A DNA stretch of 64,000 nt, taken from contig CAZMLK010000001.1 in NCBI GenBank assembly GCA_964567265.1, positions 262,574 through 326,573 of the forward strand, read 5' to 3'. Under the pieces are notes generated by a model, which had not been told where the DNA came from, did not search any database, and saw nothing but the letters and a program-made list of their open reading frames with translations. Positions 1 through 64,000 of the stretch are shown piece after piece. Numbering within the stretch: position 1 is the first letter of the stretch; each line of letters begins with the position of its first letter. The stretch is from an uncultured Candidatus Saccharibacteria bacterium (GTDB lineage Bacteria; Patescibacteriota; Minisyncoccia; Phycocordibacterales; UBA12088). The position numbers and the translations under genes were made by a program.

Positions 1-110
1 GTTTAAATAATAAAAAGAATAATAATCCTTGTGAGAAGCTATCCGCTGTAGAAGAGTGCAGCAAGCATCGGAAATAACGTACTGAATCGAATTGGCTTCT
101 AGGCTTCTCT

Positions 111-599
111 ATGGCAGAAACTAAAAAAAAAGTACAACTCAAGGTCGGAGACGTATTCGAAATACGTTTATCTGATGGCACCTATGCGTATGGTCAGTAC
201 TACGTACAGGATAAAGGGGGTGATGTCGGAAGGTTCTTTTCTTATAGAGGAAAAGAAAAAATTTCACCTGAAGAGGTCGTAAAATATCCATTGTTATTCC
301 CTCCGGTACATGTGGGGATACGTGCATCACTTAATGATGGAGTATGGGTGGTTGTAGGGAATGTACCAATAACAGATTTTGAAGAGCCCATGTTCCGAAG
401 TGAATTTTCTCTTACCCCGGGAAAGTTTGGAAAGTGGTATATCACACAGGGTGATAAGGTTGAAGAGGTGGGGTATGTGCTCCCAGAAAAATATAAAAAA
501 CTCGAACGCAAAGGCGTTTGGCCAGGTGACTGGGTAGATGAGCGTATTGAGAATGGAGGAAAAATACCAGAAAGATTGAAATGGATGGGCCAGTCCTGA
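111..599 (+). CDS. hypothetical protein, possible immunity protein of a displaced polymorphic-toxin cassette
   Basis: 162-aa ORF with ATG at 111 in an AT-rich block upstream of an orphan Rhs toxin tip. No recognisable catalytic motif. The function is inferred from context only. Confidence 0.45.
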   Translation: MAETKKKVQLKVGDVFEIRLSDGTYAYGQYYVQDKGGDVGRFFSYRGKEKISPEEVVKYPLLFPPVHVGIRASLNDGVWVVVGNVPITDFEEPMFRSEFSLTPGKFGKWYITQGDKVEEVGYVLPEKYKKLERKGVWPGDWVDERIENGGKIPERLKWMGQS

Positions 600-626
600 T
601 TGAAAGCAATAAAATAATAGTACAAT

Positions 627-896
627 ATGGAAATGGAATTTTTCTTGTATTTTTCTACAGAATCTAAAGCAGAGCAGGCGAAAAAAGAAATTCTAAAAGT
701 ATATCCGCAAGCTGTGATTGAAATTAGAAATGCTGCAGAAGGGGATCAGATTCTTTGTCTTACACGATTCACCGTCAATGGAGGTGCTCCAAGTGCGCTG
801 GATGAGATTGATGCGCGCCTTGAAAATATTTCACATCAATTTGGCGGTGACTATGACGGTTACGGTACTTCCCTAGAGGCAAATATTTCGGAATAA
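627..896 (+). CDS. hypothetical small protein, possible orphan immunity gene
   Basis: 89-aa ORF ending in TAA at 894-896, directly abutting the start of GC-rich Rhs-derived sequence at 897. Confidence 0.35.
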   Translation: MEMEFFLYFSTESKAEQAKKEILKVYPQAVIEIRNAAEGDQILCLTRFTVNGGAPSALDEIDARLENISHQFGGDYDGYGTSLEANISE

Positions 897-1026
897 ACCC
901 ACCTCCCAGACCAGTCTCTTCAAGGATGCCGTCACCTCCACCCTCGGCGCAGCGAGCTACGTCATCAGCACGACCACCGGCACGTATACCGACACCTACA
1001 CCGGCGGAGCCTTCCGCGACTGGTGC

Positions 1027-2028
1027 ATGGGCGCAGCCGCCTTCAAGCCGGCAAGCACCACTTCAAGTGCCACAACAACCACCCGCTATCTCCACACCGA
1101 CCACCTCGGCGGAACCCACTTCGTCTCTGATGCCACTGGTGCAGTCATCGAAGCCATCGACTACTACCCGTATGGACAGAATAGGGTTGATACCAAAGTA
1201 GGTACCTACACCGGAGAGAAGCGGAAGTACATTGGAGAAGAGTTTGACAGTGCGACGAATCTCTCGTACCTTAACGCGAGGTATTACAACGGGGCACGGG
1301 GGAACTTCCTGAGTGAGGATCCAGTATTCCTCGGCACTGAACAAAATCTTGAGGATCCTCAGGCTCTCAATTCCTATGCGTATGCGAATGGGAATCCGAT
1401 AACCAAAAGTGACCCTACTGGAAAGAGCTGGCAAACCTTTGGGCAAGGTGCCGCAAGTCCCTTTGTTTACGCTTATAATCATCCCTTACAGACAGCTGGA
1501 GTATTTGCATTGACCACTGTGGCAGTACTGGCAGCGCCTGTTACGGTCGCCGTGATAGGTGCTGCTGCTGGAGGTTATGCAATAGGAACAGCTGGCTTCA
1601 GTGCCTACACCGCTCCAAATGCAGATGCAAGAGATTACTATATTGGGCAGGCTCTCACATTCACTGGACTAACTGCTGTTGGAATCAAGGGGAGTTCCTC
1701 AGTAAGTGCTACAAAGTCAACATCACGGCAAACATCAGGCAGCCCAGATTTTATCGTAGATGTAAACGGACAAGTATTTCCTGTTCCCAAGGGGGCAACA
1801 GGACCAGTACCCGTTATAAATAAAGCTGGTAAGGTTACTGGCAGTGCATTTACTGGTGGTTCAGGCGGTGAAAATGGACAAGTCACTACGATGAGAATTA
1901 TGGATCCCAACTCAAGTAATCCGACTGGATATATAAAATACACAAATGCCAATAAACAAGGGGTGAATCCGAATACGGGAAAGACTGGCACACCTGCTGA
2001 GACGCATTACCCAGCAAACACTAAGTAA
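1027..2028 (+). CDS. orphan Rhs/YD-repeat C-terminal fragment with a variable toxin tip (no N-terminal Rhs body in the window)
   Basis: The translation carries the Rhs core C-terminal signature: TGTYTDTYTGGAF, RYLHTDHLGGTHFVSDATGAVIEAIDYYPYGQ, ARYYNGARGNFLSEDP and DPTGK. A hydrophobic stretch and an unrelated C-terminal domain follow. The frame is open from 877 and sequence homologous to Rhs cores starts at about 897. The first in-frame ATG is at 1027. Confidence 0.75.
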   Translation: MGAAAFKPASTTSSATTTTRYLHTDHLGGTHFVSDATGAVIEAIDYYPYGQNRVDTKVGTYTGEKRKYIGEEFDSATNLSYLNARYYNGARGNFLSEDPVFLGTEQNLEDPQALNSYAYANGNPITKSDPTGKSWQTFGQGAASPFVYAYNHPLQTAGVFALTTVAVLAAPVTVAVIGAAAGGYAIGTAGFSAYTAPNADARDYYIGQALTFTGLTAVGIKGSSSVSATKSTSRQTSGSPDFIVDVNGQVFPVPKGATGPVPVINKAGKVTGSAFTGGSGGENGQVTTMRIMDPNSSNPTGYIKYTNANKQGVNPNTGKTGTPAETHYPANTK

Positions 2029-2033
2029 CACTC

Positions 2034-2378
2034 ATGAATACCTTTGAACATGTCCTTAAGGGGAAAAAAGTAGAAGTTATCAACGATAAGCCAGAAAAAT
2101 ACGAAGACGGAACTGTCGGCAATGATTGGGGTCTGGGTTTCGAGGGAGATTGGGGCTTGGCAATCTATGCCAACAGGGTAATAAAAAATGCCGAGTCGCT
2201 GAAAGATTTCGTTGGTGAAAAACTTACTTCAATCCAAGAAACAGAGAATGCAGTTGTTTTCGACTTCACTCATGAAAAAAAAATAATAATTTCTTTGGAA
2301 GAAAAAGATTGGAACGGCCCGGAGATAATGATGCTACAACGAGATAATCAGATATATGTATGGGGTGTCGGTGAATAG
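2034..2378 (+). CDS. putative cognate immunity protein for the Rhs C-terminal toxin
   Basis: 114-aa acidic ORF starting 6 nt after the toxin stop, which is the typical toxin-immunity arrangement. It is AT-rich like the toxin tip. Confidence 0.55.
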   Translation: MNTFEHVLKGKKVEVINDKPEKYEDGTVGNDWGLGFEGDWGLAIYANRVIKNAESLKDFVGEKLTSIQETENAVVFDFTHEKKIIISLEEKDWNGPEIMMLQRDNQIYVWGVGE

Positions 2379-2447
2379 CCGGTAGCTGTAGTCAGAGATA
2401 CCTCCAATACTCTTTAAAAGGCAGGGCTCAATATTCTCCATATAATT

Positions 2448-2639
2448 ATGAAAAAGATACCAATAACGCTTCTGCCGATCGTTCTAATTTTGATCGTTCT
2501 CCTCCTGTTCACTTTCTACGTGCCGCAGAGCGGGGATTTGATTTCTAGTAAAGGTGACTATTACTTGGGGCAAGCGCTCGGCCTCCTAACAGTGCTTTCA
2601 CTCCTCTTGGATTTTATGAGGTTCCAGAATCGCAAGTAG
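2448..2639 (+). CDS. small membrane protein with two predicted TM helices
   Basis: 63-aa ORF with two hydrophobic segments, located in the AT-rich cassette region. Confidence 0.35.
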   Translation: MKKIPITLLPIVLILIVLLLFTFYVPQSGDLISSKGDYYLGQALGLLTVLSLLLDFMRFQNRK

Positions 2640-2683
2640 AAACCAGCTGTAGTCTGTCGCCGGGGACACATCCATTTGAAACT

Positions 2684-2908
2684 ATGAAAGAAGAAATACT
2701 AATGCCGCTTGATGAAGAGGGAATCACCGTCTATCGACCCGTTTTGGCATTAAGGATTAATGATCACATTTATAAAATTCTTGAAGATACCTTAAATAAC
2801 CAAAATGATGAAGTTTGGGCCTTTAAGCCAGGTGAAGTCGTAGAGGTTGTTGAAAAAGAATTCGAGAATAAAAAATCATTGGTTGCCGTAAATTTGTACA
2901 AAGAATAA
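2684..2908 (+). CDS. hypothetical small protein
   Basis: 74-aa ORF in the cassette region with the same orientation as its neighbours. Confidence 0.35.
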   Translation: MKEEILMPLDEEGITVYRPVLALRINDHIYKILEDTLNNQNDEVWAFKPGEVVEVVEKEFENKKSLVAVNLYKE

Positions 2909-2953
2909 TGTATTTAACGCAAAGTCAGTCGTAATTAAACTGAATTCAATTCT

Positions 2954-3214
2954 ATGAACGACGGAAATAAACTTACACCGGATGAAGCATATAAGGCTAT
3001 GTTTTTCTTTCTAGATCGATGGTGGAAAGAAGGAGGACAGAAAGAAGATAACATTGCAAATATACTCAGTAGTATGTCTCTTTTAGCAGATGGTTCTTCT
3101 GCGGACGGCGCTATGATGCAAGACTGGAAAAATAGTGTCAAAAAGGTTCTCGAGTATCGAGGAAGGGTGGAAACGGGGGAAGAACCATGGATGTTGAATT
3201 TGACTAATAATTAG
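2954..3214 (+). CDS. hypothetical small protein, possible orphan immunity gene
   Basis: 86-aa ORF. GGGGACACRTCCA-like junction motifs flank this gene and the previous one. Confidence 0.4.
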   Translation: MNDGNKLTPDEAYKAMFFFLDRWWKEGGQKEDNIANILSSMSLLADGSSADGAMMQDWKNSVKKVLEYRGRVETGEEPWMLNLTNN

Positions 3215-3382
3215 GTCTTAGAATGGTATTGTCTTGTGGCGGCGTAGGGGAGTAGCGGGGGGACACGTCCAATATTCCTCCAAAATCTGTGGAGTACTAT
3301 TCTCCATCTGTCCGGTAGGGGTGGGACCAACACCACTACTTGCTTTTTTCTGGGCTTGCTGCATAATGTCGCTCATTAAATT

Positions 3383-4258
3383 ATGACCGATTTAAAGCAG
3401 CAAATCCACGAGAATACCCTCCGTGCCTACATATGGATGGCCGCATTAACCACCATCATAGGCGTGCTTGGCACGCTGATTTCCTATTCATTTGATTGGG
3501 GACTCACTGGTACTGGCTCGTTTCTCCTTGTAGCCGGTTTCATCAATTTTCTTGCCTATTTCTTTTCAGATAAGCTCGTCCTTCGTGCAACGGGAGCAAA
3601 GCCTGTTTCTCTGGAACAGGCTCCTGAGCTCTACGAGATTGTCGAGCGGTTGTCACAAAAGGCCGGCATTCCTGTACCTAAAATATATCTCATTGACGAG
3701 CGTGCATTGAATGCGTTTGCCACAGGCAGAGACCAGAAGCATAGCGCGGTGGCAGTCTCAAGAGGTCTTCTTGAGCACATGACTGCAGATGAAGTTGAAG
3801 GAGTCGTCGCCCACGAGCTTTCACACATTCGGAATTACGATATGCGATTTGCAGCCATTGTTTCCGTACTTGTTGGCTTTGCGAGCATCGTAGCTGATCT
3901 GTACTGGTCATCTCGCATGGTCAGTGCAGCCCAGGAAAAAGATCGATCCGGCATACTGGCGATCATCGGACTTGTTCTTGCCGTGGCAACACCACTTACG
4001 GCCATGTTTATCCAGTTGGCAATATCGCGAAAGCGCGAATTCATTGCCGATGCTGCAGGAGCGACATTGACTGAGAATCCTAAAGCGTTGGCCTCGGCAT
4101 TAAAGAAGATTGCGCTTGATGTACGTCTCCCGTCGGGGATCAGTCCTGCTACTGCACATATTTATTTTTCCACCCCGAATAAAGACTCATTCATCGAGCG
4201 GCTGTTCGCAACCCATCCTCCAATCGAAGAACGAATCAATATCCTTGAGTCCAAATAA
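3383..4258 (+). CDS. htpX: HtpX-like M48 zinc metalloprotease
   Basis: Two N-terminal TM helices, a HELSH zinc motif (HEXXH) and a C-terminal ATHPPIEERI region typical of HtpX. A CATAAT-like -10 lies upstream near 3364. Confidence 0.9.
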   Translation: MTDLKQQIHENTLRAYIWMAALTTIIGVLGTLISYSFDWGLTGTGSFLLVAGFINFLAYFFSDKLVLRATGAKPVSLEQAPELYEIVERLSQKAGIPVPKIYLIDERALNAFATGRDQKHSAVAVSRGLLEHMTADEVEGVVAHELSHIRNYDMRFAAIVSVLVGFASIVADLYWSSRMVSAAQEKDRSGILAIIGLVLAVATPLTAMFIQLAISRKREFIADAAGATLTENPKALASALKKIALDVRLPSGISPATAHIYFSTPNKDSFIERLFATHPPIEERINILESK

Positions 4259-4284
4259 TCTAGATTAAAAAATTCAATACGAGC

Positions 4285-4905
4285 ATGTCAGATTCAACTA
4301 CAGCAGAAGCGCCAATAAAGATCGGAAATCACACGCAGGATATCGTGAGGTGTGCTAATTGCAACATGGAAGGAGTTGTCGGCGATTTCTTCACCTATCA
4401 GACGAAGGACGGCTCAGATACCTACCTCTGTTCAGACTGCCGCGTCAAAGCAAATGAGACGCTTGAGGCAGAGAAGAATCAAATCAATATGGTGTATGCG
4501 GCCGGGCTCGGTATCGTTGCAGCGATCGCGGGTGGAATCGCGTGGTACTATGTCACCCTGCTCACGAACATGGAATTCGGATATGCAGCGCTCGGACTCG
4601 GATATCTGGTCGGATATGCAGTATTTATCGGTGCTGGGAAGCGACGCGGACAAAAGTTGCAGATCCTGAGTGTGGTATTGACTTTGCTTAGTATTTTCTG
4701 GGCAGAATACTTCATTTTCAGTCACGGACTCTTCGAATACATGAGCGCGAATCCCTCTCAATTTGATTGGTGGGATGGTGCTAAAATTTGGCTAGATCCG
4801 TGGTCTTCTATCTTCCTCGAAACATTTATCTCTCCAATCAGCGCACTTATTTACGCAATCGGCCTCTACGTAGCGTACACTGTGTGCAAGCCTCAAAAAC
4901 TCTAA
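4285..4905 (+). CDS. zinc-ribbon membrane protein (N-terminal CxxC...CxxC followed by about four TM helices)
   Basis: CANCN...CSDC motif followed by hydrophobic helices. Followed by a strong terminator. Confidence 0.6.
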   Translation: MSDSTTAEAPIKIGNHTQDIVRCANCNMEGVVGDFFTYQTKDGSDTYLCSDCRVKANETLEAEKNQINMVYAAGLGIVAAIAGGIAWYYVTLLTNMEFGYAALGLGYLVGYAVFIGAGKRRGQKLQILSVVLTLLSIFWAEYFIFSHGLFEYMSANPSQFDWWDGAKIWLDPWSSIFLETFISPISALIYAIGLYVAYTVCKPQKL

Positions 4906-4914
4906 AATAGACCC

Positions 4915-4943
4915 AAAAAAACCTCCTATAGGAGGTTTTTTTG
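4915..4943 (+). terminator. rho-independent terminator (ACCTCCTATAGGAGGT stem plus T-run)
   Basis: Perfect palindrome flanked by an A-run and a T-run, so it can act in both directions. Confidence 0.7.
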
Positions 4944-5053
4944 TTGGGGTGTGGTGGAAATGGCGCGTACAGAATCCAAAGTAATCCACAGTTCGGGAAT
5001 ATGTTACACTGTACTTTCTACAGTCATTTATACGCATCACGGAAGCCAACAGC

Positions 5054-5572
5054 ATGAACGATCTCTATACATACACGGTCCCCATCTTCACCAAGATGCT
5101 CGGCGGGCTCGACAACGTGCTTACCAAGGCCGAGGCCTACGCGAATGCCGAAGGCATCGACAGCGAAGTCCTCTTCGACGCGAAGCTCGCGCCGGACATG
5201 TATCCGTTCATCCGGCAGGTCCAGATCGCATGCGACAACGCGAAGGGCGCGACCGCCCGGCTTGGCGGCGTCGAGAATCCGAAGTACGAGGACAATGAGC
5301 GGACCTTCAATGATCTCCATGCGCGCATCGCGAAGACGCTCGAGTTCATCAAGTCGGTACCCGAGTCAGCATTCAAGGATGCGGCGACCCGCGAGGTCAC
5401 GCTTCCGTACTTCCCGGGCAAGTACTTCACTGGCTTCGATTATGCCCGCGAATACGCGCTCCCGAACTTCTTCTTCCATACCACCATCGCGTACGGCATT
5501 CTCAGGAGCAAAGGCGTGCCGCTTGGCAAGCCGGATTATATGAACGGACTCTCGCTTAAGAATATCGGCTAA
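5054..5572 (+). CDS. DUF1993 family protein (DinB/YfiT-like fold)
   Basis: 172 aa. LAPDMYPFIRQVQIACD and the length and sequence pattern match DUF1993. Confidence 0.7.
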   Translation: MNDLYTYTVPIFTKMLGGLDNVLTKAEAYANAEGIDSEVLFDAKLAPDMYPFIRQVQIACDNAKGATARLGGVENPKYEDNERTFNDLHARIAKTLEFIKSVPESAFKDAATREVTLPYFPGKYFTGFDYAREYALPNFFFHTTIAYGILRSKGVPLGKPDYMNGLSLKNIG

Positions 5573-5581
5573 CATTCCCGT

Positions 5582-6502
5582 ATGGCGCTTGCCCTCAAGA
5601 TCGAAAATCTCGAAAAGACCTATGCGAGCGGTACCGTCGCGCTCCGCGGCGTGTCCTTGGATGTTCCTGAAGGAGACTTCTATGCGCTCCTGGGGCCGAA
5701 TGGCGCAGGAAAGACCACCATCATCGGTGTCGTCACCGGACTCGTCACGAAGACGGGTGGAACGGTCTCGGTCTTCGGCGCGGATATCGAGAAGGAGCCG
5801 GAGCTCGCGCGCACCTACATCGGCGTCGTGCCGCAGGAGCTCAACTTCAACATCTTCGAGAAGGTGATCGACGTCGTCATCAACCAGGGCGGCTACTATG
5901 GCATCCCGCGGAAGGTCGCGGCTGCGCGCGCAGAGAAGATCCTCGAAGGGCTCGGACTCTATGACAAGCGCTTCGCGGTCTCGAATACGCTCTCGGGCGG
6001 CATGAAGCGACGGCTCCTCATCGCACGGGCGCTCATCCATGAGCCGAAGTTCCTCGTCCTCGATGAGCCGACGGCGGGCGTCGATGTGGAGCTCCGCCGC
6101 GGCATGTGGGAGTACCTGAAGACGCTGACCGCGAAGGGAACGACCATTCTCCTCACCACGCACTATCTTGAGGAAGCGGAGCAGCTCGCGAAGCGCGTCG
6201 CTATCATCAACAAGGGCGAGATCATCGCTGACGGCACCATGAAGGACGTGCTCGCGAACCTGCACACGGAGACCCTGGTCCTCGAGCTCACGAAGCCGAT
6301 CAACGATGAGATGCTGGGAAGCCTCAAGGAATTCAACGCGAAGCGGGCAGACGACGATACGATCGAGATCGAGATCGACCGCGCTCAGAACGTGAGCGAC
6401 GCGGTCCGCGCGCTCGATCGCTTCGGCATCCCGGTCCGCACCGTGCACGGCAAGTCGGGCCGTCTCGAAGAAGTATTCCTCCGCCTCACCAGCAACAAAT
6501 AA
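5582..6502 (+). CDS. ABC transporter ATP-binding protein (ABC-2 / DrrA-like exporter ATPase)
   Basis: Walker A GPNGAGKTT, signature LSGGMKRRL, Walker B LVLDEPTAGVD. Confidence 0.9.
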   Translation: MALALKIENLEKTYASGTVALRGVSLDVPEGDFYALLGPNGAGKTTIIGVVTGLVTKTGGTVSVFGADIEKEPELARTYIGVVPQELNFNIFEKVIDVVINQGGYYGIPRKVAAARAEKILEGLGLYDKRFAVSNTLSGGMKRRLLIARALIHEPKFLVLDEPTAGVDVELRRGMWEYLKTLTAKGTTILLTTHYLEEAEQLAKRVAIINKGEIIADGTMKDVLANLHTETLVLELTKPINDEMLGSLKEFNAKRADDDTIEIEIDRAQNVSDAVRALDRFGIPVRTVHGKSGRLEEVFLRLTSNK

Positions 6503-6503
6503 T

Positions 6504-7280
6504 ATGGACGCTACACGACTCTGGATTTCTTTCTATACCATCATCCGCAAGGACGCGGTGCGCATCTTCCGCATCTGGCCGCAGACCTTCCTGCCGTCGG
6601 CGATCACCTCGGCGCTCTACTTCCTAATCTTCGGATCGTTCCTGGGGTCGAAGATCGGCGACGTCCACGGCGTGCCGTACATCAATTTCGTGATCCCGGG
6701 CCTCGTGATGCTCGCGGTCGTCACCAACGCGTACTCGAACGTCGCAACCATCGTCTTCCAGGCGAAATTCTTCTCGCGGAACATCGACGAGATCCTCGTC
6801 TCGCCGACCCCGCCGTGGGTCATCATCGCGGGATTCATGACGACGGGCGTCGTGCGCGGTATCGGGGTCGGCGTCGTGGTCCTTCTGGTCTCGATGCTGT
6901 TCGCGCATATCACGATCGCGCATTGGAGCATCGTCCTCCTCTTCCTCATCCTCACGAGCGTCGTCTTCTCGCTCGCGGGCCTCGTGAACGGCATCTATGC
7001 GAAGGGCTTCGACGCGATCACCATCGTGCCGACCTTCGTCCTCACGCCGATGGTGTACTTGGGCGGCGTCTTCTACTCGATCGCGACACTGAGCGGCTTC
7101 TGGCAGGCGATCTCTTTGGCGAATCCGATCTTCTACATCATCAACGGCTTCCGCTATGGCTTCCTCGGCTTCTCCGATATTCCGCTCATGACCAGCGTGT
7201 ACGTCCTCTTTGGCATCGGTGCGGTCCTGGTCGCCATCAACTGGTATCTCATCCGGACGGGTCTTGGTTTGAAGCAGTAA
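6504..7280 (+). CDS. ABC-2 family transporter permease
   Basis: 258 aa with six TM helices. Its start overlaps the ATPase stop. Confidence 0.85.
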   Translation: MDATRLWISFYTIIRKDAVRIFRIWPQTFLPSAITSALYFLIFGSFLGSKIGDVHGVPYINFVIPGLVMLAVVTNAYSNVATIVFQAKFFSRNIDEILVSPTPPWVIIAGFMTTGVVRGIGVGVVVLLVSMLFAHITIAHWSIVLLFLILTSVVFSLAGLVNGIYAKGFDAITIVPTFVLTPMVYLGGVFYSIATLSGFWQAISLANPIFYIINGFRYGFLGFSDIPLMTSVYVLFGIGAVLVAINWYLIRTGLGLKQ

Positions 7281-7285
7281 GATCT

Positions 7286-7795
7286 ATGCGGAAAAAAATC
7301 GTCCGGGTTTCTGATACGATGCAGACAGCCTATTCGTACGAACTCACTGAGCCCGCGGGACAGAACTTCGACAAGCGCTTCCGGCCGGAGCTCACTCCGA
7401 AGGAAATGCTCGCGCTCGGTGTCTTCGGTGGCGTGTATATGCGTGACTGCGTGAAGGAATTTCCGAAGGACTGGTTCAAAGATGCAAAGTTCGCCGAAGG
7501 CGCGCGCGATGTCTCACTCAACTATTTCAAAGTGGACGCGAGCCAGCCCCTTTCCGTCTGGAAAGCAAAGGGGTGGATCTATGCGGACGATCCGCGCGGC
7601 TGGTTCCAGTGGTATTGCCGATACTACATGGGCCGAAGGATTCCAGAAGAAGACGAGCGGCAGATCAAGCGCTGGCGGGCGATGGTGCGCCACATCGCGC
7701 AGATCCGGAATGCGTGCCGCCCTGGAGAAATGCACTGCCACCGCAAGCAGCGGCAGGCGCTCCTCCACTGGGCATATGACAGCAGAAAGGTATAA
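7286..7795 (+). CDS. DUF4385-like protein (conserved GWFQWY motif)
   Basis: ATG at 7286 with the frame continuing to 7795. GWFQWYCRYYMGRR is reminiscent of DUF4385. The long upstream extension 6815.. overlaps the permease and was rejected. Confidence 0.55.
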   Translation: MRKKIVRVSDTMQTAYSYELTEPAGQNFDKRFRPELTPKEMLALGVFGGVYMRDCVKEFPKDWFKDAKFAEGARDVSLNYFKVDASQPLSVWKAKGWIYADDPRGWFQWYCRYYMGRRIPEEDERQIKRWRAMVRHIAQIRNACRPGEMHCHRKQRQALLHWAYDSRKV

Positions 7796-7862
7796 TGCTG
7801 ATACTTTTCCGATCTCATCGGAAATATTTCCCCAGAGTGCGTTGTAGTAACTAAAACCTCGT

Positions 7863-8303
7863 ATGCAGATACATGAACTCGGGCACGTCGTGCTTTATGT
7901 TGCCGACCTCAACATCTCAGCTGATTTTTATAAAAATACACTCGGTTTCAACGAGATCACAAGGAAGCCGGGCATGGCGCTGTTTTCTGCCGGTCGGACA
8001 CACCATGAGATGCTCCTTCTCGAGGTCGGCGGCATCCCGCGCGCCAAGGATTTCCCTGAGCCAGGCCTCTATCACATCGGCTTCAAGATCGGCGACGGGC
8101 CGGAGGCGGCGCGGGTAGCATACCGCGAGCTCAAGGAGGCGGGAGTGCCGATCGTCGGCGCATCCGATCATGGGGTGACCCACAGCATCTACATCATGGA
8201 CCCCGATGGCAACGAGCTCGAGCTCTATGCCGATGTCTCGGATGCCTGGAAGACCGACCCCTTGGCAGTCATGGCTCCTGTGCGGCCCCTCAATCTCGAC
8301 TGA
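7863..8303 (+). CDS. VOC family protein (glyoxalase/bleomycin-resistance/dioxygenase fold)
   Basis: LGHVVLYVADL...FY...LGF N-terminal signature and HIGF...DPDGNELEL C-terminal signature. Confidence 0.8.
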   Translation: MQIHELGHVVLYVADLNISADFYKNTLGFNEITRKPGMALFSAGRTHHEMLLLEVGGIPRAKDFPEPGLYHIGFKIGDGPEAARVAYRELKEAGVPIVGASDHGVTHSIYIMDPDGNELELYADVSDAWKTDPLAVMAPVRPLNLD

Positions 8304-8304
8304 T

Positions 8305-8877
8305 ATGGATGATCTCCGGAAGCGCGTGGGCTTCTTCAAGACGGCGGTCGGCGACCCTGGCGTCGCCGCGATCGCCACGAGCTCGCGATTCGTGATCCGG
8401 AACGTGCTCCGCAGGATGCCTGAGGGCGCGAAGACGATCATCGAATACGGGCCGGGCGAGGGCGTCCTCACGAGGCCGCTCCTTTCGAGGCTTCCCGCCG
8501 ACGGCGTCCTTATTGCCATCGAGTCGAACCACGACTTCGCCGAAAGCCTCCGCAGGATCAATGATCCGCGGCTCCGCGTGCTCGAAGGGAAGGTGGAGGA
8601 CGTCCTCCATGACAAAGCACTCCTCGGCATCGAGTCTGCCGATTTCGTCGCCTCCTCGATCCCGTTCTCGTTCCTGTCTTCCGAGGAGCGTGCCGGGATT
8701 GCCGCAGAGACCGCGCGCATACTCGTGCCCGGGGGCAGGTTCGTCGTCTTCCATCAATACTCGCCGCTGATGCAGCCGGTCCTGAAGCACGGATTCGGGA
8801 AAGTGGATGTCGATTTCGAGTTCCGGAATGTCTTTCCATGCTTCATCATCGAAGGGGTGAAGTATAGAGGAAGGTAG
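8305..8877 (+). CDS. class I SAM-dependent methyltransferase
   Basis: IEYGPGEGVLT motif I. ATG at 8305 follows the VOC stop. Confidence 0.7.
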   Translation: MDDLRKRVGFFKTAVGDPGVAAIATSSRFVIRNVLRRMPEGAKTIIEYGPGEGVLTRPLLSRLPADGVLIAIESNHDFAESLRRINDPRLRVLEGKVEDVLHDKALLGIESADFVASSIPFSFLSSEERAGIAAETARILVPGGRFVVFHQYSPLMQPVLKHGFGKVDVDFEFRNVFPCFIIEGVKYRGR

Positions 8878-8882
8878 GAGAA

Positions 8883-8915
8883 CCCCCGCGCCGCCAAAGG
8901 CGGCGCGGGGGTTTC
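8883..8915 (+). terminator. rho-independent terminator
   Basis: CCCCCGCGCCGCC aaa GGCGGCGCGGGGG followed by TTTCG. Confidence 0.6.
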
Positions 8916-9083
8916 GTGTAAGAATCATGAACGTCGTACGTCACGGCAACTGTAGCTAGAAGAAAGGCAATCTAGGCATGAGCTGGCCCGTCCAGCGTGG
9001 TCAAGACCGCTTTTCTTCCGAAGATGCCCGCCATCCCGGCGAGCATTTTCGAATCTGTTCTTTCACAACTTGGAGATGCGAGA

Positions 9084-10261
9084 TGACTATCCCGACAGAG
9101 CTGCTTGGCAGCAATGCTGGCAGTCCCTTACGGATTGCCATGGTGAGCCAGTTATTCGAGCTCACGCCCCCGAAGAAGTATGGGGGCACCGAGCTCTTTG
9201 TAGCCACGCTCACGCGCACCCTCGTCAATATGGGCCACCATGTCACGCTCTACACCGCCGGCGGCTCGCTGCCGATCGGTTCGACGACGATCTACGCGAC
9301 ACCCGAGCCTCTCTGGATGGAAGGCAAGCCGCTCATCTCGGATTCTGATGCGGCTGAAATCCATGCGGATATGTACCGCACGGTCATCCGTGATGACCGC
9401 TATCGCAAGTATGATGTCATCATTCTCAATGGAGAATGGCATTTCATCGATACGGACCTCGCACGGGATCTGCAATGTGTGAAGCACAAATGCCTCACCG
9501 TCATGCATGGCCCGACGGAGACGTCGGATCGAAGCGACGCGTGGAAAATTGGCGCGTGCGGATGGAATCTCGTTTCCATATCGGATGCGCAGCGCATCGG
9601 CCTCGATGAGTTCGCGGCCAGGTCGAAGAAGGATCTCTCGCCCACCTGGATGGGAACCGTGTATCACGGACTGAATCCTAAGGATTTCCCGGAACCCGTC
9701 TTCGAATCCACCGGCGGACTTGTCTTCCTCGGTCGCATGCACGAGACCAAGGGTGCGCATACGGCAGTCGCGATCGCGAAGAAGGCCGGCATCCCGCTCC
9801 ACATCGCGGCGCGGATCCACGAAGGTCCCGAGGGCGACCACTACCGCGCGCATGTCGAACCCCACGTCGATGGCGTGAGTGTCATCTGCGTCGGGGAGGC
9901 AGACTTCGTGCAGAAGACTGCGCTTCTCCGCAACGCGGACGCGCTCTTGTTCCCGATCGAATGGCCTGAGCCGTTCGGCCTGGTCATGATCGAAGCGATG
10001 GCCTGCGGCTGTCCCGTCATCGGCTATGGGCACGGTTCCGTTCCCGAAGTCGTCGATGAAGGCGTCACCGGATTCGTGGTCAGTTCCATCGAAGAAGCCG
10101 TTGCGGCGATTCCGCGCGCACGTCTCCTCGATCGGAACAACATCCGCCGGCAGTTCAGGGTCCGTTTCTCTGCCACGCAGATGGCTACCCAGTACGTGCG
10201 CATCTTCCGCACGCTTCTCCAAGGAAAAAAAGACGCACCCGCCGCCCGTCTAGCGGCATAA
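9084..10261 (+). CDS. glycosyltransferase family 4 (GT1/GT4 fold)
   Basis: C-terminal EPFGLVMIEAMACGCPVIGY is a GT4 signature. GGAG lies 8 nt upstream of ATG 9084. The ORF is open further upstream to 8978. Confidence 0.85.
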
Positions 10262-10291
10262 CCTCTCCCAGTCGGAGAGGGTATCGAAAAT

Positions 10292-10330
10292 GACGCCCGC
10301 ATGCGAAGCATGCGGGCGTCTTTCTTTTTT
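10292..10330 (+). terminator. rho-independent terminator
   Basis: GACGCCCGCATGC gaa GCATGCGGGCGTC followed by TTTCTTTTTT. Confidence 0.7.
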
Positions 10331-10453
10331 CAATACTCGTGTCCTAATGTGTCATTGTGTAGGGGACAGCCCGCTCTGGCTTCTCCCGTGCCAGAAGTGC
10401 TAGAATAGTCGGACTCCCTGCATTACAATCGTTAATCAATCGAAGACACCACA

Positions 10454-11098
10454 ATGGATACGATGGATACCAAGCCTGAGATTTCGGGTAAGAAGAGCTG
10501 GAAGATGATGTTGAAGGACAAGAAGGTGATGGGCGGGCTTGTGATCGCAGTCGTCATCATCCTGATCGCGCTCCTGTATGTCTTCAAGGCATGCTTCGTT
10601 GCTGCGACCGTGAACGGTTCTCCGATCAGCCGCTGGAGCATCATGAAGGCCGCAGAGAAGCAGGTCGGCGCGCAGATTCTCGAGTCGAAGATCACCGAGA
10701 AGCTCATCAAGACCGAGCTTGCGAAGCAGAAGATTACTGTCGACCAATCTGAAATCGATGCTGAAGTGAAGAAGGTCGAGGACCAGATCACCGCACAGGG
10801 CGGCACGCTCGATCAGGCGCTCGCGCAGCAGGGCATGACCAAGGATCAGTTCATCGACCAGATCAAGGTCCAGAAGGAAGTCGAGAAGCTCCTCATGGAC
10901 AAGGTCGCCGTCTCTGACGAAGACATCACCAAGTACATCGCTGACAACAAGCTCACCGCGCCGGCAGGCATGAGCGCGGACGATATGCGAAAGCAGATCC
11001 GCGACATCATCAAGCAGCAGAAGTTCAGCGCGGCAGCGCAGGAGTGGGTCGCGGGACTCCGCACCAATTCGAAGGTGAATACGTACGTGAAGTTCTAA
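10454..11098 (+). CDS. membrane-anchored SurA N-terminal-domain-like chaperone protein
   Basis: N-terminal TM helix followed by a Lys/Glu-rich coiled domain resembling the SurA_N/PrsA N-terminal region. No PPIase motif is seen. Confidence 0.5.
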   Translation: MDTMDTKPEISGKKSWKMMLKDKKVMGGLVIAVVIILIALLYVFKACFVAATVNGSPISRWSIMKAAEKQVGAQILESKITEKLIKTELAKQKITVDQSEIDAEVKKVEDQITAQGGTLDQALAQQGMTKDQFIDQIKVQKEVEKLLMDKVAVSDEDITKYIADNKLTAPAGMSADDMRKQIRDIIKQQKFSAAAQEWVAGLRTNSKVNTYVKF

Positions 11099-11123
11099 TC
11101 GCAATTTCCGGATAGTCGAGAAA

Positions 11124-11155
11124 CCCCGCGCCTTCGGCGCGGGGTTTCGTTTTCA
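11124..11155 (+). terminator. rho-independent terminator
   Basis: CCCCGCGCC ttcg GGCGCGGGG followed by TTTCGTTTTC. Confidence 0.6.
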
Positions 11156-11254
11156 AGACCAAGCCTCCTGGCCGAAACTTGACAAATAAAATAATTACTC
11201 TATTGTTTTTTGGAAATCCATGTTCCCATTGCAACGTGAAAGGAACCAATCGGC

Positions 11255-11710
11255 ATGAATGAGACCCATGGCGGCAGCTCAGTAGAGATTCGCCGCCTGC
11301 ATCTGGGGGACGCGCATGCATGCTTTGAAAATCTGAGATATCTATATGAGCAGCTTTCCCAGGAACGCGGGTCACTATCGCTCTACCAGCTCCAGCGCGC
11401 CCTCAGCACGGCTTCAACGGTCGTGATGGTCGCTCGAAAGAGCAACATCCTTGTCGGTACCGCCACCATCTGCATTGCGCCCACCATCGGTGGCACGCTG
11501 GCATTCATCGAAGCAGTTGTCGTCGATTCGGATCATCACGGCCACGGGATCGGCAAAAGCCTCATGCTCCGTTTACTGGATCGCGCGAGATCCGAAGGCT
11601 GTACATCCGTCCAGCTGACCTGCCGACCGTCGAGGGAGATTGCGCACAAACTCTACGCGTCACTCGGATTCAAGTGCAGAGAGACTGATCTTTTACGGTT
11701 GATGTTGTAA
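11255..11710 (+). CDS. GNAT family N-acetyltransferase
   Basis: VVVDSDHHGHGIGKSLM acetyl-CoA binding motif. SD AAAGGAAC upstream. Confidence 0.8.
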   Translation: MNETHGGSSVEIRRLHLGDAHACFENLRYLYEQLSQERGSLSLYQLQRALSTASTVVMVARKSNILVGTATICIAPTIGGTLAFIEAVVVDSDHHGHGIGKSLMLRLLDRARSEGCTSVQLTCRPSREIAHKLYASLGFKCRETDLLRLML

Positions 11711-11716
11711 AGAAGT

Positions 11717-11752
11717 GCGCCCCGAGCTGTAAGCTCGGGGCGCTTTCCATTC
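11717..11752. terminator. bidirectional terminator between convergent genes
   Basis: GCGCCCCGAGC tgtaa GCTCGGGGCGC followed by a T-rich tract. Confidence 0.55.
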
Positions 11753-11763
11753 CAATTTCGCAC

Positions 11764-13416
11764 CTAGGAATGCGCCATGTTTGCCTTGATGTCCTCGACC
11801 GTCGCGCCGTATTTCTTGCCCGGATTGAGGATGCCGGCGGGATCGAAGATCTCCTTGGTCTGCCGGAAGAGGTCGTACATCTCCTTGCCGAACATCTGCT
11901 CGAGATAGGGCGTCCGTATGAGGCCATCGTTGTGTTCCGCGGTGATCGAGCCCTTGTACTCGTGCACGAGGTCGTACACCTTGGTATTGAGTTCCATGAT
12001 ATCGATCTTGGTCTGCGGATTCTTGAAGTCCATGAGCGGAATGATGTGGAAATTGCCGTCACCTGCGTGGCCGGCGATGGTGTAGAGGAGCTTGTGCTCG
12101 TCGAGGAGCGCCTGGAGCTTCGGAAGGAATGCGGGCAGATGCTCCGGCTTCACGACGACGTCCTCGATGAACGGCGCGGTCCGCATATTGCGCACATGCT
12201 TCCGAAGCAGATTGAAGCTCTCATGGCGGATGCGCCAATACTTCTCGGCCTCGCTTTGCGAGCGGGCGATGTGAATCTCGTAGCCGAAATGTATGACCTT
12301 TTCCTTGACCTCGACGAGCTGTTTCTTGATCGCAGCATCATCGTCGCCAGCAAATTCAACAAGAAGCATGAGCTTTGGGATCTTGCCGCCGCGGATAATT
12401 TTCCATGCGTCCGGGATGAACTGGAAGCCGAGCCGGACCATGCCGAATGTGCCGATCTGCTTCCAGAAATCGAAAAAGAATTTGACCGCGAGCTTCAAGC
12501 TGTAGTCATCGAAGGTCTCCAAAGTTTCAGGCCCAAAGGGAAGGATCTCGTTCACGATCTCGCTGAGGCGCGTGATGTCCGGCATGAAGACGACGAGGAT
12601 GTTCGACTTCGGATGCGCTGGGACAAGCTTGAAGGTCGCCTCGGTCACGAGCCCAAGCGTGCCTTGGGATCCGACGATCAGCTTGCAGAGGTCGAAAGTC
12701 CCAGTCTTCGGATCGTACACATCCCAGAGGTAGTAGCCGGCGGAATTCTTGGAGACATCGGGCTTCGCTGCCATGATGCGATCCTTGTTCGCCTCAATGA
12801 GCTGCCAGAGCTTCTTGTAGAGCTCGCTCTCTGAGGTGCCCTCAGCAATCTTCGCGTCGAGCTCTGCCTTCATGAGCGGCCGGACGACGTATTCATTGCC
12901 ATCCGTGAAGACGACCTTAAGGCCGGTCACGAAGTCGCGCACCTGTCCGTAGCGGAGGCTCTTCTCGCCGCCCGAATTATTAGAGACGATGCCGCCGATC
13001 GCGCAGAGCTCGCGCGATGCCGGGAAGGTGGGCATCAATGTATTATTCTTCATCGTCGCCTTCTCGAAGTCGCGGTAGTGGAGGCCAGGCTCGGCGGTGC
13101 CGGATTCAGGCGTGACGCTGCCCAAATGATTCATGTACTTGGTGAAGTCCGCGATGATGGACGCGCCGACCGCGCCGCCCGACATGTCGGTGCCGGCAGA
13201 TCGCGCGGTTATGGAAAGCGTCGGGTCTTCTGCTTTGTGTGCAGCCACCCATTTCACCAATGTCTGGACGTCCTTGGAGTGCTTTGGAAAAACGACGACC
13301 TTCGGACGGATCTCGAAAATGCTGGCGTCGCGCGAGTAGGTTGTTAAGGTCTTTTCAGAAGAATCGATATCGCCCTCGAAATCAGGCTTCAGGGAATCGA
13401 ATGAAATGGTGCTCAT
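11764..13416 (-). CDS. FAD-binding oxidoreductase (GlcD / D-lactate dehydrogenase family)
   Basis: FAD_binding_4-like N-terminus with the FAD-linked oxidase C-terminal domain. The start is chosen at MSTISFDS, with ATG at 13416 on the minus strand. Confidence 0.85.
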   Translation of the reverse strand: MSTISFDSLKPDFEGDIDSSEKTLTTYSRDASIFEIRPKVVVFPKHSKDVQTLVKWVAAHKAEDPTLSITARSAGTDMSGGAVGASIIADFTKYMNHLGSVTPESGTAEPGLHYRDFEKATMKNNTLMPTFPASRELCAIGGIVSNNSGGEKSLRYGQVRDFVTGLKVVFTDGNEYVVRPLMKAELDAKIAEGTSESELYKKLWQLIEANKDRIMAAKPDVSKNSAGYYLWDVYDPKTGTFDLCKLIVGSQGTLGLVTEATFKLVPAHPKSNILVVFMPDITRLSEIVNEILPFGPETLETFDDYSLKLAVKFFFDFWKQIGTFGMVRLGFQFIPDAWKIIRGGKIPKLMLLVEFAGDDDAAIKKQLVEVKEKVIHFGYEIHIARSQSEAEKYWRIRHESFNLLRKHVRNMRTAPFIEDVVVKPEHLPAFLPKLQALLDEHKLLYTIAGHAGDGNFHIIPLMDFKNPQTKIDIMELNTKVYDLVHEYKGSITAEHNDGLIRTPYLEQMFGKEMYDLFRQTKEIFDPAGILNPGKKYGATVEDIKANMAHS

Positions 13417-13481
13417 ATATGTAGTGTACCAATGCGTCGTCGGTTCCACCAAACCGCGTAATTTGCTACTCTGGAGGACAT

Positions 13482-15125
13482 ATGACCCAGGATGAAGCAT
13501 TCAGTGTACTCAAGACCGGAGCGAATGCCTTCGTCACGGGCGAGCCTGGATCGGGAAAGACGCATACGATTAACCGCTACATCCGGTATCTCCGCTCGCA
13601 CTCGATCGAGCCCTCAGTCACCGCCTCGACCGGAATCGCCGCGACGCATGTGGGCGGCATGACCATCCATTCCTGGAGTGGTATCAATATCCGGAAGACG
13701 CTCTCGCGCTACGAGCTTGATGCATTGTCCGAAAAGGAATACCTCGTGAAGCGCCTCACAGCGGCGAAGGTGCTCGTGATCGACGAGATCTCGATGTTGG
13801 ATGCGGATACGCTCGATACGGTCGAGCAGGTGTGCCGGACGCTCCGCCGAAAGGCAGAGCCGTTCGGCGGCCTCCAGATCATCTTCGTCGGAGACTTCTT
13901 CCAGCTTCCGCCGGTCGCCCGCATGGGCGAGCCGAAGCCGCGCTTTGCCTTTGAGTCGCGTGCATGGGAAGCCGCGCGGCCGTTCGTCTGCTATCTGACC
14001 GAGCAGCACCGACAAGAAGACGATGTCTTCCTGTCGGTGCTGGCTGAGCTCCGCCGTGGCGAGCCGAGCGACTACTCGCGCGAGCATCTCGCGACGCGCC
14101 GGGTGATGCCCGGAAGTCCCGTTCTTGAAATCCAAACGAAACTCTATACCCACAACGCGGATGTCGATCGGATCAATACCGAGAAGCTCGGACGGCTTGA
14201 GGGGGGCATGCGCACCTTCACGATGGAGCGGCATGGCTCGGGGACCATCGTCGAGAAGCTTGCTCAGACCTGCTTGTCGCCTGAGATCCTGAATTTGAAA
14301 GAGGGGGCGATCGTGATGTGCACCAAGAACAATCCCGAAATGGGATTCGTCAACGGCACGCTCGGCACCGTGATGCGTTTTGAAAAGGAAAGTGGCCGGC
14401 CGGTCATAAAGACGCATGACAAGCGCGAGCTCACGCTCGCGCCAATGGAGTGGACCATCGAGGATAACGGCAAGGTGATCGCGAAGGTGGTCCAGATCCC
14501 GCTTCGCCTCGCCTGGGCAATGACCGTCCACAAGAGCCAGGGCATGTCCCTCGACGCCGCTGTCATCGATCTCTCGAATGCATTTGAATATGGCCAGGGA
14601 TACGTCGCACTCTCGCGCATCCGCACGCTCGACGGCCTCCATCTCCTCGGCATCAATGAGCGCGCGCTCGAAGTGCATCCGCAGATTCTAGAAAAGGATG
14701 CTGACATGCGGAGCTCATCCAAAGATGTTGGCAACGCCTTCGGCAGTATGAGCGCCGTTGAAAAGAAAACGATGGAAGAGAATTTCATCCGTGCGCAGGG
14801 CGGCACGCTTGAGGAAGTGAAAGTCGAGAAGCAGACCGGCGTAACCCGAATCCGAAGCGCCAAGAAGAAGACGCCTGAGGAGCAGGCGAAAAGCGATTCC
14901 TACCAGGCGAAGCTCGCGAAGCTTCGTGAGAAATTCCCGAATGCATTCATGCCCTGGAAGAAGGAAGATGACGAGAAGCTCATCGCGAACTTCGACGGGG
15001 AAGAGTCGGTCCCGAAACTCATCAAGCTCATGGGCCGCCAGCGGGGCTCCATCCGCGCCCGCCTCGTGAAGCATGGCCTCATAGAAGACGACACCGTAGG
15101 AGCAGTCGAAGCGGAGATTTTCTAG
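13482..15125 (+). CDS. PIF1/RecD-family ATP-dependent DNA helicase with a roughly 110-aa C-terminal extension
   Basis: Walker A GEPGSGKTH. VLVIDEISML and PFGGLQIIFVGDFFQLPPV motifs. HKSQGMSLD lies in the C-terminal helicase domain. SD GGAGGA upstream. Confidence 0.8.
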   Translation: MTQDEAFSVLKTGANAFVTGEPGSGKTHTINRYIRYLRSHSIEPSVTASTGIAATHVGGMTIHSWSGINIRKTLSRYELDALSEKEYLVKRLTAAKVLVIDEISMLDADTLDTVEQVCRTLRRKAEPFGGLQIIFVGDFFQLPPVARMGEPKPRFAFESRAWEAARPFVCYLTEQHRQEDDVFLSVLAELRRGEPSDYSREHLATRRVMPGSPVLEIQTKLYTHNADVDRINTEKLGRLEGGMRTFTMERHGSGTIVEKLAQTCLSPEILNLKEGAIVMCTKNNPEMGFVNGTLGTVMRFEKESGRPVIKTHDKRELTLAPMEWTIEDNGKVIAKVVQIPLRLAWAMTVHKSQGMSLDAAVIDLSNAFEYGQGYVALSRIRTLDGLHLLGINERALEVHPQILEKDADMRSSSKDVGNAFGSMSAVEKKTMEENFIRAQGGTLEEVKVEKQTGVTRIRSAKKKTPEEQAKSDSYQAKLAKLREKFPNAFMPWKKEDDEKLIANFDGEESVPKLIKLMGRQRGSIRARLVKHGLIEDDTVGAVEAEIF

Positions 15126-15158
15126 CTTCTGGACAAGGGAATCATTTGCCCATACATA

Positions 15159-15186
15159 TTGACAGTCTGTCAAACGTATGTACTAT
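15159..15186 (+). promoter_or_regulatory. sigma70-like promoter whose -35 lies in a perfect palindrome TTGACAGtCTGTCAA
   Basis: TTGACA -16 nt- TACTAT. A 7-1-7 inverted repeat overlaps the -35 and is a possible operator. Confidence 0.45.
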
Positions 15187-15251
15187 ATGCAGCGGCTCAA
15201 CGCCTCTGGATGGCCATTCCGGCTCTCCTGAAGACGGAGGATCTTTGAATC

Positions 15252-16196
15252 ATGATGAAGTACGGACTCTTCGCTTCGACCGCCCTCAGCCTCGTCGTCG
15301 GCCTCAATCCGGCCGCGATGGCCGATGGGATCGTGGCTCCTGAGCCCATCAGCGCTGTTTCTCCGATGCAGCAGACCGCGGAATACCGCATCTGCACCGG
15401 CAGCACCAAGGGCGCCTACTATCTGAAGGCGTCGGCAATGCAGGGCATCATCAGTAATACGGGCAAGGTCAACGCGGTCGCATATCCGGCCGGCGGCACC
15501 GTCGACTGCCTCCAGAAGATGGGCAATGGCGAGGTCCAGGCGGCCGTGATCCAGATGGACGGGCTTCCCTGGCTCCAGCAGACCAAGTCGCCGCTCTTCA
15601 GCCTCCTCGGCCTCGGCGGGGCGGTCTTGACCGAGGAATTCCTCACATTCTGCAGCAGAGGAGACGGGGCCGAGGATTTCTCCGGCGTCGGCCAGTACGA
15701 CAATTATACGGTCTCGCTTGCCGGCACCGACAAGTCGGGTATCAATCTCGCACTCAACGTCATCGCCTACCAGGACGACGACTACAAGAGCGCGACCTAT
15801 CGGTACGCCGACACGCTCGACAGCGCGCTCCGGGAGGTCTCGAACGGCTTCGCGAACTGCGCGATCGTCGTGCTCGACAGCACGACGCCCTCGCTCAAGG
15901 AGCTCGACGCAACCTACGGCGACTCCGTGCGCCTGGTCGGCACCTGGGACAGCGATTTCCGCGCTCTCAAGTTCGCCAACAAGCAGGTCTACGGCTGGCG
16001 TCCGATTCCCGAGAATCTCCCCGGGATGACACACTTCCTCAGCTGGGAGAACGATGGCGACCATTGGTCGCCGGAGGTGATCGCCGAGCGGGCGGTCCTC
16101 GTCTACCGGAAGGATGCCACCAGCGACGACGTCGTCGCCGCAATGCGGACCGCGATCGACCAGGTCGCGACACTCAAGACTGACGTGCAGGACTAG
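15252..16196 (+). CDS. periplasmic solute-binding protein, TAXI/PhnD-like
   Basis: Signal peptide. CTGSTKGAYY...VNAVAYPAGGTVDC...QMDG pattern resembles TAXI-family receptors. Confidence 0.5.
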   Translation: MMKYGLFASTALSLVVGLNPAAMADGIVAPEPISAVSPMQQTAEYRICTGSTKGAYYLKASAMQGIISNTGKVNAVAYPAGGTVDCLQKMGNGEVQAAVIQMDGLPWLQQTKSPLFSLLGLGGAVLTEEFLTFCSRGDGAEDFSGVGQYDNYTVSLAGTDKSGINLALNVIAYQDDDYKSATYRYADTLDSALREVSNGFANCAIVVLDSTTPSLKELDATYGDSVRLVGTWDSDFRALKFANKQVYGWRPIPENLPGMTHFLSWENDGDHWSPEVIAERAVLVYRKDATSDDVVAAMRTAIDQVATLKTDVQD

Positions 16197-16275
16197 TCCG
16201 GCACTTCGGCCAATCATGGGGGCGGCTTCGGTCGCCCCCATTTCTCTTGGATCACGTCCACAAGGAGAACAGGCA

Positions 16276-16686
16276 ATGTCCAGTAGTGTCAGAGAATGGT
16301 GGAATCGGAAGGTGTTGGTGATTGCATGCGTCGCACTCAACACCATGGGTTTTCTCGTCTTCCTACTTGATGTCTTTGAGGATGCGCTTCCTGAGCTCTG
16401 GATCGACGAGGTCGCAGGGCTCATCGCGACAGTGGTCGCGTTCTTCCTTACACGCGCCATGCGTCAAGGGTACGCGCGGACACGATTCCAGACCGCACGG
16501 CAGTGGGTCATTTCGGGTCTGTTCGCGCTCGCATGGATCATCGATCTTCTCTCGAGGAGCGGCTCCGTCGCTGATGAGCTGTTTCTTGCGCTGGTCGTGT
16601 TCGTCATCATCCCGCTTCTGACGTGGGGGCCGCATCTCTTCCCACGCCTCAAGGTCTTCGCTCCAGTACATTCCCATTTCAAGTAG
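16276..16686 (+). CDS. small membrane protein
   Basis: SD AAGGAGAAC upstream of ATG 16276 and four hydrophobic helices. Confidence 0.5.
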   Translation: MSSSVREWWNRKVLVIACVALNTMGFLVFLLDVFEDALPELWIDEVAGLIATVVAFFLTRAMRQGYARTRFQTARQWVISGLFALAWIIDLLSRSGSVADELFLALVVFVIIPLLTWGPHLFPRLKVFAPVHSHFK

Positions 16687-16698
16687 ATCAGCATCCTT

Positions 16699-16728
16699 TG
16701 GCCGCAATTTTCTGCGGCCAATTTTCTT
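16699..16728 (+). terminator. rho-independent terminator
   Basis: GGCCGCA attttc TGCGGCC followed by AATTTTC. Confidence 0.55.
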
Positions 16729-16836
16729 ATAGAAGAATGTATCCTGTGCTTTACAATTACTTCCTTTGTGTTAGATTTTTCCGAGCCGGCCAATCTTGGC
16801 CTTGGGTCCAGAGGGAGCATTGCCTTGAAAGTAGAT

Positions 16837-17175
16837 ATGGGTACGCACGAGTACGAGCAATGGGTCTTGTCGAATGAGAGGCCACCAACCTGTCGCCAAA
16901 TTCTCACTGAGCGCCGTTTCGGAGTTTTTTGCGAGAGCTGGTGGCTGAATGCCGTACTCGCAGATAAGTTCTCCGCCACCGAAATCAGGGTAGAGCAAGA
17001 CGGCACCTGTATCCTCTACTTCTATCCAAATGGGTTTGGATATTCAGATACCAAGAGAGTTGCATTTGTAGGCCGACTCCGATCCACCGTTGAATCATGG
17101 CTTGGAAGGAAGATTTCAGATGTTCGACTTGCTTCGGAAGCAAAAGCCGCTGCTGTGCTGGATCTGACCGCATAA
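16837..17175 (+). CDS. hypothetical protein
   Basis: ORF in a lower-GC pocket. The ATG at 16837 is preferred over the alternative start at 16768. Confidence 0.3.
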   Translation: MGTHEYEQWVLSNERPPTCRQILTERRFGVFCESWWLNAVLADKFSATEIRVEQDGTCILYFYPNGFGYSDTKRVAFVGRLRSTVESWLGRKISDVRLASEAKAAAVLDLTA

Positions 17176-17200
17176 TGTCATGATTTCAGGCTTTGAAAAA

Positions 17201-17245
17201 CGCGCGCCCGCAAGGACTTCGTCCTTGCGGGCGCGCTATACTTTA
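17201..17245 (+). terminator. GC-rich hairpin terminator
   Basis: CGCGCGCCCGCAAGGAC ttc GTCCTTGCGGGCGCGC. Confidence 0.5.
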
Positions 17246-17383
17246 AAGCCCTGAAATGATTGACAGGACCGGAATACTATAGTACTGTGGCTGCAATTGG
17301 AAATTGGGAATACGAATACCCCTGTCTCCGAGCGGGTATTTAGTGAAAAAGTCCCATTTATATAGTTTAATTCAACGTGTCAT

Positions 17384-18709
17384 ATGGATTCTCACAGTAA
17401 CTCAGGAGGCAGTCATTCAGGGGCAAGTCGCCCACGAAGTGGCGGCTACCAGGGCTCGAAAGGCCCGCGAAGCGGCGCAAGCCGCTCATCGACCCCCCGC
17501 CATGCGGGTGGGTATAAGAGCCGCCCGAATGGAGGCCGCGGAAGCGCACGCCCATCCTACGGAGGCGGCCGTTCCGCGCCTAAGCGCGGCATGCACGGCG
17601 TCTACATCGACCCAGCTCGCCTCATCAACAAGGCAACCGTAATCGAGGAAATCGTCGAATACGTCCCAACACATAACTTCAAGGACTTCCAGGTCCAGGA
17701 GGCGCTCAAGCGCAACATCATCGCGAAGGGATACACGACCCCGACCCCGATCCAGGACAAATCAATCCCGCACGGACTCGAGGGGAAGGACATCATCGGC
17801 ATCGCGAACACCGGCACCGGCAAGACCGCAGCCTTCCTCATTCCGCTCATCAACAAGGTGATGCTGAATCCGAAGGAGCGCGTCCTCGTCATGGTCCCGA
17901 CGCGCGAGCTCGCGGTCCAGATCGAAGATGAATTCCGCGGATTCGCGAAAGGACTCCACATGAGCGCGGTCATCTTGATCGGTGGCGCGAACATCAACCC
18001 ACAGCTCGGCGCACTGAAGCGCCGCCCGAGCCCTGCATTCGTCATCGGCACGCCGGGACGCATCAAGGACGTCATCGAGCGCCGCGCGCTCGACCTCTCT
18101 GGTTTCAATACGCTCGTCCTCGACGAGGCTGACCGCATGCTCGACATGGGCTTCATTCGTGAGATGGAATACCTCGTCGGACTCATGCCGAAGGTTCGCC
18201 AGACCATGTTCTTCTCCGCGACCTTCACCAAGGAAATAGAGGCACTCACGCATGCATTCCTCAAAGAGCCAGTGAAGATCTCAGTGAAGGTGCAGGACAC
18301 CTCTGCAAATGTCGACCAGGACATCGTCCGCGTCGCCGACAAGAGCAAGAAAGTGGACACGCTCCACAACCTGCTTATCCAGCCAGGCTTCAAGAAGGTG
18401 CTTATCTTCGGACGCACCAAGCACGGCGTCGAGAATCTCTCGAAGATGCTCCGCGTGCTCGGCTTCAAGGCTGAGGCGATCCACGGCAACAAGACGCATG
18501 CGAACCGTCAGCGCGCGCTCCAGTCATTCAAGGGCAACCACGTGCAGATCCTCGTCGCGACCGACGTTGCGGCACGCGGACTCGACATCCCTGATGTCAC
18601 GCACGTCATCAACTTCGACATGCCGGCGACCTACGAGGATTATGTCCACCGCATCGGCCGAACTGGCCGCGCTGGGAAGAAGGGGAACGCCATCACGTTC
18701 GTCGACTAA
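17384..18709 (+). CDS. DEAD-box ATP-dependent RNA helicase with a Gly/Arg/Ser-rich N-terminus
   Basis: Q motif, GTGKTAAF, PTRELA, DEAD, SAT and HRIGRTGRAG motifs. A leader of about 140 nt precedes the ATG. Confidence 0.9.
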   Translation: MDSHSNSGGSHSGASRPRSGGYQGSKGPRSGASRSSTPRHAGGYKSRPNGGRGSARPSYGGGRSAPKRGMHGVYIDPARLINKATVIEEIVEYVPTHNFKDFQVQEALKRNIIAKGYTTPTPIQDKSIPHGLEGKDIIGIANTGTGKTAAFLIPLINKVMLNPKERVLVMVPTRELAVQIEDEFRGFAKGLHMSAVILIGGANINPQLGALKRRPSPAFVIGTPGRIKDVIERRALDLSGFNTLVLDEADRMLDMGFIREMEYLVGLMPKVRQTMFFSATFTKEIEALTHAFLKEPVKISVKVQDTSANVDQDIVRVADKSKKVDTLHNLLIQPGFKKVLIFGRTKHGVENLSKMLRVLGFKAEAIHGNKTHANRQRALQSFKGNHVQILVATDVAARGLDIPDVTHVINFDMPATYEDYVHRIGRTGRAGKKGNAITFVD

Positions 18710-18731
18710 GCCTCAATTCAAATACGAAACC

Positions 18732-18764
18732 AAACGGCCGCTCATGCGGCCGTTTGTTGTTTTG
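18732..18764 (+). terminator. rho-independent terminator
   Basis: AAACGGCCGC tcat GCGGCCGTTT followed by GTTGTTTTG. Confidence 0.65.
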
Positions 18765-18795
18765 AGGAGAGTGGAATCACTTGTATGATTCTGGT

Positions 18796-19344
18796 ATGGA
18801 AGAAAAGATTGCAGTATTCGGTGGCGGATGCTTCTGGTGCACGGAGGCGGTATTCAAGTTGCTTCGCGGCGTCGGATCGATCGCGCCTGGATACGCCGGC
18901 GGCCACACCGAGAATCCGACCTATGAGCAGGTCAGTCGGGGCGATACGGGTCACGCGGAAGCGATCCAGATTCACTACAATCCGGCGGAAATTTCCTACA
19001 AGGACCTCCTCACCGTTTTCTTTGTTGCACATGATCCGACGACGTTGAATCGCCAGGGGCCGGACACCGGCACGCAGTACCGTTCAGCGATTTTCTATAC
19101 TGACGAGGAGCAGAAACGTGAGGCGGAAGAGTATATCAAGGAACTCGAAGCATCCGATCCCGGCGGGAAGCCGATCGTGACCGAAGTCGCGCCGCTTACG
19201 AAATTCTACGAGGCGGAAGCGTATCATTTCGATTACGCCGCGCAGAATCCCGACCAGCCGTACATCCAGATCGTCTCGACTCCGAAAGTGGAGAAGGTCC
19301 AGAAGAAGTTCGACAATCTCTTGAAGACCCACGCGAAGCAGTAG
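18796..19344 (+). CDS. msrA: peptide-methionine (S)-S-oxide reductase
   Basis: GGGCFWC active-site motif with overall MsrA similarity. ATG at 18796; the ORF-track start at 18781 is a TTG. Confidence 0.9.
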   Translation: MEEKIAVFGGGCFWCTEAVFKLLRGVGSIAPGYAGGHTENPTYEQVSRGDTGHAEAIQIHYNPAEISYKDLLTVFFVAHDPTTLNRQGPDTGTQYRSAIFYTDEEQKREAEEYIKELEASDPGGKPIVTEVAPLTKFYEAEAYHFDYAAQNPDQPYIQIVSTPKVEKVQKKFDNLLKTHAKQ

Positions 19345-19358
19345 CCTCGTCCTGTTCC

Positions 19359-20738
19359 ATGCTGACACCAAAAACGAATAGAAGGCGTCTCGGCCTCTCC
19401 ATACTCATCCCGCTCATCGGGGTCATTCTGTGCGGGGCGTACGCGACCTACTACGTCTATCATTCGGTGGATGCATCGGTGATGGCGAGCATCCAGGTCC
19501 GCACTGAGACGATCGCAAGCGCGCTCGATGCTGAATCAGTCGAAGCGCTCGCGGGGAACGAGAGCGATCTTGATTCGGAGTGGTATCAGAAGCTGAAGGA
19601 GCGCATGATCGCGATCCATGAGGTCAACAAGGATTCCCGCTTCGTCTACCTCATGGGACGGAACGATGACGGCCGGATCTTCTTCTACGTGGATTCGGAA
19701 GATCCTTCTTCCGAGGATTATTCGCCGCCGGGACAGGTGTATTTCGAGGCGAGCAATGCCCTGAAAGCCGTGTTTACAGACGAGCAGAGCGGCATCGAGG
19801 TCGCGTCCGACCGATGGGGCGACTGGATCTCGGGATTCGCGCCGGTCATCGATCCCGTGAGTGGAAGAGCGGTCGCCGTTGCCGGGATCGACATCGACAT
19901 GCATCAGCATCTTCCGACGCTCCTCGCGTACTCGTCGCTCCCGTTCCTCGCGACCCTGATCCTGCTCCTCATCCTCGCGATCACCTACCAGATCAGGCGG
20001 AGCGAGGAGCGGCGCATCGACGAGCGCGCGGAACTTCTCGCGATCGCATCCCATGAGATCCGCTCGCCCCTTACGGGCATCCGCTGGGCGGCGGACGCGC
20101 TCCTCAACGGCAGCGAGCCGCTTTCTGAAAGCGTCCGGCATCGCGTCGGAAGCGTCTATGAAAGCGCGCTCCTCATCATCGACCGCATCAACAACCTGCT
20201 CGCGGTGAATGCACTTGAAGCGAAGCATCAGAAACTGAAGCTCGGTCCCGTCGCGATCCGTCCGCTCATCGACGATACCATGCACATGCTGAACCTGGTC
20301 GCCGAGCAGAAGGGACTCACTATCGATGTCTCTCCTGCGCTTCGGGCTGATGTGCATGTCCACGGCGATCTCGAGAAGATGCGCACCCTCTTCACTAATC
20401 TCATTTCGAACGCCGTGAAGTACGGGAAACCGGGGACGCCGATTGAGATCGGCTACCGAGAGGAAGCAGGACGGCATATCCTGACCGTCTCGAATAGCGG
20501 TGATGGCATTCCCGAAGAAGATATCCCGTTCATATTCACTGGCTACTACCGTGCGCGCAATGTCGCCGGGCACACTGATGGCACCGGCATGGGACTTTTC
20601 CTCGCGAAGAAGATCGTCGACATGCATAACGGGAAGATCACCGTCGCATCCGTCGAGCATGGAAAAACGACGTTCACGCTCTCGTTCCCGAAGGCGAAAG
20701 GAGATACGAAGCCGGAGCCGGCTTCGACAACTCCATAA
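19359..20738 (+). CDS. sensor histidine kinase (TM - periplasmic domain - TM - HisKA - HATPase_c)
   Basis: H-box HEIRSPLTGI. N, G1 and G2 boxes: NLISNAVKYG, DGIGI, GTGMGL. Confidence 0.85.
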   Translation: MLTPKTNRRRLGLSILIPLIGVILCGAYATYYVYHSVDASVMASIQVRTETIASALDAESVEALAGNESDLDSEWYQKLKERMIAIHEVNKDSRFVYLMGRNDDGRIFFYVDSEDPSSEDYSPPGQVYFEASNALKAVFTDEQSGIEVASDRWGDWISGFAPVIDPVSGRAVAVAGIDIDMHQHLPTLLAYSSLPFLATLILLLILAITYQIRRSEERRIDERAELLAIASHEIRSPLTGIRWAADALLNGSEPLSESVRHRVGSVYESALLIIDRINNLLAVNALEAKHQKLKLGPVAIRPLIDDTMHMLNLVAEQKGLTIDVSPALRADVHVHGDLEKMRTLFTNLISNAVKYGKPGTPIEIGYREEAGRHILTVSNSGDGIPEEDIPFIFTGYYRARNVAGHTDGTGMGLFLAKKIVDMHNGKITVASVEHGKTTFTLSFPKAKGDTKPEPASTTP

Positions 20739-20741
20739 TCG

Positions 20742-21128
20742 TTATTGCGCGGCTCCTGCGAGCGTCTTCTTCACGACCGCGATGATCGAATCGAGCCCGT
20801 GGTCGGACTTGATGAGATAGGTCGTCAGGTCTTCCGCGACCGCTTTCGCGATGTTGGCGGCATCGTCATTATTGCTGAGGATGATCACGGGCACGGCGCT
20901 CGTGATCGGCTCCTTGCGGATCTCGTGAGCCATCTCGATGCCGTCCATGCCGGGAAGGGTGACATCGGTCACGATGATGTCAGGGGTCGCGCTCTTCGCC
21001 ATCGCGATGCCTTCCTCGCCGCTTTTCGCGAGGAGGAGCTCGAAGCCTTCGGTCTTGAATTTCTCTCCGAGCGATTCGGCAAGGAGGGTGTCATCCTCGA
21101 CGAGGAGGACTATGGCGTTCTGGTTCAT
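20742..21128 (-). CDS. single-domain response regulator (CheY-like receiver)
   Basis: LLVEDD...DIIVTDVTLPGMDG...ILSN receiver motifs. Start chosen at MNQNAIV. Convergent with the histidine kinase. Confidence 0.8.
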   Translation of the reverse strand: MNQNAIVLLVEDDTLLAESLGEKFKTEGFELLLAKSGEEGIAMAKSATPDIIVTDVTLPGMDGIEMAHEIRKEPITSAVPVIILSNNDDAANIAKAVAEDLTTYLIKSDHGLDSIIAVVKKTLAGAAQ

Positions 21129-21204
21129 GCCGCTAAGTGTATATGAAACCCGCTCGTTCCCCAATCGAGTTTTCCCACCGCACCCGTTTTCCGTGATTCT
21201 TGGG

Positions 21205-21213
21205 TGGTATACT
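21205..21213 (+). promoter_or_regulatory. extended -10 promoter element TGGTATACT
   Basis: TGnTATACT lies about 17 nt upstream of ATG 21230. Confidence 0.4.
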
Positions 21214-21229
21214 TTAGGGCAACGGACGT

Positions 21230-21952
21230 ATGCGAACCTATCACTCATTCCCGACCGCGCGGTCCCTGCCGCATCTCCTCTCATTCGCCGGCATCCTCCT
21301 CCTGCCGCTCTTCGCGCTCTTCACCTTTTCATACGTCACGAAGACGAGCATCTCCGAACTGGGTGTCGATATCGGGGCATCGGTCGCGCGCATCGTGGTC
21401 GCATTCGCGATCTCGGTAGTCCTCGCGTGGCTCTTCGCTGTCCTCTTCTACCGCGGCCGCCGCGCTGCTTTCGCGCTTCCGGTATTCGATGTTCTCCAAA
21501 GCATCCCGTCCTTCGCGGCGCTTCCGATGGCCATCCTCCTCTTCGGCCCGAGCAATACCACGGTCATCATCTTCCTCGTCCTTGCCATTATCTGGCCGAT
21601 CTTCTTCTCGATCACGAGCTCTCTCAAGTTGGTGCGGCACGACTGGACCGAGGCGGTCGAGATGTCGCGGATCAAGGGCGTCCGCTACCTGACTCACTAC
21701 CTGATTCCCGTGACCATTCCCGGCCTCGTGACGGGTTCGATCATCGGGCTCGGCGAAGGTTGGGAGGCGCTCATCGCGACCGAGATCATCGTCCACTCGA
21801 ACGCCGGACTTGGTGAATTCTTCAATTCAGTCTCTGACAAGCCATTCGTGACTCTCTTCGGCGTCCTGACCTTCCTCATCCTCATTTTCGTGCAGAATAA
21901 GCTCATCTGGCTCCCGCTCCTCGAATGGAGCCATCAGCTGGTCGAAGAATAA
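21230..21952 (+). CDS. ABC transporter permease (NitT/TauT family)
   Basis: Six TM helices with a binding-protein-dependent permease EAA-like loop. Adjacent to an ATPase. Confidence 0.8.
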   Translation: MRTYHSFPTARSLPHLLSFAGILLLPLFALFTFSYVTKTSISELGVDIGASVARIVVAFAISVVLAWLFAVLFYRGRRAAFALPVFDVLQSIPSFAALPMAILLFGPSNTTVIIFLVLAIIWPIFFSITSSLKLVRHDWTEAVEMSRIKGVRYLTHYLIPVTIPGLVTGSIIGLGEGWEALIATEIIVHSNAGLGEFFNSVSDKPFVTLFGVLTFLILIFVQNKLIWLPLLEWSHQLVEE

Positions 21953-21953
21953 T

Positions 21954-22712
21954 ATGGAACACATCCTCGAAATCTCGAATCTCTACAAGCACTTCGGCAA
22001 GGGCCGGAAGAAGAATGCTGAGGCGCTGAAGGACATCACGCTCACGGTCCGCTCCGGGGAATTCTTCGTGCTCCTCGGACCTTCGGGATCAGGGAAGTCG
22101 ACGCTCCTCAGGATCGCCTGCGGGCTCGATACGGCGTCCTCAGGCACCGTGAAATACCCACATCTCCTTGAAAAGGACGACATGAGCTTCGTGTTCCAGC
22201 AATTCGCGCTCCTTCCGTGGCTCACGGTCGGCGAGAACGTAGAGCTCGGCCTCATCGGACGGAATATTCCGGAACAGACCCGCGACATGCTCGTGAAGCG
22301 GGAGCTTGAGGAATTCGGGCTCTCCAAATTCCGTCACTCGCATACGCGGAATCTCTCGGGCGGCATGAAGCAGCGCGTCGGGCTCGCCCGCGCCTTCGTG
22401 ACCGAGCCGAAGCTCATGTTTCTCGATGAGCCGTTCTCTGAGCTCGACTTCTTCACCGCAGAGGATCTGCGCAAGGAACTCCTCCGTCTCTCGCGCGAGC
22501 GCGGCATGACCGTCATTATGGTGAGTCACAATATCCAGGAAGCGGTTGCCCTCGCCGACCGTATCAGCGTCCTCACTTCACGTCCCGGGCAGCTCAAGGA
22601 AGTCATCGAGAACACGCTCCCATACCCGCGCATCCCACGCTCACCAGAATTCTTCGCAATGGAAGATCGTCTTTCGGCGCTTTTGAAGATCCCTGATGAA
22701 TCGAATCATTGA
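21954..22712 (+). CDS. ABC transporter ATP-binding protein (NitT/TauT family)
   Basis: GPSGSGKST, LSGGMKQRV and LDEPFSELD motifs. Confidence 0.9.
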   Translation: MEHILEISNLYKHFGKGRKKNAEALKDITLTVRSGEFFVLLGPSGSGKSTLLRIACGLDTASSGTVKYPHLLEKDDMSFVFQQFALLPWLTVGENVELGLIGRNIPEQTRDMLVKRELEEFGLSKFRHSHTRNLSGGMKQRVGLARAFVTEPKLMFLDEPFSELDFFTAEDLRKELLRLSRERGMTVIMVSHNIQEAVALADRISVLTSRPGQLKEVIENTLPYPRIPRSPEFFAMEDRLSALLKIPDESNH

Positions 22713-22992
22713 AAAAATGAGTCAAAACTCCATCATGCAAATCGTCTTTCTTGTCCTGGGTATCTGGGGAGTGTACCGCGGATTTATGATTACCTACTCA
22801 AAGAAGTATTTTCTCGAGAAAGTTCTGCGAGTTTATGACATAGACAGTGATACTGCTTACGAAAAAATTCCAATATCCACTCGAAAATACCTACGGTATC
22901 GCGGCGGATTGGGAGGCCTCGGCGTAGGAATTATTTTGCTCGGTCTTTTCTGTGTAATGACGTTTATTGATTGTCACGGATTTTGTAAATAA
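22696..22992 (+). CDS. small membrane protein
   Basis: 98-aa ORF, low GC, two TM helices, overlaps the ATPase stop. Confidence 0.3.
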   Translation: MNRIIEKMSQNSIMQIVFLVLGIWGVYRGFMITYSKKYFLEKVLRVYDIDSDTAYEKIPISTRKYLRYRGGLGGLGVGIILLGLFCVMTFIDCHGFCK

Positions 22993-23070
22993 GCAATAAC
23001 TTACACCGTCCCCGACAGTTAGGAACATCTTCATGGCCGCAATTTTTTTCTACAGTCGGAAGTACTAAGA

Positions 23071-23119
23071 AAAAACAAACCACCGCAAAGGCTATGCCTT
23101 TGCGGTGGTTTGTTTTTTT
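23071..23119. terminator. bidirectional terminator (long perfect palindrome with A and T flanks)
   Basis: AAAAAACAAACCACCGCAAAGGC tat GCCTTTGCGGTGGTTTGTTTTTTT. Confidence 0.7.
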
Positions 23120-23132
23120 AAAGTCATTCAGT

Positions 23133-23573
23133 TTAGCGCGGAATTGCAGGGCTCCCTGCACCGCGGAGCTGGATCGATTTCGCGGTGAGGCTACCGTCGG
23201 TGTTGCCGGTGCCCATGACGGTCACTTCTGTGCCCGCCGCGAGATCGGCAAGCGAGCCTGCCGCTGACTTGAGCACTTCGGTCGAGGTCGCGAAGAGCAC
23301 GATCTTGGTGCTGCCGTCCATCATCTTGAGGGTCAGGCTGGTGTCATCCTTCGAGAGGATCGCGCCTGAAGCAAATCCGGTTCCGCGCGCGAAATTGCCC
23401 CGCGCTGCGCCGCCGCGCTGTCCGCCTGGACCGCCCTGGAATGCGCCATTCGCGAAGGCATCCGCGCGGGACGCGCGCGCGTAGCGCATGCCAGCATAAA
23501 ACGAACTGCTTCCAACGACAAGAAGTGCGATCACGAACGGCACCAACAGCTTCGGCTCCATGTATTTTTTCAT
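23133..23573 (-). CDS. secreted protein of unknown function, last gene of the efflux operon
   Basis: Signal peptide followed by a Gly-rich region. Co-oriented and tightly linked with the MacB-like genes. Confidence 0.5.
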   Translation of the reverse strand: MKKYMEPKLLVPFVIALLVVGSSSFYAGMRYARASRADAFANGAFQGGPGGQRGGAARGNFARGTGFASGAILSKDDTSLTLKMMDGSTKIVLFATSTEVLKSAAGSLADLAAGTEVTVMGTGNTDGSLTAKSIQLRGAGSPAIPR

Positions 23574-23603
23574 ACTGTGTTATTTGTGAATGATAATAAT
23601 TTC

Positions 23604-24830
23604 CTACTCGTACCGAAGGGCCTCGATTGGGTTCAAGCTCGCGGCACGCCGCGCCGGATAGTATCCGAATACGATGCCGATCGCGCCCGAGACGCCGAAC
23701 GCGAGTAGGATCGATCCCAAGGACACGCTCGTCTGCACAATTCCCGTCAGATTGACTCCGAAGGCGATCAACCATCCGAGCGCGATGCCGATGCTGCCGC
23801 CGATCAAGGTCAGCGCGACCGCCTCGGTGAGGAACTGCCGGCTGATATCGCTCTTCCGCGCGCCGATCGCCTTCCGGAGCCCGATCTCGCGCGTCCGTTC
23901 GGTCACGGTCGTGAGCATCATGTTCATGATGCCGATGCCGCCGACGACGAGCGAGATGCCCGAGATCGCCGCAAGGAGATAGGTGAGGGTAGAGGTGACG
24001 CTTGATGCGGCCCCGAGGATGTCGTTCTGGTTGAGAACGCTGAAGTCGGCAGCGGTCGCGTCGCTCAGGTGATGCCGTTCGAGGAGAAGTGTGGTGATAT
24101 CCGCCTGCACGGTTGCCATGGTCTCGGATTCCGTCGCCTGGACAGAGATGCTGGTGAGGTACTGGTCGCCCGATAAAAAGCGCTGGGCGCTTTTTGTCGG
24201 GATATAAATGACGTCGTCGGCATTGTTGAAGCCGCTGCCGCCCTTCGAGGCTGTGATGCCGATCACCTTGAATTCCATGCCCTTGATGCGGATGGTCTGC
24301 CCGACCACGTCTTCGGCATTCTCGCCGAAAAGGTCATCGCGAACGGTGGGACCGATGACTGCGACCTTCGACGCTGAATCATTCTGCGTATCTGAAATGA
24401 AGACGCCGTCAGCCACCGTTACATTGCGGATCGTCGCGTAGCCCGGCGTCACGCCGGTGACGCTCGTGTTCGTGTTCGTGCCTTTTGCGGTGACCTGGTA
24501 GCGGCCCGAGACTTCAGAAGAGACCGCCTCGATATTCTGGACGCTCCCGCGGATCGCATCTGCATCTGCAGTTGTCAGCGTCTTCGCGTTACCGCGGCCG
24601 CCGCTCGCGCCGAATCCCTGGGTGCGCGCCGCGCCCGGCGAGATGATGAGCAGGTTCGAACCAAGCGACTCGATGCTCGATGAGATCGAGTTCGAAGCGC
24701 CGGTCCCTATCGAGACCATCGCGATTACTGACGAGATGCCGATGACGATGCCGAGGATGGTCAGGCTCGAGCGCACCTTGTTCGCCGAAAGCGCAGTATA
24801 GGTCTCCTGAAGGGTGTCCTTGTAGGTCAT
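23604..24830 (-). CDS. ABC transporter permease, MacB/FtsX-like
   Basis: N-terminal TM helix, a large periplasmic domain and three C-terminal TM helices (FtsX). Overlaps the ATPase by ATGA. Confidence 0.85.
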   Translation of the reverse strand: MTYKDTLQETYTALSANKVRSSLTILGIVIGISSVIAMVSIGTGASNSISSSIESLGSNLLIISPGAARTQGFGASGGRGNAKTLTTADADAIRGSVQNIEAVSSEVSGRYQVTAKGTNTNTSVTGVTPGYATIRNVTVADGVFISDTQNDSASKVAVIGPTVRDDLFGENAEDVVGQTIRIKGMEFKVIGITASKGGSGFNNADDVIYIPTKSAQRFLSGDQYLTSISVQATESETMATVQADITTLLLERHHLSDATAADFSVLNQNDILGAASSVTSTLTYLLAAISGISLVVGGIGIMNMMLTTVTERTREIGLRKAIGARKSDISRQFLTEAVALTLIGGSIGIALGWLIAFGVNLTGIVQTSVSLGSILLAFGVSGAIGIVFGYYPARRAASLNPIEALRYE

Positions 24831-25546
24831 GATCCGTGTACGTGATGATGCGTTTTCCGGCGCGTATGTGCCTTGGTGTCCGAGACGATCTTCCCATCGC
24901 GGAGCGTGATGATGCGCTTCGCATGCTCCGCGACATCTGCTTCGTGCGTGATGAGGACGACGGTCCGGCCATGCTCCTCGTTGAGGCGCTGGAACGTGCC
25001 AAGCACGATCTCGCCGGTCTTCGTATCGAGGTTTCCTGTCGGCTCGTCGGCGAGGATGAGGGACGGGTCATTCACGAGCGCCCGCGCGATCGCGACGCGC
25101 TGGATCTGGCCGCCCGAGAGTTCGTTGGAGCGATGCATGAAGTGCGATTCCTGGAGTCCGGCGGCCTGGAGCGCCGCGCCCGCGCGGGCCTCGCGCTCTT
25201 CCTCGCCGACGCCTGCATATACCAACGGGAGCATCACGTTCCTGAGGACGGTCGTACGGGGAAGCAGGTTGAATGCCTGGAAGACGAATCCGATCTTGTC
25301 CTTCCGGATATCCGCGAGCGCCTCGTCGTCGAGTGTCGACACATCCTTGTCGTCGAGGGTGTAGGTGCCGGACGTCGGCGTGTCGAGGCAGCCGAGGATA
25401 TGCATCAGCGTCGATTTTCCTGAACCAGACGGTCCCATGATCGCTACGAATTCGCCGTCCTCGATCCGGAAGGAGACGCCGGCGAGCGCCTGGAACGCGT
25501 TCTCTCCGGTGCCATAGGTCTTGGTGATGTCCTGTATCTCGATCAT
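24827..25546 (-). CDS. ABC transporter ATP-binding protein (MacB/LolD-like)
   Basis: GPSGSGKST, LSGGQIQRV and LADEPTGNLD motifs. Start MIEIQDITK at 25546. Confidence 0.9.
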   Translation of the reverse strand: MIEIQDITKTYGTGENAFQALAGVSFRIEDGEFVAIMGPSGSGKSTLMHILGCLDTPTSGTYTLDDKDVSTLDDEALADIRKDKIGFVFQAFNLLPRTTVLRNVMLPLVYAGVGEEEREARAGAALQAAGLQESHFMHRSNELSGGQIQRVAIARALVNDPSLILADEPTGNLDTKTGEIVLGTFQRLNEEHGRTVVLITHEADVAEHAKRIITLRDGKIVSDTKAHTRRKTHHHVHGS

Positions 25547-25547
25547 G

Positions 25548-27350
25548 TTAGAGCCTGATTGCGCCTGGTCCGCCGAATCCGCCTCCACGGTTGCCGCCGG
25601 TTGTCGAAGTAGTCGTCTGCGTCGTCGCGGCACCGGTCGTCGTCTTCGTGACGATCTGCTCATTCTCAGAAAGTCCGCCGAGGATCTCGACATTGGTGTC
25701 ATCAGATATGCCGACGGTGACGGGAACCTGTCTTGGTAACGTTTTTGAGGGGATGCCGCTCGCGTCCCCGGTTTCCGCGAGCGGCGGGTCGAACACGAGC
25801 ACATAGCTCGCGTTGTTCTGCGATTTGACCGCGCTTGAGGGGACCATCAGCACGTCCTGGCGCGTCGCGACCTGGATGGTCGCGTTCACGGTCATGCCGG
25901 ATTTCACGCGCTCATCCTGCGTATCGAGCTTGATCTTCACGCTGTACGACACGACGCCCTGGGTCACCGTACCGACCGTGTCCACTTCAGCGACGCTTCC
26001 GGTCAAGGTCAGGTCATCGAATGCGTCGAAGGTGAGCGTCACTTTGTTGCCGACCTTCACTTTCGCCGCGTCGACTTCGTTGAGCGAGAGCTCAGCGATC
26101 TGCTCGTTCGTGATGAGGGTCGCGATCGCGGTTGATCCGCCCATGTCGCCCGCAAAGCCGTCAACAGAAGTGATCTGCCCGTCGAACGGCGCGCGGAGCG
26201 AATACTTCGCGAGCGTGGTGTACGCATCGGCGAGGGCGTTCTCACGCGCAGCAACGGTGAGCTCTGAACTCCTGATGTCGAGAGAGTCTGCGCCATCCTC
26301 GACGTCTGTAAGCGTCAGCTTCTTCTCAGCAATCGATGTCTTCGCGTTCTCGATCGCGTTCTTGCTGCTTTGGATGGAATTGATGTCCGCGAGAAGCCCG
26401 GTCTCATGGGTCCGCGATTGCGAAAGATAGGTATTCAGGGTCGTGAGCTGGGTCGCCGCTGCCGCGATCGGCGTCTTATTCGCGCGGGTCACCTGGTCCG
26501 AGTAGAACTGGATGAGATTATTCGCGCTCTTGGCGGCAGTCGAGATCGCGGTCGCCGTCTTTGCCGTGCTTGCAAGGAGTGCCTCAGTCGTCGCTTGGTC
26601 GGGAATGGTGCCGACCGCCTTGTATGCAGCGAACGCGGCGTCATATTCCTTTTGTGCGGCAATGTAGTCGTTATATGCGCTGTCCCGATAGGCGGTCGCG
26701 TCAGCGTAGCCTTTGGTCTGGTCGCGATAGAAATCGATGTTCCACTGCACGCCCTTGCTGAGATCGGTCGCGAGCAGCATGTTCTGGAGGCCAGTGATGA
26801 CGGTAGGGAAGTCGAGGAACGCATTGGTCACGTCGGTGTAGCTTTCCTGGTATGTCGTGACGAGCGCATTCTGGTTGGTAGCCAGCGACTGCTCCGCCTG
26901 CGTCAGCGCATTCTGTGCCTGGAGGAGCGTAAGCCCGCTTGCCGGTTCCTTCAATTTCGCGAGAGAGAGCTTCGCGGTCTCGAGATTGTTCTTCGCATCG
27001 CGCACTGCCTTCGATGCGTCCGTCGCGTCGATTTGAGCGATCAGCGTCCCGGCCTTCACCTGCTGGCCGGCTTTGACTCCGACATAGGTGATCTTTCCGG
27101 AAACTTCCGGCTTCAAGTCGATCTGGCGCGAGGTTGAGATCTGCCCCGATCCGGATACGGTCGCGATGATGGTTCCTTTCTCGACATTCGCGAGCACGTA
27201 GCGCGTCTCGCCCGCCGTGCTGGTGATCTTGCCATACGCGTAGTACCCGACCCCGAAGAGGACGAGTAACATGAGCCCGCTCAGGATTTTATGCTTGCCG
27301 ATGAATGCCCTTGATGAAAGGAAAAAACGCGTTCCAAAAAATCTTTTCAT
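25548..27350 (-). CDS. HlyD-family periplasmic adaptor (membrane fusion protein)
   Basis: N-terminal TM helix, biotinyl-lipoyl-like hairpin, long coiled-coil, beta-barrel and a Gly-rich C-terminal tail. Sits 1 nt upstream of the ATPase. Confidence 0.8.
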   Translation of the reverse strand: MKRFFGTRFFLSSRAFIGKHKILSGLMLLVLFGVGYYAYGKITSTAGETRYVLANVEKGTIIATVSGSGQISTSRQIDLKPEVSGKITYVGVKAGQQVKAGTLIAQIDATDASKAVRDAKNNLETAKLSLAKLKEPASGLTLLQAQNALTQAEQSLATNQNALVTTYQESYTDVTNAFLDFPTVITGLQNMLLATDLSKGVQWNIDFYRDQTKGYADATAYRDSAYNDYIAAQKEYDAAFAAYKAVGTIPDQATTEALLASTAKTATAISTAAKSANNLIQFYSDQVTRANKTPIAAAATQLTTLNTYLSQSRTHETGLLADINSIQSSKNAIENAKTSIAEKKLTLTDVEDGADSLDIRSSELTVAARENALADAYTTLAKYSLRAPFDGQITSVDGFAGDMGGSTAIATLITNEQIAELSLNEVDAAKVKVGNKVTLTFDAFDDLTLTGSVAEVDTVGTVTQGVVSYSVKIKLDTQDERVKSGMTVNATIQVATRQDVLMVPSSAVKSQNNASYVLVFDPPLAETGDASGIPSKTLPRQVPVTVGISDDTNVEILGGLSENEQIVTKTTTGAATTQTTTSTTGGNRGGGFGGPGAIRL

Positions 27351-27604
27351 ACTATTGAAAGAGTCAAAAAATGGATTGATAAAGACGGTCCTTGAGATGC
27401 GCTATCAGCTGGGGTGGGGCAGGGTCCAGGATTGCCGGAAAGGATAGCATGGAGCGCTTGGCGGCCAGCGAATCCCCTCATCCCGTTGCATGTACTACAA
27501 CCATGCTCGCCATATATTTCATGAAACCATGGCCGAGGAAGGGGCAGCGACCTCCTCTGCGCTCGGCCAGAAATCACTCTATCCACGTGATACAATGTCG
27601 CCTA

Positions 27605-28222
27605 ATGGCATGGAAGCCCTTCTATAATCTCGCGGTCGAATTCGGGCCGATCTGCGTCTTCCTCTTCACCTACGCGATCTCCGATTTTTATACGGCCGTG
27701 GCTGCCTGCATCGCCGCGACGACGGTCGCGGTACTCCTCGCGGCCATCCGCGACCGCCGGGTCGCGCTCTTCCCGATCATCGGCCTCACGAGCGTGCTCA
27801 TATTCGGCCTCTCGAGCATCGCCGACCGCAACCCCGACCTCTTCATCATCCGCGACACGGTCGCTGATCTTTTCTTTTCCGCGCTCCTCTTCGGCAGCAT
27901 CGCCATCGGGAAGCCGATCCTGAAAACGATGTTCGAAGCCGCCTTCGCGATCACAGACAAGGCGTGGCGGATCCTCACCATCCGGTGGGCGACCTTCTAT
28001 CTGATCCTCGGGATTATGAACGAGCTCGTGCGCCGCATGGCGACCGATGATGCCTGGGTCGACTACAAGTGCGCTGCAGTCATTCTCACCATCCTCTTCG
28101 GCACGTACCAGTTCACGCTTGCCTCACGGAACCGGATCCCGGGAGAGTCAGACTGGCTCGGCCTCCGGATCTCTGATGCTGAGACTGAAATTCCTGCCGA
28201 GGTGCAGGCATCCAGCGTATGA
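27605..28222 (+). CDS. inner-membrane protein, YciB/IspZ-like (septation protein A family)
   Basis: 205 aa with five TM helices. Architecture and spacing resemble YciB. ATG at 27605. Confidence 0.5.
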   Translation: MAWKPFYNLAVEFGPICVFLFTYAISDFYTAVAACIAATTVAVLLAAIRDRRVALFPIIGLTSVLIFGLSSIADRNPDLFIIRDTVADLFFSALLFGSIAIGKPILKTMFEAAFAITDKAWRILTIRWATFYLILGIMNELVRRMATDDAWVDYKCAAVILTILFGTYQFTLASRNRIPGESDWLGLRISDAETEIPAEVQASSV

Positions 28223-29067
28223 CGAATGCGAAGCTGCAAAAAACGCTTGTCGGGCTCGTTCTCCTCATAGTCGGAGCATTTCTTGGCGCGTATCTCGATA
28301 GCAGTACGAAGGAGCCTGTGAATAATCAGATTCCCGAGGAAGAAGCAGAAGTAACTCCGACTTCGACGCCGGAGGCCGTACGAGTAGAGGGAAGACAGGG
28401 TCCATTCTCAGTGGTCCGAGTTGTCGACGGCGATACAGTGACGATTTCCATGAATGGTGTCAATGAAACTACGCGTCTTATCGGCATCAATACGCCGGAG
28501 ACGGTTGATCCACGGAAGGTCGTCGAGTGTTTCGGTGCCGAGGCGTCAGCACGCGCAAAGACGCTTCTTTCCGGCAAAAAAATATACATAGAGCAGGACG
28601 CATCACAGGATACGCGCGATAAGTACGGCCGCCTGCTCGTCTATGTGTTCCTGGAGGACGGAACGAATTTCAACAAGAAGATGATCGAGGACGGATACGC
28701 ATACGAATATACGTATGATCGCCCGTACGCGTACCAGGCAGATTTTAAAGCTGAGGAAAAAACGGCCAGAGATGGAAAGCATGGCCTCTGGGCAGCGGGA
28801 ACCTGTAATGGCCAGAAGTCCGGGAAGTCTGAGACTCCGGTTGCATCCAAAAGCAGCAGCGTAGCTCTGCCAGCAGCCGCACCTGCGCTTTCCGCAGGTG
28901 CGGAAAGCGCAGGTGCCTATTCCTGCAGCGCAAATATCTATAACTGCACCAGCTTCAAGACCCACGCCGAAGCGCAAGCCGCATATGAGGCATGCGGCGG
29001 CCCGGCATCAGACATCCATAAGCTCGACCAGGACGGCGATGGCAACGCCTGCGAGACGCTTCCATAA
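28219..29067 (+). CDS. secreted thermonuclease (SNase-like) with a C-terminal Excalibur calcium-binding domain
   Basis: SNase motifs: VVRVVDGDT, GINTPE, RLLVYVF. C-terminal DQDGDGNACE is the Excalibur signature. An N-terminal TM anchor is present. Confidence 0.85.
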   Translation: MTNAKLQKTLVGLVLLIVGAFLGAYLDSSTKEPVNNQIPEEEAEVTPTSTPEAVRVEGRQGPFSVVRVVDGDTVTISMNGVNETTRLIGINTPETVDPRKVVECFGAEASARAKTLLSGKKIYIEQDASQDTRDKYGRLLVYVFLEDGTNFNKKMIEDGYAYEYTYDRPYAYQADFKAEEKTARDGKHGLWAAGTCNGQKSGKSETPVASKSSSVALPAAAPALSAGAESAGAYSCSANIYNCTSFKTHAEAQAAYEACGGPASDIHKLDQDGDGNACETLP

Positions 29068-29119
29068 ACGTTCTCCACTTCCGCGTTTTCAGATTCAATG
29101 AGAAGATGGCCGTACACCA

Positions 29120-29734
29120 ATGCATACGACGCGTTCTCTTTTGATTCTTCTCGCGATCGCCTTCGTCCTCGGGGGCGCAGTCCTCTTGTGGCAGCGCGAT
29201 CACCGTCCGGCACCGGCAGCTGTCGATACGGTCGTAGATGAAACGCCCGCAGAATCAGTCCTCACGCGCCTCTCGCGTACCACCATCGATGTCCCGGATA
29301 TAAATACGCTCGTGACCCTGACCGATGGCCAGGGCCGATTCCCGATCGCGGACGCGAGCGCGGAAGGTACCGTTTCCCTGAATGATGTCTACGCGGAACG
29401 CCTTGTCGCGGCCGTGGGGACGTCTCCGAAGCGTCACGATGTCCTCGCGATCATTTCCGTGAACAGCGGCGGTACCGGCCATTTCAGCTACCTGATACTT
29501 TTCGAAGATTCCGGCTCGCGGCTTGTCCAGAAATCGTGGCGCTTCCTCGGCGACCGAATCGGCATCGACGGCATCGCCATCCACGAATCCGGAGTTGTCG
29601 CTGAAGACTACACTGCAGCAATATCGATCCGTGAGCGTGCGCCGGGCGAGCCGATGGCCGCCGATCCGACCGTCAAGAAGGTCATCGAGATACCCGTCGT
29701 GAAGGGAGCATTCCCGGTCGAAAAGAAGAAATAG
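29120..29734 (+). CDS. membrane-anchored hypothetical protein
   Basis: 204-aa ORF with an N-terminal TM helix. Confidence 0.5.
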   Translation: MHTTRSLLILLAIAFVLGGAVLLWQRDHRPAPAAVDTVVDETPAESVLTRLSRTTIDVPDINTLVTLTDGQGRFPIADASAEGTVSLNDVYAERLVAAVGTSPKRHDVLAIISVNSGGTGHFSYLILFEDSGSRLVQKSWRFLGDRIGIDGIAIHESGVVAEDYTAAISIRERAPGEPMAADPTVKKVIEIPVVKGAFPVEKKK

Positions 29735-29799
29735 GAAGCGAGAACGACGCACTCTTTTTACATTGGCAAATCTGCCGATACTAGGATAGTCTTACACGC

Positions 29800-30393
29800 G
29801 TGGAACACTTTCTCGCGAACATGCTGCTTTGGTGGCATCCGCTTGGCTATGTCCTCGCGTTCCTCCTCATGATCTTCGAGGGGGATTTGGCGCTGCTTCT
29901 CATCGCCTTCCTTACCCATGAGGGCCTGTTCTCGCTCCCGCTCATGATAATTGCCGTCTATGCCGGTCTCCTTGTTGGTGACAGTATCTGGTACTACATC
30001 GGCGAACACCTCGGAAAGCGCGCCAATGGCCGTTTCGCGAAATGGGTGGAGCATATCGCAGGTCCTTTTGATGAGCGGATCCTCAAGAAGCCGTTCACGA
30101 CGCTCCTCTTTGCGAAATTTACCTACGGATTTCATAGAGCGCTCATCATCCGCTCCGGATGGATCGGCCTCTCATACCGGACCTTTCTTCTCAGCAACAT
30201 CGTCGCGGGCGGGCTCTGGATGCTGATGGTCGGCGCGCTCGGATACGGCACGAGCGCGACCTTCATGTTCCTCCGCGGCTATCTCAAATATGCGGAAATC
30301 GCGCTCCTCGCAGTTGCGATCCTCTACGTCGGCATCCAGCTTGTCGTCCGCCATTACGCGGTCAAGGATATCGAGAAACATGATGGAGCGTGA
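29800..30393 (+). CDS. DedA/TVP38 family membrane protein
   Basis: GDSIWYYIGEHLG DedA motif. GTG at 29800; the first in-frame ATG is at 29821. Confidence 0.8.
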   Translation: MEHFLANMLLWWHPLGYVLAFLLMIFEGDLALLLIAFLTHEGLFSLPLMIIAVYAGLLVGDSIWYYIGEHLGKRANGRFAKWVEHIAGPFDERILKKPFTTLLFAKFTYGFHRALIIRSGWIGLSYRTFLLSNIVAGGLWMLMVGALGYGTSATFMFLRGYLKYAEIALLAVAILYVGIQLVVRHYAVKDIEKHDGA

Positions 30394-30775
30394 TGAATTC
30401 GAAAAGCTGGTCGCCGACGGGTATGCGCTCATCCCTGATAAGTTCCGGGAGGAGATCGCGAACGTGGCGATCCTGATTGAGGATGTCGCATCCCCGAGCG
30501 TCCGGCGCGAGCAGGAGCTCGCGCCGGACGAGACCCTGCTCGGCCTCTACCGTGGCGTGCCGCTCACGGCTCGCGGCAGCGAATACGGGGTCGGCGTCAC
30601 GATGCCAGACACCATCACGCTCTACCAGGCAGCGATCGAGGAGGAGGCAGAAGGGGATCCGGAGCGCATCCGCCAGGTGGTCGCTGATACCATCTGGCAT
30701 GAGTTCGCCCATCATTTCGGGCTCGACGAAGATGCGGTGCGGCGCCGCGAGCGCGAGCGTGGCGTCCGCGACTGA
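30380..30775 (+). CDS. zincin-like metallopeptidase family protein (DUF1025-like)
   Basis: HEFAHHFG HEXXH motif in a protein of about 130 aa. Confidence 0.6.
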   Translation: MMERDEFEKLVADGYALIPDKFREEIANVAILIEDVASPSVRREQELAPDETLLGLYRGVPLTARGSEYGVGVTMPDTITLYQAAIEEEAEGDPERIRQVVADTIWHEFAHHFGLDEDAVRRRERERGVRD

Positions 30776-30797
30776 AGTGGTATAATCCAAAGCACCT

Positions 30798-31421
30798 ATG
30801 AACAAGAACCGGCTCGAATTCCTCTCCGATGGCGTCTTCGCGATCGTGATGACCTTGATCACGATCGAGATCGGCTTTGCAGCTGATTTTCATGCCACTA
30901 CCGACGCGGAGCTCTGGCATGCCCTCCGGGAGATCCTGCCGCTCTTCGTCGCCTACTTCGTCAGCTTCAACGTGCTCGCGATGTTCTGGATCTCGCACAA
31001 CTTCTTCTTCCATTCGCTCACCAAGAACATCAACCGGGGGCTCGTCATCATCAACTTCATCTATCTCTCCTTCATCGCGCTCATCCCGTTCTTCACGAAG
31101 CTGGTCGGCGAGTACTCGACGTCCCAGCTCGCGGTCCAGCTCTATGGCCTCGATGTCCTCGCCATCGGCATCATGACCTCCGTCGCGTACGCATACGCAC
31201 GCTATTCTGACGAGATCGAGACCCACGACCTCGGCTCCCGCATCCAGAAGCAGGGCTTCATACGGAGGGCGATCACCCCTTTTTTCACCATCCTCGGCAT
31301 TGTTGCGGCTTTCTACAACATCCCGCTGGCTCTCTTCTTCTACGCGTTCCCGGTCGTCTTCAACACGGTTCCAGGCACTCTGAACGCGCTCGAGCGCTTG
31401 TTCGGCTTCGAGCTCAAGTGA
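30798..31421 (+). CDS. TMEM175/DUF1211 family potassium channel-like membrane protein
   Basis: RLEFLSDGVFAIVMTL signature with six TM helices. Confidence 0.85.
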   Translation: MNKNRLEFLSDGVFAIVMTLITIEIGFAADFHATTDAELWHALREILPLFVAYFVSFNVLAMFWISHNFFFHSLTKNINRGLVIINFIYLSFIALIPFFTKLVGEYSTSQLAVQLYGLDVLAIGIMTSVAYAYARYSDEIETHDLGSRIQKQGFIRRAITPFFTILGIVAAFYNIPLALFFYAFPVVFNTVPGTLNALERLFGFELK

Positions 31422-31584
31422 TTTTTTGAAAAGTCGTGTAAGAAGTGCGGCCGGCTGCCGTCCCCGGATATACAGCCGCATTTCATATGATTACCCTCAC
31501 CACAGCGTTGATACTTTATCTTGTGCAGACCGTACGGAAGCGGCGGGCTCTGTAATGCACGACCGAGGGGAATCCGACGACTAC

Positions 31585-31620
31585 AAAACCGCTGCTCCCG
31601 AATGGGAGCAGCGGTTTTTG
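31585..31620 (+). terminator. rho-independent terminator
   Basis: CCGCTGCTCCC gaat GGGAGCAGCGG followed by TTTTTG. Confidence 0.65.
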
Positions 31621-31681
31621 CAATCCCTTGGTCCCTCAGTCCCCGTGCACTTTCAATTCGATGGAGTTATAGTATGGCCAT

Positions 31682-32020
31682 ATGAGTACACGGACGGCGA
31701 CGCTCATCGTGCTTGGAGCGCTGATCCTCGGGGGAGCGCTCTACCATGATCGCAAGAAGGTCGCGGCGCTGCCTCCGGAGAACCCTCCCGTTTCTCATAT
31801 GATGCCGGAACCCGTGACCCCCGTCCCGATGGATTCGGAAGACGCGATCACGGTGCCCGAGTCTCCAGGCGCCGGAAGCTGTCTCTCGACCTGTAGCAGG
31901 CAGAACTCGACCGCAGAGGCCTACCAATCCTGCCTCATGCTCTGCAAGAAGGGGGTGCCGGTCATCCAGACAGGGACTTCCAAGAAAGGAAATCTTCCGC
32001 CGGCGACTCAAGTGTTTTAA
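31682..32020 (+). CDS. small secreted Cys-containing protein
   Basis: Signal/TM segment followed by CLSTC and CLMLC pairs. Located upstream of a DsbA-like gene. Confidence 0.45.
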   Translation: MSTRTATLIVLGALILGGALYHDRKKVAALPPENPPVSHMMPEPVTPVPMDSEDAITVPESPGAGSCLSTCSRQNSTAEAYQSCLMLCKKGVPVIQTGTSKKGNLPPATQVF

Positions 32021-32050
32021 CATCGTCATTAACTCGTAACTCGGCTGTAT

Positions 32051-32740
32051 ATGAAATCATATTCGAAACTGTTCGTGATCGGCGGCGTCCTCCTCGTGGG
32101 GGCAGGACTCATGATGTACTTCGGCAATCGCGGCATTCCAGGGACCAGTACAACGAATACCGGCACGCTTGAAGTCACTGCTGCTGACTGGACGCGCGGC
32201 GGCACCGAGACGGCGCCCGCCACACTCGTCGAATATGGCGACTTCCAGTGCCCGGCATGCGGAGCCTACTATCCGCTCGTAAAGCAGCTGGAAGCAGACT
32301 TCGGGCCGTCTGTACGCATGGTGTTCCGCCACATGCCGCTCTGGGATCTCCATCCAAATGCGCTTCCGGCAGGGCTTGCTGCTGAAGCAGCCGGAAAGCA
32401 GGGTAAGTTCTGGGAGATGGCCGACATGCTCTATGAGAAGCAGAAGGACTGGTCAACGCTCCCAAGCGCGAAGGCAACCTTCGAGACCTACGCGGAGACG
32501 CTGGGGCTCGACAAGGCGAAGTTCACTGCCGATATGGAAGACAAGGCGCTTCTCGAGAAGATTCAGAACAGTCGCAAGGAAGGCGTACAGCGCGGCGTAC
32601 AGGGAACGCCGACCTTCTACCTGAACGGCAAGAAGCTTGAGAATCCTCAGAGCTACGAGGCATTCAAAGGACTTGTGACTGCAGAAATTGCGAAGAATCC
32701 GAACGGCGCGGCCCCGGTCGCGACGACGACGCTTCCGTAA
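32051..32740 (+). CDS. DsbA-family thiol:disulfide oxidoreductase
   Basis: CPAC active site within a thioredoxin fold. N-terminal membrane anchor. Confidence 0.85.
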   Translation: MKSYSKLFVIGGVLLVGAGLMMYFGNRGIPGTSTTNTGTLEVTAADWTRGGTETAPATLVEYGDFQCPACGAYYPLVKQLEADFGPSVRMVFRHMPLWDLHPNALPAGLAAEAAGKQGKFWEMADMLYEKQKDWSTLPSAKATFETYAETLGLDKAKFTADMEDKALLEKIQNSRKEGVQRGVQGTPTFYLNGKKLENPQSYEAFKGLVTAEIAKNPNGAAPVATTTLP

Positions 32741-32748
32741 GGAGTGTC

Positions 32749-32780
32749 AAAAAGCCGCCGGCTCACGCCGGCGGCTTTTT
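32749..32780 (+). terminator. rho-independent terminator
   Basis: AAAAAGCCGCCGGC tcac GCCGGCGGCTTTTT. Confidence 0.7.
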
Positions 32781-32817
32781 GATTACCTCAATCCCGGAAT
32801 GCTATACTTGGCCGCAT

Positions 32818-33828
32818 ATGAAAATTGCATTCTTCAAATGTCTCCCGTGGGAGCGGGGAAAGCTCGAAGCGGCGCTTGGTGGTGGCAATACGCTCACTTT
32901 TTTTGATTCAGTCCTCACTGCCGCCACTGTCCCGCCTGAGACCGGCTTCGATGCCATCTCGGTGTTCGTCGATTCAGCGGTCACGAAAGACGTGCTCGAG
33001 AAATTCCCGAACCTGAAACTGATCGCGACCCGCTCGACTGGTTTTGATCATATTGATACCACCTACTGCAAGGCAAAGGGAATCGCGGTTTCGACCGTTC
33101 CTTCCTATGGAGAGAACACGGTTGCGGAACACGCCTTCGGCCTTCTCCTCGCGCTCTCAAAGCGGATCTATGACGGCTTCGAGCAGGTCCGCATGCACGG
33201 AGATTTCAATCCGAACGCGCTCGAAGGATTCGATCTCCTCGGGAAGACCATCGGCGTCCTCGGGACCGGCCGTATCGGCCGCCATACCATCCAGATCGCG
33301 AACGGTTTCGGCATGAAGGTCATTGCGTATGATCCCTATCCGAACCAGGAACTCCCCGCAAAACTCAATTTTGAATATCGAGCGTCCGTTGACGAGATCC
33401 TCGCGGAGAGCGATGTCGTGACCATCCACGTGCCGTACACCAAGGAAACGCACCACCTCATCAACCGGAACAACATCATGAAGATGAAACAGGGAGCGGT
33501 CCTCATCAACACGAGCCGGGGGGCGATTGTTGAGACCTTGGCACTTGTCGAATGCCTCAAATCCAAGCATCTCGGCGGCGCAGGCCTCGATGTGCTCGAA
33601 GAGGAGAGCATGATCAAGGACGAGCTCGATTTCCTTGCCGAAGCCAATATGGACGGCCACGACCTCAAGACCGTGCTCGCGAACCATGTCCTCATCGATC
33701 TCCCGAACGTCGTCATCACGCCACATAGCGCCTTCAATACGAAGGAGGCCCTGGGGCGCATCCTCCAGACTACGCTTGAGAACATCCAGGCATTCGCGGC
33801 AGGGAAGCCAGCGAATCTCGTCCCCTAG
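32818..33828 (+). CDS. D-isomer-specific 2-hydroxyacid dehydrogenase (D-lactate / phosphoglycerate dehydrogenase family)
   Basis: NAD-binding GVLGTGRIGR. Catalytic residues in NTSRG...ALVE...GAGLDV...H region. Start MKIAFF. Confidence 0.9.
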   Translation: MKIAFFKCLPWERGKLEAALGGGNTLTFFDSVLTAATVPPETGFDAISVFVDSAVTKDVLEKFPNLKLIATRSTGFDHIDTTYCKAKGIAVSTVPSYGENTVAEHAFGLLLALSKRIYDGFEQVRMHGDFNPNALEGFDLLGKTIGVLGTGRIGRHTIQIANGFGMKVIAYDPYPNQELPAKLNFEYRASVDEILAESDVVTIHVPYTKETHHLINRNNIMKMKQGAVLINTSRGAIVETLALVECLKSKHLGGAGLDVLEEESMIKDELDFLAEANMDGHDLKTVLANHVLIDLPNVVITPHSAFNTKEALGRILQTTLENIQAFAAGKPANLVP

Positions 33829-33851
33829 GGTAGTAAAAAACTAAGAAGAAA

Positions 33852-34070
33852 ATGATGGTTTTTTTGAATTGGCTATTTGTTCAGGGATATTGGCAACCAG
33901 TATCAGCGATAATTCTTGGTTGTTTGCCCTACCTCTGGGTTATTCGAAAACGTGGATTCAATCGTCAAGGAGTCACCCTTCTGGATTCCTATTTGCTCAT
34001 GTACGGCGGACTCCTCATTCTTCTTGGAATTATGTATTTGGACGCCTACTTCGATCCACAAAATTGGTAG
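33852..34070 (+). CDS. small membrane protein
   Basis: 72-aa ORF in low GC with two TM helices. Confidence 0.3.
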   Translation: MMVFLNWLFVQGYWQPVSAIILGCLPYLWVIRKRGFNRQGVTLLDSYLLMYGGLLILLGIMYLDAYFDPQNW

Positions 34071-34170
34071 GTTAATTTGACGTCGAGACGACTAGACGGA
34101 CACTTGCGCTATTTAAAAACATGTGGTATGGTTTTGAAAGTTAGATTCCACAGCCTTGGAGGCTATCCAC

Positions 34171-34611
34171 ATGGCTCGGCCAAAGACCGATACCAGCCTT
34201 GCGAACCTCTGGATCCTGTTTAATACAGCTGGCTGGGTGACTGCATACGTCGTCAGCCGATATCACCGCGGTTCAACCCTGTCGTTCGTCGCGATCCCCA
34301 TGTACAAGGGTAGAAGGAGTCTCGACGCCGCACACGCGGTTCTTGTGCGCCCATTCGGCAAGAGTGGAAAGTTCAGGATCCAGCCACTCGAAATACCACT
34401 GCAGGTGAAGGAATCGAAACGTGTGCATGGTCCCGTGAATGATGCGCTTTCGCACCCCAATGTCACCTACTGGGGCAAGCCCTTCAACATGCTGCCGAAC
34501 GGCTCGGCACGCGACCGCAACAAGGCACGTGCTTGGCACTTTTTCCTCAACGATTCCGAGTGGTGCCGAATCGGCCGTGAGTACGGCCCCTTCGATGAGC
34601 CGCCCAAATAG
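34171..34611 (+). CDS. hypothetical protein
   Basis: GGAGG lies 8 nt upstream of ATG 34171. The ORF-track start at 34156 is a TTG. Confidence 0.45.
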   Translation: MARPKTDTSLANLWILFNTAGWVTAYVVSRYHRGSTLSFVAIPMYKGRRSLDAAHAVLVRPFGKSGKFRIQPLEIPLQVKESKRVHGPVNDALSHPNVTYWGKPFNMLPNGSARDRNKARAWHFFLNDSEWCRIGREYGPFDEPPK

Positions 34612-34633
34612 TACGTTACCGACATAAATTTAC

Positions 34634-34668
34634 AACGGCCCCAAGGGGCCGTTGTTTTCTTTTATTTC
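34634..34668 (+). terminator. rho-independent terminator
   Basis: AACGGCCCC aa GGGGCCGTT followed by GTTTTCTTTTATTT. Confidence 0.6.
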
Positions 34669-34701
34669 GGTTAAGCGCTGCTTCCGCGTTATGCTGAATG
34701 C

Positions 34702-35679
34702 GTGAATGCACGTACACTCGCGCTCTTCGCCGTATCTTTCGGTGTGGTCGCCATAATCGTTGGATTCCCATTCTTCGTACTCGGTCCGGGGTCCGTATTC
34801 TCGCTGCCACAACTTCGGAAGCCTGAGCCGGAAGCAGTCACCGTCATCTTTACGGGTGACGTGATGCTCGACCGCCAGATCAGGCTCCGCGGACTCCAGT
34901 TCGGGTATGATTCGCTGCTCGCCAATCTTGTGCCGCTTTTCAAATCAGCGGATGCGGTCCTCGTGAATCTCGAGGGGCCGATCACATCGACCTCGTCGGT
35001 GAGTGTCGGCACGATACCCGGTTCGGCTCTCAACTACTCGTTTACGTTTGCGACCGAGACTGCGCCGTTCCTTGCGCGCACGGGCATCACCTATGCATCT
35101 CTCGGCAACAACCACATCCTCAATCAAGGCTGGCAAGGACTCGCGGAGACTGAGGAGCATCTCGCCAATGCAGGAATCCGGTACTTCGGCGTGCCGGGGA
35201 GTGAAAATAGGCGGAGCGTGCTCTTCGAGAAGGACGGCATCCGCATCATATTTGTGAATCACAATGAATTCTGGCGGCCGAATGCGACCACAACGCTCCG
35301 AGCGGTCGCCGAAGCCAAGCGGAATGCGGACTTCGTTGTGATGTACGCACACTGGGGCAATGAGTACGAAAAAGAACCGCGCGAGGACCAGCGGCAGCTC
35401 GCGGAGGCGGCAGTCGCCGCAGGAGCGGATCTGGTCATCGGCTCGCATCCGCATGTGGTGCAGTCACACGAGCTTTTCCGTGGCGTGCCTATCTACTATT
35501 CGCTCGGCAATTTCGTCTTCGACCAGTACTGGAACAAGGAGGTGTCTTGCGGCCTCGTGCTCCGCATTTCTTTCCAGAAAGCGCGGCTCCTCCAGGTGGA
35601 AGAAGTGCCAGTCTCGCTCCACAAGAAGACCGGAGCGACCACGCTTGGGTGTGATCCAGAGCTCGCTCCGGGAGCATAG
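34702..35679 (+). CDS. CapA family protein (poly-gamma-glutamate synthesis-type metallophosphatase)
   Basis: GDVMLDR, NLEGP, GNNH, YAHWGNEY, GSHPHVVQ and YSLGNFVFDQ motifs. The apparent start is a GTG. Confidence 0.85.
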   Translation: MNARTLALFAVSFGVVAIIVGFPFFVLGPGSVFSLPQLRKPEPEAVTVIFTGDVMLDRQIRLRGLQFGYDSLLANLVPLFKSADAVLVNLEGPITSTSSVSVGTIPGSALNYSFTFATETAPFLARTGITYASLGNNHILNQGWQGLAETEEHLANAGIRYFGVPGSENRRSVLFEKDGIRIIFVNHNEFWRPNATTTLRAVAEAKRNADFVVMYAHWGNEYEKEPREDQRQLAEAAVAAGADLVIGSHPHVVQSHELFRGVPIYYSLGNFVFDQYWNKEVSCGLVLRISFQKARLLQVEEVPVSLHKKTGATTLGCDPELAPGA

Positions 35680-36034
35680 CGAAGGAGCGTATTTCGGAGC
35701 AGAAAAATTTTCCTCATGAAACTGTATTTTGTAAAGTAGGTCGCAAACGGGCCCGAAACTGCGGGCCCGTTTAGGAGGCAATTTGACATGCGCTTTGAAA
35801 AATTCTGCAGGGTAAAATTGGGGCTGTTATCCACACCCAGACCCAACTTTTAGAGATACAATACTCCTACAACCATCCCGATTCTGGAAACGGTTCGTGG
35901 CGAAGACCGTACGTTCTTGGATAAATAACAGACATGAGAGGCGTTCGATGCACGAAAAGGCATTGAGGCCGGGAGTCCCGTCGCCGATATTTCAAAATTC
36001 GCTTATCAACGGTGATTAACTGGTGGGAGACAAT

Positions 36035-38953
36035 ATGAGCATCACAATCACAAAGCGTGACGGCACGCGAGAACTATTCGACGCCGATAAGATCAACCAG
36101 TCTATCGCGCGCGCATGCGAAGGCCTTCCTGAGAAGGAGTCTTTGGTGATGCAGATCGCCTCAGAGACGCGCCTCACGATGTACGACGGCATGACGACGG
36201 AAGAGATGGATCGCGCCACCATCGACGCAGCTGTCCAGAACATCAAGGACGATCCTGCCTTCGACAAGGCCGCGACACGCCTTCTCCTCAAGACCATCTA
36301 CCGTCGCGCGCTCGGCGACTTCACCACGCACGAGGAGCTGAAGCGCCTCTACCGCGAGCAGTTCGTCGCCTATATCGAGAAGGGAGTCGCGCTCTCGCTC
36401 CTCGACAGCCGCCTCCAGAGCACCTACGACCTCGTCCGCATGGCCGAAGCCATCAATCCGGAACGCGACGAGCTCTTTACGTACACGGGCCTCGATACGC
36501 TCCTCAAGCGCTATTCGATCCGCGAGCACGGCGAGAAGCCGCTCGAGCCGCCGCAGTACGTCTTCATGCGCATCGCGATGGGCCTCGCGCTCAATGAATC
36601 CAATCCGAACGATTGGGCAATCCGCTTCTATGAGAAGATGTCGAAGCACGAGTACATCGCGGGCGGCTCGACCAACATCGGCGCCGGAACCACGAAGCCG
36701 AAGCTCTCGAACTGCTTCCTCATCGACATGCAGGACGACATGGAGAACATCTCCAAGTGCGTCGCCGACACGCTCTTGATTTCCAAGGCGACGGGCGGCA
36801 TCGGCATGACGGTCACCCGCATGCGCGCGAACGGCTCGCCGCTAGGCGCGTCGAACTCGGTCTCATCCGGTCCCGTCCCATTCCTCCACATCATCGACTC
36901 CTGCATCCATGCGATCGTGCGCGGCGGCAAGAAGAAGGGCGCCCTCTGCTTCTACATGGAGCCATGGCACCTCGATATCGATGACTTTTTGAACTTGAAG
37001 CAGAACGCGGGCGATGACTATCGCCGTACCCGGACCGCGAATACCGCCGTCTACATTCCCGACGAATTCATGCGCCGCGTCCGCGATGACGAGATGTGGT
37101 ATCTCTTCGACCCGAAGGAGACCTATGATCTCGTGGATCTCTATGGCGCCGCATTCGCGAAGCGCTACGCGACCTACGCGCAGATGGCAGAAGCGGGGCA
37201 TCTCCGCCTCTGGAAGAAGCTCCCGGCTGCTGAATTGTGGCGGAAGATCGTCGTATCCCTCCAGACCACCTCGCATCCGTGGATCACTTGGAAGGACACT
37301 ATCAACCTCCGCGCCCTCAACAACAATACCGGCACCATCAACGGATCGAACCTCTGCACCGAGATCACGCTCCCGCATGACCGCAACAACACGGCCGTCT
37401 GCAACCTCATCTCGCTCAACCTCGCGCGCCACATCCGGAACGGCGCCATCGAATGGCAGAAGCTCGAGCAAAGCGTGCGCCTCGGCATCCGCCAGCTCGA
37501 CAACCTGATCGACATCAACGTGCTCCCGATCCCGGAGGCCGTGAAGTCGGACAGCGAGAACCGCGCGATCGGCATGGGGGTCATGGGCGTCGCCGATGCG
37601 CTCGAGCAGCTCGCGCTTCCGTACGACTCCGAAGGTGCATACGATTTCGTCGACCGCATCATGGAGTTCGTGAGCTATATGGCGATCGATGAATCGACCC
37701 GCCTTGCCGAAGAGCGCGGCAACTACGCGAATTTCGAAGGTTCAGGCTGGTCGAAGGGAATGGTCCCGGTTGATACCGTCGGCCTCCTCGAGCTCGATCG
37801 CGGCCTTCCGGTCACCGTCAATAAGGCGAGCGCGCACCGCGGACTCGACTGGAACGTCCTCCGCGAGAAGGTGAAGAAGGGCATGCGGAACGCGACTCTG
37901 CTCGCGATCGCGCCGAACGCGAACATCGGCCTCGTCGCCGGAACGTCTCCGGGCATCGATCCGCGCTTCACGCAGATGTTCAGCCGCAGCAAGTACTCGG
38001 GGAAGTACATGGAAGTGAACCCGAACCTCGTGCACGCGCTCCGCGCGCGCGGCCTCTGGGAGAAGGTGCGTGACCGTATCCTCGAGGAGCATGGCGAGCT
38101 CACCAACATCGATGAGATCCCCGATGACATCAAGGCCGTCTACAAGACCTCGTTCATCCTTCCTGCGAACGCATTCATCGAGGTCGCTGCGCGCGCGCAG
38201 AAGTGGGTGGACCAGGCGATCAGCCGCAACATGTACCTCGCGACCCGCGACACCGACGAGACGATGAACATCTACATGAATGCATGGGAGAAGGGCTTGA
38301 AGACCACCTACTACCTCCACATGAAGCCGCGCCACACCGCCGAGCAGAGCACGGTCAAGGTCAACAAGTCGGTCCTTGTCGGCAAGAAGGGCTTCGGCGT
38401 CCTTACGGAGAACGAGAATGGAGATGTGCTCTCGCCGGTCGGATTCGCGCAGGTCTCTCTCGAGATGCCGGTCGCAGCGGGACGCGGTGAGATGAACGAA
38501 TCAACTGCGCCTGAACCGGAGCCCATGGCACCACCCGTCCCGACGATCCCGCAGCCGACTCCGCTTCCGGAAATCCCGATGCAGCCGAAAGGCCCAGCAC
38601 CGGTGACGCCGAACGCAGCAGGATTCGGCGCAGTCACACGCACGCCGGAGCGTCCGCTCATGAGCGTCGAGGATGCGATGTCGTTCCCGCTCGAACAGAA
38701 GAACGTGGTGACGGATGCAAAGAAAGGATTCGGCGCAGTCGCGACCGCGCCAATCGCTCCGATTGCCGCAGTCCCGCATTCATTCAATCCGCCACAGGCT
38801 TCGTATACGCCGCCGCAGCCCCGCGCAGAGACGCAGTCATTCAGCCAGCCGCAGGTCCGGCCCCAGACTCAGGTACGACAGCCGATCCAGGATCGCAATA
38901 CCGATGACCTGGTTGATCCGAATGAACTGAATGTTTGCGACTCTTGTCAGTAG
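36035..38953 (+). CDS. nrdA: ribonucleoside-diphosphate reductase alpha subunit, class Ia, with a long Pro/Gln-rich C-terminal extension
   Basis: N-terminal ATP-cone, catalytic NLCTEI, and a C-terminal CDSCQ redox tail. GGGAG SD upstream of ATG 36035. Confidence 0.95.
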   Translation: MSITITKRDGTRELFDADKINQSIARACEGLPEKESLVMQIASETRLTMYDGMTTEEMDRATIDAAVQNIKDDPAFDKAATRLLLKTIYRRALGDFTTHEELKRLYREQFVAYIEKGVALSLLDSRLQSTYDLVRMAEAINPERDELFTYTGLDTLLKRYSIREHGEKPLEPPQYVFMRIAMGLALNESNPNDWAIRFYEKMSKHEYIAGGSTNIGAGTTKPKLSNCFLIDMQDDMENISKCVADTLLISKATGGIGMTVTRMRANGSPLGASNSVSSGPVPFLHIIDSCIHAIVRGGKKKGALCFYMEPWHLDIDDFLNLKQNAGDDYRRTRTANTAVYIPDEFMRRVRDDEMWYLFDPKETYDLVDLYGAAFAKRYATYAQMAEAGHLRLWKKLPAAELWRKIVVSLQTTSHPWITWKDTINLRALNNNTGTINGSNLCTEITLPHDRNNTAVCNLISLNLARHIRNGAIEWQKLEQSVRLGIRQLDNLIDINVLPIPEAVKSDSENRAIGMGVMGVADALEQLALPYDSEGAYDFVDRIMEFVSYMAIDESTRLAEERGNYANFEGSGWSKGMVPVDTVGLLELDRGLPVTVNKASAHRGLDWNVLREKVKKGMRNATLLAIAPNANIGLVAGTSPGIDPRFTQMFSRSKYSGKYMEVNPNLVHALRARGLWEKVRDRILEEHGELTNIDEIPDDIKAVYKTSFILPANAFIEVAARAQKWVDQAISRNMYLATRDTDETMNIYMNAWEKGLKTTYYLHMKPRHTAEQSTVKVNKSVLVGKKGFGVLTENENGDVLSPVGFAQVSLEMPVAAGRGEMNESTAPEPEPMAPPVPTIPQPTPLPEIPMQPKGPAPVTPNAAGFGAVTRTPERPLMSVEDAMSFPLEQKNVVTDAKKGFGAVATAPIAPIAAVPHSFNPPQASYTPPQPRAETQSFSQPQVRPQTQVRQPIQDRNTDDLVDPNELNVCDSCQ

Positions 38954-38992
38954 CGATTCAAATAAGAAAACTACCAATTAATCCAAAGGCTT

Positions 38993-40012
38993 ATGATCCT
39001 CGGAAAACCACGTGAGAAAGACATGTCGCTCCGGCCCATCCAGTACCAGTGGGCGTACGACCTGTACAACCAGGCGGTCGCGAACACTTGGTTCCCGCAC
39101 GAGATCGCGCTCGGCGAGGATCTCCGCGACTGGGAGACCATGACCGAGGATGAGCGCTACGCAGTGACCTTCCTCCTCAGCTTCTTCAATCCGGCTGAGC
39201 TCATTGTGAACCGCTCGCTCGCGCTCGGCCTCTATCCATATCTCCGCGCGCCAGAGACGCACATCTACCTCGCGAAGCAGATGTGGGAGGAAGCGAATCA
39301 TGCGGTCGCCTTCGAATACGTGCTTGAAACATTTCCCGTCGACCGCGAGAAGGTGTTCAACCAGCACGCAGAAATCCCGTCGATGATGGCGAAGGAAGCA
39401 TTCCTCCACAAATATTTGGAGCGGATGACGGATCTCAATCTCGACATCACCAGCGTCGCAGGCAAGCAGGACTTCGTACGCAACCTCGTCGCCTACAACA
39501 TCGTGATGGAAGGCATCTGGTTCTATTCCGGCTTCATGGTCGCGCTCTCGTTCCGCCAGCGGAACCAGCTCCGCAACTTCGGCTCGATGGTTGACTGGGT
39601 GCTCCGCGATGAATCCCTGCACCTCAAGTTCGGCATCAACATCGTCCTCACCGTCCTTGAAGAGAATCCGGAGATCGTGACGCAGGAATTCGCGAACGAG
39701 ATCCAGCAGATCATCATCGAGGGCGTGCAGATCGAATCGAACTACAACCGCGATCTCTTCCCGCGCGGCATCCTCGGACTCAACGCAGACTACGTGAACC
39801 AGTACGTGCAGTATGTCGCCGACCGCCGCCTCGAGGAGCTCGGCTTCCAGCCGCACTTCAAGGTCACGAACCCGGCGAAGTGGATGTCGACCGCGACGGA
39901 CGTCCTCGAGCTCGTGAACTTCTTCGAGTCGCAAAACACCAGCTACGAAGTCGATGTCCGCGCCCACAAGGCAAGCGACGCGGCCGAAAAGGAGCCGGTA
40001 TCAGCGGAGTAG
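38993..40012 (+). CDS. nrdB: ribonucleoside-diphosphate reductase beta subunit, class Ia
   Basis: Ferritin-like di-iron ligands (EANHAVAFEY ... EGIWFYSGF) and the radical-site region. Confidence 0.95.
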   Translation: MILGKPREKDMSLRPIQYQWAYDLYNQAVANTWFPHEIALGEDLRDWETMTEDERYAVTFLLSFFNPAELIVNRSLALGLYPYLRAPETHIYLAKQMWEEANHAVAFEYVLETFPVDREKVFNQHAEIPSMMAKEAFLHKYLERMTDLNLDITSVAGKQDFVRNLVAYNIVMEGIWFYSGFMVALSFRQRNQLRNFGSMVDWVLRDESLHLKFGINIVLTVLEENPEIVTQEFANEIQQIIIEGVQIESNYNRDLFPRGILGLNADYVNQYVQYVADRRLEELGFQPHFKVTNPAKWMSTATDVLELVNFFESQNTSYEVDVRAHKASDAAEKEPVSAE

Positions 40013-40035
40013 TGGAGGTACGTATTTAAAAAAAT

Positions 40036-40070
40036 GAAAAACCCCCGAAATATGTCTTTCGGGGGCTTGT
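40036..40070. terminator. bidirectional terminator
   Basis: CCCCCGAAA tatgtc TTTCGGGGG with an A-run on the left and T-rich sequence on the right. Confidence 0.65.
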
Positions 40071-40073
40071 CGC

Positions 40074-40385
40074 TTATTGACCGCCGTTGGGGCCGGTCGC
40101 TGGTTTTTTTGGAAAATGAACTGATGGGGGGTACGGGTACCCAGCCTCGCGCGGGTCTACTCGTTCAATTGAGCCGTGACTTCTATCCGTGGACGGATTG
40201 ATGTCCGCGATGTACAGGAAGCGAGGTGCTCCCTCTAGTTCGACCAGGCGCTCACTAGAAGTGAAGATGTAGCCGGCCGGCGCTCTCCGCTTCGAAACAA
40301 TACGACCTCTTCGTTCGCGGATGCCGCCATTCGTTATGTAGACAAGATCTCCGATGCAGAAGCGACGCGTGCTCGCAGTTTTCAT
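40074..40385 (-). CDS. hypothetical protein
   Basis: 103-aa ORF followed on the minus strand by the terminator. Poor SD spacing lowers confidence. Confidence 0.3.
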   Translation of the reverse strand: MKTASTRRFCIGDLVYITNGGIRERRGRIVSKRRAPAGYIFTSSERLVELEGAPRFLYIADINPSTDRSHGSIERVDPREAGYPYPPSVHFPKKPATGPNGGQ

Positions 40386-40456
40386 TCCTTAGATCCTCAC
40401 CTGGTTCCAAAGAAAACCGTACGTGAGATTCCACCGAGTGTCAAAGGAAATGAGAA

Positions 40457-40479
40457 GGGCCCGCGCGAAGCGCGGGCCC
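40457..40479 (-). terminator. GC hairpin terminator of small-membrane-protein paralog A (repeat copy 1)
   Basis: GGGCCCGCGC gaa GCGCGGGCCC lies 21 nt after the stop of paralog A. The same hairpin recurs at 40844. Confidence 0.55.
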
Positions 40480-40499
40480 GGTTACGCTGATGCAATGCG

Positions 40500-40760
40500 T
40501 CAGTAGTGTCGATGTGTGCGAGCGTCATGGTTCCGATGAGCAAGACAGTCGATGGCCCATGCAAGTGCGCCGATGAGCGCGGTAACAATGAGGCAGAAGA
40601 TGATGAGCGGGCTGTATGCTGACAGCCACCAGGCGAAGTCTCTCTCGGGTATTCCAAGAAGAAACGCAGTGACAGGTTCCGCTGTCATGGTCTCCGCTAG
40701 ATGAAGGCCGAAGATAATGACGAATCCGACGAAGATGAGCCGCCAAAGTGCTCCGATCAT
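40500..40760 (-). CDS. small two-TM membrane protein, paralog A of a tandem pair
   Basis: 87 aa starting at MIGALWRLIF. The GIPERDF motif is shared with paralog B. SD AGGGGG upstream. Confidence 0.55.
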   Translation of the reverse strand: MIGALWRLIFVGFVIIFGLHLAETMTAEPVTAFLLGIPERDFAWWLSAYSPLIIFCLIVTALIGALAWAIDCLAHRNHDARTHRHY

Positions 40761-40793
40761 TCCGTGCCCCCTTAGTTGGTACGAACTTCGACC

Positions 40794-40822
40794 ATATAAC
40801 CATATATACGAGTATATGTCAA
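40794..40822 (-). promoter_or_regulatory. sigma70-type promoter of paralog A (TTGACA-17-TTATAT on the minus strand)
   Basis: Same architecture and spacing as the promoter at 41192-41220. Confidence 0.55.
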
Positions 40823-40843
40823 TGGTTTGGCATGTAGGAAAAT

Positions 40844-40864
40844 GGCCCGCGCGAAGCGCGGGCC
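40844..40864 (-). terminator. GC hairpin terminator of paralog B (repeat copy 2)
   Basis: GGCCCGCGC gaa GCGCGGGCC lies 16 nt after the stop of paralog B, followed by TTTTCC on the minus strand. Confidence 0.55.
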
Positions 40865-40879
40865 GGAGGCTGAATGAGC

Positions 40880-41158
40880 TCATTTGTTCCGAGACCTGTC
40901 GATATTGCGGACGCGGTCCATGAGTTGCTCATACTGGTTAATACGGTCGAAACCCCACGCGACGATGCCGATGATTCCGACCAGTGCGAACACGAGGAAA
41001 CTGAGCGAGCCGTATTCATACTGCCAATCGTAGAAGTCCCTCTCAGAGATTCTCAGTATGAATGGGGTCAAAGGCACTGTAGTCATAATCTCCGCCAAGT
41101 ACAGACCGACGATGGGCGTGAGTACAATCAGAATGAAACGCCAGATGAATCCGAGCAT
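40880..41158 (-). CDS. small two-TM membrane protein, paralog B of a tandem pair
   Basis: 92 aa with two TM helices, a RISERDF motif and a charged C-terminal tail. SD AAGGA is 8 nt upstream. Confidence 0.55.
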   Translation of the reverse strand: MLGFIWRFILIVLTPIVGLYLAEIMTTVPLTPFILRISERDFYDWQYEYGSLSFLVFALVGIIGIVAWGFDRINQYEQLMDRVRNIDRSRNK

Positions 41159-41191
41159 TTCTCTATCCTTCCGGTTGCTATAACTTTGGCA

Positions 41192-41220
41192 ATATAACCA
41201 TAGATAAAACGTACTGTCAA
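41192..41220 (-). promoter_or_regulatory. sigma70-type promoter of paralog B (TTGACA-17-TTATAT on the minus strand)
   Basis: -35 at 41215-41220 and -10 at 41192-41197 read on the minus strand. Confidence 0.55.
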
Positions 41221-41293
41221 TTTTTTTGTGGGTACCGCATGGCGCTACCCATTCGGAATCTAAAATGCGCAGCTTTGTGCTAAGGTGTCATGG

Positions 41294-42466
41294 ATGACCG
41301 AATTCTCATACGAAATACTGAAGCGAAAAGGTAATGCCCGTGCAGGCATCATTCATACCCCGCATGGCGATATCGAGACGCCGGCTTTCGTCGCGGTCGG
41401 CACCAAGGGCACGGTGAAGGCGCTCACGCCCGAGATGCTGGAGTCCCTCGGCTCCCAGATCATCCTTTCGAATACCTACCATCTCTACCTCCAGCCGGGC
41501 GATGAGACCGTCCGTGACGCGGGCGGTCTCCATAAATTCGCCAACTGGGACAAGCCGTTCATGACGGATTCTGGTGGCTTCCAGGTATTCTCGCTCGGCG
41601 CTGCCTACGGGAAGCAGCTCACCAAGATCGCGAAGGAGGCGATTCCGGATGAATCGAGCACGCCTGCAATCTACGACGAGGATATCGCGACACAGCACGG
41701 CCAGCTCGCGATTATCGATGAAGAGGGTGTCACCTTTACCTCGCACATCAATGGCAGCCTCCATCGCTTCACGCCGGAGCGCTCGATCGAGATCCAGCAT
41801 AATCTCGGAGCAGACATCATCGTCGCATTCGACGAATGCACGTCGGCAACGGCTTCGAAGGACTATCAGCATGAAGCGATGGATCGCACGCATCGGTGGG
41901 CAGAACGCTCCTGGAAAGCGCACAAGCAGAATCTGGATGCGTCCCGAAAGCAGGCGCTCTTTGGTGTCGTCCAAGGCGGACGATTCGAAGATCTCCGGCG
42001 TGAAAGTGCAAAGGCAATTGCCGACATGCCATTTGATGGATTCTGCATCGGCGGTTCATATGTGAAGGAAGACCTCGACACCGCCGTCGGCTGGGTATGC
42101 GAGGAATTGCCTGAAGACCGCCCACGTCATCTCCTTGGTATCGGTGAGCCGTCGGACCTCGTCTCAGGAATCGCGAAAGGTGTCGACATGTTCGACTGCG
42201 TCGCGCCGACGCGCATAGGCAGGAATGGCTGCGTGTACTCCAAAGCAGGGAAGTTAAATCTTTTGAATGCAAAATTTGTCCGCGACTTCGGTCCGCTGGA
42301 CGAAGGGTGCAGCTGCTACGCCTGCCGGAACTACTCCCGCGCGTACATCGCGCATCTTTTCCGCGCAGACGAGATGCTCGCAGCCGTCCTCGCCAGCATC
42401 CACAACATCCATTTCATCGTGAACCTCGTCAAAGCAGAGCGCGAGAAGATATTGATGATGAGATAG
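41294..42466 (+). CDS. tgt: queuine tRNA-ribosyltransferase (tRNA-guanine transglycosylase)
   Basis: ARAGIIHTPHGDIETPAFVAVGT, DCVAPTR and CSCYAC zinc-site motifs. ATG at 41294 with SD AAGGTG. Confidence 0.95.
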   Translation: MTEFSYEILKRKGNARAGIIHTPHGDIETPAFVAVGTKGTVKALTPEMLESLGSQIILSNTYHLYLQPGDETVRDAGGLHKFANWDKPFMTDSGGFQVFSLGAAYGKQLTKIAKEAIPDESSTPAIYDEDIATQHGQLAIIDEEGVTFTSHINGSLHRFTPERSIEIQHNLGADIIVAFDECTSATASKDYQHEAMDRTHRWAERSWKAHKQNLDASRKQALFGVVQGGRFEDLRRESAKAIADMPFDGFCIGGSYVKEDLDTAVGWVCEELPEDRPRHLLGIGEPSDLVSGIAKGVDMFDCVAPTRIGRNGCVYSKAGKLNLLNAKFVRDFGPLDEGCSCYACRNYSRAYIAHLFRADEMLAAVLASIHNIHFIVNLVKAEREKILMMR

Positions 42467-42530
42467 CTTTTCGGAGGAGCTTCTCGAAGCATACCCTCTC
42501 ACTATCCACAGTTTTCTGTTCTAATGCCAT

Positions 42531-42558
42531 TTGCAACATTCGCGCACAGCGGTAGAAT
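42531..42558 (+). promoter_or_regulatory. sigma70-like promoter TTGCAA-16-TAGAAT
   Basis: Lies upstream of a structured non-coding segment. Confidence 0.45.
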
Positions 42559-42564
42559 GATATG

Positions 42565-42736
42565 GCTGAAGCGTGGATTGGTTTTATGAGCAATCATTAT
42601 TAGAAGTAGGGGCTCTTATCTTGATTGCGAAGTATCAGGGGTAAAACCTTAAATGCTTCAGCAAAACATTGCGGTATCGGTCTTCTAACGATGACTTGTG
42701 CCTTGATGCTTCGCAATCAGTACGAGAGCCTTTTTA
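42565..42736 (+). ncRNA. candidate structured small RNA (promoter plus long imperfect hairpin plus T-run), family unknown
   Basis: 5' arm 42609-42640 pairs with 3' arm 42701-42730, including GATTGCGAAGyATCA on both arms. An outer GGCTCT/AGAGCC pair closes the stem, followed by TTTTT. No convincing ORF. Confidence 0.3.
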
Positions 42737-43111
42737 ATTCCTCCTCAAAGTTCCCATGAGGGGGCGTTAGAAATAGTAGGGCACCCCCCCCTGTACCCTC
42801 GAATGTTGCACGTTACGCGACTGCATCATGGGAAAATATTTTCTCAGGTGTTTCCCGGGTGAGAACGGCACGGTTTGCTGTGAACATCCAAATGGCAGCT
42901 GGATTTGCTTTCCAGCTGGAAATGCAAAAGACCCGTCAAACGACGAGTCTCTCGCATAAGTCTGGCGACTTCACAACGCTCCCTACGGGGAGCTTTGTGT
43001 TTTTATTTTACCCTGCTTCGCATGAAGCAGAGATGTGCACTTTACCGTATTTGGGGATAGCTACGCAAATCAATTTTGTCTACCTGTCTTTATGGAATAG
43101 GTACCAAAATG

Positions 43112-43140
43112 TTGACTGATTAGCTAAATACTTGTATAAC
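43112..43140 (+). promoter_or_regulatory. sigma70-like promoter TTGACT-17-TATAAC
   Basis: About 35 nt upstream of the GGAGG SD and ATG 43176. Confidence 0.5.
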
Positions 43141-43175
43141 CCCTATAGCACAATTTCGTGCGCGGAGGTTATTCG

Positions 43176-43736
43176 ATGCCAAGAGGAAAAAAAGCCACTG
43201 GGGCGGATGCGAACAAGCAAGGCACTGCAGTAATAGGCAACGGGGCGCCGAGGCCAAGACGGCCGAGAGTTAATCCAGAAACCGCAGTATTGCCGCTTGT
43301 AAATGTTCCTGCACGCGACACGGTCGATGAGATCCCGGCCGATTCCGTGGTTGCGGAGGAAAATCCAGATTTCACAGCGGGCGAACGAGACGGTCTCGTC
43401 GAAAGGGTGGAGCTGCTCTCGAGTGAACTGGTAGGGCGCGACAGCACTATCGAAACCCTGCGTGCGGAAATTGCCACACTCAAGATGGAGAATGCATCTT
43501 TTCGAGAAGAAGGTACCACCGGCGGAATCCAGTTCGCAGTCCTGAAGACCGCTGCTCTGATGCTCCTATTTCCGAACGGCATCTCAAAAAAAAGAGCGGG
43601 TGAGCTGAGACAGGCGTACATTCATGCTCCCAAAAGTATGGCGAGCAAGGAGGTCTTAGCAGCAATCATCTGGCTCATCAGAGAGGCATACGAACAGGAG
43701 TTGCTGGAGGAATTTCCAGAAGCCGGACACGTGTGA
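43176..43736 (+). CDS. hypothetical protein with a basic N-terminus and a coiled-coil
   Basis: GGAGG lies 7 nt upstream of ATG 43176. Low GC. No recognisable domain. Confidence 0.55.
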   Translation: MPRGKKATGADANKQGTAVIGNGAPRPRRPRVNPETAVLPLVNVPARDTVDEIPADSVVAEENPDFTAGERDGLVERVELLSSELVGRDSTIETLRAEIATLKMENASFREEGTTGGIQFAVLKTAALMLLFPNGISKKRAGELRQAYIHAPKSMASKEVLAAIIWLIREAYEQELLEEFPEAGHV

Positions 43737-43752
43737 CATCCTGAATCACTGC

Positions 43753-43792
43753 GGCCGACACGAACCATATGGTTCGTGTCGGCCTTTTTTAT
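43753..43792 (+). terminator. rho-independent terminator
   Basis: GGCCGACACGAACC atat GGTTCGTGTCGGCC followed by TTTTTT. Confidence 0.75.
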
Positions 43793-43799
43793 TTGACAG

Positions 43800-44231
43800 A
43801 TGCAGTCATACCGCGTATGCAAAGGAAGGAATCGTTTCACTTGTCGTGGATGGACTGGAATCGATATGCCGAAGAGAAGGAATGATCCTGATGAGGATCT
43901 CGCCCGTGAAGTACGGATGTCAGGACTCCCTGATGAGATCATTGAGATCCTCGTCTCAATCCTCAAGTTGACGAGAGGATTTACAAGGCCGGCACGGCGA
44001 AAGATCGAAAAGCCATGGGACACGCATACTGTGAAAGCGTTCATCGCATTCCGCAAACGCCTTTCCGCGAAATATCCAAATCTCACCCTCCTTCCGTTCT
44101 ACGTGAAGCGGCCGAAGAAAAGCGTATGGCATTGTGCCTGGCTTACCAAGCGGACCGGGCCGGGAAGAAAGCATCCGTACGCTGCAAGCAGTTCATTTGC
44201 TTCGAATGAACGTTCACAGGCGGCGAGTTAG
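43800..44231 (+). CDS. hypothetical protein (basic)
   Basis: 143-aa ORF. The start is uncertain, with an alternative ATG at 43866. Confidence 0.4.
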   Translation: MQSYRVCKGRNRFTCRGWTGIDMPKRRNDPDEDLAREVRMSGLPDEIIEILVSILKLTRGFTRPARRKIEKPWDTHTVKAFIAFRKRLSAKYPNLTLLPFYVKRPKKSVWHCAWLTKRTGPGRKHPYAASSSFASNERSQAAS

Positions 44232-44255
44232 CAAACGAGGACACGAAGGAGGGGC

Positions 44256-44286
44256 GAAGCCGGCGCGTGAGCGCCGGCTTTTTCTA
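44256..44286. terminator. bidirectional terminator
   Basis: AGCCGGCGC gtga GCGCCGGCT followed by TTTTTC. It lies between convergent genes. Confidence 0.6.
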
Positions 44287-45297
44287 TTTCTGAAGCGAGA
44301 AGTGGCGGAGCGCGCGGTACATTTCAATCACGGAGCCACCAAATGTTGTCTCATGATAAGGGAGACCTTCCGCCTCACAGAACCGCTTTACTATCTTCTG
44401 CGCTTTTCCGAGGTTCGGCCGGGGCAAGTATGAGAATAGATGGTGCTCGATCTGGTAGTTGAGGCCGCCGAGCGCGAGGTCGGTAAGAGGTGATGCATAG
44501 ATATTGCGCGTGCAGATGATCTGCGTCCGATAGGTGACCTTCTCGTCTGCCCCAAGCACCTCCTCACCCTTGTGGTTCGGCGCGAACGAGAACCCCGCAT
44601 ATGCGCCGGCGACGAGCATGGTCACGATGAGGAACGCGATGCCGAGCCAGATTCCCAAGCTCGCGAAGATGATCCAGAAGAGGAAAACGAAATGAATCCC
44701 CATGAGTGCAAGCTCGAAAAGACGGATGGGGCGGAACAAGGTCACCCATGAAAGCGGAATGCTTTTGAGGACGTAATTGAAGTACGCAAGCGGCATGAAC
44801 AGGAAGAAGTACCAGTGCTGGTGCGGCAGGACGTACTTCCGGTACCATGGGCCGCGCGTCGCAAGCTGCTCAGCGGTGAACACAAGCGGGAGATCGATAT
44901 CCGGATCCTCGCCGATCTTATTCGTGTTCTTATGGTGCTCGTTATGGCCGGTGTACCAGAAATCGAGGCTGATGCCGAGACCGAGCGCGTACACGAGCGA
45001 TCCCACCCAGGTATCGGCAGTCTGCGACGAGAACACTTGGTGGTGCGCGATATCGTGCCCGAGGAAGCCGAGTTGCATGAAGGTGATGCCGAGAAACACC
45101 GCATTCAGGAGCTGGACGATGACATTATCGACCAGTGCGATGCAGACAAAGGAAAGTAGAAGGCAGGTGAGCACGACCACGGTGTAAAGGAAATAGAATC
45201 CCGGCCGCTTCCTGAAGAGGTTCGCCTGCTCAAGATCAGCCTTGAGACGGAGATAGGGCTCCATCGATACCGTCGTCGTGTGTGAAGGAGCATTCAT
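44284..45297 (-). CDS. membrane fatty acid desaturase (three histidine boxes)
   Basis: HDIAHH, HNEHH and HQIEHHLF histidine boxes. Start at MNAPSH is uncertain; the ORF is open to 45333. Confidence 0.85.
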   Translation of the reverse strand: MNAPSHTTTVSMEPYLRLKADLEQANLFRKRPGFYFLYTVVVLTCLLLSFVCIALVDNVIVQLLNAVFLGITFMQLGFLGHDIAHHQVFSSQTADTWVGSLVYALGLGISLDFWYTGHNEHHKNTNKIGEDPDIDLPLVFTAEQLATRGPWYRKYVLPHQHWYFFLFMPLAYFNYVLKSIPLSWVTLFRPIRLFELALMGIHFVFLFWIIFASLGIWLGIAFLIVTMLVAGAYAGFSFAPNHKGEEVLGADEKVTYRTQIICTRNIYASPLTDLALGGLNYQIEHHLFSYLPRPNLGKAQKIVKRFCEAEGLPYHETTFGGSVIEMYRALRHFSLQK

Positions 45298-45397
45298 TGC
45301 GCACCAAGTATACAGGTTTAGGGAACGATGCACTATTATTCATGAGGAAATCCGGTCACGCGCCCCTTGCGGACTTTTTTGCTATAGTGAGCACGAA

Positions 45398-47443
45398 ATG
45401 GCAGGATTCAAACTCAAATCAAAATTCGAGCCGGCAGGTGATCAGCCGAAAGCAATCGAAGGCTTGGTGAAAGGCCTTGAAAAAGGAATGGAACACCAGA
45501 CCTTGCTTGGCGTGACCGGTTCTGGGAAGACGTTCACCATCGCGAACGTGATCGAGAAGCTGCAGAAGCCGACCTTGGTAATCGCGCACAATAAGACGCT
45601 GGCGGCGCAGCTGGCGCAGGAATACACGGAGTTCTTCCCGGATGCCGCCGTGCACTACTTCGTTTCGTACTATGACTACTACCAGCCGGAGGCCTATGTG
45701 GCGGTATCTGATACCTATATAGAGAAGGAGGCGCAGATCAACGAGGAGATCGACCGGCTTCGCCATGCGGCCACCCAGGCGCTTCTGACGCGGAAGGATG
45801 TGATCGTGGTCGCATCCGTCTCCTGCATCTATGGACTCGGAAGCCCGGTCCAGTACGAGAAGGTCCATATAAAGGTGGAGAAGGGAGCGGCGCTTTCTCG
45901 CGCCGAGCTCCTTCGGAAGCTCGTGGGGGTCTATTTCACGCGCACGACCGCGGATATCCTCCCGGGCACGTTCCGCGCACGCGGCAACATGATCGAGATC
46001 ATGCCGACGTCGGAGCGGGTCATCTTCCGCATCGAGTTCTCGGCCGATGTCGTCACCGGTATCTCCAAAATAGACCCGCTCACGCGCGCGATCACCGAAA
46101 CGCCCGATTCCTTCTTCCTCTTCCCGGCAAAGCACTATGTGACGCCGGAGGATGAGCGCGGCCGCGCGATCGCGGATATCCGCATCGAGCTCAAGGATCA
46201 ATTGAAAAAATTCGAAGCCGAAGGGAAGATCATCGAAGCGGAGCGCTTGAAGCGCCGTACGAGCTACGATCTCGCGCTTATCAAGGAAGTGGGCTACTGC
46301 AACGGCATCGAGAACTATTCGCGCCATTTCGACGGACGCGCTCCCGGCGAGCCGCCCTATACGCTCCTCGACTACTTCCCGCACACGAAAGACGGCAGGG
46401 CGGACTTCCTGACCGTCATCGATGAGTCGCATGTCACGATCTCGCAGATCGGCGGCATGTATGCCGGCGATCGCTCCCGGAAGACCACGCTCGTGGACTA
46501 TGGATTCCGCCTTCCCTCGGCAATCGACAACCGCCCGCTCAATTTCGATGAATTCTACGCGCGCGTAGGGCAGCGCATCTACACATCCGCGACGCCGGGT
46601 AATTACGAGCGCGAGCACTCCGAGCAGGTCGTCGAGCAGATCATCCGCCCGACCGGACTTCTCGATCCTGAGATCGTGCTCCGTCCCGTGACGGAAGCAG
46701 GCGCATACAAAGGCCAGGTTGCTGACTTCATGGCTGAGACTGCTGCTGCGGTGACGCATGGCGGCCGTGTGCTCGTGACCACACTCACCAAGAAGATGGC
46801 GGAAGACTTCAGCGAATACCTGAAGGAAAAGGGCATCAAATCGGAATATCTCCATAGCGATGTCGAGACTTTGGACCGCATCACGACCTTGACCGAGTTC
46901 CGCAAGGGCACCTTCGATGTGCTCGTTGGCGTGAACCTCCTCCGTGAAGGCCTCGATCTTCCTGAAGTCGAGCTCGTCGGCATCTTCGATGCGGACAAGG
47001 AAGGCTTTCTCCGCTCTGAGACCTCGCTCATCCAGACCATGGGCCGTGCCGCGCGTAATATCGACGGCCGCGTGATCCTCTACGCGGATACCATGACCAA
47101 CTCGCTCACGAAAGCGATCGACGAGACCAATCGCCGCCGCAAGATCCAAGCGGATTACAACCAGAAGCACGGCATCACGCCGCAGTCGATCAAGAAGACC
47201 ATCAGCGACATCACCGAGCTCCTCCAGAGCGAACGCAAGAAGACAGCGCAGGCGCTCCTCGCAATCGAGCAGGATGCGTTCAAGGGAGATGCCGAGGCAT
47301 TCATCCGAGAGAAGAAGCTCCAGATGCAGGAAGCAGTGAAGCTGCTCGACTTCGAAACCGCGGCCGTCCTTCGTGATGAGATCGCCGTACTCGAGGGCGG
47401 AGACGCGAAGCCGAAAAAGAGCGGCACCTATCGGCGTCGGTAG
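45398..47443 (+). CDS. uvrB: excinuclease ABC subunit B
   Basis: GVTGSGKTF Walker A, helicase motifs and a C-terminal UVR domain. ATG at 45398. Confidence 0.95.
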   Translation: MAGFKLKSKFEPAGDQPKAIEGLVKGLEKGMEHQTLLGVTGSGKTFTIANVIEKLQKPTLVIAHNKTLAAQLAQEYTEFFPDAAVHYFVSYYDYYQPEAYVAVSDTYIEKEAQINEEIDRLRHAATQALLTRKDVIVVASVSCIYGLGSPVQYEKVHIKVEKGAALSRAELLRKLVGVYFTRTTADILPGTFRARGNMIEIMPTSERVIFRIEFSADVVTGISKIDPLTRAITETPDSFFLFPAKHYVTPEDERGRAIADIRIELKDQLKKFEAEGKIIEAERLKRRTSYDLALIKEVGYCNGIENYSRHFDGRAPGEPPYTLLDYFPHTKDGRADFLTVIDESHVTISQIGGMYAGDRSRKTTLVDYGFRLPSAIDNRPLNFDEFYARVGQRIYTSATPGNYEREHSEQVVEQIIRPTGLLDPEIVLRPVTEAGAYKGQVADFMAETAAAVTHGGRVLVTTLTKKMAEDFSEYLKEKGIKSEYLHSDVETLDRITTLTEFRKGTFDVLVGVNLLREGLDLPEVELVGIFDADKEGFLRSETSLIQTMGRAARNIDGRVILYADTMTNSLTKAIDETNRRRKIQADYNQKHGITPQSIKKTISDITELLQSERKKTAQALLAIEQDAFKGDAEAFIREKKLQMQEAVKLLDFETAAVLRDEIAVLEGGDAKPKKSGTYRRR

Positions 47444-47523
47444 GAGACACTGTCCACACCTAAGAGAAGAGGGTGGAGCAAAGGGCTATATACTGGTCCT
47501 ATACTCGTCAATAATCTTTTCAT

Positions 47524-48732
47524 ATGCTTAAAGCGGGAGTCGGCGTAAGTAACGGCAGTGATGCATTTCAAGTAGGTACGGAAGCAGCAACAGAAGCGCT
47601 CAAGCATGCCGACGGAGGCGACGTCAAAATCGCATTCGTGTTCGCCTCGGTCCAGTACGATCAGGAGCAGGTCTTGCGGGGCGTCGAAAGCGTCTTCCCC
47701 GGGGCGCATGTCGTCGGCGCATCGACTGCTGGAGAAATCTCGACAGCGGGTCCTTCGAAGCAGAGCGGCGTGACGGTCATGGCAGTGAGGGCCGACCAGA
47801 TCAAGATGTTCGTCGGTACGGGCACCGGCATCAAGGATAATCCGCATGCGGTCGGCGTTTCCGCAGCAGAACAGGTCAAGAAGGCCGCCGCAGGCGAGGA
47901 GCTCAAATTCGGCATCATGTTCGCGGACGGGCTTTCCGGGAATGGCTCGGAAGTCCTTCGCGGAATCCTTCAAGTGCTCGGCTCGCATTTCCCGGTCGTC
48001 GGCGGTTCTGCCGCTGACGACGCGCGGTACAAGCAGACATTCCAATACCACGGGGGTTCCGTGCTCACGGATTCCGTCGTCTTCATCGGCTTCTCCGGTC
48101 CCGTGGAATTCTCGTTCGGAGTGAATCACGGCTGGGTGCCGGTCGGACTTCCGAAGCGCGTCACGAAGGCAGAGGGTGCGATTCTGAAAGAGATCGATGG
48201 ACAGCCTGCGCTCAGGTTGTACGAGGATTATCTCGGCGTCGAAGAGATGGAGCGCATGAAAGAGAAGACGCTTGGAGATCTCGCGCTCTCGTACCCGCTC
48301 GGCATCAAGCAGGAAGGCATGGATGAACTCCTCCTCCGCGCTCCGTTCTACGTGAATACCGACGGATCTATCGTTTGCGGCGCTGAGGTGCCGGAGGGTG
48401 TCGAGGTCCGCCTGATGGTCGGCAGCAAGGAGGAAGCGATCACAGCTGCGGCCACTGCAGCGACGCACGCACAGACGCAGCTCGCGGGGGCGGCTGACCT
48501 GGCGCTCATATTCAGCTGCCATGTCCGCGACAAGCTTTTCGCCAATCGGGAGAAGGGCAAGGAGGAGATCGACGCGATCCAGAAGGTCATCGGCACCGAG
48601 GTTCCGCTTGCAGGATTCTATACCTACGCAGAACAGGCGCCGATCGGCGGCGAGTCTCGAAATGTCGAGAAGTGTAACCCGTCATTCCACAATGAAACAG
48701 TCGTCATCTGCCTTCTCAGGGAACAAGTGTAG
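47524..48732 (+). CDS. FIST domain protein (FIST_N plus FIST_C, stand-alone)
   Basis: Layout and sequence pattern FVFASVQYD...GASTAGEI...GGSAADD...FSCHVRDKLF resemble FIST sensory domains. The overlapping antisense ORF 47428-48522 was rejected. Confidence 0.65.
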   Translation: MLKAGVGVSNGSDAFQVGTEAATEALKHADGGDVKIAFVFASVQYDQEQVLRGVESVFPGAHVVGASTAGEISTAGPSKQSGVTVMAVRADQIKMFVGTGTGIKDNPHAVGVSAAEQVKKAAAGEELKFGIMFADGLSGNGSEVLRGILQVLGSHFPVVGGSAADDARYKQTFQYHGGSVLTDSVVFIGFSGPVEFSFGVNHGWVPVGLPKRVTKAEGAILKEIDGQPALRLYEDYLGVEEMERMKEKTLGDLALSYPLGIKQEGMDELLLRAPFYVNTDGSIVCGAEVPEGVEVRLMVGSKEEAITAAATAATHAQTQLAGAADLALIFSCHVRDKLFANREKGKEEIDAIQKVIGTEVPLAGFYTYAEQAPIGGESRNVEKCNPSFHNETVVICLLREQV

Positions 48733-48753
48733 GTCTGCGCTCATTGCTAATCA

Positions 48754-50022
48754 TTGCCAATAGGAACACCGCGTATGCAACAGGGATATAGCCGCATGCA
48801 AGAGCTGGTACTCGCATCTGCGCTTACCACGCTGGTTTTAGTCGGATTCCTTACCTTGAGCGGTCTCGGGGTTCCTTTTTTCAAAAATGCAGATTCGTCA
48901 CCATCGGTCGGTGTCTATTTGAGCGTGCCGATGCAGCTTTCGACGGGAAAAGAAATCGCAAATGGCGCAACCCTCGCGTTCGAAGAGCGAGGATACAAGG
49001 CAGGTACCGCGGACGTCCAGCTCCTGGTGAATGATGATGGTGATGAGACGGGCAACTGGACCACTGAAAAGGAGGATGGCATCGCGAGGAGCGCAGCCGC
49101 GAACCCGAAGGTCGTCGCCTATCTCGGTACCTTCAACAGCGGCGCCGCGAAAGTCAGCATGCCGATCCTGAATGAGGCCGGCATCGTGCAGGTGAGTCCG
49201 GGAAATACCTGGCCAGGGCTCACGAAACCAGGATTCCTTCCGGGAGAGCCGGGCATCTTCTATCCGACCGGCGTCCGGCACTATTTCCGCGTGAGCCCGA
49301 CCGATGATCTCCAGGGTCCTGCAGGCGCCCTGTGGGCGAAGAATCTCGGATTCAAGACCGTGTTCATCATCGATGATAACGACGTATATGGGAAAGGGAT
49401 CGCAGATCTTTTCCAGGATAGCGCGAAGGTGCTCGGGCTTTCAGTTCTCGACCACATGCACTTCGATCCCATGGCGGCAAACCAGCAGGAACTGATTGAT
49501 GCTGCGGTAACCAAGGCGCTCGCGCTGAAGCCTGATGTCATTTATTACGGAGGAACGACTCCAAACGGCGCACCGGAATTCATCGCGAAGCTGCGCCAGG
49601 CCAGCTCGACCGCCGCTTTCATGGGTCCTGACGGCATCCTCGAGCAGGATTTCATCGACCGTACCGGCAACGACTATGCAGAAGGTGTGTATGCGACCAC
49701 GGTGGGCGCGCCGCCCCTTGCTGTCGATACTCCACGGGCCCGTGCCTTTAGCGAAGCCTATCAGAAGCGTTTCAGCACACAGGCAGGGGTTTTTGCCGCA
49801 TTCGGTTATGAAGGTGCAGAAATAATCCTCGATGCGATTCAGCGTGCACCGGAGAAAACGCGCGCCGCCGTCTTGCAGGAAGTACGGGCGACCAAGAATA
49901 TCGCAGGCCTCTTCGGACCGCGTGCCTTCGATCAAAATGGCGATACCACGCTCACCCTCCTGTCCGGAAATGTCGTGCACGGCGGCCGATTTGAATTCGT
50001 AACGAAACTCCTCGTTCCATAA
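48754..50022 (+). CDS. periplasmic binding protein, LivK/LivJ (branched-chain amino acid) family
   Basis: N-terminal TM/signal segment and a type I periplasmic binding fold (Peripla_BP_6-like). The start could also be 48775 or 48796. Confidence 0.8.
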   Translation: MPIGTPRMQQGYSRMQELVLASALTTLVLVGFLTLSGLGVPFFKNADSSPSVGVYLSVPMQLSTGKEIANGATLAFEERGYKAGTADVQLLVNDDGDETGNWTTEKEDGIARSAAANPKVVAYLGTFNSGAAKVSMPILNEAGIVQVSPGNTWPGLTKPGFLPGEPGIFYPTGVRHYFRVSPTDDLQGPAGALWAKNLGFKTVFIIDDNDVYGKGIADLFQDSAKVLGLSVLDHMHFDPMAANQQELIDAAVTKALALKPDVIYYGGTTPNGAPEFIAKLRQASSTAAFMGPDGILEQDFIDRTGNDYAEGVYATTVGAPPLAVDTPRARAFSEAYQKRFSTQAGVFAAFGYEGAEIILDAIQRAPEKTRAAVLQEVRATKNIAGLFGPRAFDQNGDTTLTLLSGNVVHGGRFEFVTKLLVP

Positions 50023-50025
50023 CCT

Positions 50026-51936
50026 ATGCCGACTGAAGATCAGAAAGTAATACCGCTCCGGCGGCGCCTATCGTTCCAGCTCGGCGTCCCGTTCGTGGCG
50101 TTCATCATGCTGGTCTTCGCGACTGTACTCGCGGGATCATACATCTCGATCCAATTCGATGAGGCGACCATCGCCGGCCAGCCGCGCCGCCTCAGCGAGG
50201 GTGCTGCGAACGAGATCGTCTATTTCTTCAGGAGCCTGGAGGGTAGTCTCAAGGTCGTCGCTGAGAGTACTTCGCCGACGCTTGCAATTTCCCCGATCGA
50301 AGAGACGTATGTCCGGAACCTTCTGCGCGAGAACCCTACCATACTCGAGGTCATTTTCTTCAATGCAAACGGCGAGCGCGTCAGCCGCATCGCGGGACCC
50401 ACCATTCCTGATGTGCTCGAGAAGAATGCTTCGGACACCGATGACGCCGATGTCATGGATGATGCGCATTCTGGGGAGGAGCGCTTCTTGAAGCCGATCC
50501 CGTCAATCTATGACACATCGATCGTGCACTGGATTTTCCCCATTCGAGATCAGCAAGGCGTCGCGAAAGGCTCGCTCCGCGCCACCGTCGATCTCTCGGG
50601 ACTGTGGAGCATCCTCGCGAAATACCGCGAACGCAACGTTGCGACATTGTTCATCGCTGACGACGAAGGTTCCATCATCGTCTCGAACACCAAGCTTCCG
50701 GAATCGGCCTATGAAGAAAGCACCCGTGCACAGATTCGTGCCCGCATGCAGTCGAAATCGGAGACCACGGCGTACCAGGGGATCCTCGGAGGTGATGTCG
50801 TCGGGTTCATAACGCCGATCGCACCCACTGACTGGAGCGTGGTCGCGGAAGTGCCGACGAACAGCTTCGCGGACCGCCGCGCGCATACGACGACGACGAT
50901 CGTCGGCGTGTTCGCAGCCCTCATCGTCCTCCTAGTGTATGAGCTCTACGCCGTACGGAATATGCTTCTCAGGCCTCTTGATGTCCTCAGCCGTACAATT
51001 TCAGAACTCGCAAACGGCAATTATAAGGCGGAGGCGCGCGTCGGCGTCGACAATGAGTTCAAGTCGCTCTCGCTCGTACTCAATGGCATGGCGCGGAACG
51101 TCGATAAGGCGACTTCAAGCATTGTCGTCCGGCTCCAGGAGCTGCTCGGGGAACAGGATCGGAGCTCCAAGCTCTTGATTCGTCGCGACCTCGAGCTGGT
51201 GAAGGCGAATGAGAAGCTGCGCCTTCTTGATGATGCGAAGTCTGAGTTCGTCTCTGTAGCCGCGCATCAGCTCCGGACGCCGCTCTCAGCCGTCAAATGG
51301 GCGCTCCACATGCTCCTGGGTGGAGACCTCGGCGCGCTCGAGCTCCGCCAGAAGGAAGTCCTTTTGAAGGCCGCGCAGAGCAATGACCGCATGATCAAGC
51401 TCGTGAATGACCTCCTCAATGTGGACCATATAGAGAGCGGTAAATCCGAGTACCTGTTCGTGCCCCTCCAGGCGTCCGATCTCATCGGGAGCGTCCTTGC
51501 CGAGCTCCGGCCGATCGCCGAGCAGCGCAGCATCCTTCTTAATTTCGACTCAGGGAGCGCGGTCTCCGGCGAAGTCCTTGGCGATCGCGACAAGCTTCGG
51601 GGCGTATTCCAGAATTTGATAGAGAATGCGATCAAATATACACTGAAGGGAGGTACCGTCACGGTGAATCTCTTCGAGGAAGAAAATCTCGTCCGCGTCT
51701 CTGTCGCGGACAGCGGCATCGGTATCCCTGCGAGCGACCAGCCGAAAGTATTCGGCAAGTTCTTCCGGAGCAAGAACGCTATCAAGATCGCTACAGATGG
51801 CACCGGTCTCGGCCTTTTCATCGTAAAGGAAATTATCAGCCAGCATCACGGCAAGATTTGGTTCGAAAGCATGGAAGGCGTCGGCACGACGTTCCACGTC
51901 TCGCTTCCGAAGCTTGTCCAAAAGCCGAACGCGTAA
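50026..51936 (+). CDS. sensor histidine kinase with a periplasmic Cache-like domain and HAMP
   Basis: TM - roughly 250-aa periplasmic domain - TM - HAMP - HisKA (H-box HQLRTPLSAV) - HATPase_c (N, G1 and G2 boxes). Confidence 0.85.
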   Translation: MPTEDQKVIPLRRRLSFQLGVPFVAFIMLVFATVLAGSYISIQFDEATIAGQPRRLSEGAANEIVYFFRSLEGSLKVVAESTSPTLAISPIEETYVRNLLRENPTILEVIFFNANGERVSRIAGPTIPDVLEKNASDTDDADVMDDAHSGEERFLKPIPSIYDTSIVHWIFPIRDQQGVAKGSLRATVDLSGLWSILAKYRERNVATLFIADDEGSIIVSNTKLPESAYEESTRAQIRARMQSKSETTAYQGILGGDVVGFITPIAPTDWSVVAEVPTNSFADRRAHTTTTIVGVFAALIVLLVYELYAVRNMLLRPLDVLSRTISELANGNYKAEARVGVDNEFKSLSLVLNGMARNVDKATSSIVVRLQELLGEQDRSSKLLIRRDLELVKANEKLRLLDDAKSEFVSVAAHQLRTPLSAVKWALHMLLGGDLGALELRQKEVLLKAAQSNDRMIKLVNDLLNVDHIESGKSEYLFVPLQASDLIGSVLAELRPIAEQRSILLNFDSGSAVSGEVLGDRDKLRGVFQNLIENAIKYTLKGGTVTVNLFEEENLVRVSVADSGIGIPASDQPKVFGKFFRSKNAIKIATDGTGLGLFIVKEIISQHHGKIWFESMEGVGTTFHVSLPKLVQKPNA

Positions 51937-51953
51937 GCGGAACAATATATTTC

Positions 51954-52778
51954 ATGGAGCCCCAGAAAAAGACAACCATACTCGTCGTCGAGGACAATGA
52001 CCTTCTCGGGGATATTATCGTGACCAAGCTGACTGGAAGCGGATACGCCGTCTCGATTGCACGCACAGGGCCTGATGCGCTGAAGCGTATCCAGGAAGAA
52101 GGCTTCGACCTCATCCTTCTCGATATCGTCCTCCCCATGATGAGCGGCTACGAGATCCTGGAGCATATGCGTACGGATCCGCGCACCAAAGGCATCCCGG
52201 TCATCATCATTTCGAATTCAGGCCAGCCCGTCGAGCTTGAGCGCTTGAAGGCGCTCGGCGTGAAGGATTACCTGATCAAGGCGGATTTTACCCCTGAGGA
52301 GGTCCTTGGTAAGATCCGCGCGCTCATGGGCGAACCATCGGGCGCGCTCTCCTGGCCGCCTGGGTTCTCGATCCTCCTCGTCGAGGACGATCCTTTCCTC
52401 AAAGAGCTTCTCGGCCGCAAGCTCGGCAGCGAGGTCAAATTGTTTTATGCGGGCGACGGCGAGGAGGCGGTCCGCATCATCGAGGAAAGCCACCCTGATC
52501 TCATACTCCTCGACATCCTCCTTCCGGGCATCGATGGATTCGAAGTCCTGCGCCGGACGCACATGAACGAGAAGAACAAGGATATCATCGTGATCGTACT
52601 CTCCAACTTCAACCAGGCATACGACATTAAGAAGGCCGAAGAGCTCGGCGCGGATGACTATCTCGTGAAATCGAACTTCACCGTCGATGAAATCCTGACG
52701 AAGGTGCGTGAGCATGTCGCTCGCCGCTATCAGGCAAGCACCGCCGCATCGCAGAATACCAAACTCGTCGCAGGGTAG
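51954..52778 (+). CDS. response regulator with two tandem receiver domains and no output domain
   Basis: Two receiver domains, each showing the characteristic Asp and Lys motifs (ILVVEDND...LILLDIVLP; ILLVEDDP...LILLDILLPGIDG). Confidence 0.8.
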   Translation: MEPQKKTTILVVEDNDLLGDIIVTKLTGSGYAVSIARTGPDALKRIQEEGFDLILLDIVLPMMSGYEILEHMRTDPRTKGIPVIIISNSGQPVELERLKALGVKDYLIKADFTPEEVLGKIRALMGEPSGALSWPPGFSILLVEDDPFLKELLGRKLGSEVKLFYAGDGEEAVRIIEESHPDLILLDILLPGIDGFEVLRRTHMNEKNKDIIVIVLSNFNQAYDIKKAEELGADDYLVKSNFTVDEILTKVREHVARRYQASTAASQNTKLVAG

Positions 52779-52846
52779 CGCCCGCAGCCGCACATTGCTA
52801 TACTCGGTGTATACCCCCTCTATGAACAGAGCGGGGATACATTCAT

Positions 52847-55444
52847 ATGCAGGACAAAATCGTCGTCAAAGGCGCGAAAACTCACAATCTCAAGAACGTC
52901 ACGGTAGAAATGCCGCGGAACAAGATGATCGTGATGACCGGGCTCTCTGGATCAGGGAAGTCGTCGTTGGCATTCGACACCATTTTCGCGGAAGGACAGC
53001 GCCGCTACGTCGAATCGCTCTCCGCGTACGCGCGACAGTTCCTTAACCAGATGCAGAAGCCCGATGTCGAGGAGATTACCGGCCTCTCGCCGGCGATCTC
53101 GATCGATCAGAAGAGCCGCTCCAACAACCCGCGCTCGACGGTCGCGACCATCACTGAGATCTACGACTACCTCCGCATCCTCTACGCTCGCGTCGGCAAG
53201 GCATACTGCCTCCAATGCGGCCATGAGATCGTGAAGCTCTCGAACGAGGAAATGATCAAGATCGCCGAGAAGATCGTCTCCGAAGGCAATTTCACGGGCG
53301 ACAAGAAGAAAGTCCTCGGCGTCGAATATACGGACGCGAAGCTGCGCATCTACGCGCCTCTGATCGTTGGCCGGAAGGGCGAGTACTACCAACTCCTCTA
53401 TGATCTGCTCGGCAAGGGATATGAGCGCGCGAAGATCGACGGCGAGGTCATGAACCTCCGCGAGAAGATCGAGCTCGACCGTAACAAGCGCCACGACATC
53501 GACATCCTCGTCGATGAGATTTTCGTAAGCGAATTCACGGAAAACGCGAAGAACGCGCGGGAGCGCCTCTCGGAAGGCCTCGAGCTCGCGCTTGAGGAGG
53601 GAAGCGGGCTCGTCCGGCTTGAGGGGCCGGATGGCGTCGTGAAGACATTGTCTGCGAAATTCATCTGTCCGATAGACGGCTCGTCGTTCGTGGAGATCGA
53701 GCCGCGCCTTTTCTCCTTCAATTCACCATATGGCGCTTGCCCGGAATGTAACGGGCTTGGCACGGTTGGTTTTTTCAACATGGACGTCTGTCCGGTGTGC
53801 GAAGGCAAGCGCCTCCGCCCCGAAGCCTTGAACGTCTTTATCGGCGGCGACAATCCGAACAGGGGCGGCAAGGGCATCAATATCGTCGACTACACCTCTC
53901 TCTCGATCAAAGATGCGATGGACACCATCCTGGGGCTCAAGCTCACGAAGAAGGAGCAGGAAATCTCTGGTGTCGTGCTGAAGGAAATCATGAATCGTCT
54001 CCAATTCATGATCAACGTGGGCATCGAGTACCTGACCCTCGACCGTCGCGCGAACACCCTCTCGGGTGGTGAGGCGCAGCGCATCCGCTTGGCTTCGCAG
54101 CTCGGCAGCGGCCTCGTCGGCGCCCTTTATGTCCTCGACGAACCGACCATCGGACTTCACCAGCGCGACAATGACCGCCTCATCCAGACGCTTCTCAAGC
54201 TCCGCGATCTCGGCAACACCATCATCGTTGTCGAGCACGATGAAGACACAATCTACGCGGGCGACTATCTCATTGATATCGGCCCCGGGGCGGGCGTCCA
54301 CGGCGGGGAGATCGTCGTTGCTGACTATCTTGAAAAACTCCTGACCGCAAAGAAAAATGTGTCAGGCTCGCGCACGCTCGCGTATCTCCGCGGCGAGAAA
54401 TCGATCCCGATTCCTTCTGAGCGCCGAAGCGATGACCGCGGCATGCTCCGCATCCGGAACGGGAACGCCTTCAACATTAAGAACCTCGACGTGGATATCC
54501 CGCTCGGGCGGCTGATTACGGTCACTGGCGTTTCTGGCTCCGGAAAATCGACATTCCTCTACGAGATCCTCGACAAGAATCTCCGTGCGCGGCTCGAGAA
54601 GAAGTACCGCACGAACGATCTCTATAACGTCTCTTCGTTCACGGGCACCGAATACGTCTCCCGTGTAGTCCTTATCGACCAGTCCGCGATCGGCCGCACG
54701 CCTCGTTCGAATCCTGCTACCTATACTGGCGCCTTCACTTATATCCGCGAGCTCTTCGCGGAAACATCAGAAGCGCGCGTCCGCGGCTGGAAGCCGAGCC
54801 GGTTCTCGTTCAACGTGAAAGGCGGACGCTGCGAGGCGTGCCAGGGAAACGGCGAGATCGCCGTCGAGATGCACTTCCTCCCGACCGTCTATGTGACCTG
54901 CGATGTCTGCAACGGCAAGCGCTTTATGAAAGAGACGCTCGAAGTGCGCTTCAATAAGAAGAATATCTACGAAGTCCTCAACATGACCGTCGAGGAAGCA
55001 ATGAGCTTCTTCAAGGAGATCCCGCAGATTTCAGATCGTCTGAATACGCTTATGGATGTGGGCCTCGGGTATCTCACGCTCGGCCAGAGCGCGACGACGC
55101 TCTCGGGCGGCGAGGCGCAGCGCGTGAAGATCTCTTCTGAGCTCTATCGCCCGCATGTGCAGAAGACCATCTACCTCCTCGATGAGCCGACGGTCGGGCT
55201 CCACTACGACGATGTGCAGAAGCTCATCGATATCCTCCAGGAGCTCGTGAATCGCGGCAATACGGTCGCCGTGATCGAGCACAACATGGACGTGATCAAG
55301 AATGCGGATTTCATCGTCGATATCGGTCCTGAGGGGGGAGTCGGTGGCGGCAACATCGTTGCCAAGGGGACTCCGGAGGAAGTCGCGAGGACCAAGGGCT
55401 CGCACACCGGCCACTATCTCAAGAAAGTACTGGCAAAAAATTAG
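52847..55444 (+). CDS. uvrA: excinuclease ABC subunit A
   Basis: Two ABC ATPase modules ([18 protein letters not shown]), LSGGEAQR signatures and zinc-finger Cys clusters. Confidence 0.95.
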
Positions 55445-55504
55445 GACGCGATTGACAATTCGACTCTGAATCGTACTATCATCTCCAGACAATGGTGCAC
55501 TGGA

Positions 55505-55888
55505 GTGCTGGAAATGAGACAGTTGGTTGCTCGAGCGAGGCGTGCTGTTCGGGGAGAATGGAATTCCTACGTTGAAGCCAGGCAAAGCCTCAAGCTCCAT
55601 TACTTCCTTCGGGAAGGGAAGATGCTGCGTACCTGGCAGTTATTCATTTTCAAAGGTCTCAAGGAACTTTTCCGCCAATGCTACGGCCGCGCGGATTGGC
55701 GATTCTTGGCGATCCAAGCCGTCGCTTTCTTGTGGATCCTGTGCGCACCGCTCTTTGAGGGAATTAGAATGACCTTCAATGATTTTGTTTTCGGGGGAAT
55801 GTTCGTATTTTTGGGAATCTATGTGATCATGCCGGTCATGCTCGTCCTCCTGGCATCACTCTTCCACAAGCCCGCACGTCGCTCCTGA
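55505..55888 (+). CDS. hypothetical membrane protein
   Basis: 127-aa ORF with a C-terminal pair of TM helices, followed by a terminator. Confidence 0.4.
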   Translation: MLEMRQLVARARRAVRGEWNSYVEARQSLKLHYFLREGKMLRTWQLFIFKGLKELFRQCYGRADWRFLAIQAVAFLWILCAPLFEGIRMTFNDFVFGGMFVFLGIYVIMPVMLVLLASLFHKPARRS

Positions 55889-55895
55889 CGAACTG

Positions 55896-55934
55896 CCCCT
55901 TCCTGCACTGAATGCGGGAAGGGGATTTGCTTTT
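55896..55934 (+). terminator. rho-independent terminator
   Basis: CCCCTTCC tgcactgaatgc GGGAAGGGG followed by ATTTGCTTTT. Confidence 0.6.
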
Positions 55935-55976
55935 GAATACGTACTTGCGGAATAGGTGGTTTGTGGGCAGGAGGCC

Positions 55977-55985
55977 TGGTATACT
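55977..55985 (+). promoter_or_regulatory. extended -10 promoter element TGGTATACT
   Basis: About 45 nt upstream of ATG 56032, with a strong AGGAGG SD at 56018-56023. Confidence 0.45.
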
Positions 55986-56031
55986 AAGGGCTTAGACCTC
56001 TCCACCCAGCTTTCCGTAGGAGGAAATCGGA

Positions 56032-56316
56032 ATGGCCGAACAAAAACCTGCGCTCATGATGAATGGGCACAGCGTCGCATTCATGTGGGCTGTGGTCGCA
56101 CCGATGCGCTTGCGACGCGCCACGGATGCGCCGAATGAATCGACATACCAGTTCATACTACGCGTGCTCGAGAAGCCAGACACCATCTCTTCCACTGCAG
56201 ATCTGCGTGTTTTTTGTGAATGGGTACTTGAATGCCAAGCCCGGCTTACGGACTGGGAGCGGTGGCACTTGCACGACTTGTTCCCCTCACTGTCCTGGCT
56301 CGCACTCGCTGCGTGA
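56032..56316 (+). CDS. hypothetical protein
   Basis: AGGAGG SD 8 nt upstream. 94 aa with no recognisable domain. Confidence 0.4.
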   Translation: MAEQKPALMMNGHSVAFMWAVVAPMRLRRATDAPNESTYQFILRVLEKPDTISSTADLRVFCEWVLECQARLTDWERWHLHDLFPSLSWLALAA

Positions 56317-56430
56317 ATCCGACCTTGGCGCCCTCGCGGGCGCCATCTCTTTTATCGCTCTTGCACAGAATCCATTTCGGGCGTTCACTATGTAGCGAAC
56401 AAGGGCCTTTTTCGGACTCGGAGAAGTCCT

Positions 56431-56658
56431 ATGCAAGCTCGCGACACGATTATCATGCAAGCGACCAGTACATTGTTTGTATGCGGATTACAGGAAGCCC
56501 GTCTGGCTGAATTCGCTGCAGAAGTCACGAGGTGTCTGCGCTCCTATCCGCAAAAACAGGCGCTCGAGATCCATCGGAATTTGCCGGATATGCTCGCAGA
56601 ACACATCCCGGTGAAAAGCATCCTCAACGGAAACAGCCGGCACTGCGTCGGCCACTGA
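56431..56658 (+). CDS. hypothetical small protein
   Basis: 75-aa ORF with weak signals. Confidence 0.25.
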   Translation: MQARDTIIMQATSTLFVCGLQEARLAEFAAEVTRCLRSYPQKQALEIHRNLPDMLAEHIPVKSILNGNSRHCVGH

Positions 56659-56751
56659 ACATAAGAGATCTGATGGCGTTCCGGATTCGGGGAGCGCCAT
56701 CTTTGTGTATGGATTTCGCATCGGTTCCCATTCTGGTACCATTGGCCACGT

Positions 56752-57993
56752 ATGGAGAAAGCACATCTGGTAAAACGGAAGCTCCCAGACACGCCCGGCG
56801 TGTATTTTTTCCTGGGTCCGCGTAAGAAGATCCTGTACATCGGCAAGGCGACATCGCTCCGCTCGCGCGTGCGGAGCTATTTCGACGCGGATATCGCGGC
56901 CAAGCGGAGCCCGCTCATCGCCCAGATGGTTGCGGAGGCAAAGACCATCGACTTCCGGAAGACCGACTCTGTCCTCGAAGCGCTGATTCTTGAAGCAAAT
57001 CTGATCACGCATTGGAAACCCGCCTACAACACAGACGGCAAGGACGACAAGAGCTTTAATTATGTAGTGATCACGAACGAGGAGATCCCGCGCGTTCTTA
57101 TGGTCCGCGCGCATGAGCTCTATCAGACGTATGAGGAGAGCGAGCTCAAGCGAGTGTTCGGGCCGTTCCCGCATGCAGCGCAGCTCAAGGAAGCCCTCCA
57201 TCTCGTGCGGAAGATCTTCCCGTTCTTCGACACCAAGAAGCCAGTCCTCGCGAACATGACGCCGCACGAGGCAGGGAAGATCCGCTTCAACCAGCAGATC
57301 GGCGTGTACCCGAGCATGCTGTCTTCTGATGAATATGCGCGTTCAATCCGCCACATCATTCTTCTGTTCGAAGGGAAGAAGCCGCTCCTCGTTCGAGAGC
57401 TGAAGAAGGAAATGAAACTCGCTGCCTCGGAGCAGCGCTTCGAAGATGCAGAACGCGCGAAACGCCAGATGTTCGCGCTCACGCATCTTCGTGATATCGC
57501 CCTCATCAAGGAAGACATGGCGGCCGGCCCTGGGGATTTCAGGATCGAGGCATATGACATCGCGCATCTGGGCGGCAAGGCGATGACGGGCGTCATGGTC
57601 GTGGTCGAGGACGGAGTCGCAAAGAAATCAGACTACCGCAAATTTAAGGTTCGCACAGTGGCAGCCTCGAATGACACGAAGGCGCTCAAGGAAGTGATTG
57701 AGCGGCGCCTCGGACACTCAGAATGGCCGCTTCCGAACCTCATAGTCGTTGATGGGGGCCAGGCGCAGATCAACGCTGCAGAATCAGTGCTCGCCACCTT
57801 CGGCTACATGATCCCGGTCACGAGCGTGGTCAAGGATGACAAGCACCGCGCCCGCGACATCATGGGCGACCAGCTCCATCGAAAGCTCCGGGAAAAGGAG
57901 ATCCTTCTCGCCAACGCAGAGGCGCATCGCTTCGCGATCGCCTATCACCGCCTCACAGGACGCCGAGCGCTCATCAGGCCCTCGAACGGATAA
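56752..57993 (+). CDS. uvrC: excinuclease ABC subunit C, short form lacking the C-terminal HhH domain
   Basis: GIY-YIG motifs (PGVYFFLGPRKKILYIGKATSLRSRVRSY), a UVR-like helix (RFEDAERAKRQ) and the UvrC RNase H-like endonuclease domain (AYDIAHLGG...LIVVDGGQAQ). Confidence 0.85.
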   Translation: MEKAHLVKRKLPDTPGVYFFLGPRKKILYIGKATSLRSRVRSYFDADIAAKRSPLIAQMVAEAKTIDFRKTDSVLEALILEANLITHWKPAYNTDGKDDKSFNYVVITNEEIPRVLMVRAHELYQTYEESELKRVFGPFPHAAQLKEALHLVRKIFPFFDTKKPVLANMTPHEAGKIRFNQQIGVYPSMLSSDEYARSIRHIILLFEGKKPLLVRELKKEMKLAASEQRFEDAERAKRQMFALTHLRDIALIKEDMAAGPGDFRIEAYDIAHLGGKAMTGVMVVVEDGVAKKSDYRKFKVRTVAASNDTKALKEVIERRLGHSEWPLPNLIVVDGGQAQINAAESVLATFGYMIPVTSVVKDDKHRARDIMGDQLHRKLREKEILLANAEAHRFAIAYHRLTGRRALIRPSNG

Positions 57994-58030
57994 AAACTGT
58001 GGACAGCCTTGGGTGGTATACTGGTCGCAT

Positions 58031-58999
58031 ATGCAGAAGAAGCGCATCGGCGTCCTACGTGGAGGGCCATCCAGCGAATACGAGGTCTCCCTGAAGACGG
58101 GTGCGAGCATTTTGAAGCATCTTCCGAGCGAACGATACGAGGGGAAGGATATCCTCATCGACCGATCCGGAGTGTGGCACTTGCGCGGACTCCCGATTGA
58201 GCCCCGGCGTGCGCTCAGCCAGGTGGATGTCGTCATCAACGGACTGCATGGTACGTACGGCGAGGATGGGACGGTGCAGAAGATCCTCCAGATGCACAAT
58301 GTGCCCTATACGGGTTCCGATGCGCTCTCTTCCGGTATCGCGATGAATAAGGTGATGACCAAGACCCGTGCCGCGGCAGCGGGGCTCAAGCTCGCAAACC
58401 AGATCGTGCTCTCGATGCCTCGAGATGAAGAGGTCTCGCTTTCGGATGTCTACAAGATGCTCTCGCCGCCGATCGTCATCAAGCCCGCCGATGGCGGCTC
58501 ATCGGTCGGCACCATGGTTGCGCGGACATTCGATCAATTTTTGGTGGGCGTTCCCGCGGCATTCGCGCATTCGAACACCGTACTCCTAGAGGAATTTGTG
58601 TTCGGAAAGGAGGCCACCTGTGGGGTCATTGATGATTTCCGCGGTGAGGAAATTTACGCACTCCCGCCAATCGAGATTCGCCCCCCGAAGGACAGACCGT
58701 TTTTTGACTATGACGCTAAGTACACCGGCGTGACGCAAGAAATCTGCCCGGGCAATTTCACCGCATCCGAAAAGCGTGCGATTGAAGAGGCTGCGAAAGC
58801 GATCCATCGCGAAATCGGCCTCCGACACTATTCGCGCTCTGACTTCATTGTCTCGAAGAAGGGGATTTACTTCCTTGAGGTGAATACGCTGCCGGGCATG
58901 ACTTCGGAATCCCTCCTCCCGAAAGCTTTGGCAGCAGTGGGGTGCAGCTACCCGGACTTCCTTGATCACCTGGTCGGTCTTGCGGAACGTACGCATTGA
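58031..58999 (+). CDS. ddl: D-alanine--D-alanine ligase
   Basis: IGVLRGGPSSEYEVSL, HGTYGEDGTVQ and EVNTLPGMT motifs. Confidence 0.9.
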   Translation: MQKKRIGVLRGGPSSEYEVSLKTGASILKHLPSERYEGKDILIDRSGVWHLRGLPIEPRRALSQVDVVINGLHGTYGEDGTVQKILQMHNVPYTGSDALSSGIAMNKVMTKTRAAAAGLKLANQIVLSMPRDEEVSLSDVYKMLSPPIVIKPADGGSSVGTMVARTFDQFLVGVPAAFAHSNTVLLEEFVFGKEATCGVIDDFRGEEIYALPPIEIRPPKDRPFFDYDAKYTGVTQEICPGNFTASEKRAIEEAAKAIHREIGLRHYSRSDFIVSKKGIYFLEVNTLPGMTSESLLPKALAAVGCSYPDFLDHLVGLAERTH

Positions 59000-59062
59000 C
59001 TCCCGTCCTAAGGCGTGTTTTGATAATAGCAGCAAGTTCAAGCTCATTACGGGGTTTATACG

Positions 59063-59596
59063 ATGACGGTTCAGGATCTCGAAGCAGTTGCCTTTTCGGA
59101 TAGAACACGACGCATCCTTTTGTCTCACCTGCGAAATGCATTCCCGCGCATTAATCGAGCGGATATCGAGGACGTGGTCCAAGAGACGCTCATTACAGCA
59201 CACGCAAATCTTCACCGGTACGATCCGGAGCGTAGTCCCTTTCTCGGATGGCTCCATGTGATTGCAGACTCGCGAGCTATCGATCACCTTCGGAAATGCA
59301 GGACCATTACGCTTCACAATGATTGCATTGCGGAACACCGTACTCCTGAGCGAGCCGTTTGCGGGCGTGAGATGCTCCAAAAGATATTCCAAGCATTCGA
59401 TCCTGCACCTGGCCGGCCTTGCTTTAAGAATGGTGAACGTTACCGAATATTCCTTGTCCTTCGCGCGATGGGAGTCAAGGAATCGGAAATGCAAAGACGA
59501 TTTTCAGTTCCGCCGGGGACGCTGAAGTCTATACGTCGTCTCGCAATGCATGCAGCACTGTATCGATTGGAGCAGCTACAGGGCGAAGCCTTGTAA
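59063..59596 (+). CDS. ECF-subfamily RNA polymerase sigma factor
   Basis: Region 2 (DIEDVVQETLITAHANLHRYDP...FLGWLHVIADSRAIDHLRK) and region 4 HTH. Confidence 0.8.
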   Translation: MTVQDLEAVAFSDRTRRILLSHLRNAFPRINRADIEDVVQETLITAHANLHRYDPERSPFLGWLHVIADSRAIDHLRKCRTITLHNDCIAEHRTPERAVCGREMLQKIFQAFDPAPGRPCFKNGERYRIFLVLRAMGVKESEMQRRFSVPPGTLKSIRRLAMHAALYRLEQLQGEAL

Positions 59597-59599
59597 GCA

Positions 59600-59634
59600 G
59601 CCGGCCACCCCCAGGTGGCCGGCATTTTCTTTCC
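59600..59634 (+). terminator. rho-independent terminator
   Basis: GCCGGCCAC cccccag GTGGCCGGC followed by ATTTTCTTTCCC. Confidence 0.65.
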
Positions 59635-59664
59635 CAAAACTACAAACAGCGGTAGAGTACGTGC

Positions 59665-60009
59665 ATGTCAGAACTTGCCAAAAAACACTGCGAAGCGTGC
59701 GAAAAAAAAGGGACGCCGCTGGCGCTCCCTGCTGCCGAGGAATTCCACAAAGAGGTGTCTCTGTGGCACCTCGCCGAGGACGCATCTAAGATCGAGCGGA
59801 CCTTCCATTTCGGCGATTTCGAGGAAGCGATGGAATTTGTGAACGCGGTCGCGGAGCTGGCGGAAACAGAGGGCCATCATCCTGATTTCTTCATTTCCTG
59901 GAACAAGGTCCGGCTCACCCTTTCCACTCACTCCATCAAGGGGCTGTCCGAAAACGACTTCATTCTGGCCGCGAAAATCGACGAAATCCTTCCCCCGCCA
60001 GAACTTTAA
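59665..60009 (+). CDS. 4a-hydroxytetrahydrobiopterin dehydratase (pterin-4-alpha-carbinolamine dehydratase)
   Basis: EGHHPDF signature with the length and pattern of PCD/DCoH. Confidence 0.85.
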   Translation: MSELAKKHCEACEKKGTPLALPAAEEFHKEVSLWHLAEDASKIERTFHFGDFEEAMEFVNAVAELAETEGHHPDFFISWNKVRLTLSTHSIKGLSENDFILAAKIDEILPPPEL

Positions 60010-60051
60010 AATTCTGGGAAGGTATGGTATTCTCTCGAAGTCCGCAGATAC

Positions 60052-60124
60052 GGGCCCGTAGCTTAGTTGGTAGAGCACCTCATTTGCAATGAGGGGGTCA
60101 GGAGTTCGAATCTCCTCGGGTCCA
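60052..60124 (+). tRNA. tRNA-Ala (anticodon UGC)
   Basis: Cloverleaf folded by hand. Acceptor stem GGGCCCG/CGGGUCC with a G3:U70 wobble pair, D-arm GCUU..GAGC, anticodon loop UUUGCAA, T-arm AGGAG-UUCGAAU-CUCCU and discriminator A73. CCA is not encoded. Confidence 0.9.
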
Positions 60125-60126
60125 CA

Positions 60127-60167
60127 AAATACAAAAGCCCTGCCACTTTGGCAGGGCTTTTGTATTT
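60127..60167. terminator. 19-bp perfect-stem hairpin terminator, bidirectional
   Basis: AAATACAAAAGCCCTGCCA ctt TGGCAGGGCTTTTGTATTT. Inner stem of a larger 89-nt palindrome. Confidence 0.7.
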
Positions 60168-60378
60168 CAGTGAATGACCCGAGGAGATTCGAAAGCCGGA
60201 AAACAATGCTCCCGGGGAGCAGTGTTTGAGGCGGGGTCGCGAACACTGAGCAACTCGTGAGCGAAAATGCGCTCGTCAGGATGTTCCAATCACCAATAAG
60301 AACATTTCCTGGAGAAAGCCAAGATGGTAGCATATCTACTATACGTTTTTTATAAGTCGATTTTTCAAATTTTGAAGC

Positions 60379-61788
60379 ATGTCAACATCACACACCCTGA
60401 AGGCACTCGCATTCGGGATTACACTGCTCGCGTTCGCTCCTATCTCTTACGCGGCATTTGATACCGATCTCCAGTTTGGCGCAAAGGGCGCTGAGACAGT
60501 TGAGCTCCAAAAAGTACTGATTAGTCAAGGATATCTGAACGGGACTGCGACCGGTAATTTCCTTTCGTTGACAAAACAGGCAGTTATCAAATTCCAGAAA
60601 GCGTCGAATGTTCCGGGAACGGGCTATGTAGGCCCGCTGACTCGTGCGAAGCTTAGACTTCTAGTCGGAACCCCTGTTACATCAACTCCAATCATTGCGA
60701 CAACAACGATCGCTGTTCCTGCAGTGCCAGCTCCAAGTGTTTCAACTCCCCAAGTGCCGGCAATTCCATTTTACGTTGCGAAAACTATCTGGGAGTTTTC
60801 CGATAACACGAGCCCGTTCCAACTTCCGGCCACGAATACTCCCCCCGCTTCAAATTTCGTAGACCCAGCACTTTTTACAGAGAAGCAAATAGATCCACGT
60901 GCGATCGTGCTTGTGCGGTGCCTGTATGTGCCTGACTACTCCAAAACGAGTTACAAGGGAAGTACCGAACCCCAAGTGTTTTCAGGTACGGGCGTCGTCG
61001 TTTCGCCGGAAGGGCATATTCTCTCGGCTGGCCATATCTTGAATGGTGCAGTGCTGCTTGAAGAGTCGGGCTCGAATGTCACTTGGACAAGAAAGGGGTG
61101 CGACATTGCGCCAACATCTTCCTCACTAACCCCTATAGACCCATCTGCTGGTGTTTCAAATAAAACACACTTCGATCCTGTGGAAATCGTCTTCGAACCT
61201 TCCGCAACGGAGTTCAATGTCATCAAGGTGACTGATCCAGACAGCCCCGGAAAGACAATAACGCTTGGAGGAGGTGCCGATCTTGATTTCGCCCTCCTGC
61301 AGGTGAAGGGTCTCAATCTTCCGTATGCGCCCCTTGCGTCAAAATTGCTTTCTCTGAAGCCTGGCGAAAAAACAATAGGGCTTGGATACCCTGGAGTTGC
61401 CGGTAACCCATATGGGTTGGAGCGTATCGACGGACAGTTTGATGGATATATCTGGTCAGAATATTCCACATGTGTAGGGAAGATGATCGTTGAGCGCTGT
61501 GGAGTCAGTTACCAGACAAAACGCTATAAGAATGAGTACAAGAAGCTCTACGGCGTCCAGACTGAACTCGGCAAACATACGAGTTACTTCCGCGGCGGTT
61601 TCTCAGGCGGACCATTGTTCTATAAAGGAAATGTTATCGGCATCATTACATTCGGACGCGAAAATTCCTACACCAATCTGTATGATCTCTCAACGGTCGG
61701 ACTCTGGAACTGGGTGGTCGCGCTTTCATCCAACGAGATCGTGACGACATTGAGGATGCACGGAATCAATCTCGCAACGGTTCCATAG
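60379..61788 (+). CDS. secreted trypsin-like (S1) serine peptidase with an N-terminal peptidoglycan-binding domain
   Basis: Signal peptide. PG_binding_1-like repeat (ETVELQKVLISQGYL...KFQKASNV). His region LSAGHIL, GGFSGGPLF serine motif. Low GC. Confidence 0.7.
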   Translation: MSTSHTLKALAFGITLLAFAPISYAAFDTDLQFGAKGAETVELQKVLISQGYLNGTATGNFLSLTKQAVIKFQKASNVPGTGYVGPLTRAKLRLLVGTPVTSTPIIATTTIAVPAVPAPSVSTPQVPAIPFYVAKTIWEFSDNTSPFQLPATNTPPASNFVDPALFTEKQIDPRAIVLVRCLYVPDYSKTSYKGSTEPQVFSGTGVVVSPEGHILSAGHILNGAVLLEESGSNVTWTRKGCDIAPTSSSLTPIDPSAGVSNKTHFDPVEIVFEPSATEFNVIKVTDPDSPGKTITLGGGADLDFALLQVKGLNLPYAPLASKLLSLKPGEKTIGLGYPGVAGNPYGLERIDGQFDGYIWSEYSTCVGKMIVERCGVSYQTKRYKNEYKKLYGVQTELGKHTSYFRGGFSGGPLFYKGNVIGIITFGRENSYTNLYDLSTVGLWNWVVALSSNEIVTTLRMHGINLATVP

Positions 61789-61914
61789 AGCCTACGATCA
61801 ATGCTCGAGCAGAGTAATGTTGTCCGCGTTCTTCCTTGCCACGCGCATGATTTCGTGTTTTATTTCCGCTAGACCAATGGCGCATTCCGCGCCATATGAG
61901 TGGAGTTGCTTGTC

Positions 61915-63630
61915 ATGATGTCCGAAAACGCCCGCTATCTCTACGAAGTGCTGTTTGCTGGATTTGATTTCCGTCCACCACATCCGAATAGGTCGCTTCC
62001 GGAAGTGGTTCGGGATGCAACCGAAGCGGTTGAGAAGCATCTGAAGAATTCTCCACTGCTCCGTGCCTATCTAGAAACCGTTCCAAAAGGGCCGGGTACC
62101 GATTGTCCCGATTCACCGCTTGATGAGCTTGTCTACTATGTAGCCACTCAGAAAGGCTGGGTCGACAAGAAGGATCCGTATCTGAATCTCAGATTCCTCG
62201 CACGCTTCGTGCTTCCGGTCTTCGAGATGGAACGCCATGTGGTCGAGCGTGCTATTCACGGTCTTCGAGCGATCACTGAACAGCAGGAACTACTCTTTCT
62301 AGACTGCATTCTGCACGCGCGAGCCGTCGATCGGCTTTGGCAGCGCTGGTTCGAGAAGGTGGCTGCACCGTTCCAATCGCTCGACAAGGAGGGGCAAGAA
62401 CGGCAGAAAAAGAAGCTGGGGAATATCCTTCCACCATATGACTATACGGCTTTTGAGATTGATCCTTTTGGAGATATCCAGAATCGCCGTCCATGGGCAA
62501 AGGCATTCCCGAAGGAGATTGCGGCAATTGACGCGTCACTCCGCGAGCTTGAAGAAACGGAAGATCAGTATCTTGCCGAATACTTCCGAGCCCTTCGCCT
62601 GGCATACACCTGCGACCGCATCGAAAATCTGGAAGAACGCTGGGCAGAGGTAGACCGCGCGTGGGTACTGATTCCATCTGACAGCGAGATCATCCCTGTC
62701 CATGGCATGGAAAGCGCGTACGGTCATGCGTTCTGCGTCAGTCCGGAGTTCAGGCTCGAGTTCCGAACTCCGGATTCCATACGTGAGATCGAGCTCCAAC
62801 GAAAAGCTGCCGTAGAGCATGCAGACAAGATTCTCGGGCTCAGCAACGCGCTCATACTTGAGGCATCAAAAAAACTGCGGCGAATCGATGTCAGCGTCTT
62901 CACCCCCGGTATTCGTGCCGGCAGTTGCATCGATTTCCGGTATGCGGGCCAGGCGGTTCCAAATCGCCAGGCAGTGCTTCTGATCGGCGGCAAGATATTC
63001 GTCGATCAGAGCGATCCGGCGCGTGTTGCAGAGCGATATCAGACCTTGATTCTGCGTCACTGCGCTCCTCATACTGCCGCTCAAATCGCACCGCTCCTCA
63101 CGCGCGAAATGCAGATCATGGGTACGATCACTCATGAGTTCGCACATCCGATCGGAAGGACAAGCGCAAGCGACGAGATGCTTGGGCATACCGTCGTCTT
63201 CCAGCTCGAGGAAGGGAAGGCGACACTCGGCGGCATTTGCGCTGAGGAGTATGCCGATCCGTCTCCGGAACATCGCCTCCAGCTTGTCGCCAATGCTGTC
63301 GGTCGGATGCTCAGGTTCATGCAGCATTCTGAAATTACGAATCCGACCATTGCTCCCTATGTCCGGGAGAATCTCGTGACGGCGACGACGCTCTATGATG
63401 CGGGAATCTTGTCACTCTCCAAGCAGGGTTTGGAGATTGATATCGGGATGGCCAGCAGTCCGTATTGGTTCCAGAATCTCCGCGTTTTCTACGGAGATTT
63501 GGTCGCTGCATATGAGTCAAAGGATGCAGCGGCAATTGCATCCATGACCACTCTGTATGCCAATCCGGATGATCCGCAAATAGTCGAACTTATCGAGTGG
63601 GTAAACCGCGAGCTTCCGGCCGCAGCATAA
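61915..63630 (+). CDS. large hypothetical protein with an HEXXH motif (ITHEFAHPIG), unknown family
   Basis: 571 aa from ATG 61915; the ORF-track start at 61900 is a GTG. No recognisable family; possibly a zinc peptidase-like protein. Confidence 0.6.
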   Translation: MMSENARYLYEVLFAGFDFRPPHPNRSLPEVVRDATEAVEKHLKNSPLLRAYLETVPKGPGTDCPDSPLDELVYYVATQKGWVDKKDPYLNLRFLARFVLPVFEMERHVVERAIHGLRAITEQQELLFLDCILHARAVDRLWQRWFEKVAAPFQSLDKEGQERQKKKLGNILPPYDYTAFEIDPFGDIQNRRPWAKAFPKEIAAIDASLRELEETEDQYLAEYFRALRLAYTCDRIENLEERWAEVDRAWVLIPSDSEIIPVHGMESAYGHAFCVSPEFRLEFRTPDSIREIELQRKAAVEHADKILGLSNALILEASKKLRRIDVSVFTPGIRAGSCIDFRYAGQAVPNRQAVLLIGGKIFVDQSDPARVAERYQTLILRHCAPHTAAQIAPLLTREMQIMGTITHEFAHPIGRTSASDEMLGHTVVFQLEEGKATLGGICAEEYADPSPEHRLQLVANAVGRMLRFMQHSEITNPTIAPYVRENLVTATTLYDAGILSLSKQGLEIDIGMASSPYWFQNLRVFYGDLVAAYESKDAAAIASMTTLYANPDDPQIVELIEWVNRELPAAA

Positions 63631-63653
63631 AAAATCATCACTAGTAATTTCGA

Positions 63654-63680
63654 AGCGGCCCGAGGGCCGCTTTCTTTTTT
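63654..63680 (+). terminator. rho-independent terminator
   Basis: AGCGGCCC gag GGGCCGCT followed by TTCTTTTTT. Confidence 0.7.
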
Positions 63681-63779
63681 ACCCTTACACAGAAGGCTAT
63701 TTTGGAGCCTCGATTTTCAGATTTTGCGTGTGTGGAATGCGCTCGCGCCAGGCGGCATATTTGGTACAGTTAGAACATA

Positions 63780-64000
63780 TGCACATTCAGAAAAACAAAG
63801 GAGCGTCCCGGCGACTCTCGCTCCCCGTCGCATTTATTTTCAGCGCGCTGATCGTTTCATTCGCTTCCAATCAGAGCGCATCCGCAGAGACAAGCACTTC
63901 CACACCACCGGACCCGTACACCTCGGCGGGCGTCGAGGTGCGCGTACGAGAGTACTTCAAGGATATCCCTGTCATGATTCCGATCGCGAAATGCGAATCC
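63780..64000 (+). CDS. secreted protein, 5' partial at the window edge (possible transglycosylase-like IAKCES motif)
   Basis: ATG at 63780 with a signal peptide. The frame is open to the end of the window. Confidence 0.4.

Follow-up and report, generated by a model that had tools for sequence, protein, structure and literature searches.

CiaB ('Campylobacter invasion antigen B') serves as a virulence marker in Campylobacter and Arcobacter. It has been described as secreted via the flagellar apparatus, and its molecular activity, to our knowledge, has never been defined. The flagellar secretome is the subject of PMC5223770. No link of CiaB to M49, DPP III or HEXXH was found in the searchable literature, although one may nonetheless be published. 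Chymotrypsin-fold proteases of the HtrA/Deg type (S1C) carry one or two PDZ domains behind the protease domain, and PG_binding_1 domains are usually fused to muralytic enzymes such as SleB, the gp144 endolysin of phage phiKZ and YkuD-family L,D-transpeptidases, where they accompany a glycosidase, amidase or transpeptidase.

The M49 peptidases are characterized by two motifs, HEXXGH (HEXXH in a short bacterial group) and EEXR(K)AE(D), the second Glu of the latter being a zinc ligand (PMC5805324). In human DPP III, the residues E316, Y318, N391 and N394 anchor the N-terminus of the substrate (PMC5805324; PMC4824452), and H568 stabilises the oxyanion (PMC4824452). PolE shares the DPP III fold, but lacks the catalytic His and displays the motif HE/DxxH-X21-23-E (PMC12614342).

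Here, we describe two adjacent genes, termed gene A and gene B, in a window of 64,000 nucleotides, the whole stretch of DNA that was analysed. From domains and folds, from conserved residues, and from synteny and composition, we estimate with a probability of roughly three in four that the two genes are independent of each other and resident in a Patescibacteria (CPR, Paceibacteria-type) chromosome, encoding an exported wall-tethered serine protease and a cytoplasmic DUF7897/CiaB zinc peptidase, respectively.

Organization of the locus

Both open reading frames, the tRNA-Ala, the palindrome and the motifs quoted in an earlier sequence-only reading of this DNA are present as described there (Table 1). 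The gene order in the window is UvrC, Ddl, sigma, PCD, tRNA-Ala(TGC) and protease, and the gene for a 332-aa PG_binding_1 protein downstream of gene B, which runs off the window, is succeeded by a sortase gene and a GT4 gene. The stem behind the tRNA gene, with a terminator-like position suggestive of such a role, is identical in the closest relative of the source genome (L001/L002), while a segment of ~106 nt (about 60168-60275), which holds the inverted tRNA-Ala copy, is missing there. Equally, the closest relative shows nothing that corresponds to the spacer between the two genes, and a homologue of the hairpin that succeeds gene B is located directly 3' of the protease gene in L001. For gene B, a GTG at 61900 provides an alternative start leading to a product of 576 aa, while the ATG chosen in the sequence-only reading leads to the 571-aa form whose numbering is used here unless stated otherwise. 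Promoter and terminator scans report consensus matches only, and no promoter was found by such matching in the region of the two genes.

Table 1. Positions of features in and around genes A and B; coordinates refer to the window.
Feature	Position	Strand	Basis or remark
Pterin-4a-carbinolamine dehydratase (PCD) gene	59665-60009		~2 kb upstream of gene B
tRNA-Ala (anticodon TGC)	60052..60125	+	ARAGORN; Rfam tRNA, 71.8 bits
Perfect 19-bp stem with 3-nt loop (palindrome)	60127..60167	.	Repeat search, 100% complementary
Inverted partial copy of tRNA-Ala 3' end	60176..60200	-	25 nt, 88% complementary to 60098-60122
Gene A, peptidoglycan-binding S1 (PA-clan) serine protease	60379..61788	+	469 aa, predicted exported
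Predicted Sec signal peptide, aa 1-25	60379..60453	+	MSTSHTLKALAFGITLLAFAPISYA, cleaved before A; read from sequence
PG_binding_1 domain, aa 37-92	60487..60654	+	Pfam, E 1.2e-12
Chymotrypsin-fold catalytic domain, aa ~171-469	60889..61785	+	Pfam Trypsin_2
Triad of gene A: H219; D303; S409	61033-61035; 61285-61287; 61603-61605	+	
Spacer between genes A and B, 126 nt	61789..61914	+	Weak 5-bp terminator-like hairpin only, 61841-61858
Gene B, DUF7897/CiaB-family protein with M49 (DPP III)-like fold	61915..63630	+	571 aa
E266...Y269	62710..62721	+	Aligned to substrate N-terminus anchors (CaDPP III E240/Y242; human E316/Y318)
N350 of invariant Q346-x-x-P349-N350	62962..62964	+	Aligned to CaDPP III N324, human N394
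HEFAH (H407, E408, H411)	63133..63147	+	Predicted zinc ligands and general base
EEGKA (E432, E433, K435, A436)	63208..63222	+	Second M49-type motif; E433 predicted third zinc ligand
Intrinsic-terminator-like hairpin and T-run after gene B	63652..63683	+	Consensus scan
Start of next gene, 332-aa exported PG_binding_1 protein	63737..64000, runs off window	+	Pfam PG_binding_1; translation

A predicted exported serine protease with a peptidoglycan-binding domain

The gene A product was proposed in the sequence-only reading to be an exported protein that combines a peptidoglycan-binding and a chymotrypsin-fold domain, which is supported, as to the two domains by the Pfam profiles PG_binding_1 and Trypsin_2 and as to export by a predicted signal peptide. 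As read from the sequence, this signal peptide has a basic n-region and a hydrophobic core ahead of the cleavage motif S-Y-A, with a hydrophobic N-terminus being shared by all nine homologs. The PG_binding_1 domain (PF01471), which scores 48.2 bits against a gathering threshold of 23 and structurally matches SleB-N, is joined by a Pro/Thr/Ser-rich linker to the protease domain, in which Trypsin_2 matches aa 203-422 (E 9.3e-12). Assignment to family S1 of clan PA is supported by the profile match, the His-Asp-Ser order of the triad and the double beta-barrel fold. The triad residues, with S409 being part of GGFSGGPLF (aa 406-414), and two cysteines are invariant in nine homologs, and the structure model is of moderate quality (pLDDT 76).

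While the nearest structures are Deg/HtrA, Rv3671c and V8, the gene A protein has no Pfam PDZ match and reaches 14-21 bits with the NCBIfam models of the HtrA family, whose cut-offs are 416-470, so that it is not an HtrA/DegP protein. In contrast to HtrA/Deg and Rv3671c/MarP-type proteases, its catalytic domain is, through insertions, larger by ~100 aa, has conserved cysteines of its own and is preceded by the N-terminal PG_binding_1 domain. On the other hand, the gene A product differs from SleB, gp144 and the L,D-transpeptidases in that this domain is combined with a serine protease. The family is small, with eight word-indexed matches and 36 representatives at E<=1e-3 among 1.84 billion; with its named members in Pacebacteria and Sungbacteria, the protease clade has so far come to light in Patescibacteria.

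The gene A product would be exported by Sec and subsequently tethered non-covalently to peptidoglycan through PG_binding_1, while the disulfide-containing chymotrypsin-fold domain would cleave its substrates by the His219-Asp303-Ser409 triad. The role is most likely proteolysis at the cell surface, such as protein processing, turnover or the supply of peptide nutrients. It is doubtful, although the usual company of PG_binding_1 domains points that way, that the enzyme is directed against peptidoglycan itself, cutting stem peptides or cross-bridges of its own wall or the wall of a host as an autolysin or episymbiont weapon. CPR bacteria are frequently episymbionts, and the neighbourhood is related to the envelope, with Ddl upstream and the exported PG_binding_1 protein, the sortase and the GT4 glycosyltransferase downstream. 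However, peptidoglycan hydrolases are rare among chymotrypsin-fold enzymes, the nearest structures belong to proteases of protein quality control and processing, and the peptidoglycan-binding domain is accessory, since four of the nine homologs are devoid of it.

A DPP III-like fold in the DUF7897/CiaB family

In the sequence-only reading, gene B was considered to encode a protein that resembles zinc peptidases in one HEXXH motif, which holds true with HEFAH at aa 407-411, but also to belong to an unknown family without other recognisable domains. The latter can be revised, as the product matches Pfam DUF7897 (PF25448; E 7.5e-21, 74.6 bits against a gathering cut-off of 27; aa 191-545 of the 576-aa form), the NCBIfam CiaB model below its cut-off and the M49 DPP III fold. 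The DUF7897 profile is equally matched by all 37 aligned relatives of gene B. The structure model is confident (pLDDT 93.5) and displays two lobes, the upper one holding the predicted zinc site and the lower one containing a beta-barrel, as is typical for the M49 fold. All top 17 Foldseek matches of the model are DPPs III (6eom, E 7e-13), and the family profile detects the structures 6eom_A (E 1e-10) and 5zum_A (E 1.2e-8) with every motif in register, while the Pfam profile Peptidase_M49 matches none of the 37 family members at E<=10.

The HEFAH motif, embedded in ITHEFAHPIG (aa 405-414), is invariant across the 37 family members, bona fide CiaB included, and aligns with HEISH/HELMH of 6eom/5zum; H407-E-F-A-H411 thus corresponds to the pentapeptide form of the first M49 motif present in the short bacterial subgroup. 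E432, E433, K435 and A436, also invariant in the 37 sequences, align with EECKAD/EEAKAD, whereby the first five positions fit the second M49 motif and the sixth is Thr and not Glu/Asp. Among the substrate N-terminus anchors, three of four are kept, namely E266, invariant in the 37 sequences, Y269, invariant within the CPR clade, and N350, while human N391 is replaced by A347. The oxyanion-stabilising His is not conserved, as the His of 'NEAHG' in CaDPP III, presumably the equivalent of human H568, aligns to T478 of gene B. Catalysis would consequently need another stabiliser, possibly the nearby Y482, which is invariant in the family.

The closest described enzymes are the short bacterial M49 members CaDPP III of Caldithrix abyssi (6EOM) and CoDPP III of Corallococcus (5ZUM), with which gene B shares the pentapeptide HEXXH, EExKA and the Glu/Tyr/Asn anchors of the N-terminus. 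However, identity is only 13-16%, the loop between the zinc motifs is shorter by eight residues, and a signal peptide, predicted for CaDPP III (PMC5805324), is not found in the gene B product. The two-lobed gene B protein may be considered a cytoplasmic zinc peptidase and a divergent sister of the M49 DPPs III, as its sequence and modelled fold suggest. Zinc, the presumed metal, would be bound by H407, H411 and E433 with E408 activating the water, while E266, Y269 and N350 of the lower lobe would clamp the free N-terminus of an oligopeptide. With such a clamp, the enzyme is likely to act on short peptides, which it would trim at their N-terminal end.

Gene B is not an ortholog of CiaB, since it scores 78.1 bits with the CiaB equivalog model NF033805, below the cut-off of 250, while true Aliarcobacter CiaB sequences (P0056, P0058) reach 843 bits. 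The two proteins belong to the same Pfam family with about 20% identity, and HExxH, EExKA, E266, Q346-P349-N350 and Y482 are invariant among CPR sequences and Aliarcobacter CiaB alike; in contrast to the flagellar-type export described for CiaB, no such route is evident for gene B.

Lack of the DPP III oxyanion His is also a feature of PolE, with which gene B further shares a spacing of 21 residues between H411 and E433. It can be envisaged that gene B encodes a mononuclear Fe(II)/tetrahydropterin-dependent oxidase like PolE (DUF6421 type), with a free amino acid or a peptide as its substrate, whereby the PCD gene nearby might recycle the pterin. We regard this as quite unlikely, as the gene B family profile matches both short DPPs III but not PolE at E<=10, the M49-specific EExKA and the N-terminus-anchoring E/Y/N are kept, and none of the 37 family members matches the DUF6421 model. 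PolE, with about 370 aa, is missing much of the lower lobe, unlike gene B. The proximity of PCD is probably coincidental, since a Pacebacteria relative (L003) maintains the synteny of PCD with Ddl without a DUF7897 gene within the 16 kb examined; nor were pterin genes seen at the DUF7897 loci of other genomes.

Returning to the peptidase assignment, the CiaB family, on sequence and model, looks like a DPP III-type peptidase. We lean towards the view that the entire DUF7897 family, CiaB together with a patchy clade of Patescibacteria, constitutes an unrecognised branch of M49, in which zinc binding and clamping of the N-terminus are retained, whereas the catalytic His has been replaced, possibly by Tyr482. 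In a more radical version, the family may have drifted, PolE-like, to non-hydrolytic metal-dependent chemistry. A DPP III-like zinc peptidase provides a predicted, testable function for a Pfam family of unknown function that includes CiaB, and this assignment has greater use than the hypothesis from which the study of the locus started. If DUF7897 is indeed a branch of M49, CiaB would not be a dedicated invasion effector but a peptide-trimming enzyme of cytoplasmic type, and in CPR bacteria the DUF7897 enzyme would serve to salvage peptides.

Probable residency and independence of the two genes

The sequence-only reading had envisaged a horizontally acquired, tRNA-targeted module of both genes, either attacking cell walls or acting as a pair of secreted effectors. 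Indeed, the pair directly follows the tRNA gene with the inverted partial tRNA copy close by, and the two genes share one strand with a gap of 126 nt and no strong terminator in between. In the closest relative (84% identity), however, the same tRNA-Ala and hairpin precede the protease gene, and in the Pacebacteria relative (50% identity) the order is UvrC, protease, AOX, Ddl, PCD and tRNA-Ala(TGC), so that the protease resides in the same tRNA/Ddl/PCD block. Among the called genes of the neighbourhood there is no integrase, and a direct repeat of the tRNA-Ala 3' end was not found, only the inverted partial copy. The tract thus does not display the combination of integrase, direct repeat, absence from relatives at the site and foreign composition that would indicate a tRNA-targeted genomic island.

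The low GC of the protease gene is real (0.499 versus 0.558 for the window). With respect to third codon positions, gene A (GC3 0.500) ranks sixth lowest and gene B (GC3 0.579) tenth lowest among the 48 genes of the window, whose median GC3 is 0.717 (IQR 0.658-0.758). The protease orthologs, however, equally show a low GC3, 0.497 in L001 with neighbours at 0.63-0.74 and 0.485 in L003 with neighbours at 0.59-0.70, and the value of gene A equals the intergenic GC of the window (0.482). Consequently, the composition is intrinsic to the gene and no sign of recent transfer, and correspondence with intergenic GC suggests lack of codon bias as the explanation. Low GC3 here probably marks weakly codon-biased genes, a number of which are extracytoplasmic or accessory; the same would go for the protease orthologs in relatives. 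The sequence-only reading had named, as contradicting its proposal, that both genes belong to the conserved core of relatives and resemble the backbone in codon usage there. This is not literally what was found; the protease is lineage-restricted and its GC3 is low in relatives, yet the persistence of this low GC3 argues for gene-intrinsic composition over recent import.

As to a module or effector pair, gene B is missing at the corresponding site in the closest relative with collinear flanks. No homolog of the protease catalytic domain was detected near 13 other DUF7897 loci (11 by tblastn, two by Pfam labels of called genes), nor DUF7897 in three other protease contexts (five loci), and adjacency of the two genes is unique to the source genome or lineage among the loci compared. 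As gene B also is devoid of a signal peptide, which speaks against a pair of secreted effectors, an acquired module is highly improbable. A low-GC gene beside a tRNA gene is in this case no island, a lesson for annotation which removes a false lead.

Residency of two independent genes nevertheless leaves room for cooperation. The shared strand, the short gap with its weak hairpin and one strong terminator after gene B indicate that the genes may be co-transcribed in the source genome. The predicted activities are complementary, and the two could be coupled for peptide scavenging by a co-transcription newly established in this lineage, with the protease digesting outside and gene B trimming after uptake. 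Such coupling is unlikely, though, as the adjacency is conserved nowhere else, the closest relative dispenses with gene B at the site, and the scans provided consensus matches only, with no promoter among them. Nonetheless, a predicted protease tethered to the wall and a predicted peptide trimmer inside the cell would each suit a CPR life on scavenged peptides without forming a dedicated system, and elsewhere a DUF7897 gene adjoins an ABC transporter (L006) or has an M32 carboxypeptidase gene immediately upstream (L009).

Gene B belongs to the DUF7897/CiaB family

The sequence-only reading had described the HEXXH protein encoded by gene B as a protein of unknown family and, apart from the zinc-peptidase-like motif, devoid of recognisable domains, which does not hold, as it matches Pfam DUF7897 with 74.6 bits (cut-off 27) and adopts a dipeptidyl peptidase III (DPP III) fold in the structural model. 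Against the NCBIfam equivalog 'invasion protein CiaB' the protein scores 78 bits, under the cut-off of 250. A homolog search retrieved 62 relatives, the query's own sequence not counted; the DUF7897 domain is present in all 54 of those at least 30% identical, and the source-named ones are exclusively CPR or unclassified bacterial MAGs. Further relatives at approximately 25% identity are proteins of 627-628 aa, and the two that were tested, the Aliarcobacter proteins P0056 and P0058, are both true CiaB (NF033805, 843 bits), with one cluster member named CiaB of Aliarcobacter. A genome-locus search with a narrower DUF7897 alignment gave 8 loci, a number that is no measure of taxonomic breadth.

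The high-confidence AF2 model of gene B built on a 37-sequence alignment (pLDDT 93.5, pTM 0.90) retrieved with Foldseek exclusively DPP III structures from the PDB as the top 17 matches (6eom with E 7e-13; 5zum, 5na8, human 5e3c and 3csk), followed by structures of PolE. The 37-sequence DUF7897 family profile matches the DPP III of C. abyssi (6eom_A, E 1e-10) and of Corallococcus (5zum_A, E 1.2e-8), whereas a CPR-only profile performs much weaker (E 0.038) and gene B as the sole query gave no PDB matches, so DPP III is reached by sequence only with the 37-sequence profile. Among the residues invariant in the 37 aligned sequences are H407, E408, H411, E432, E433, K435, A436, E266, Q346, P349, N350 and Y482, several of which correspond to residues with assigned roles in CaDPP III and human DPP III (PMC5805324; PMC4824452).

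Residues of gene B and their DPP III equivalents
Gene B	CaDPP III	Human DPP III	Role
HEFAH (H407, E408, H411)	HEISH (H379, E380, H383)	H450, E451, H455	zinc ligands and general base
E432, E433	E411, E412	E507, E508	second zinc motif
E266	E240	E316	substrate N-terminus anchor
Y269	Y242	Y318	substrate N-terminus anchor
N350	N324	N394	substrate N-terminus anchor
E278	E254	E329	S1 subsite

On the other hand, Asn391 of human DPP III is replaced by Ala347 in gene B and the oxyanion-stabilising histidine (human H568) by Thr478, with the invariant Tyr482 four residues further on. As, in addition, none of the aligned family members directly matches Pfam Peptidase_M49, gene B is filed under DUF7897, a divergent sister family, and not under M49, and is described as a predicted zinc peptidase that would work like DPP III. 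Lacking an N-terminal hydrophobic segment, the protein is predicted to be cytoplasmic.

The second-closest structural relatives, PolE (DUF6421), offer a different chemistry. PolE has a DPP III-derived fold without the catalytic histidine, in which the motif HE/DxxH-X21-23-E binds Fe(II) in a pterin-dependent desaturation (PMC12614342). Gene B equally lacks the catalytic histidine and has a 21-residue motif spacing, while a gene for pterin-4a-carbinolamine dehydratase (PCD) is located about 2 kb upstream; that gene B is a PolE-like Fe(II)/pterin-dependent enzyme instead of a peptidase is nevertheless improbable, as on the sequence level the DUF7897 profile matches DPP III and not PolE, the structural score is clearly higher for DPP III and the family retains the M49-type EExKA motif together with the clamp for the substrate N-terminus. 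Moreover, in the Pacebacteria relative (locus L003) PCD accompanies the D-Ala-D-Ala ligase (Ddl) gene with no DUF7897 gene on the 16 kb examined, so the proximity of PCD to gene B is probably coincidental.

The DPP III-like reading of gene B extends to CiaB. P0056 and P0058 have in common with the CPR proteins the invariant HExxH, EExKA, E266, Q-x-x-P-N and Y482, and the CiaB-including profile matches DPP III structures (E 1e-10), so that CiaB looks like an M49-type zinc peptidase. In the literature searched, no paper was found that links DUF7897/CiaB to M49, DPP III or a HEXXH metalloprotease. The one aspect of wider interest is that DUF7897, and hence CiaB, shares with DPP III the fold, the zinc site and a largely conserved substrate clamp.

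Gene A and gene B are not a pair

Both open reading frames, the tRNA-Ala and the palindrome of the sequence-only reading are all present. By gene content and the names of its homologs, the window belongs to a Patescibacteria (CPR) genome. In L005, a 9.7-kb copy of this sequence that runs past the window end, gene B is followed by the gene for a 332-aa exported PG_binding_1 protein and then, in order, by a small ORF and the genes for a sortase, a GT4 glycosyltransferase and a SulP transporter.

Features of the window (GC 55.8%)
Feature	Position	Strand	Remarks
Imm26 immunity-protein homolog	111-599		part of AT-rich stretch
ORF without Pfam match	1027-2028		part of AT-rich stretch
ORF without Pfam match	2034-2378		part of AT-rich stretch
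M48 peptidase	3383-4258		part of AT-rich stretch
UvrC	56752-57993	+	upstream of gene A
Ddl	58034-58999	+	start chosen by us; ORF opens at 57836
Sigma-70 region-2 protein	59063-59596	+	177 aa; between Ddl and PCD
PCD	59665-60009	+	upstream of tRNA-Ala
tRNA-Ala(TGC)	60052-60125
Hairpin	60127-60167		perfect, 19 bp
Gene A	60379-61788	+	469 aa
Gene B	61915-63630	+	571 aa from ATG; upstream GTG at 61900 would give 5 extra residues
Exported PG_binding_1 protein	63737-		332 aa; runs off window end (64000), continued in L005 (3641-4639)

Thirteen DUF7897 loci besides that of the window were examined (L006-L018). A homolog of the protease catalytic domain was found neither by tblastn in 11 of them nor among the called genes of the other two, and the neighbours of DUF7897 vary by locus, including an ABC transporter, DivIC, a phosphatase, tRNA synthetases and an M32 carboxypeptidase. 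Conversely, no DUF7897 gene is located near the protease homologs of the closest relative (L001/L002), the Pacebacteria relative (L003/L004) and a further protease locus (L019). Gene A and gene B, proposed in the sequence-only reading as a cell-wall-targeting or proteolytic module or a secreted effector pair, are therefore not a pair. The gap of 126 nt between the two genes contains only a weak hairpin and a strong terminator is located 3' of gene B; they could be co-transcribed in this genome, in which case the co-transcription would stem from a chance gene order peculiar to this lineage.

The L001 protease gene has as direct 3' neighbours those for the PG_binding_1 protein, the sortase and GT4, the window order minus gene B. 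The L001 spacer is homologous to the window (approximately 80% identity) from 6 nt before the gene B stop codon, across its terminator hairpin and into the next gene, while the 37 nt further upstream do not score above shuffled sequence (203 of 500 shuffles score at least as high). A remnant of the gene B 3' end in L001 was considered as proof of a deletion and rejected, as the homologous stretch is too short. In L009, a DUF7897 gene (1392-3083) is located directly 3' of a gene for an M32 (Taq-type) carboxypeptidase (8-946, E 2e-113), and tRNA-Met and the genes for three exported PG-binding proteins come next, a context that fits a role of DUF7897 in peptide catabolism. This order suggests that DUF7897 followed by a PG-binding protein may be the ancestral arrangement; together with the homology pattern of the L001 spacer, deletion rather than insertion is suggested, not proven, for the absence of gene B in the L001 lineage.

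Two of the loci, and none of the others, have FtsE/FtsX genes at a distance of 3-4 kb from DUF7897, which we treat as chance. The cell-envelope cluster 3' of gene B (PG_binding_1 protein, sortase and GT4) is conserved in L001. Pfam reported PG_binding_1 alone for the exported 332-aa protein, the N-terminal part of which contains 'AKCESGFRQF', a string similar to the CESG motif found in Rpf/transglycosylase-like muralytic domains.

Gene A encodes a PA-clan protease with a putative wall tether, from a small clade known so far from CPR

The assignment of a peptidoglycan-binding and a chymotrypsin-fold domain to gene A stands, with Pfam matches to PG_binding_1 (aa 37-92, E 1.2e-12) and Trypsin_2 (aa 203-422, E 9.3e-12) and an additional Trypsin match across the GFSGGP region. 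The N-terminus MSTSHTLKALAFGITLLAFAPISYA/AF is a predicted Sec signal peptide, as judged from the sequence, and the linker from residue 97 to about 170 is Pro/Thr/Ser-rich and of low model confidence. The predicted catalytic residues His219, Asp303 and Ser409 do not vary among nine aligned homologs; nor do Cys181 and Cys241, in agreement with a disulfide-bonded enzyme outside the cytoplasm. A PDZ domain was not found in gene A, HtrA-family models scoring far under their cut-offs. As the PG-binding domain is missing from four of these nine homologs, the putative wall tether is accessory and confined to some members.

The catalytic domain had 8 matches among 5.8 billion clusters in a word-indexed search and, among 1.84 billion representatives searched exhaustively with phmmer, 36 at E<=1e-3 (22 at E<=1e-10), which places it in a small clade, known so far from CPR. 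The named relatives of genes A and B are from Pacebacteria, Sungbacteria, Kaiserbacteria, Falkowbacteria, Magasanikbacteria and Kazan. Gene A encodes a PA-clan enzyme that carries PG_binding_1 as a putative tether and is, as gene B, a new member of an existing family.

Composition and synteny argue against recent transfer of gene A

The low GC of gene A, noted in the sequence-only reading together with a possible horizontal acquisition, is evident, as the third-codon-position GC (GC3) of 0.500 is the sixth lowest of 48 genes (median 0.717) and the codon-usage distance ranks fifth among window genes of at least 150 aa. However, the orthologs are likewise depressed compared with their own neighbours (L003 0.485 versus 0.59-0.70; L001 0.497 versus 0.63-0.74). 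As orthologs at 50% protein identity should have shed the composition of a donor, this shared low GC3 speaks against a recent transfer. The intergenic GC of the window, 0.482, matches the GC3 of gene A, and we infer that housekeeping genes of this genome carry a bias for G/C-ending codons which is absent from gene A. Several of the other low-GC3 genes of the window are extracytoplasmic or accessory, such as those for a secreted nuclease, a periplasmic binding protein, the M48 peptidase and the Imm26 protein.

The position is equally shared. The L001/L002 protease gene (84% identity) likewise comes after this tRNA-Ala 3' end and an identical hairpin. In L003/L004, where the protease is only 50% identical, it is located between UvrC and an AOX-Ddl-PCD block with tRNA-Ala(TGC) about 1.3 kb further on, which is the block of the window after local rearrangement. 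Neither an integrase in the neighbourhood nor a direct repeat of the tRNA-Ala 3' end was found in the window or L005. Shared position, shared block and shared composition thus argue against a recent transfer of gene A.

The L003 AOX gene (11410-12111), a homolog of alternative oxidase (PF01786, E 3.9e-8) between the protease and Ddl, is tightly packed on one strand with UvrC, the protease, Ddl and PCD; such an oxygen-related enzyme is unexpected for a CPR genome.

The tRNA hairpin is separated from the promoter region of the protease gene by a segment of about 106 nt (60168-60275) that is without counterpart in L001/L002. It begins with an inverted copy (60176-60200) matching the last 25 nt of the tRNA-Ala T-arm/acceptor to 88%, so that the tRNA-Ala 3' end, hairpin and inverted copy form a nested palindrome. 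By eye, approximately 60220-60260 resembles L003 at approximately 14960-15000, downstream of the tRNA-Ala there. In the window, L001 and L003, Rfam reported tRNAs only, with no match in the 106-nt segment, and a scan of 59900-64000 gave no sigma-70-like promoter sites, which is uninformative for a CPR organism. A long antisense ORF (59668..60333, minus strand) was dismissed as spurious, as it overlaps the PCD gene and the tRNA.

The sigma-70 region-2 gene, with a GC3 of 0.489 and the second-highest codon-usage distance in the window, has no gene at its place in the syntenic block of L003 and is another lineage-specific low-GC3 gene nearby. The most AT-rich stretch of the window is 111-4905, with five genes of GC3 0.36-0.53; accessory or acquired DNA is more likely there than at the locus of genes A and B.
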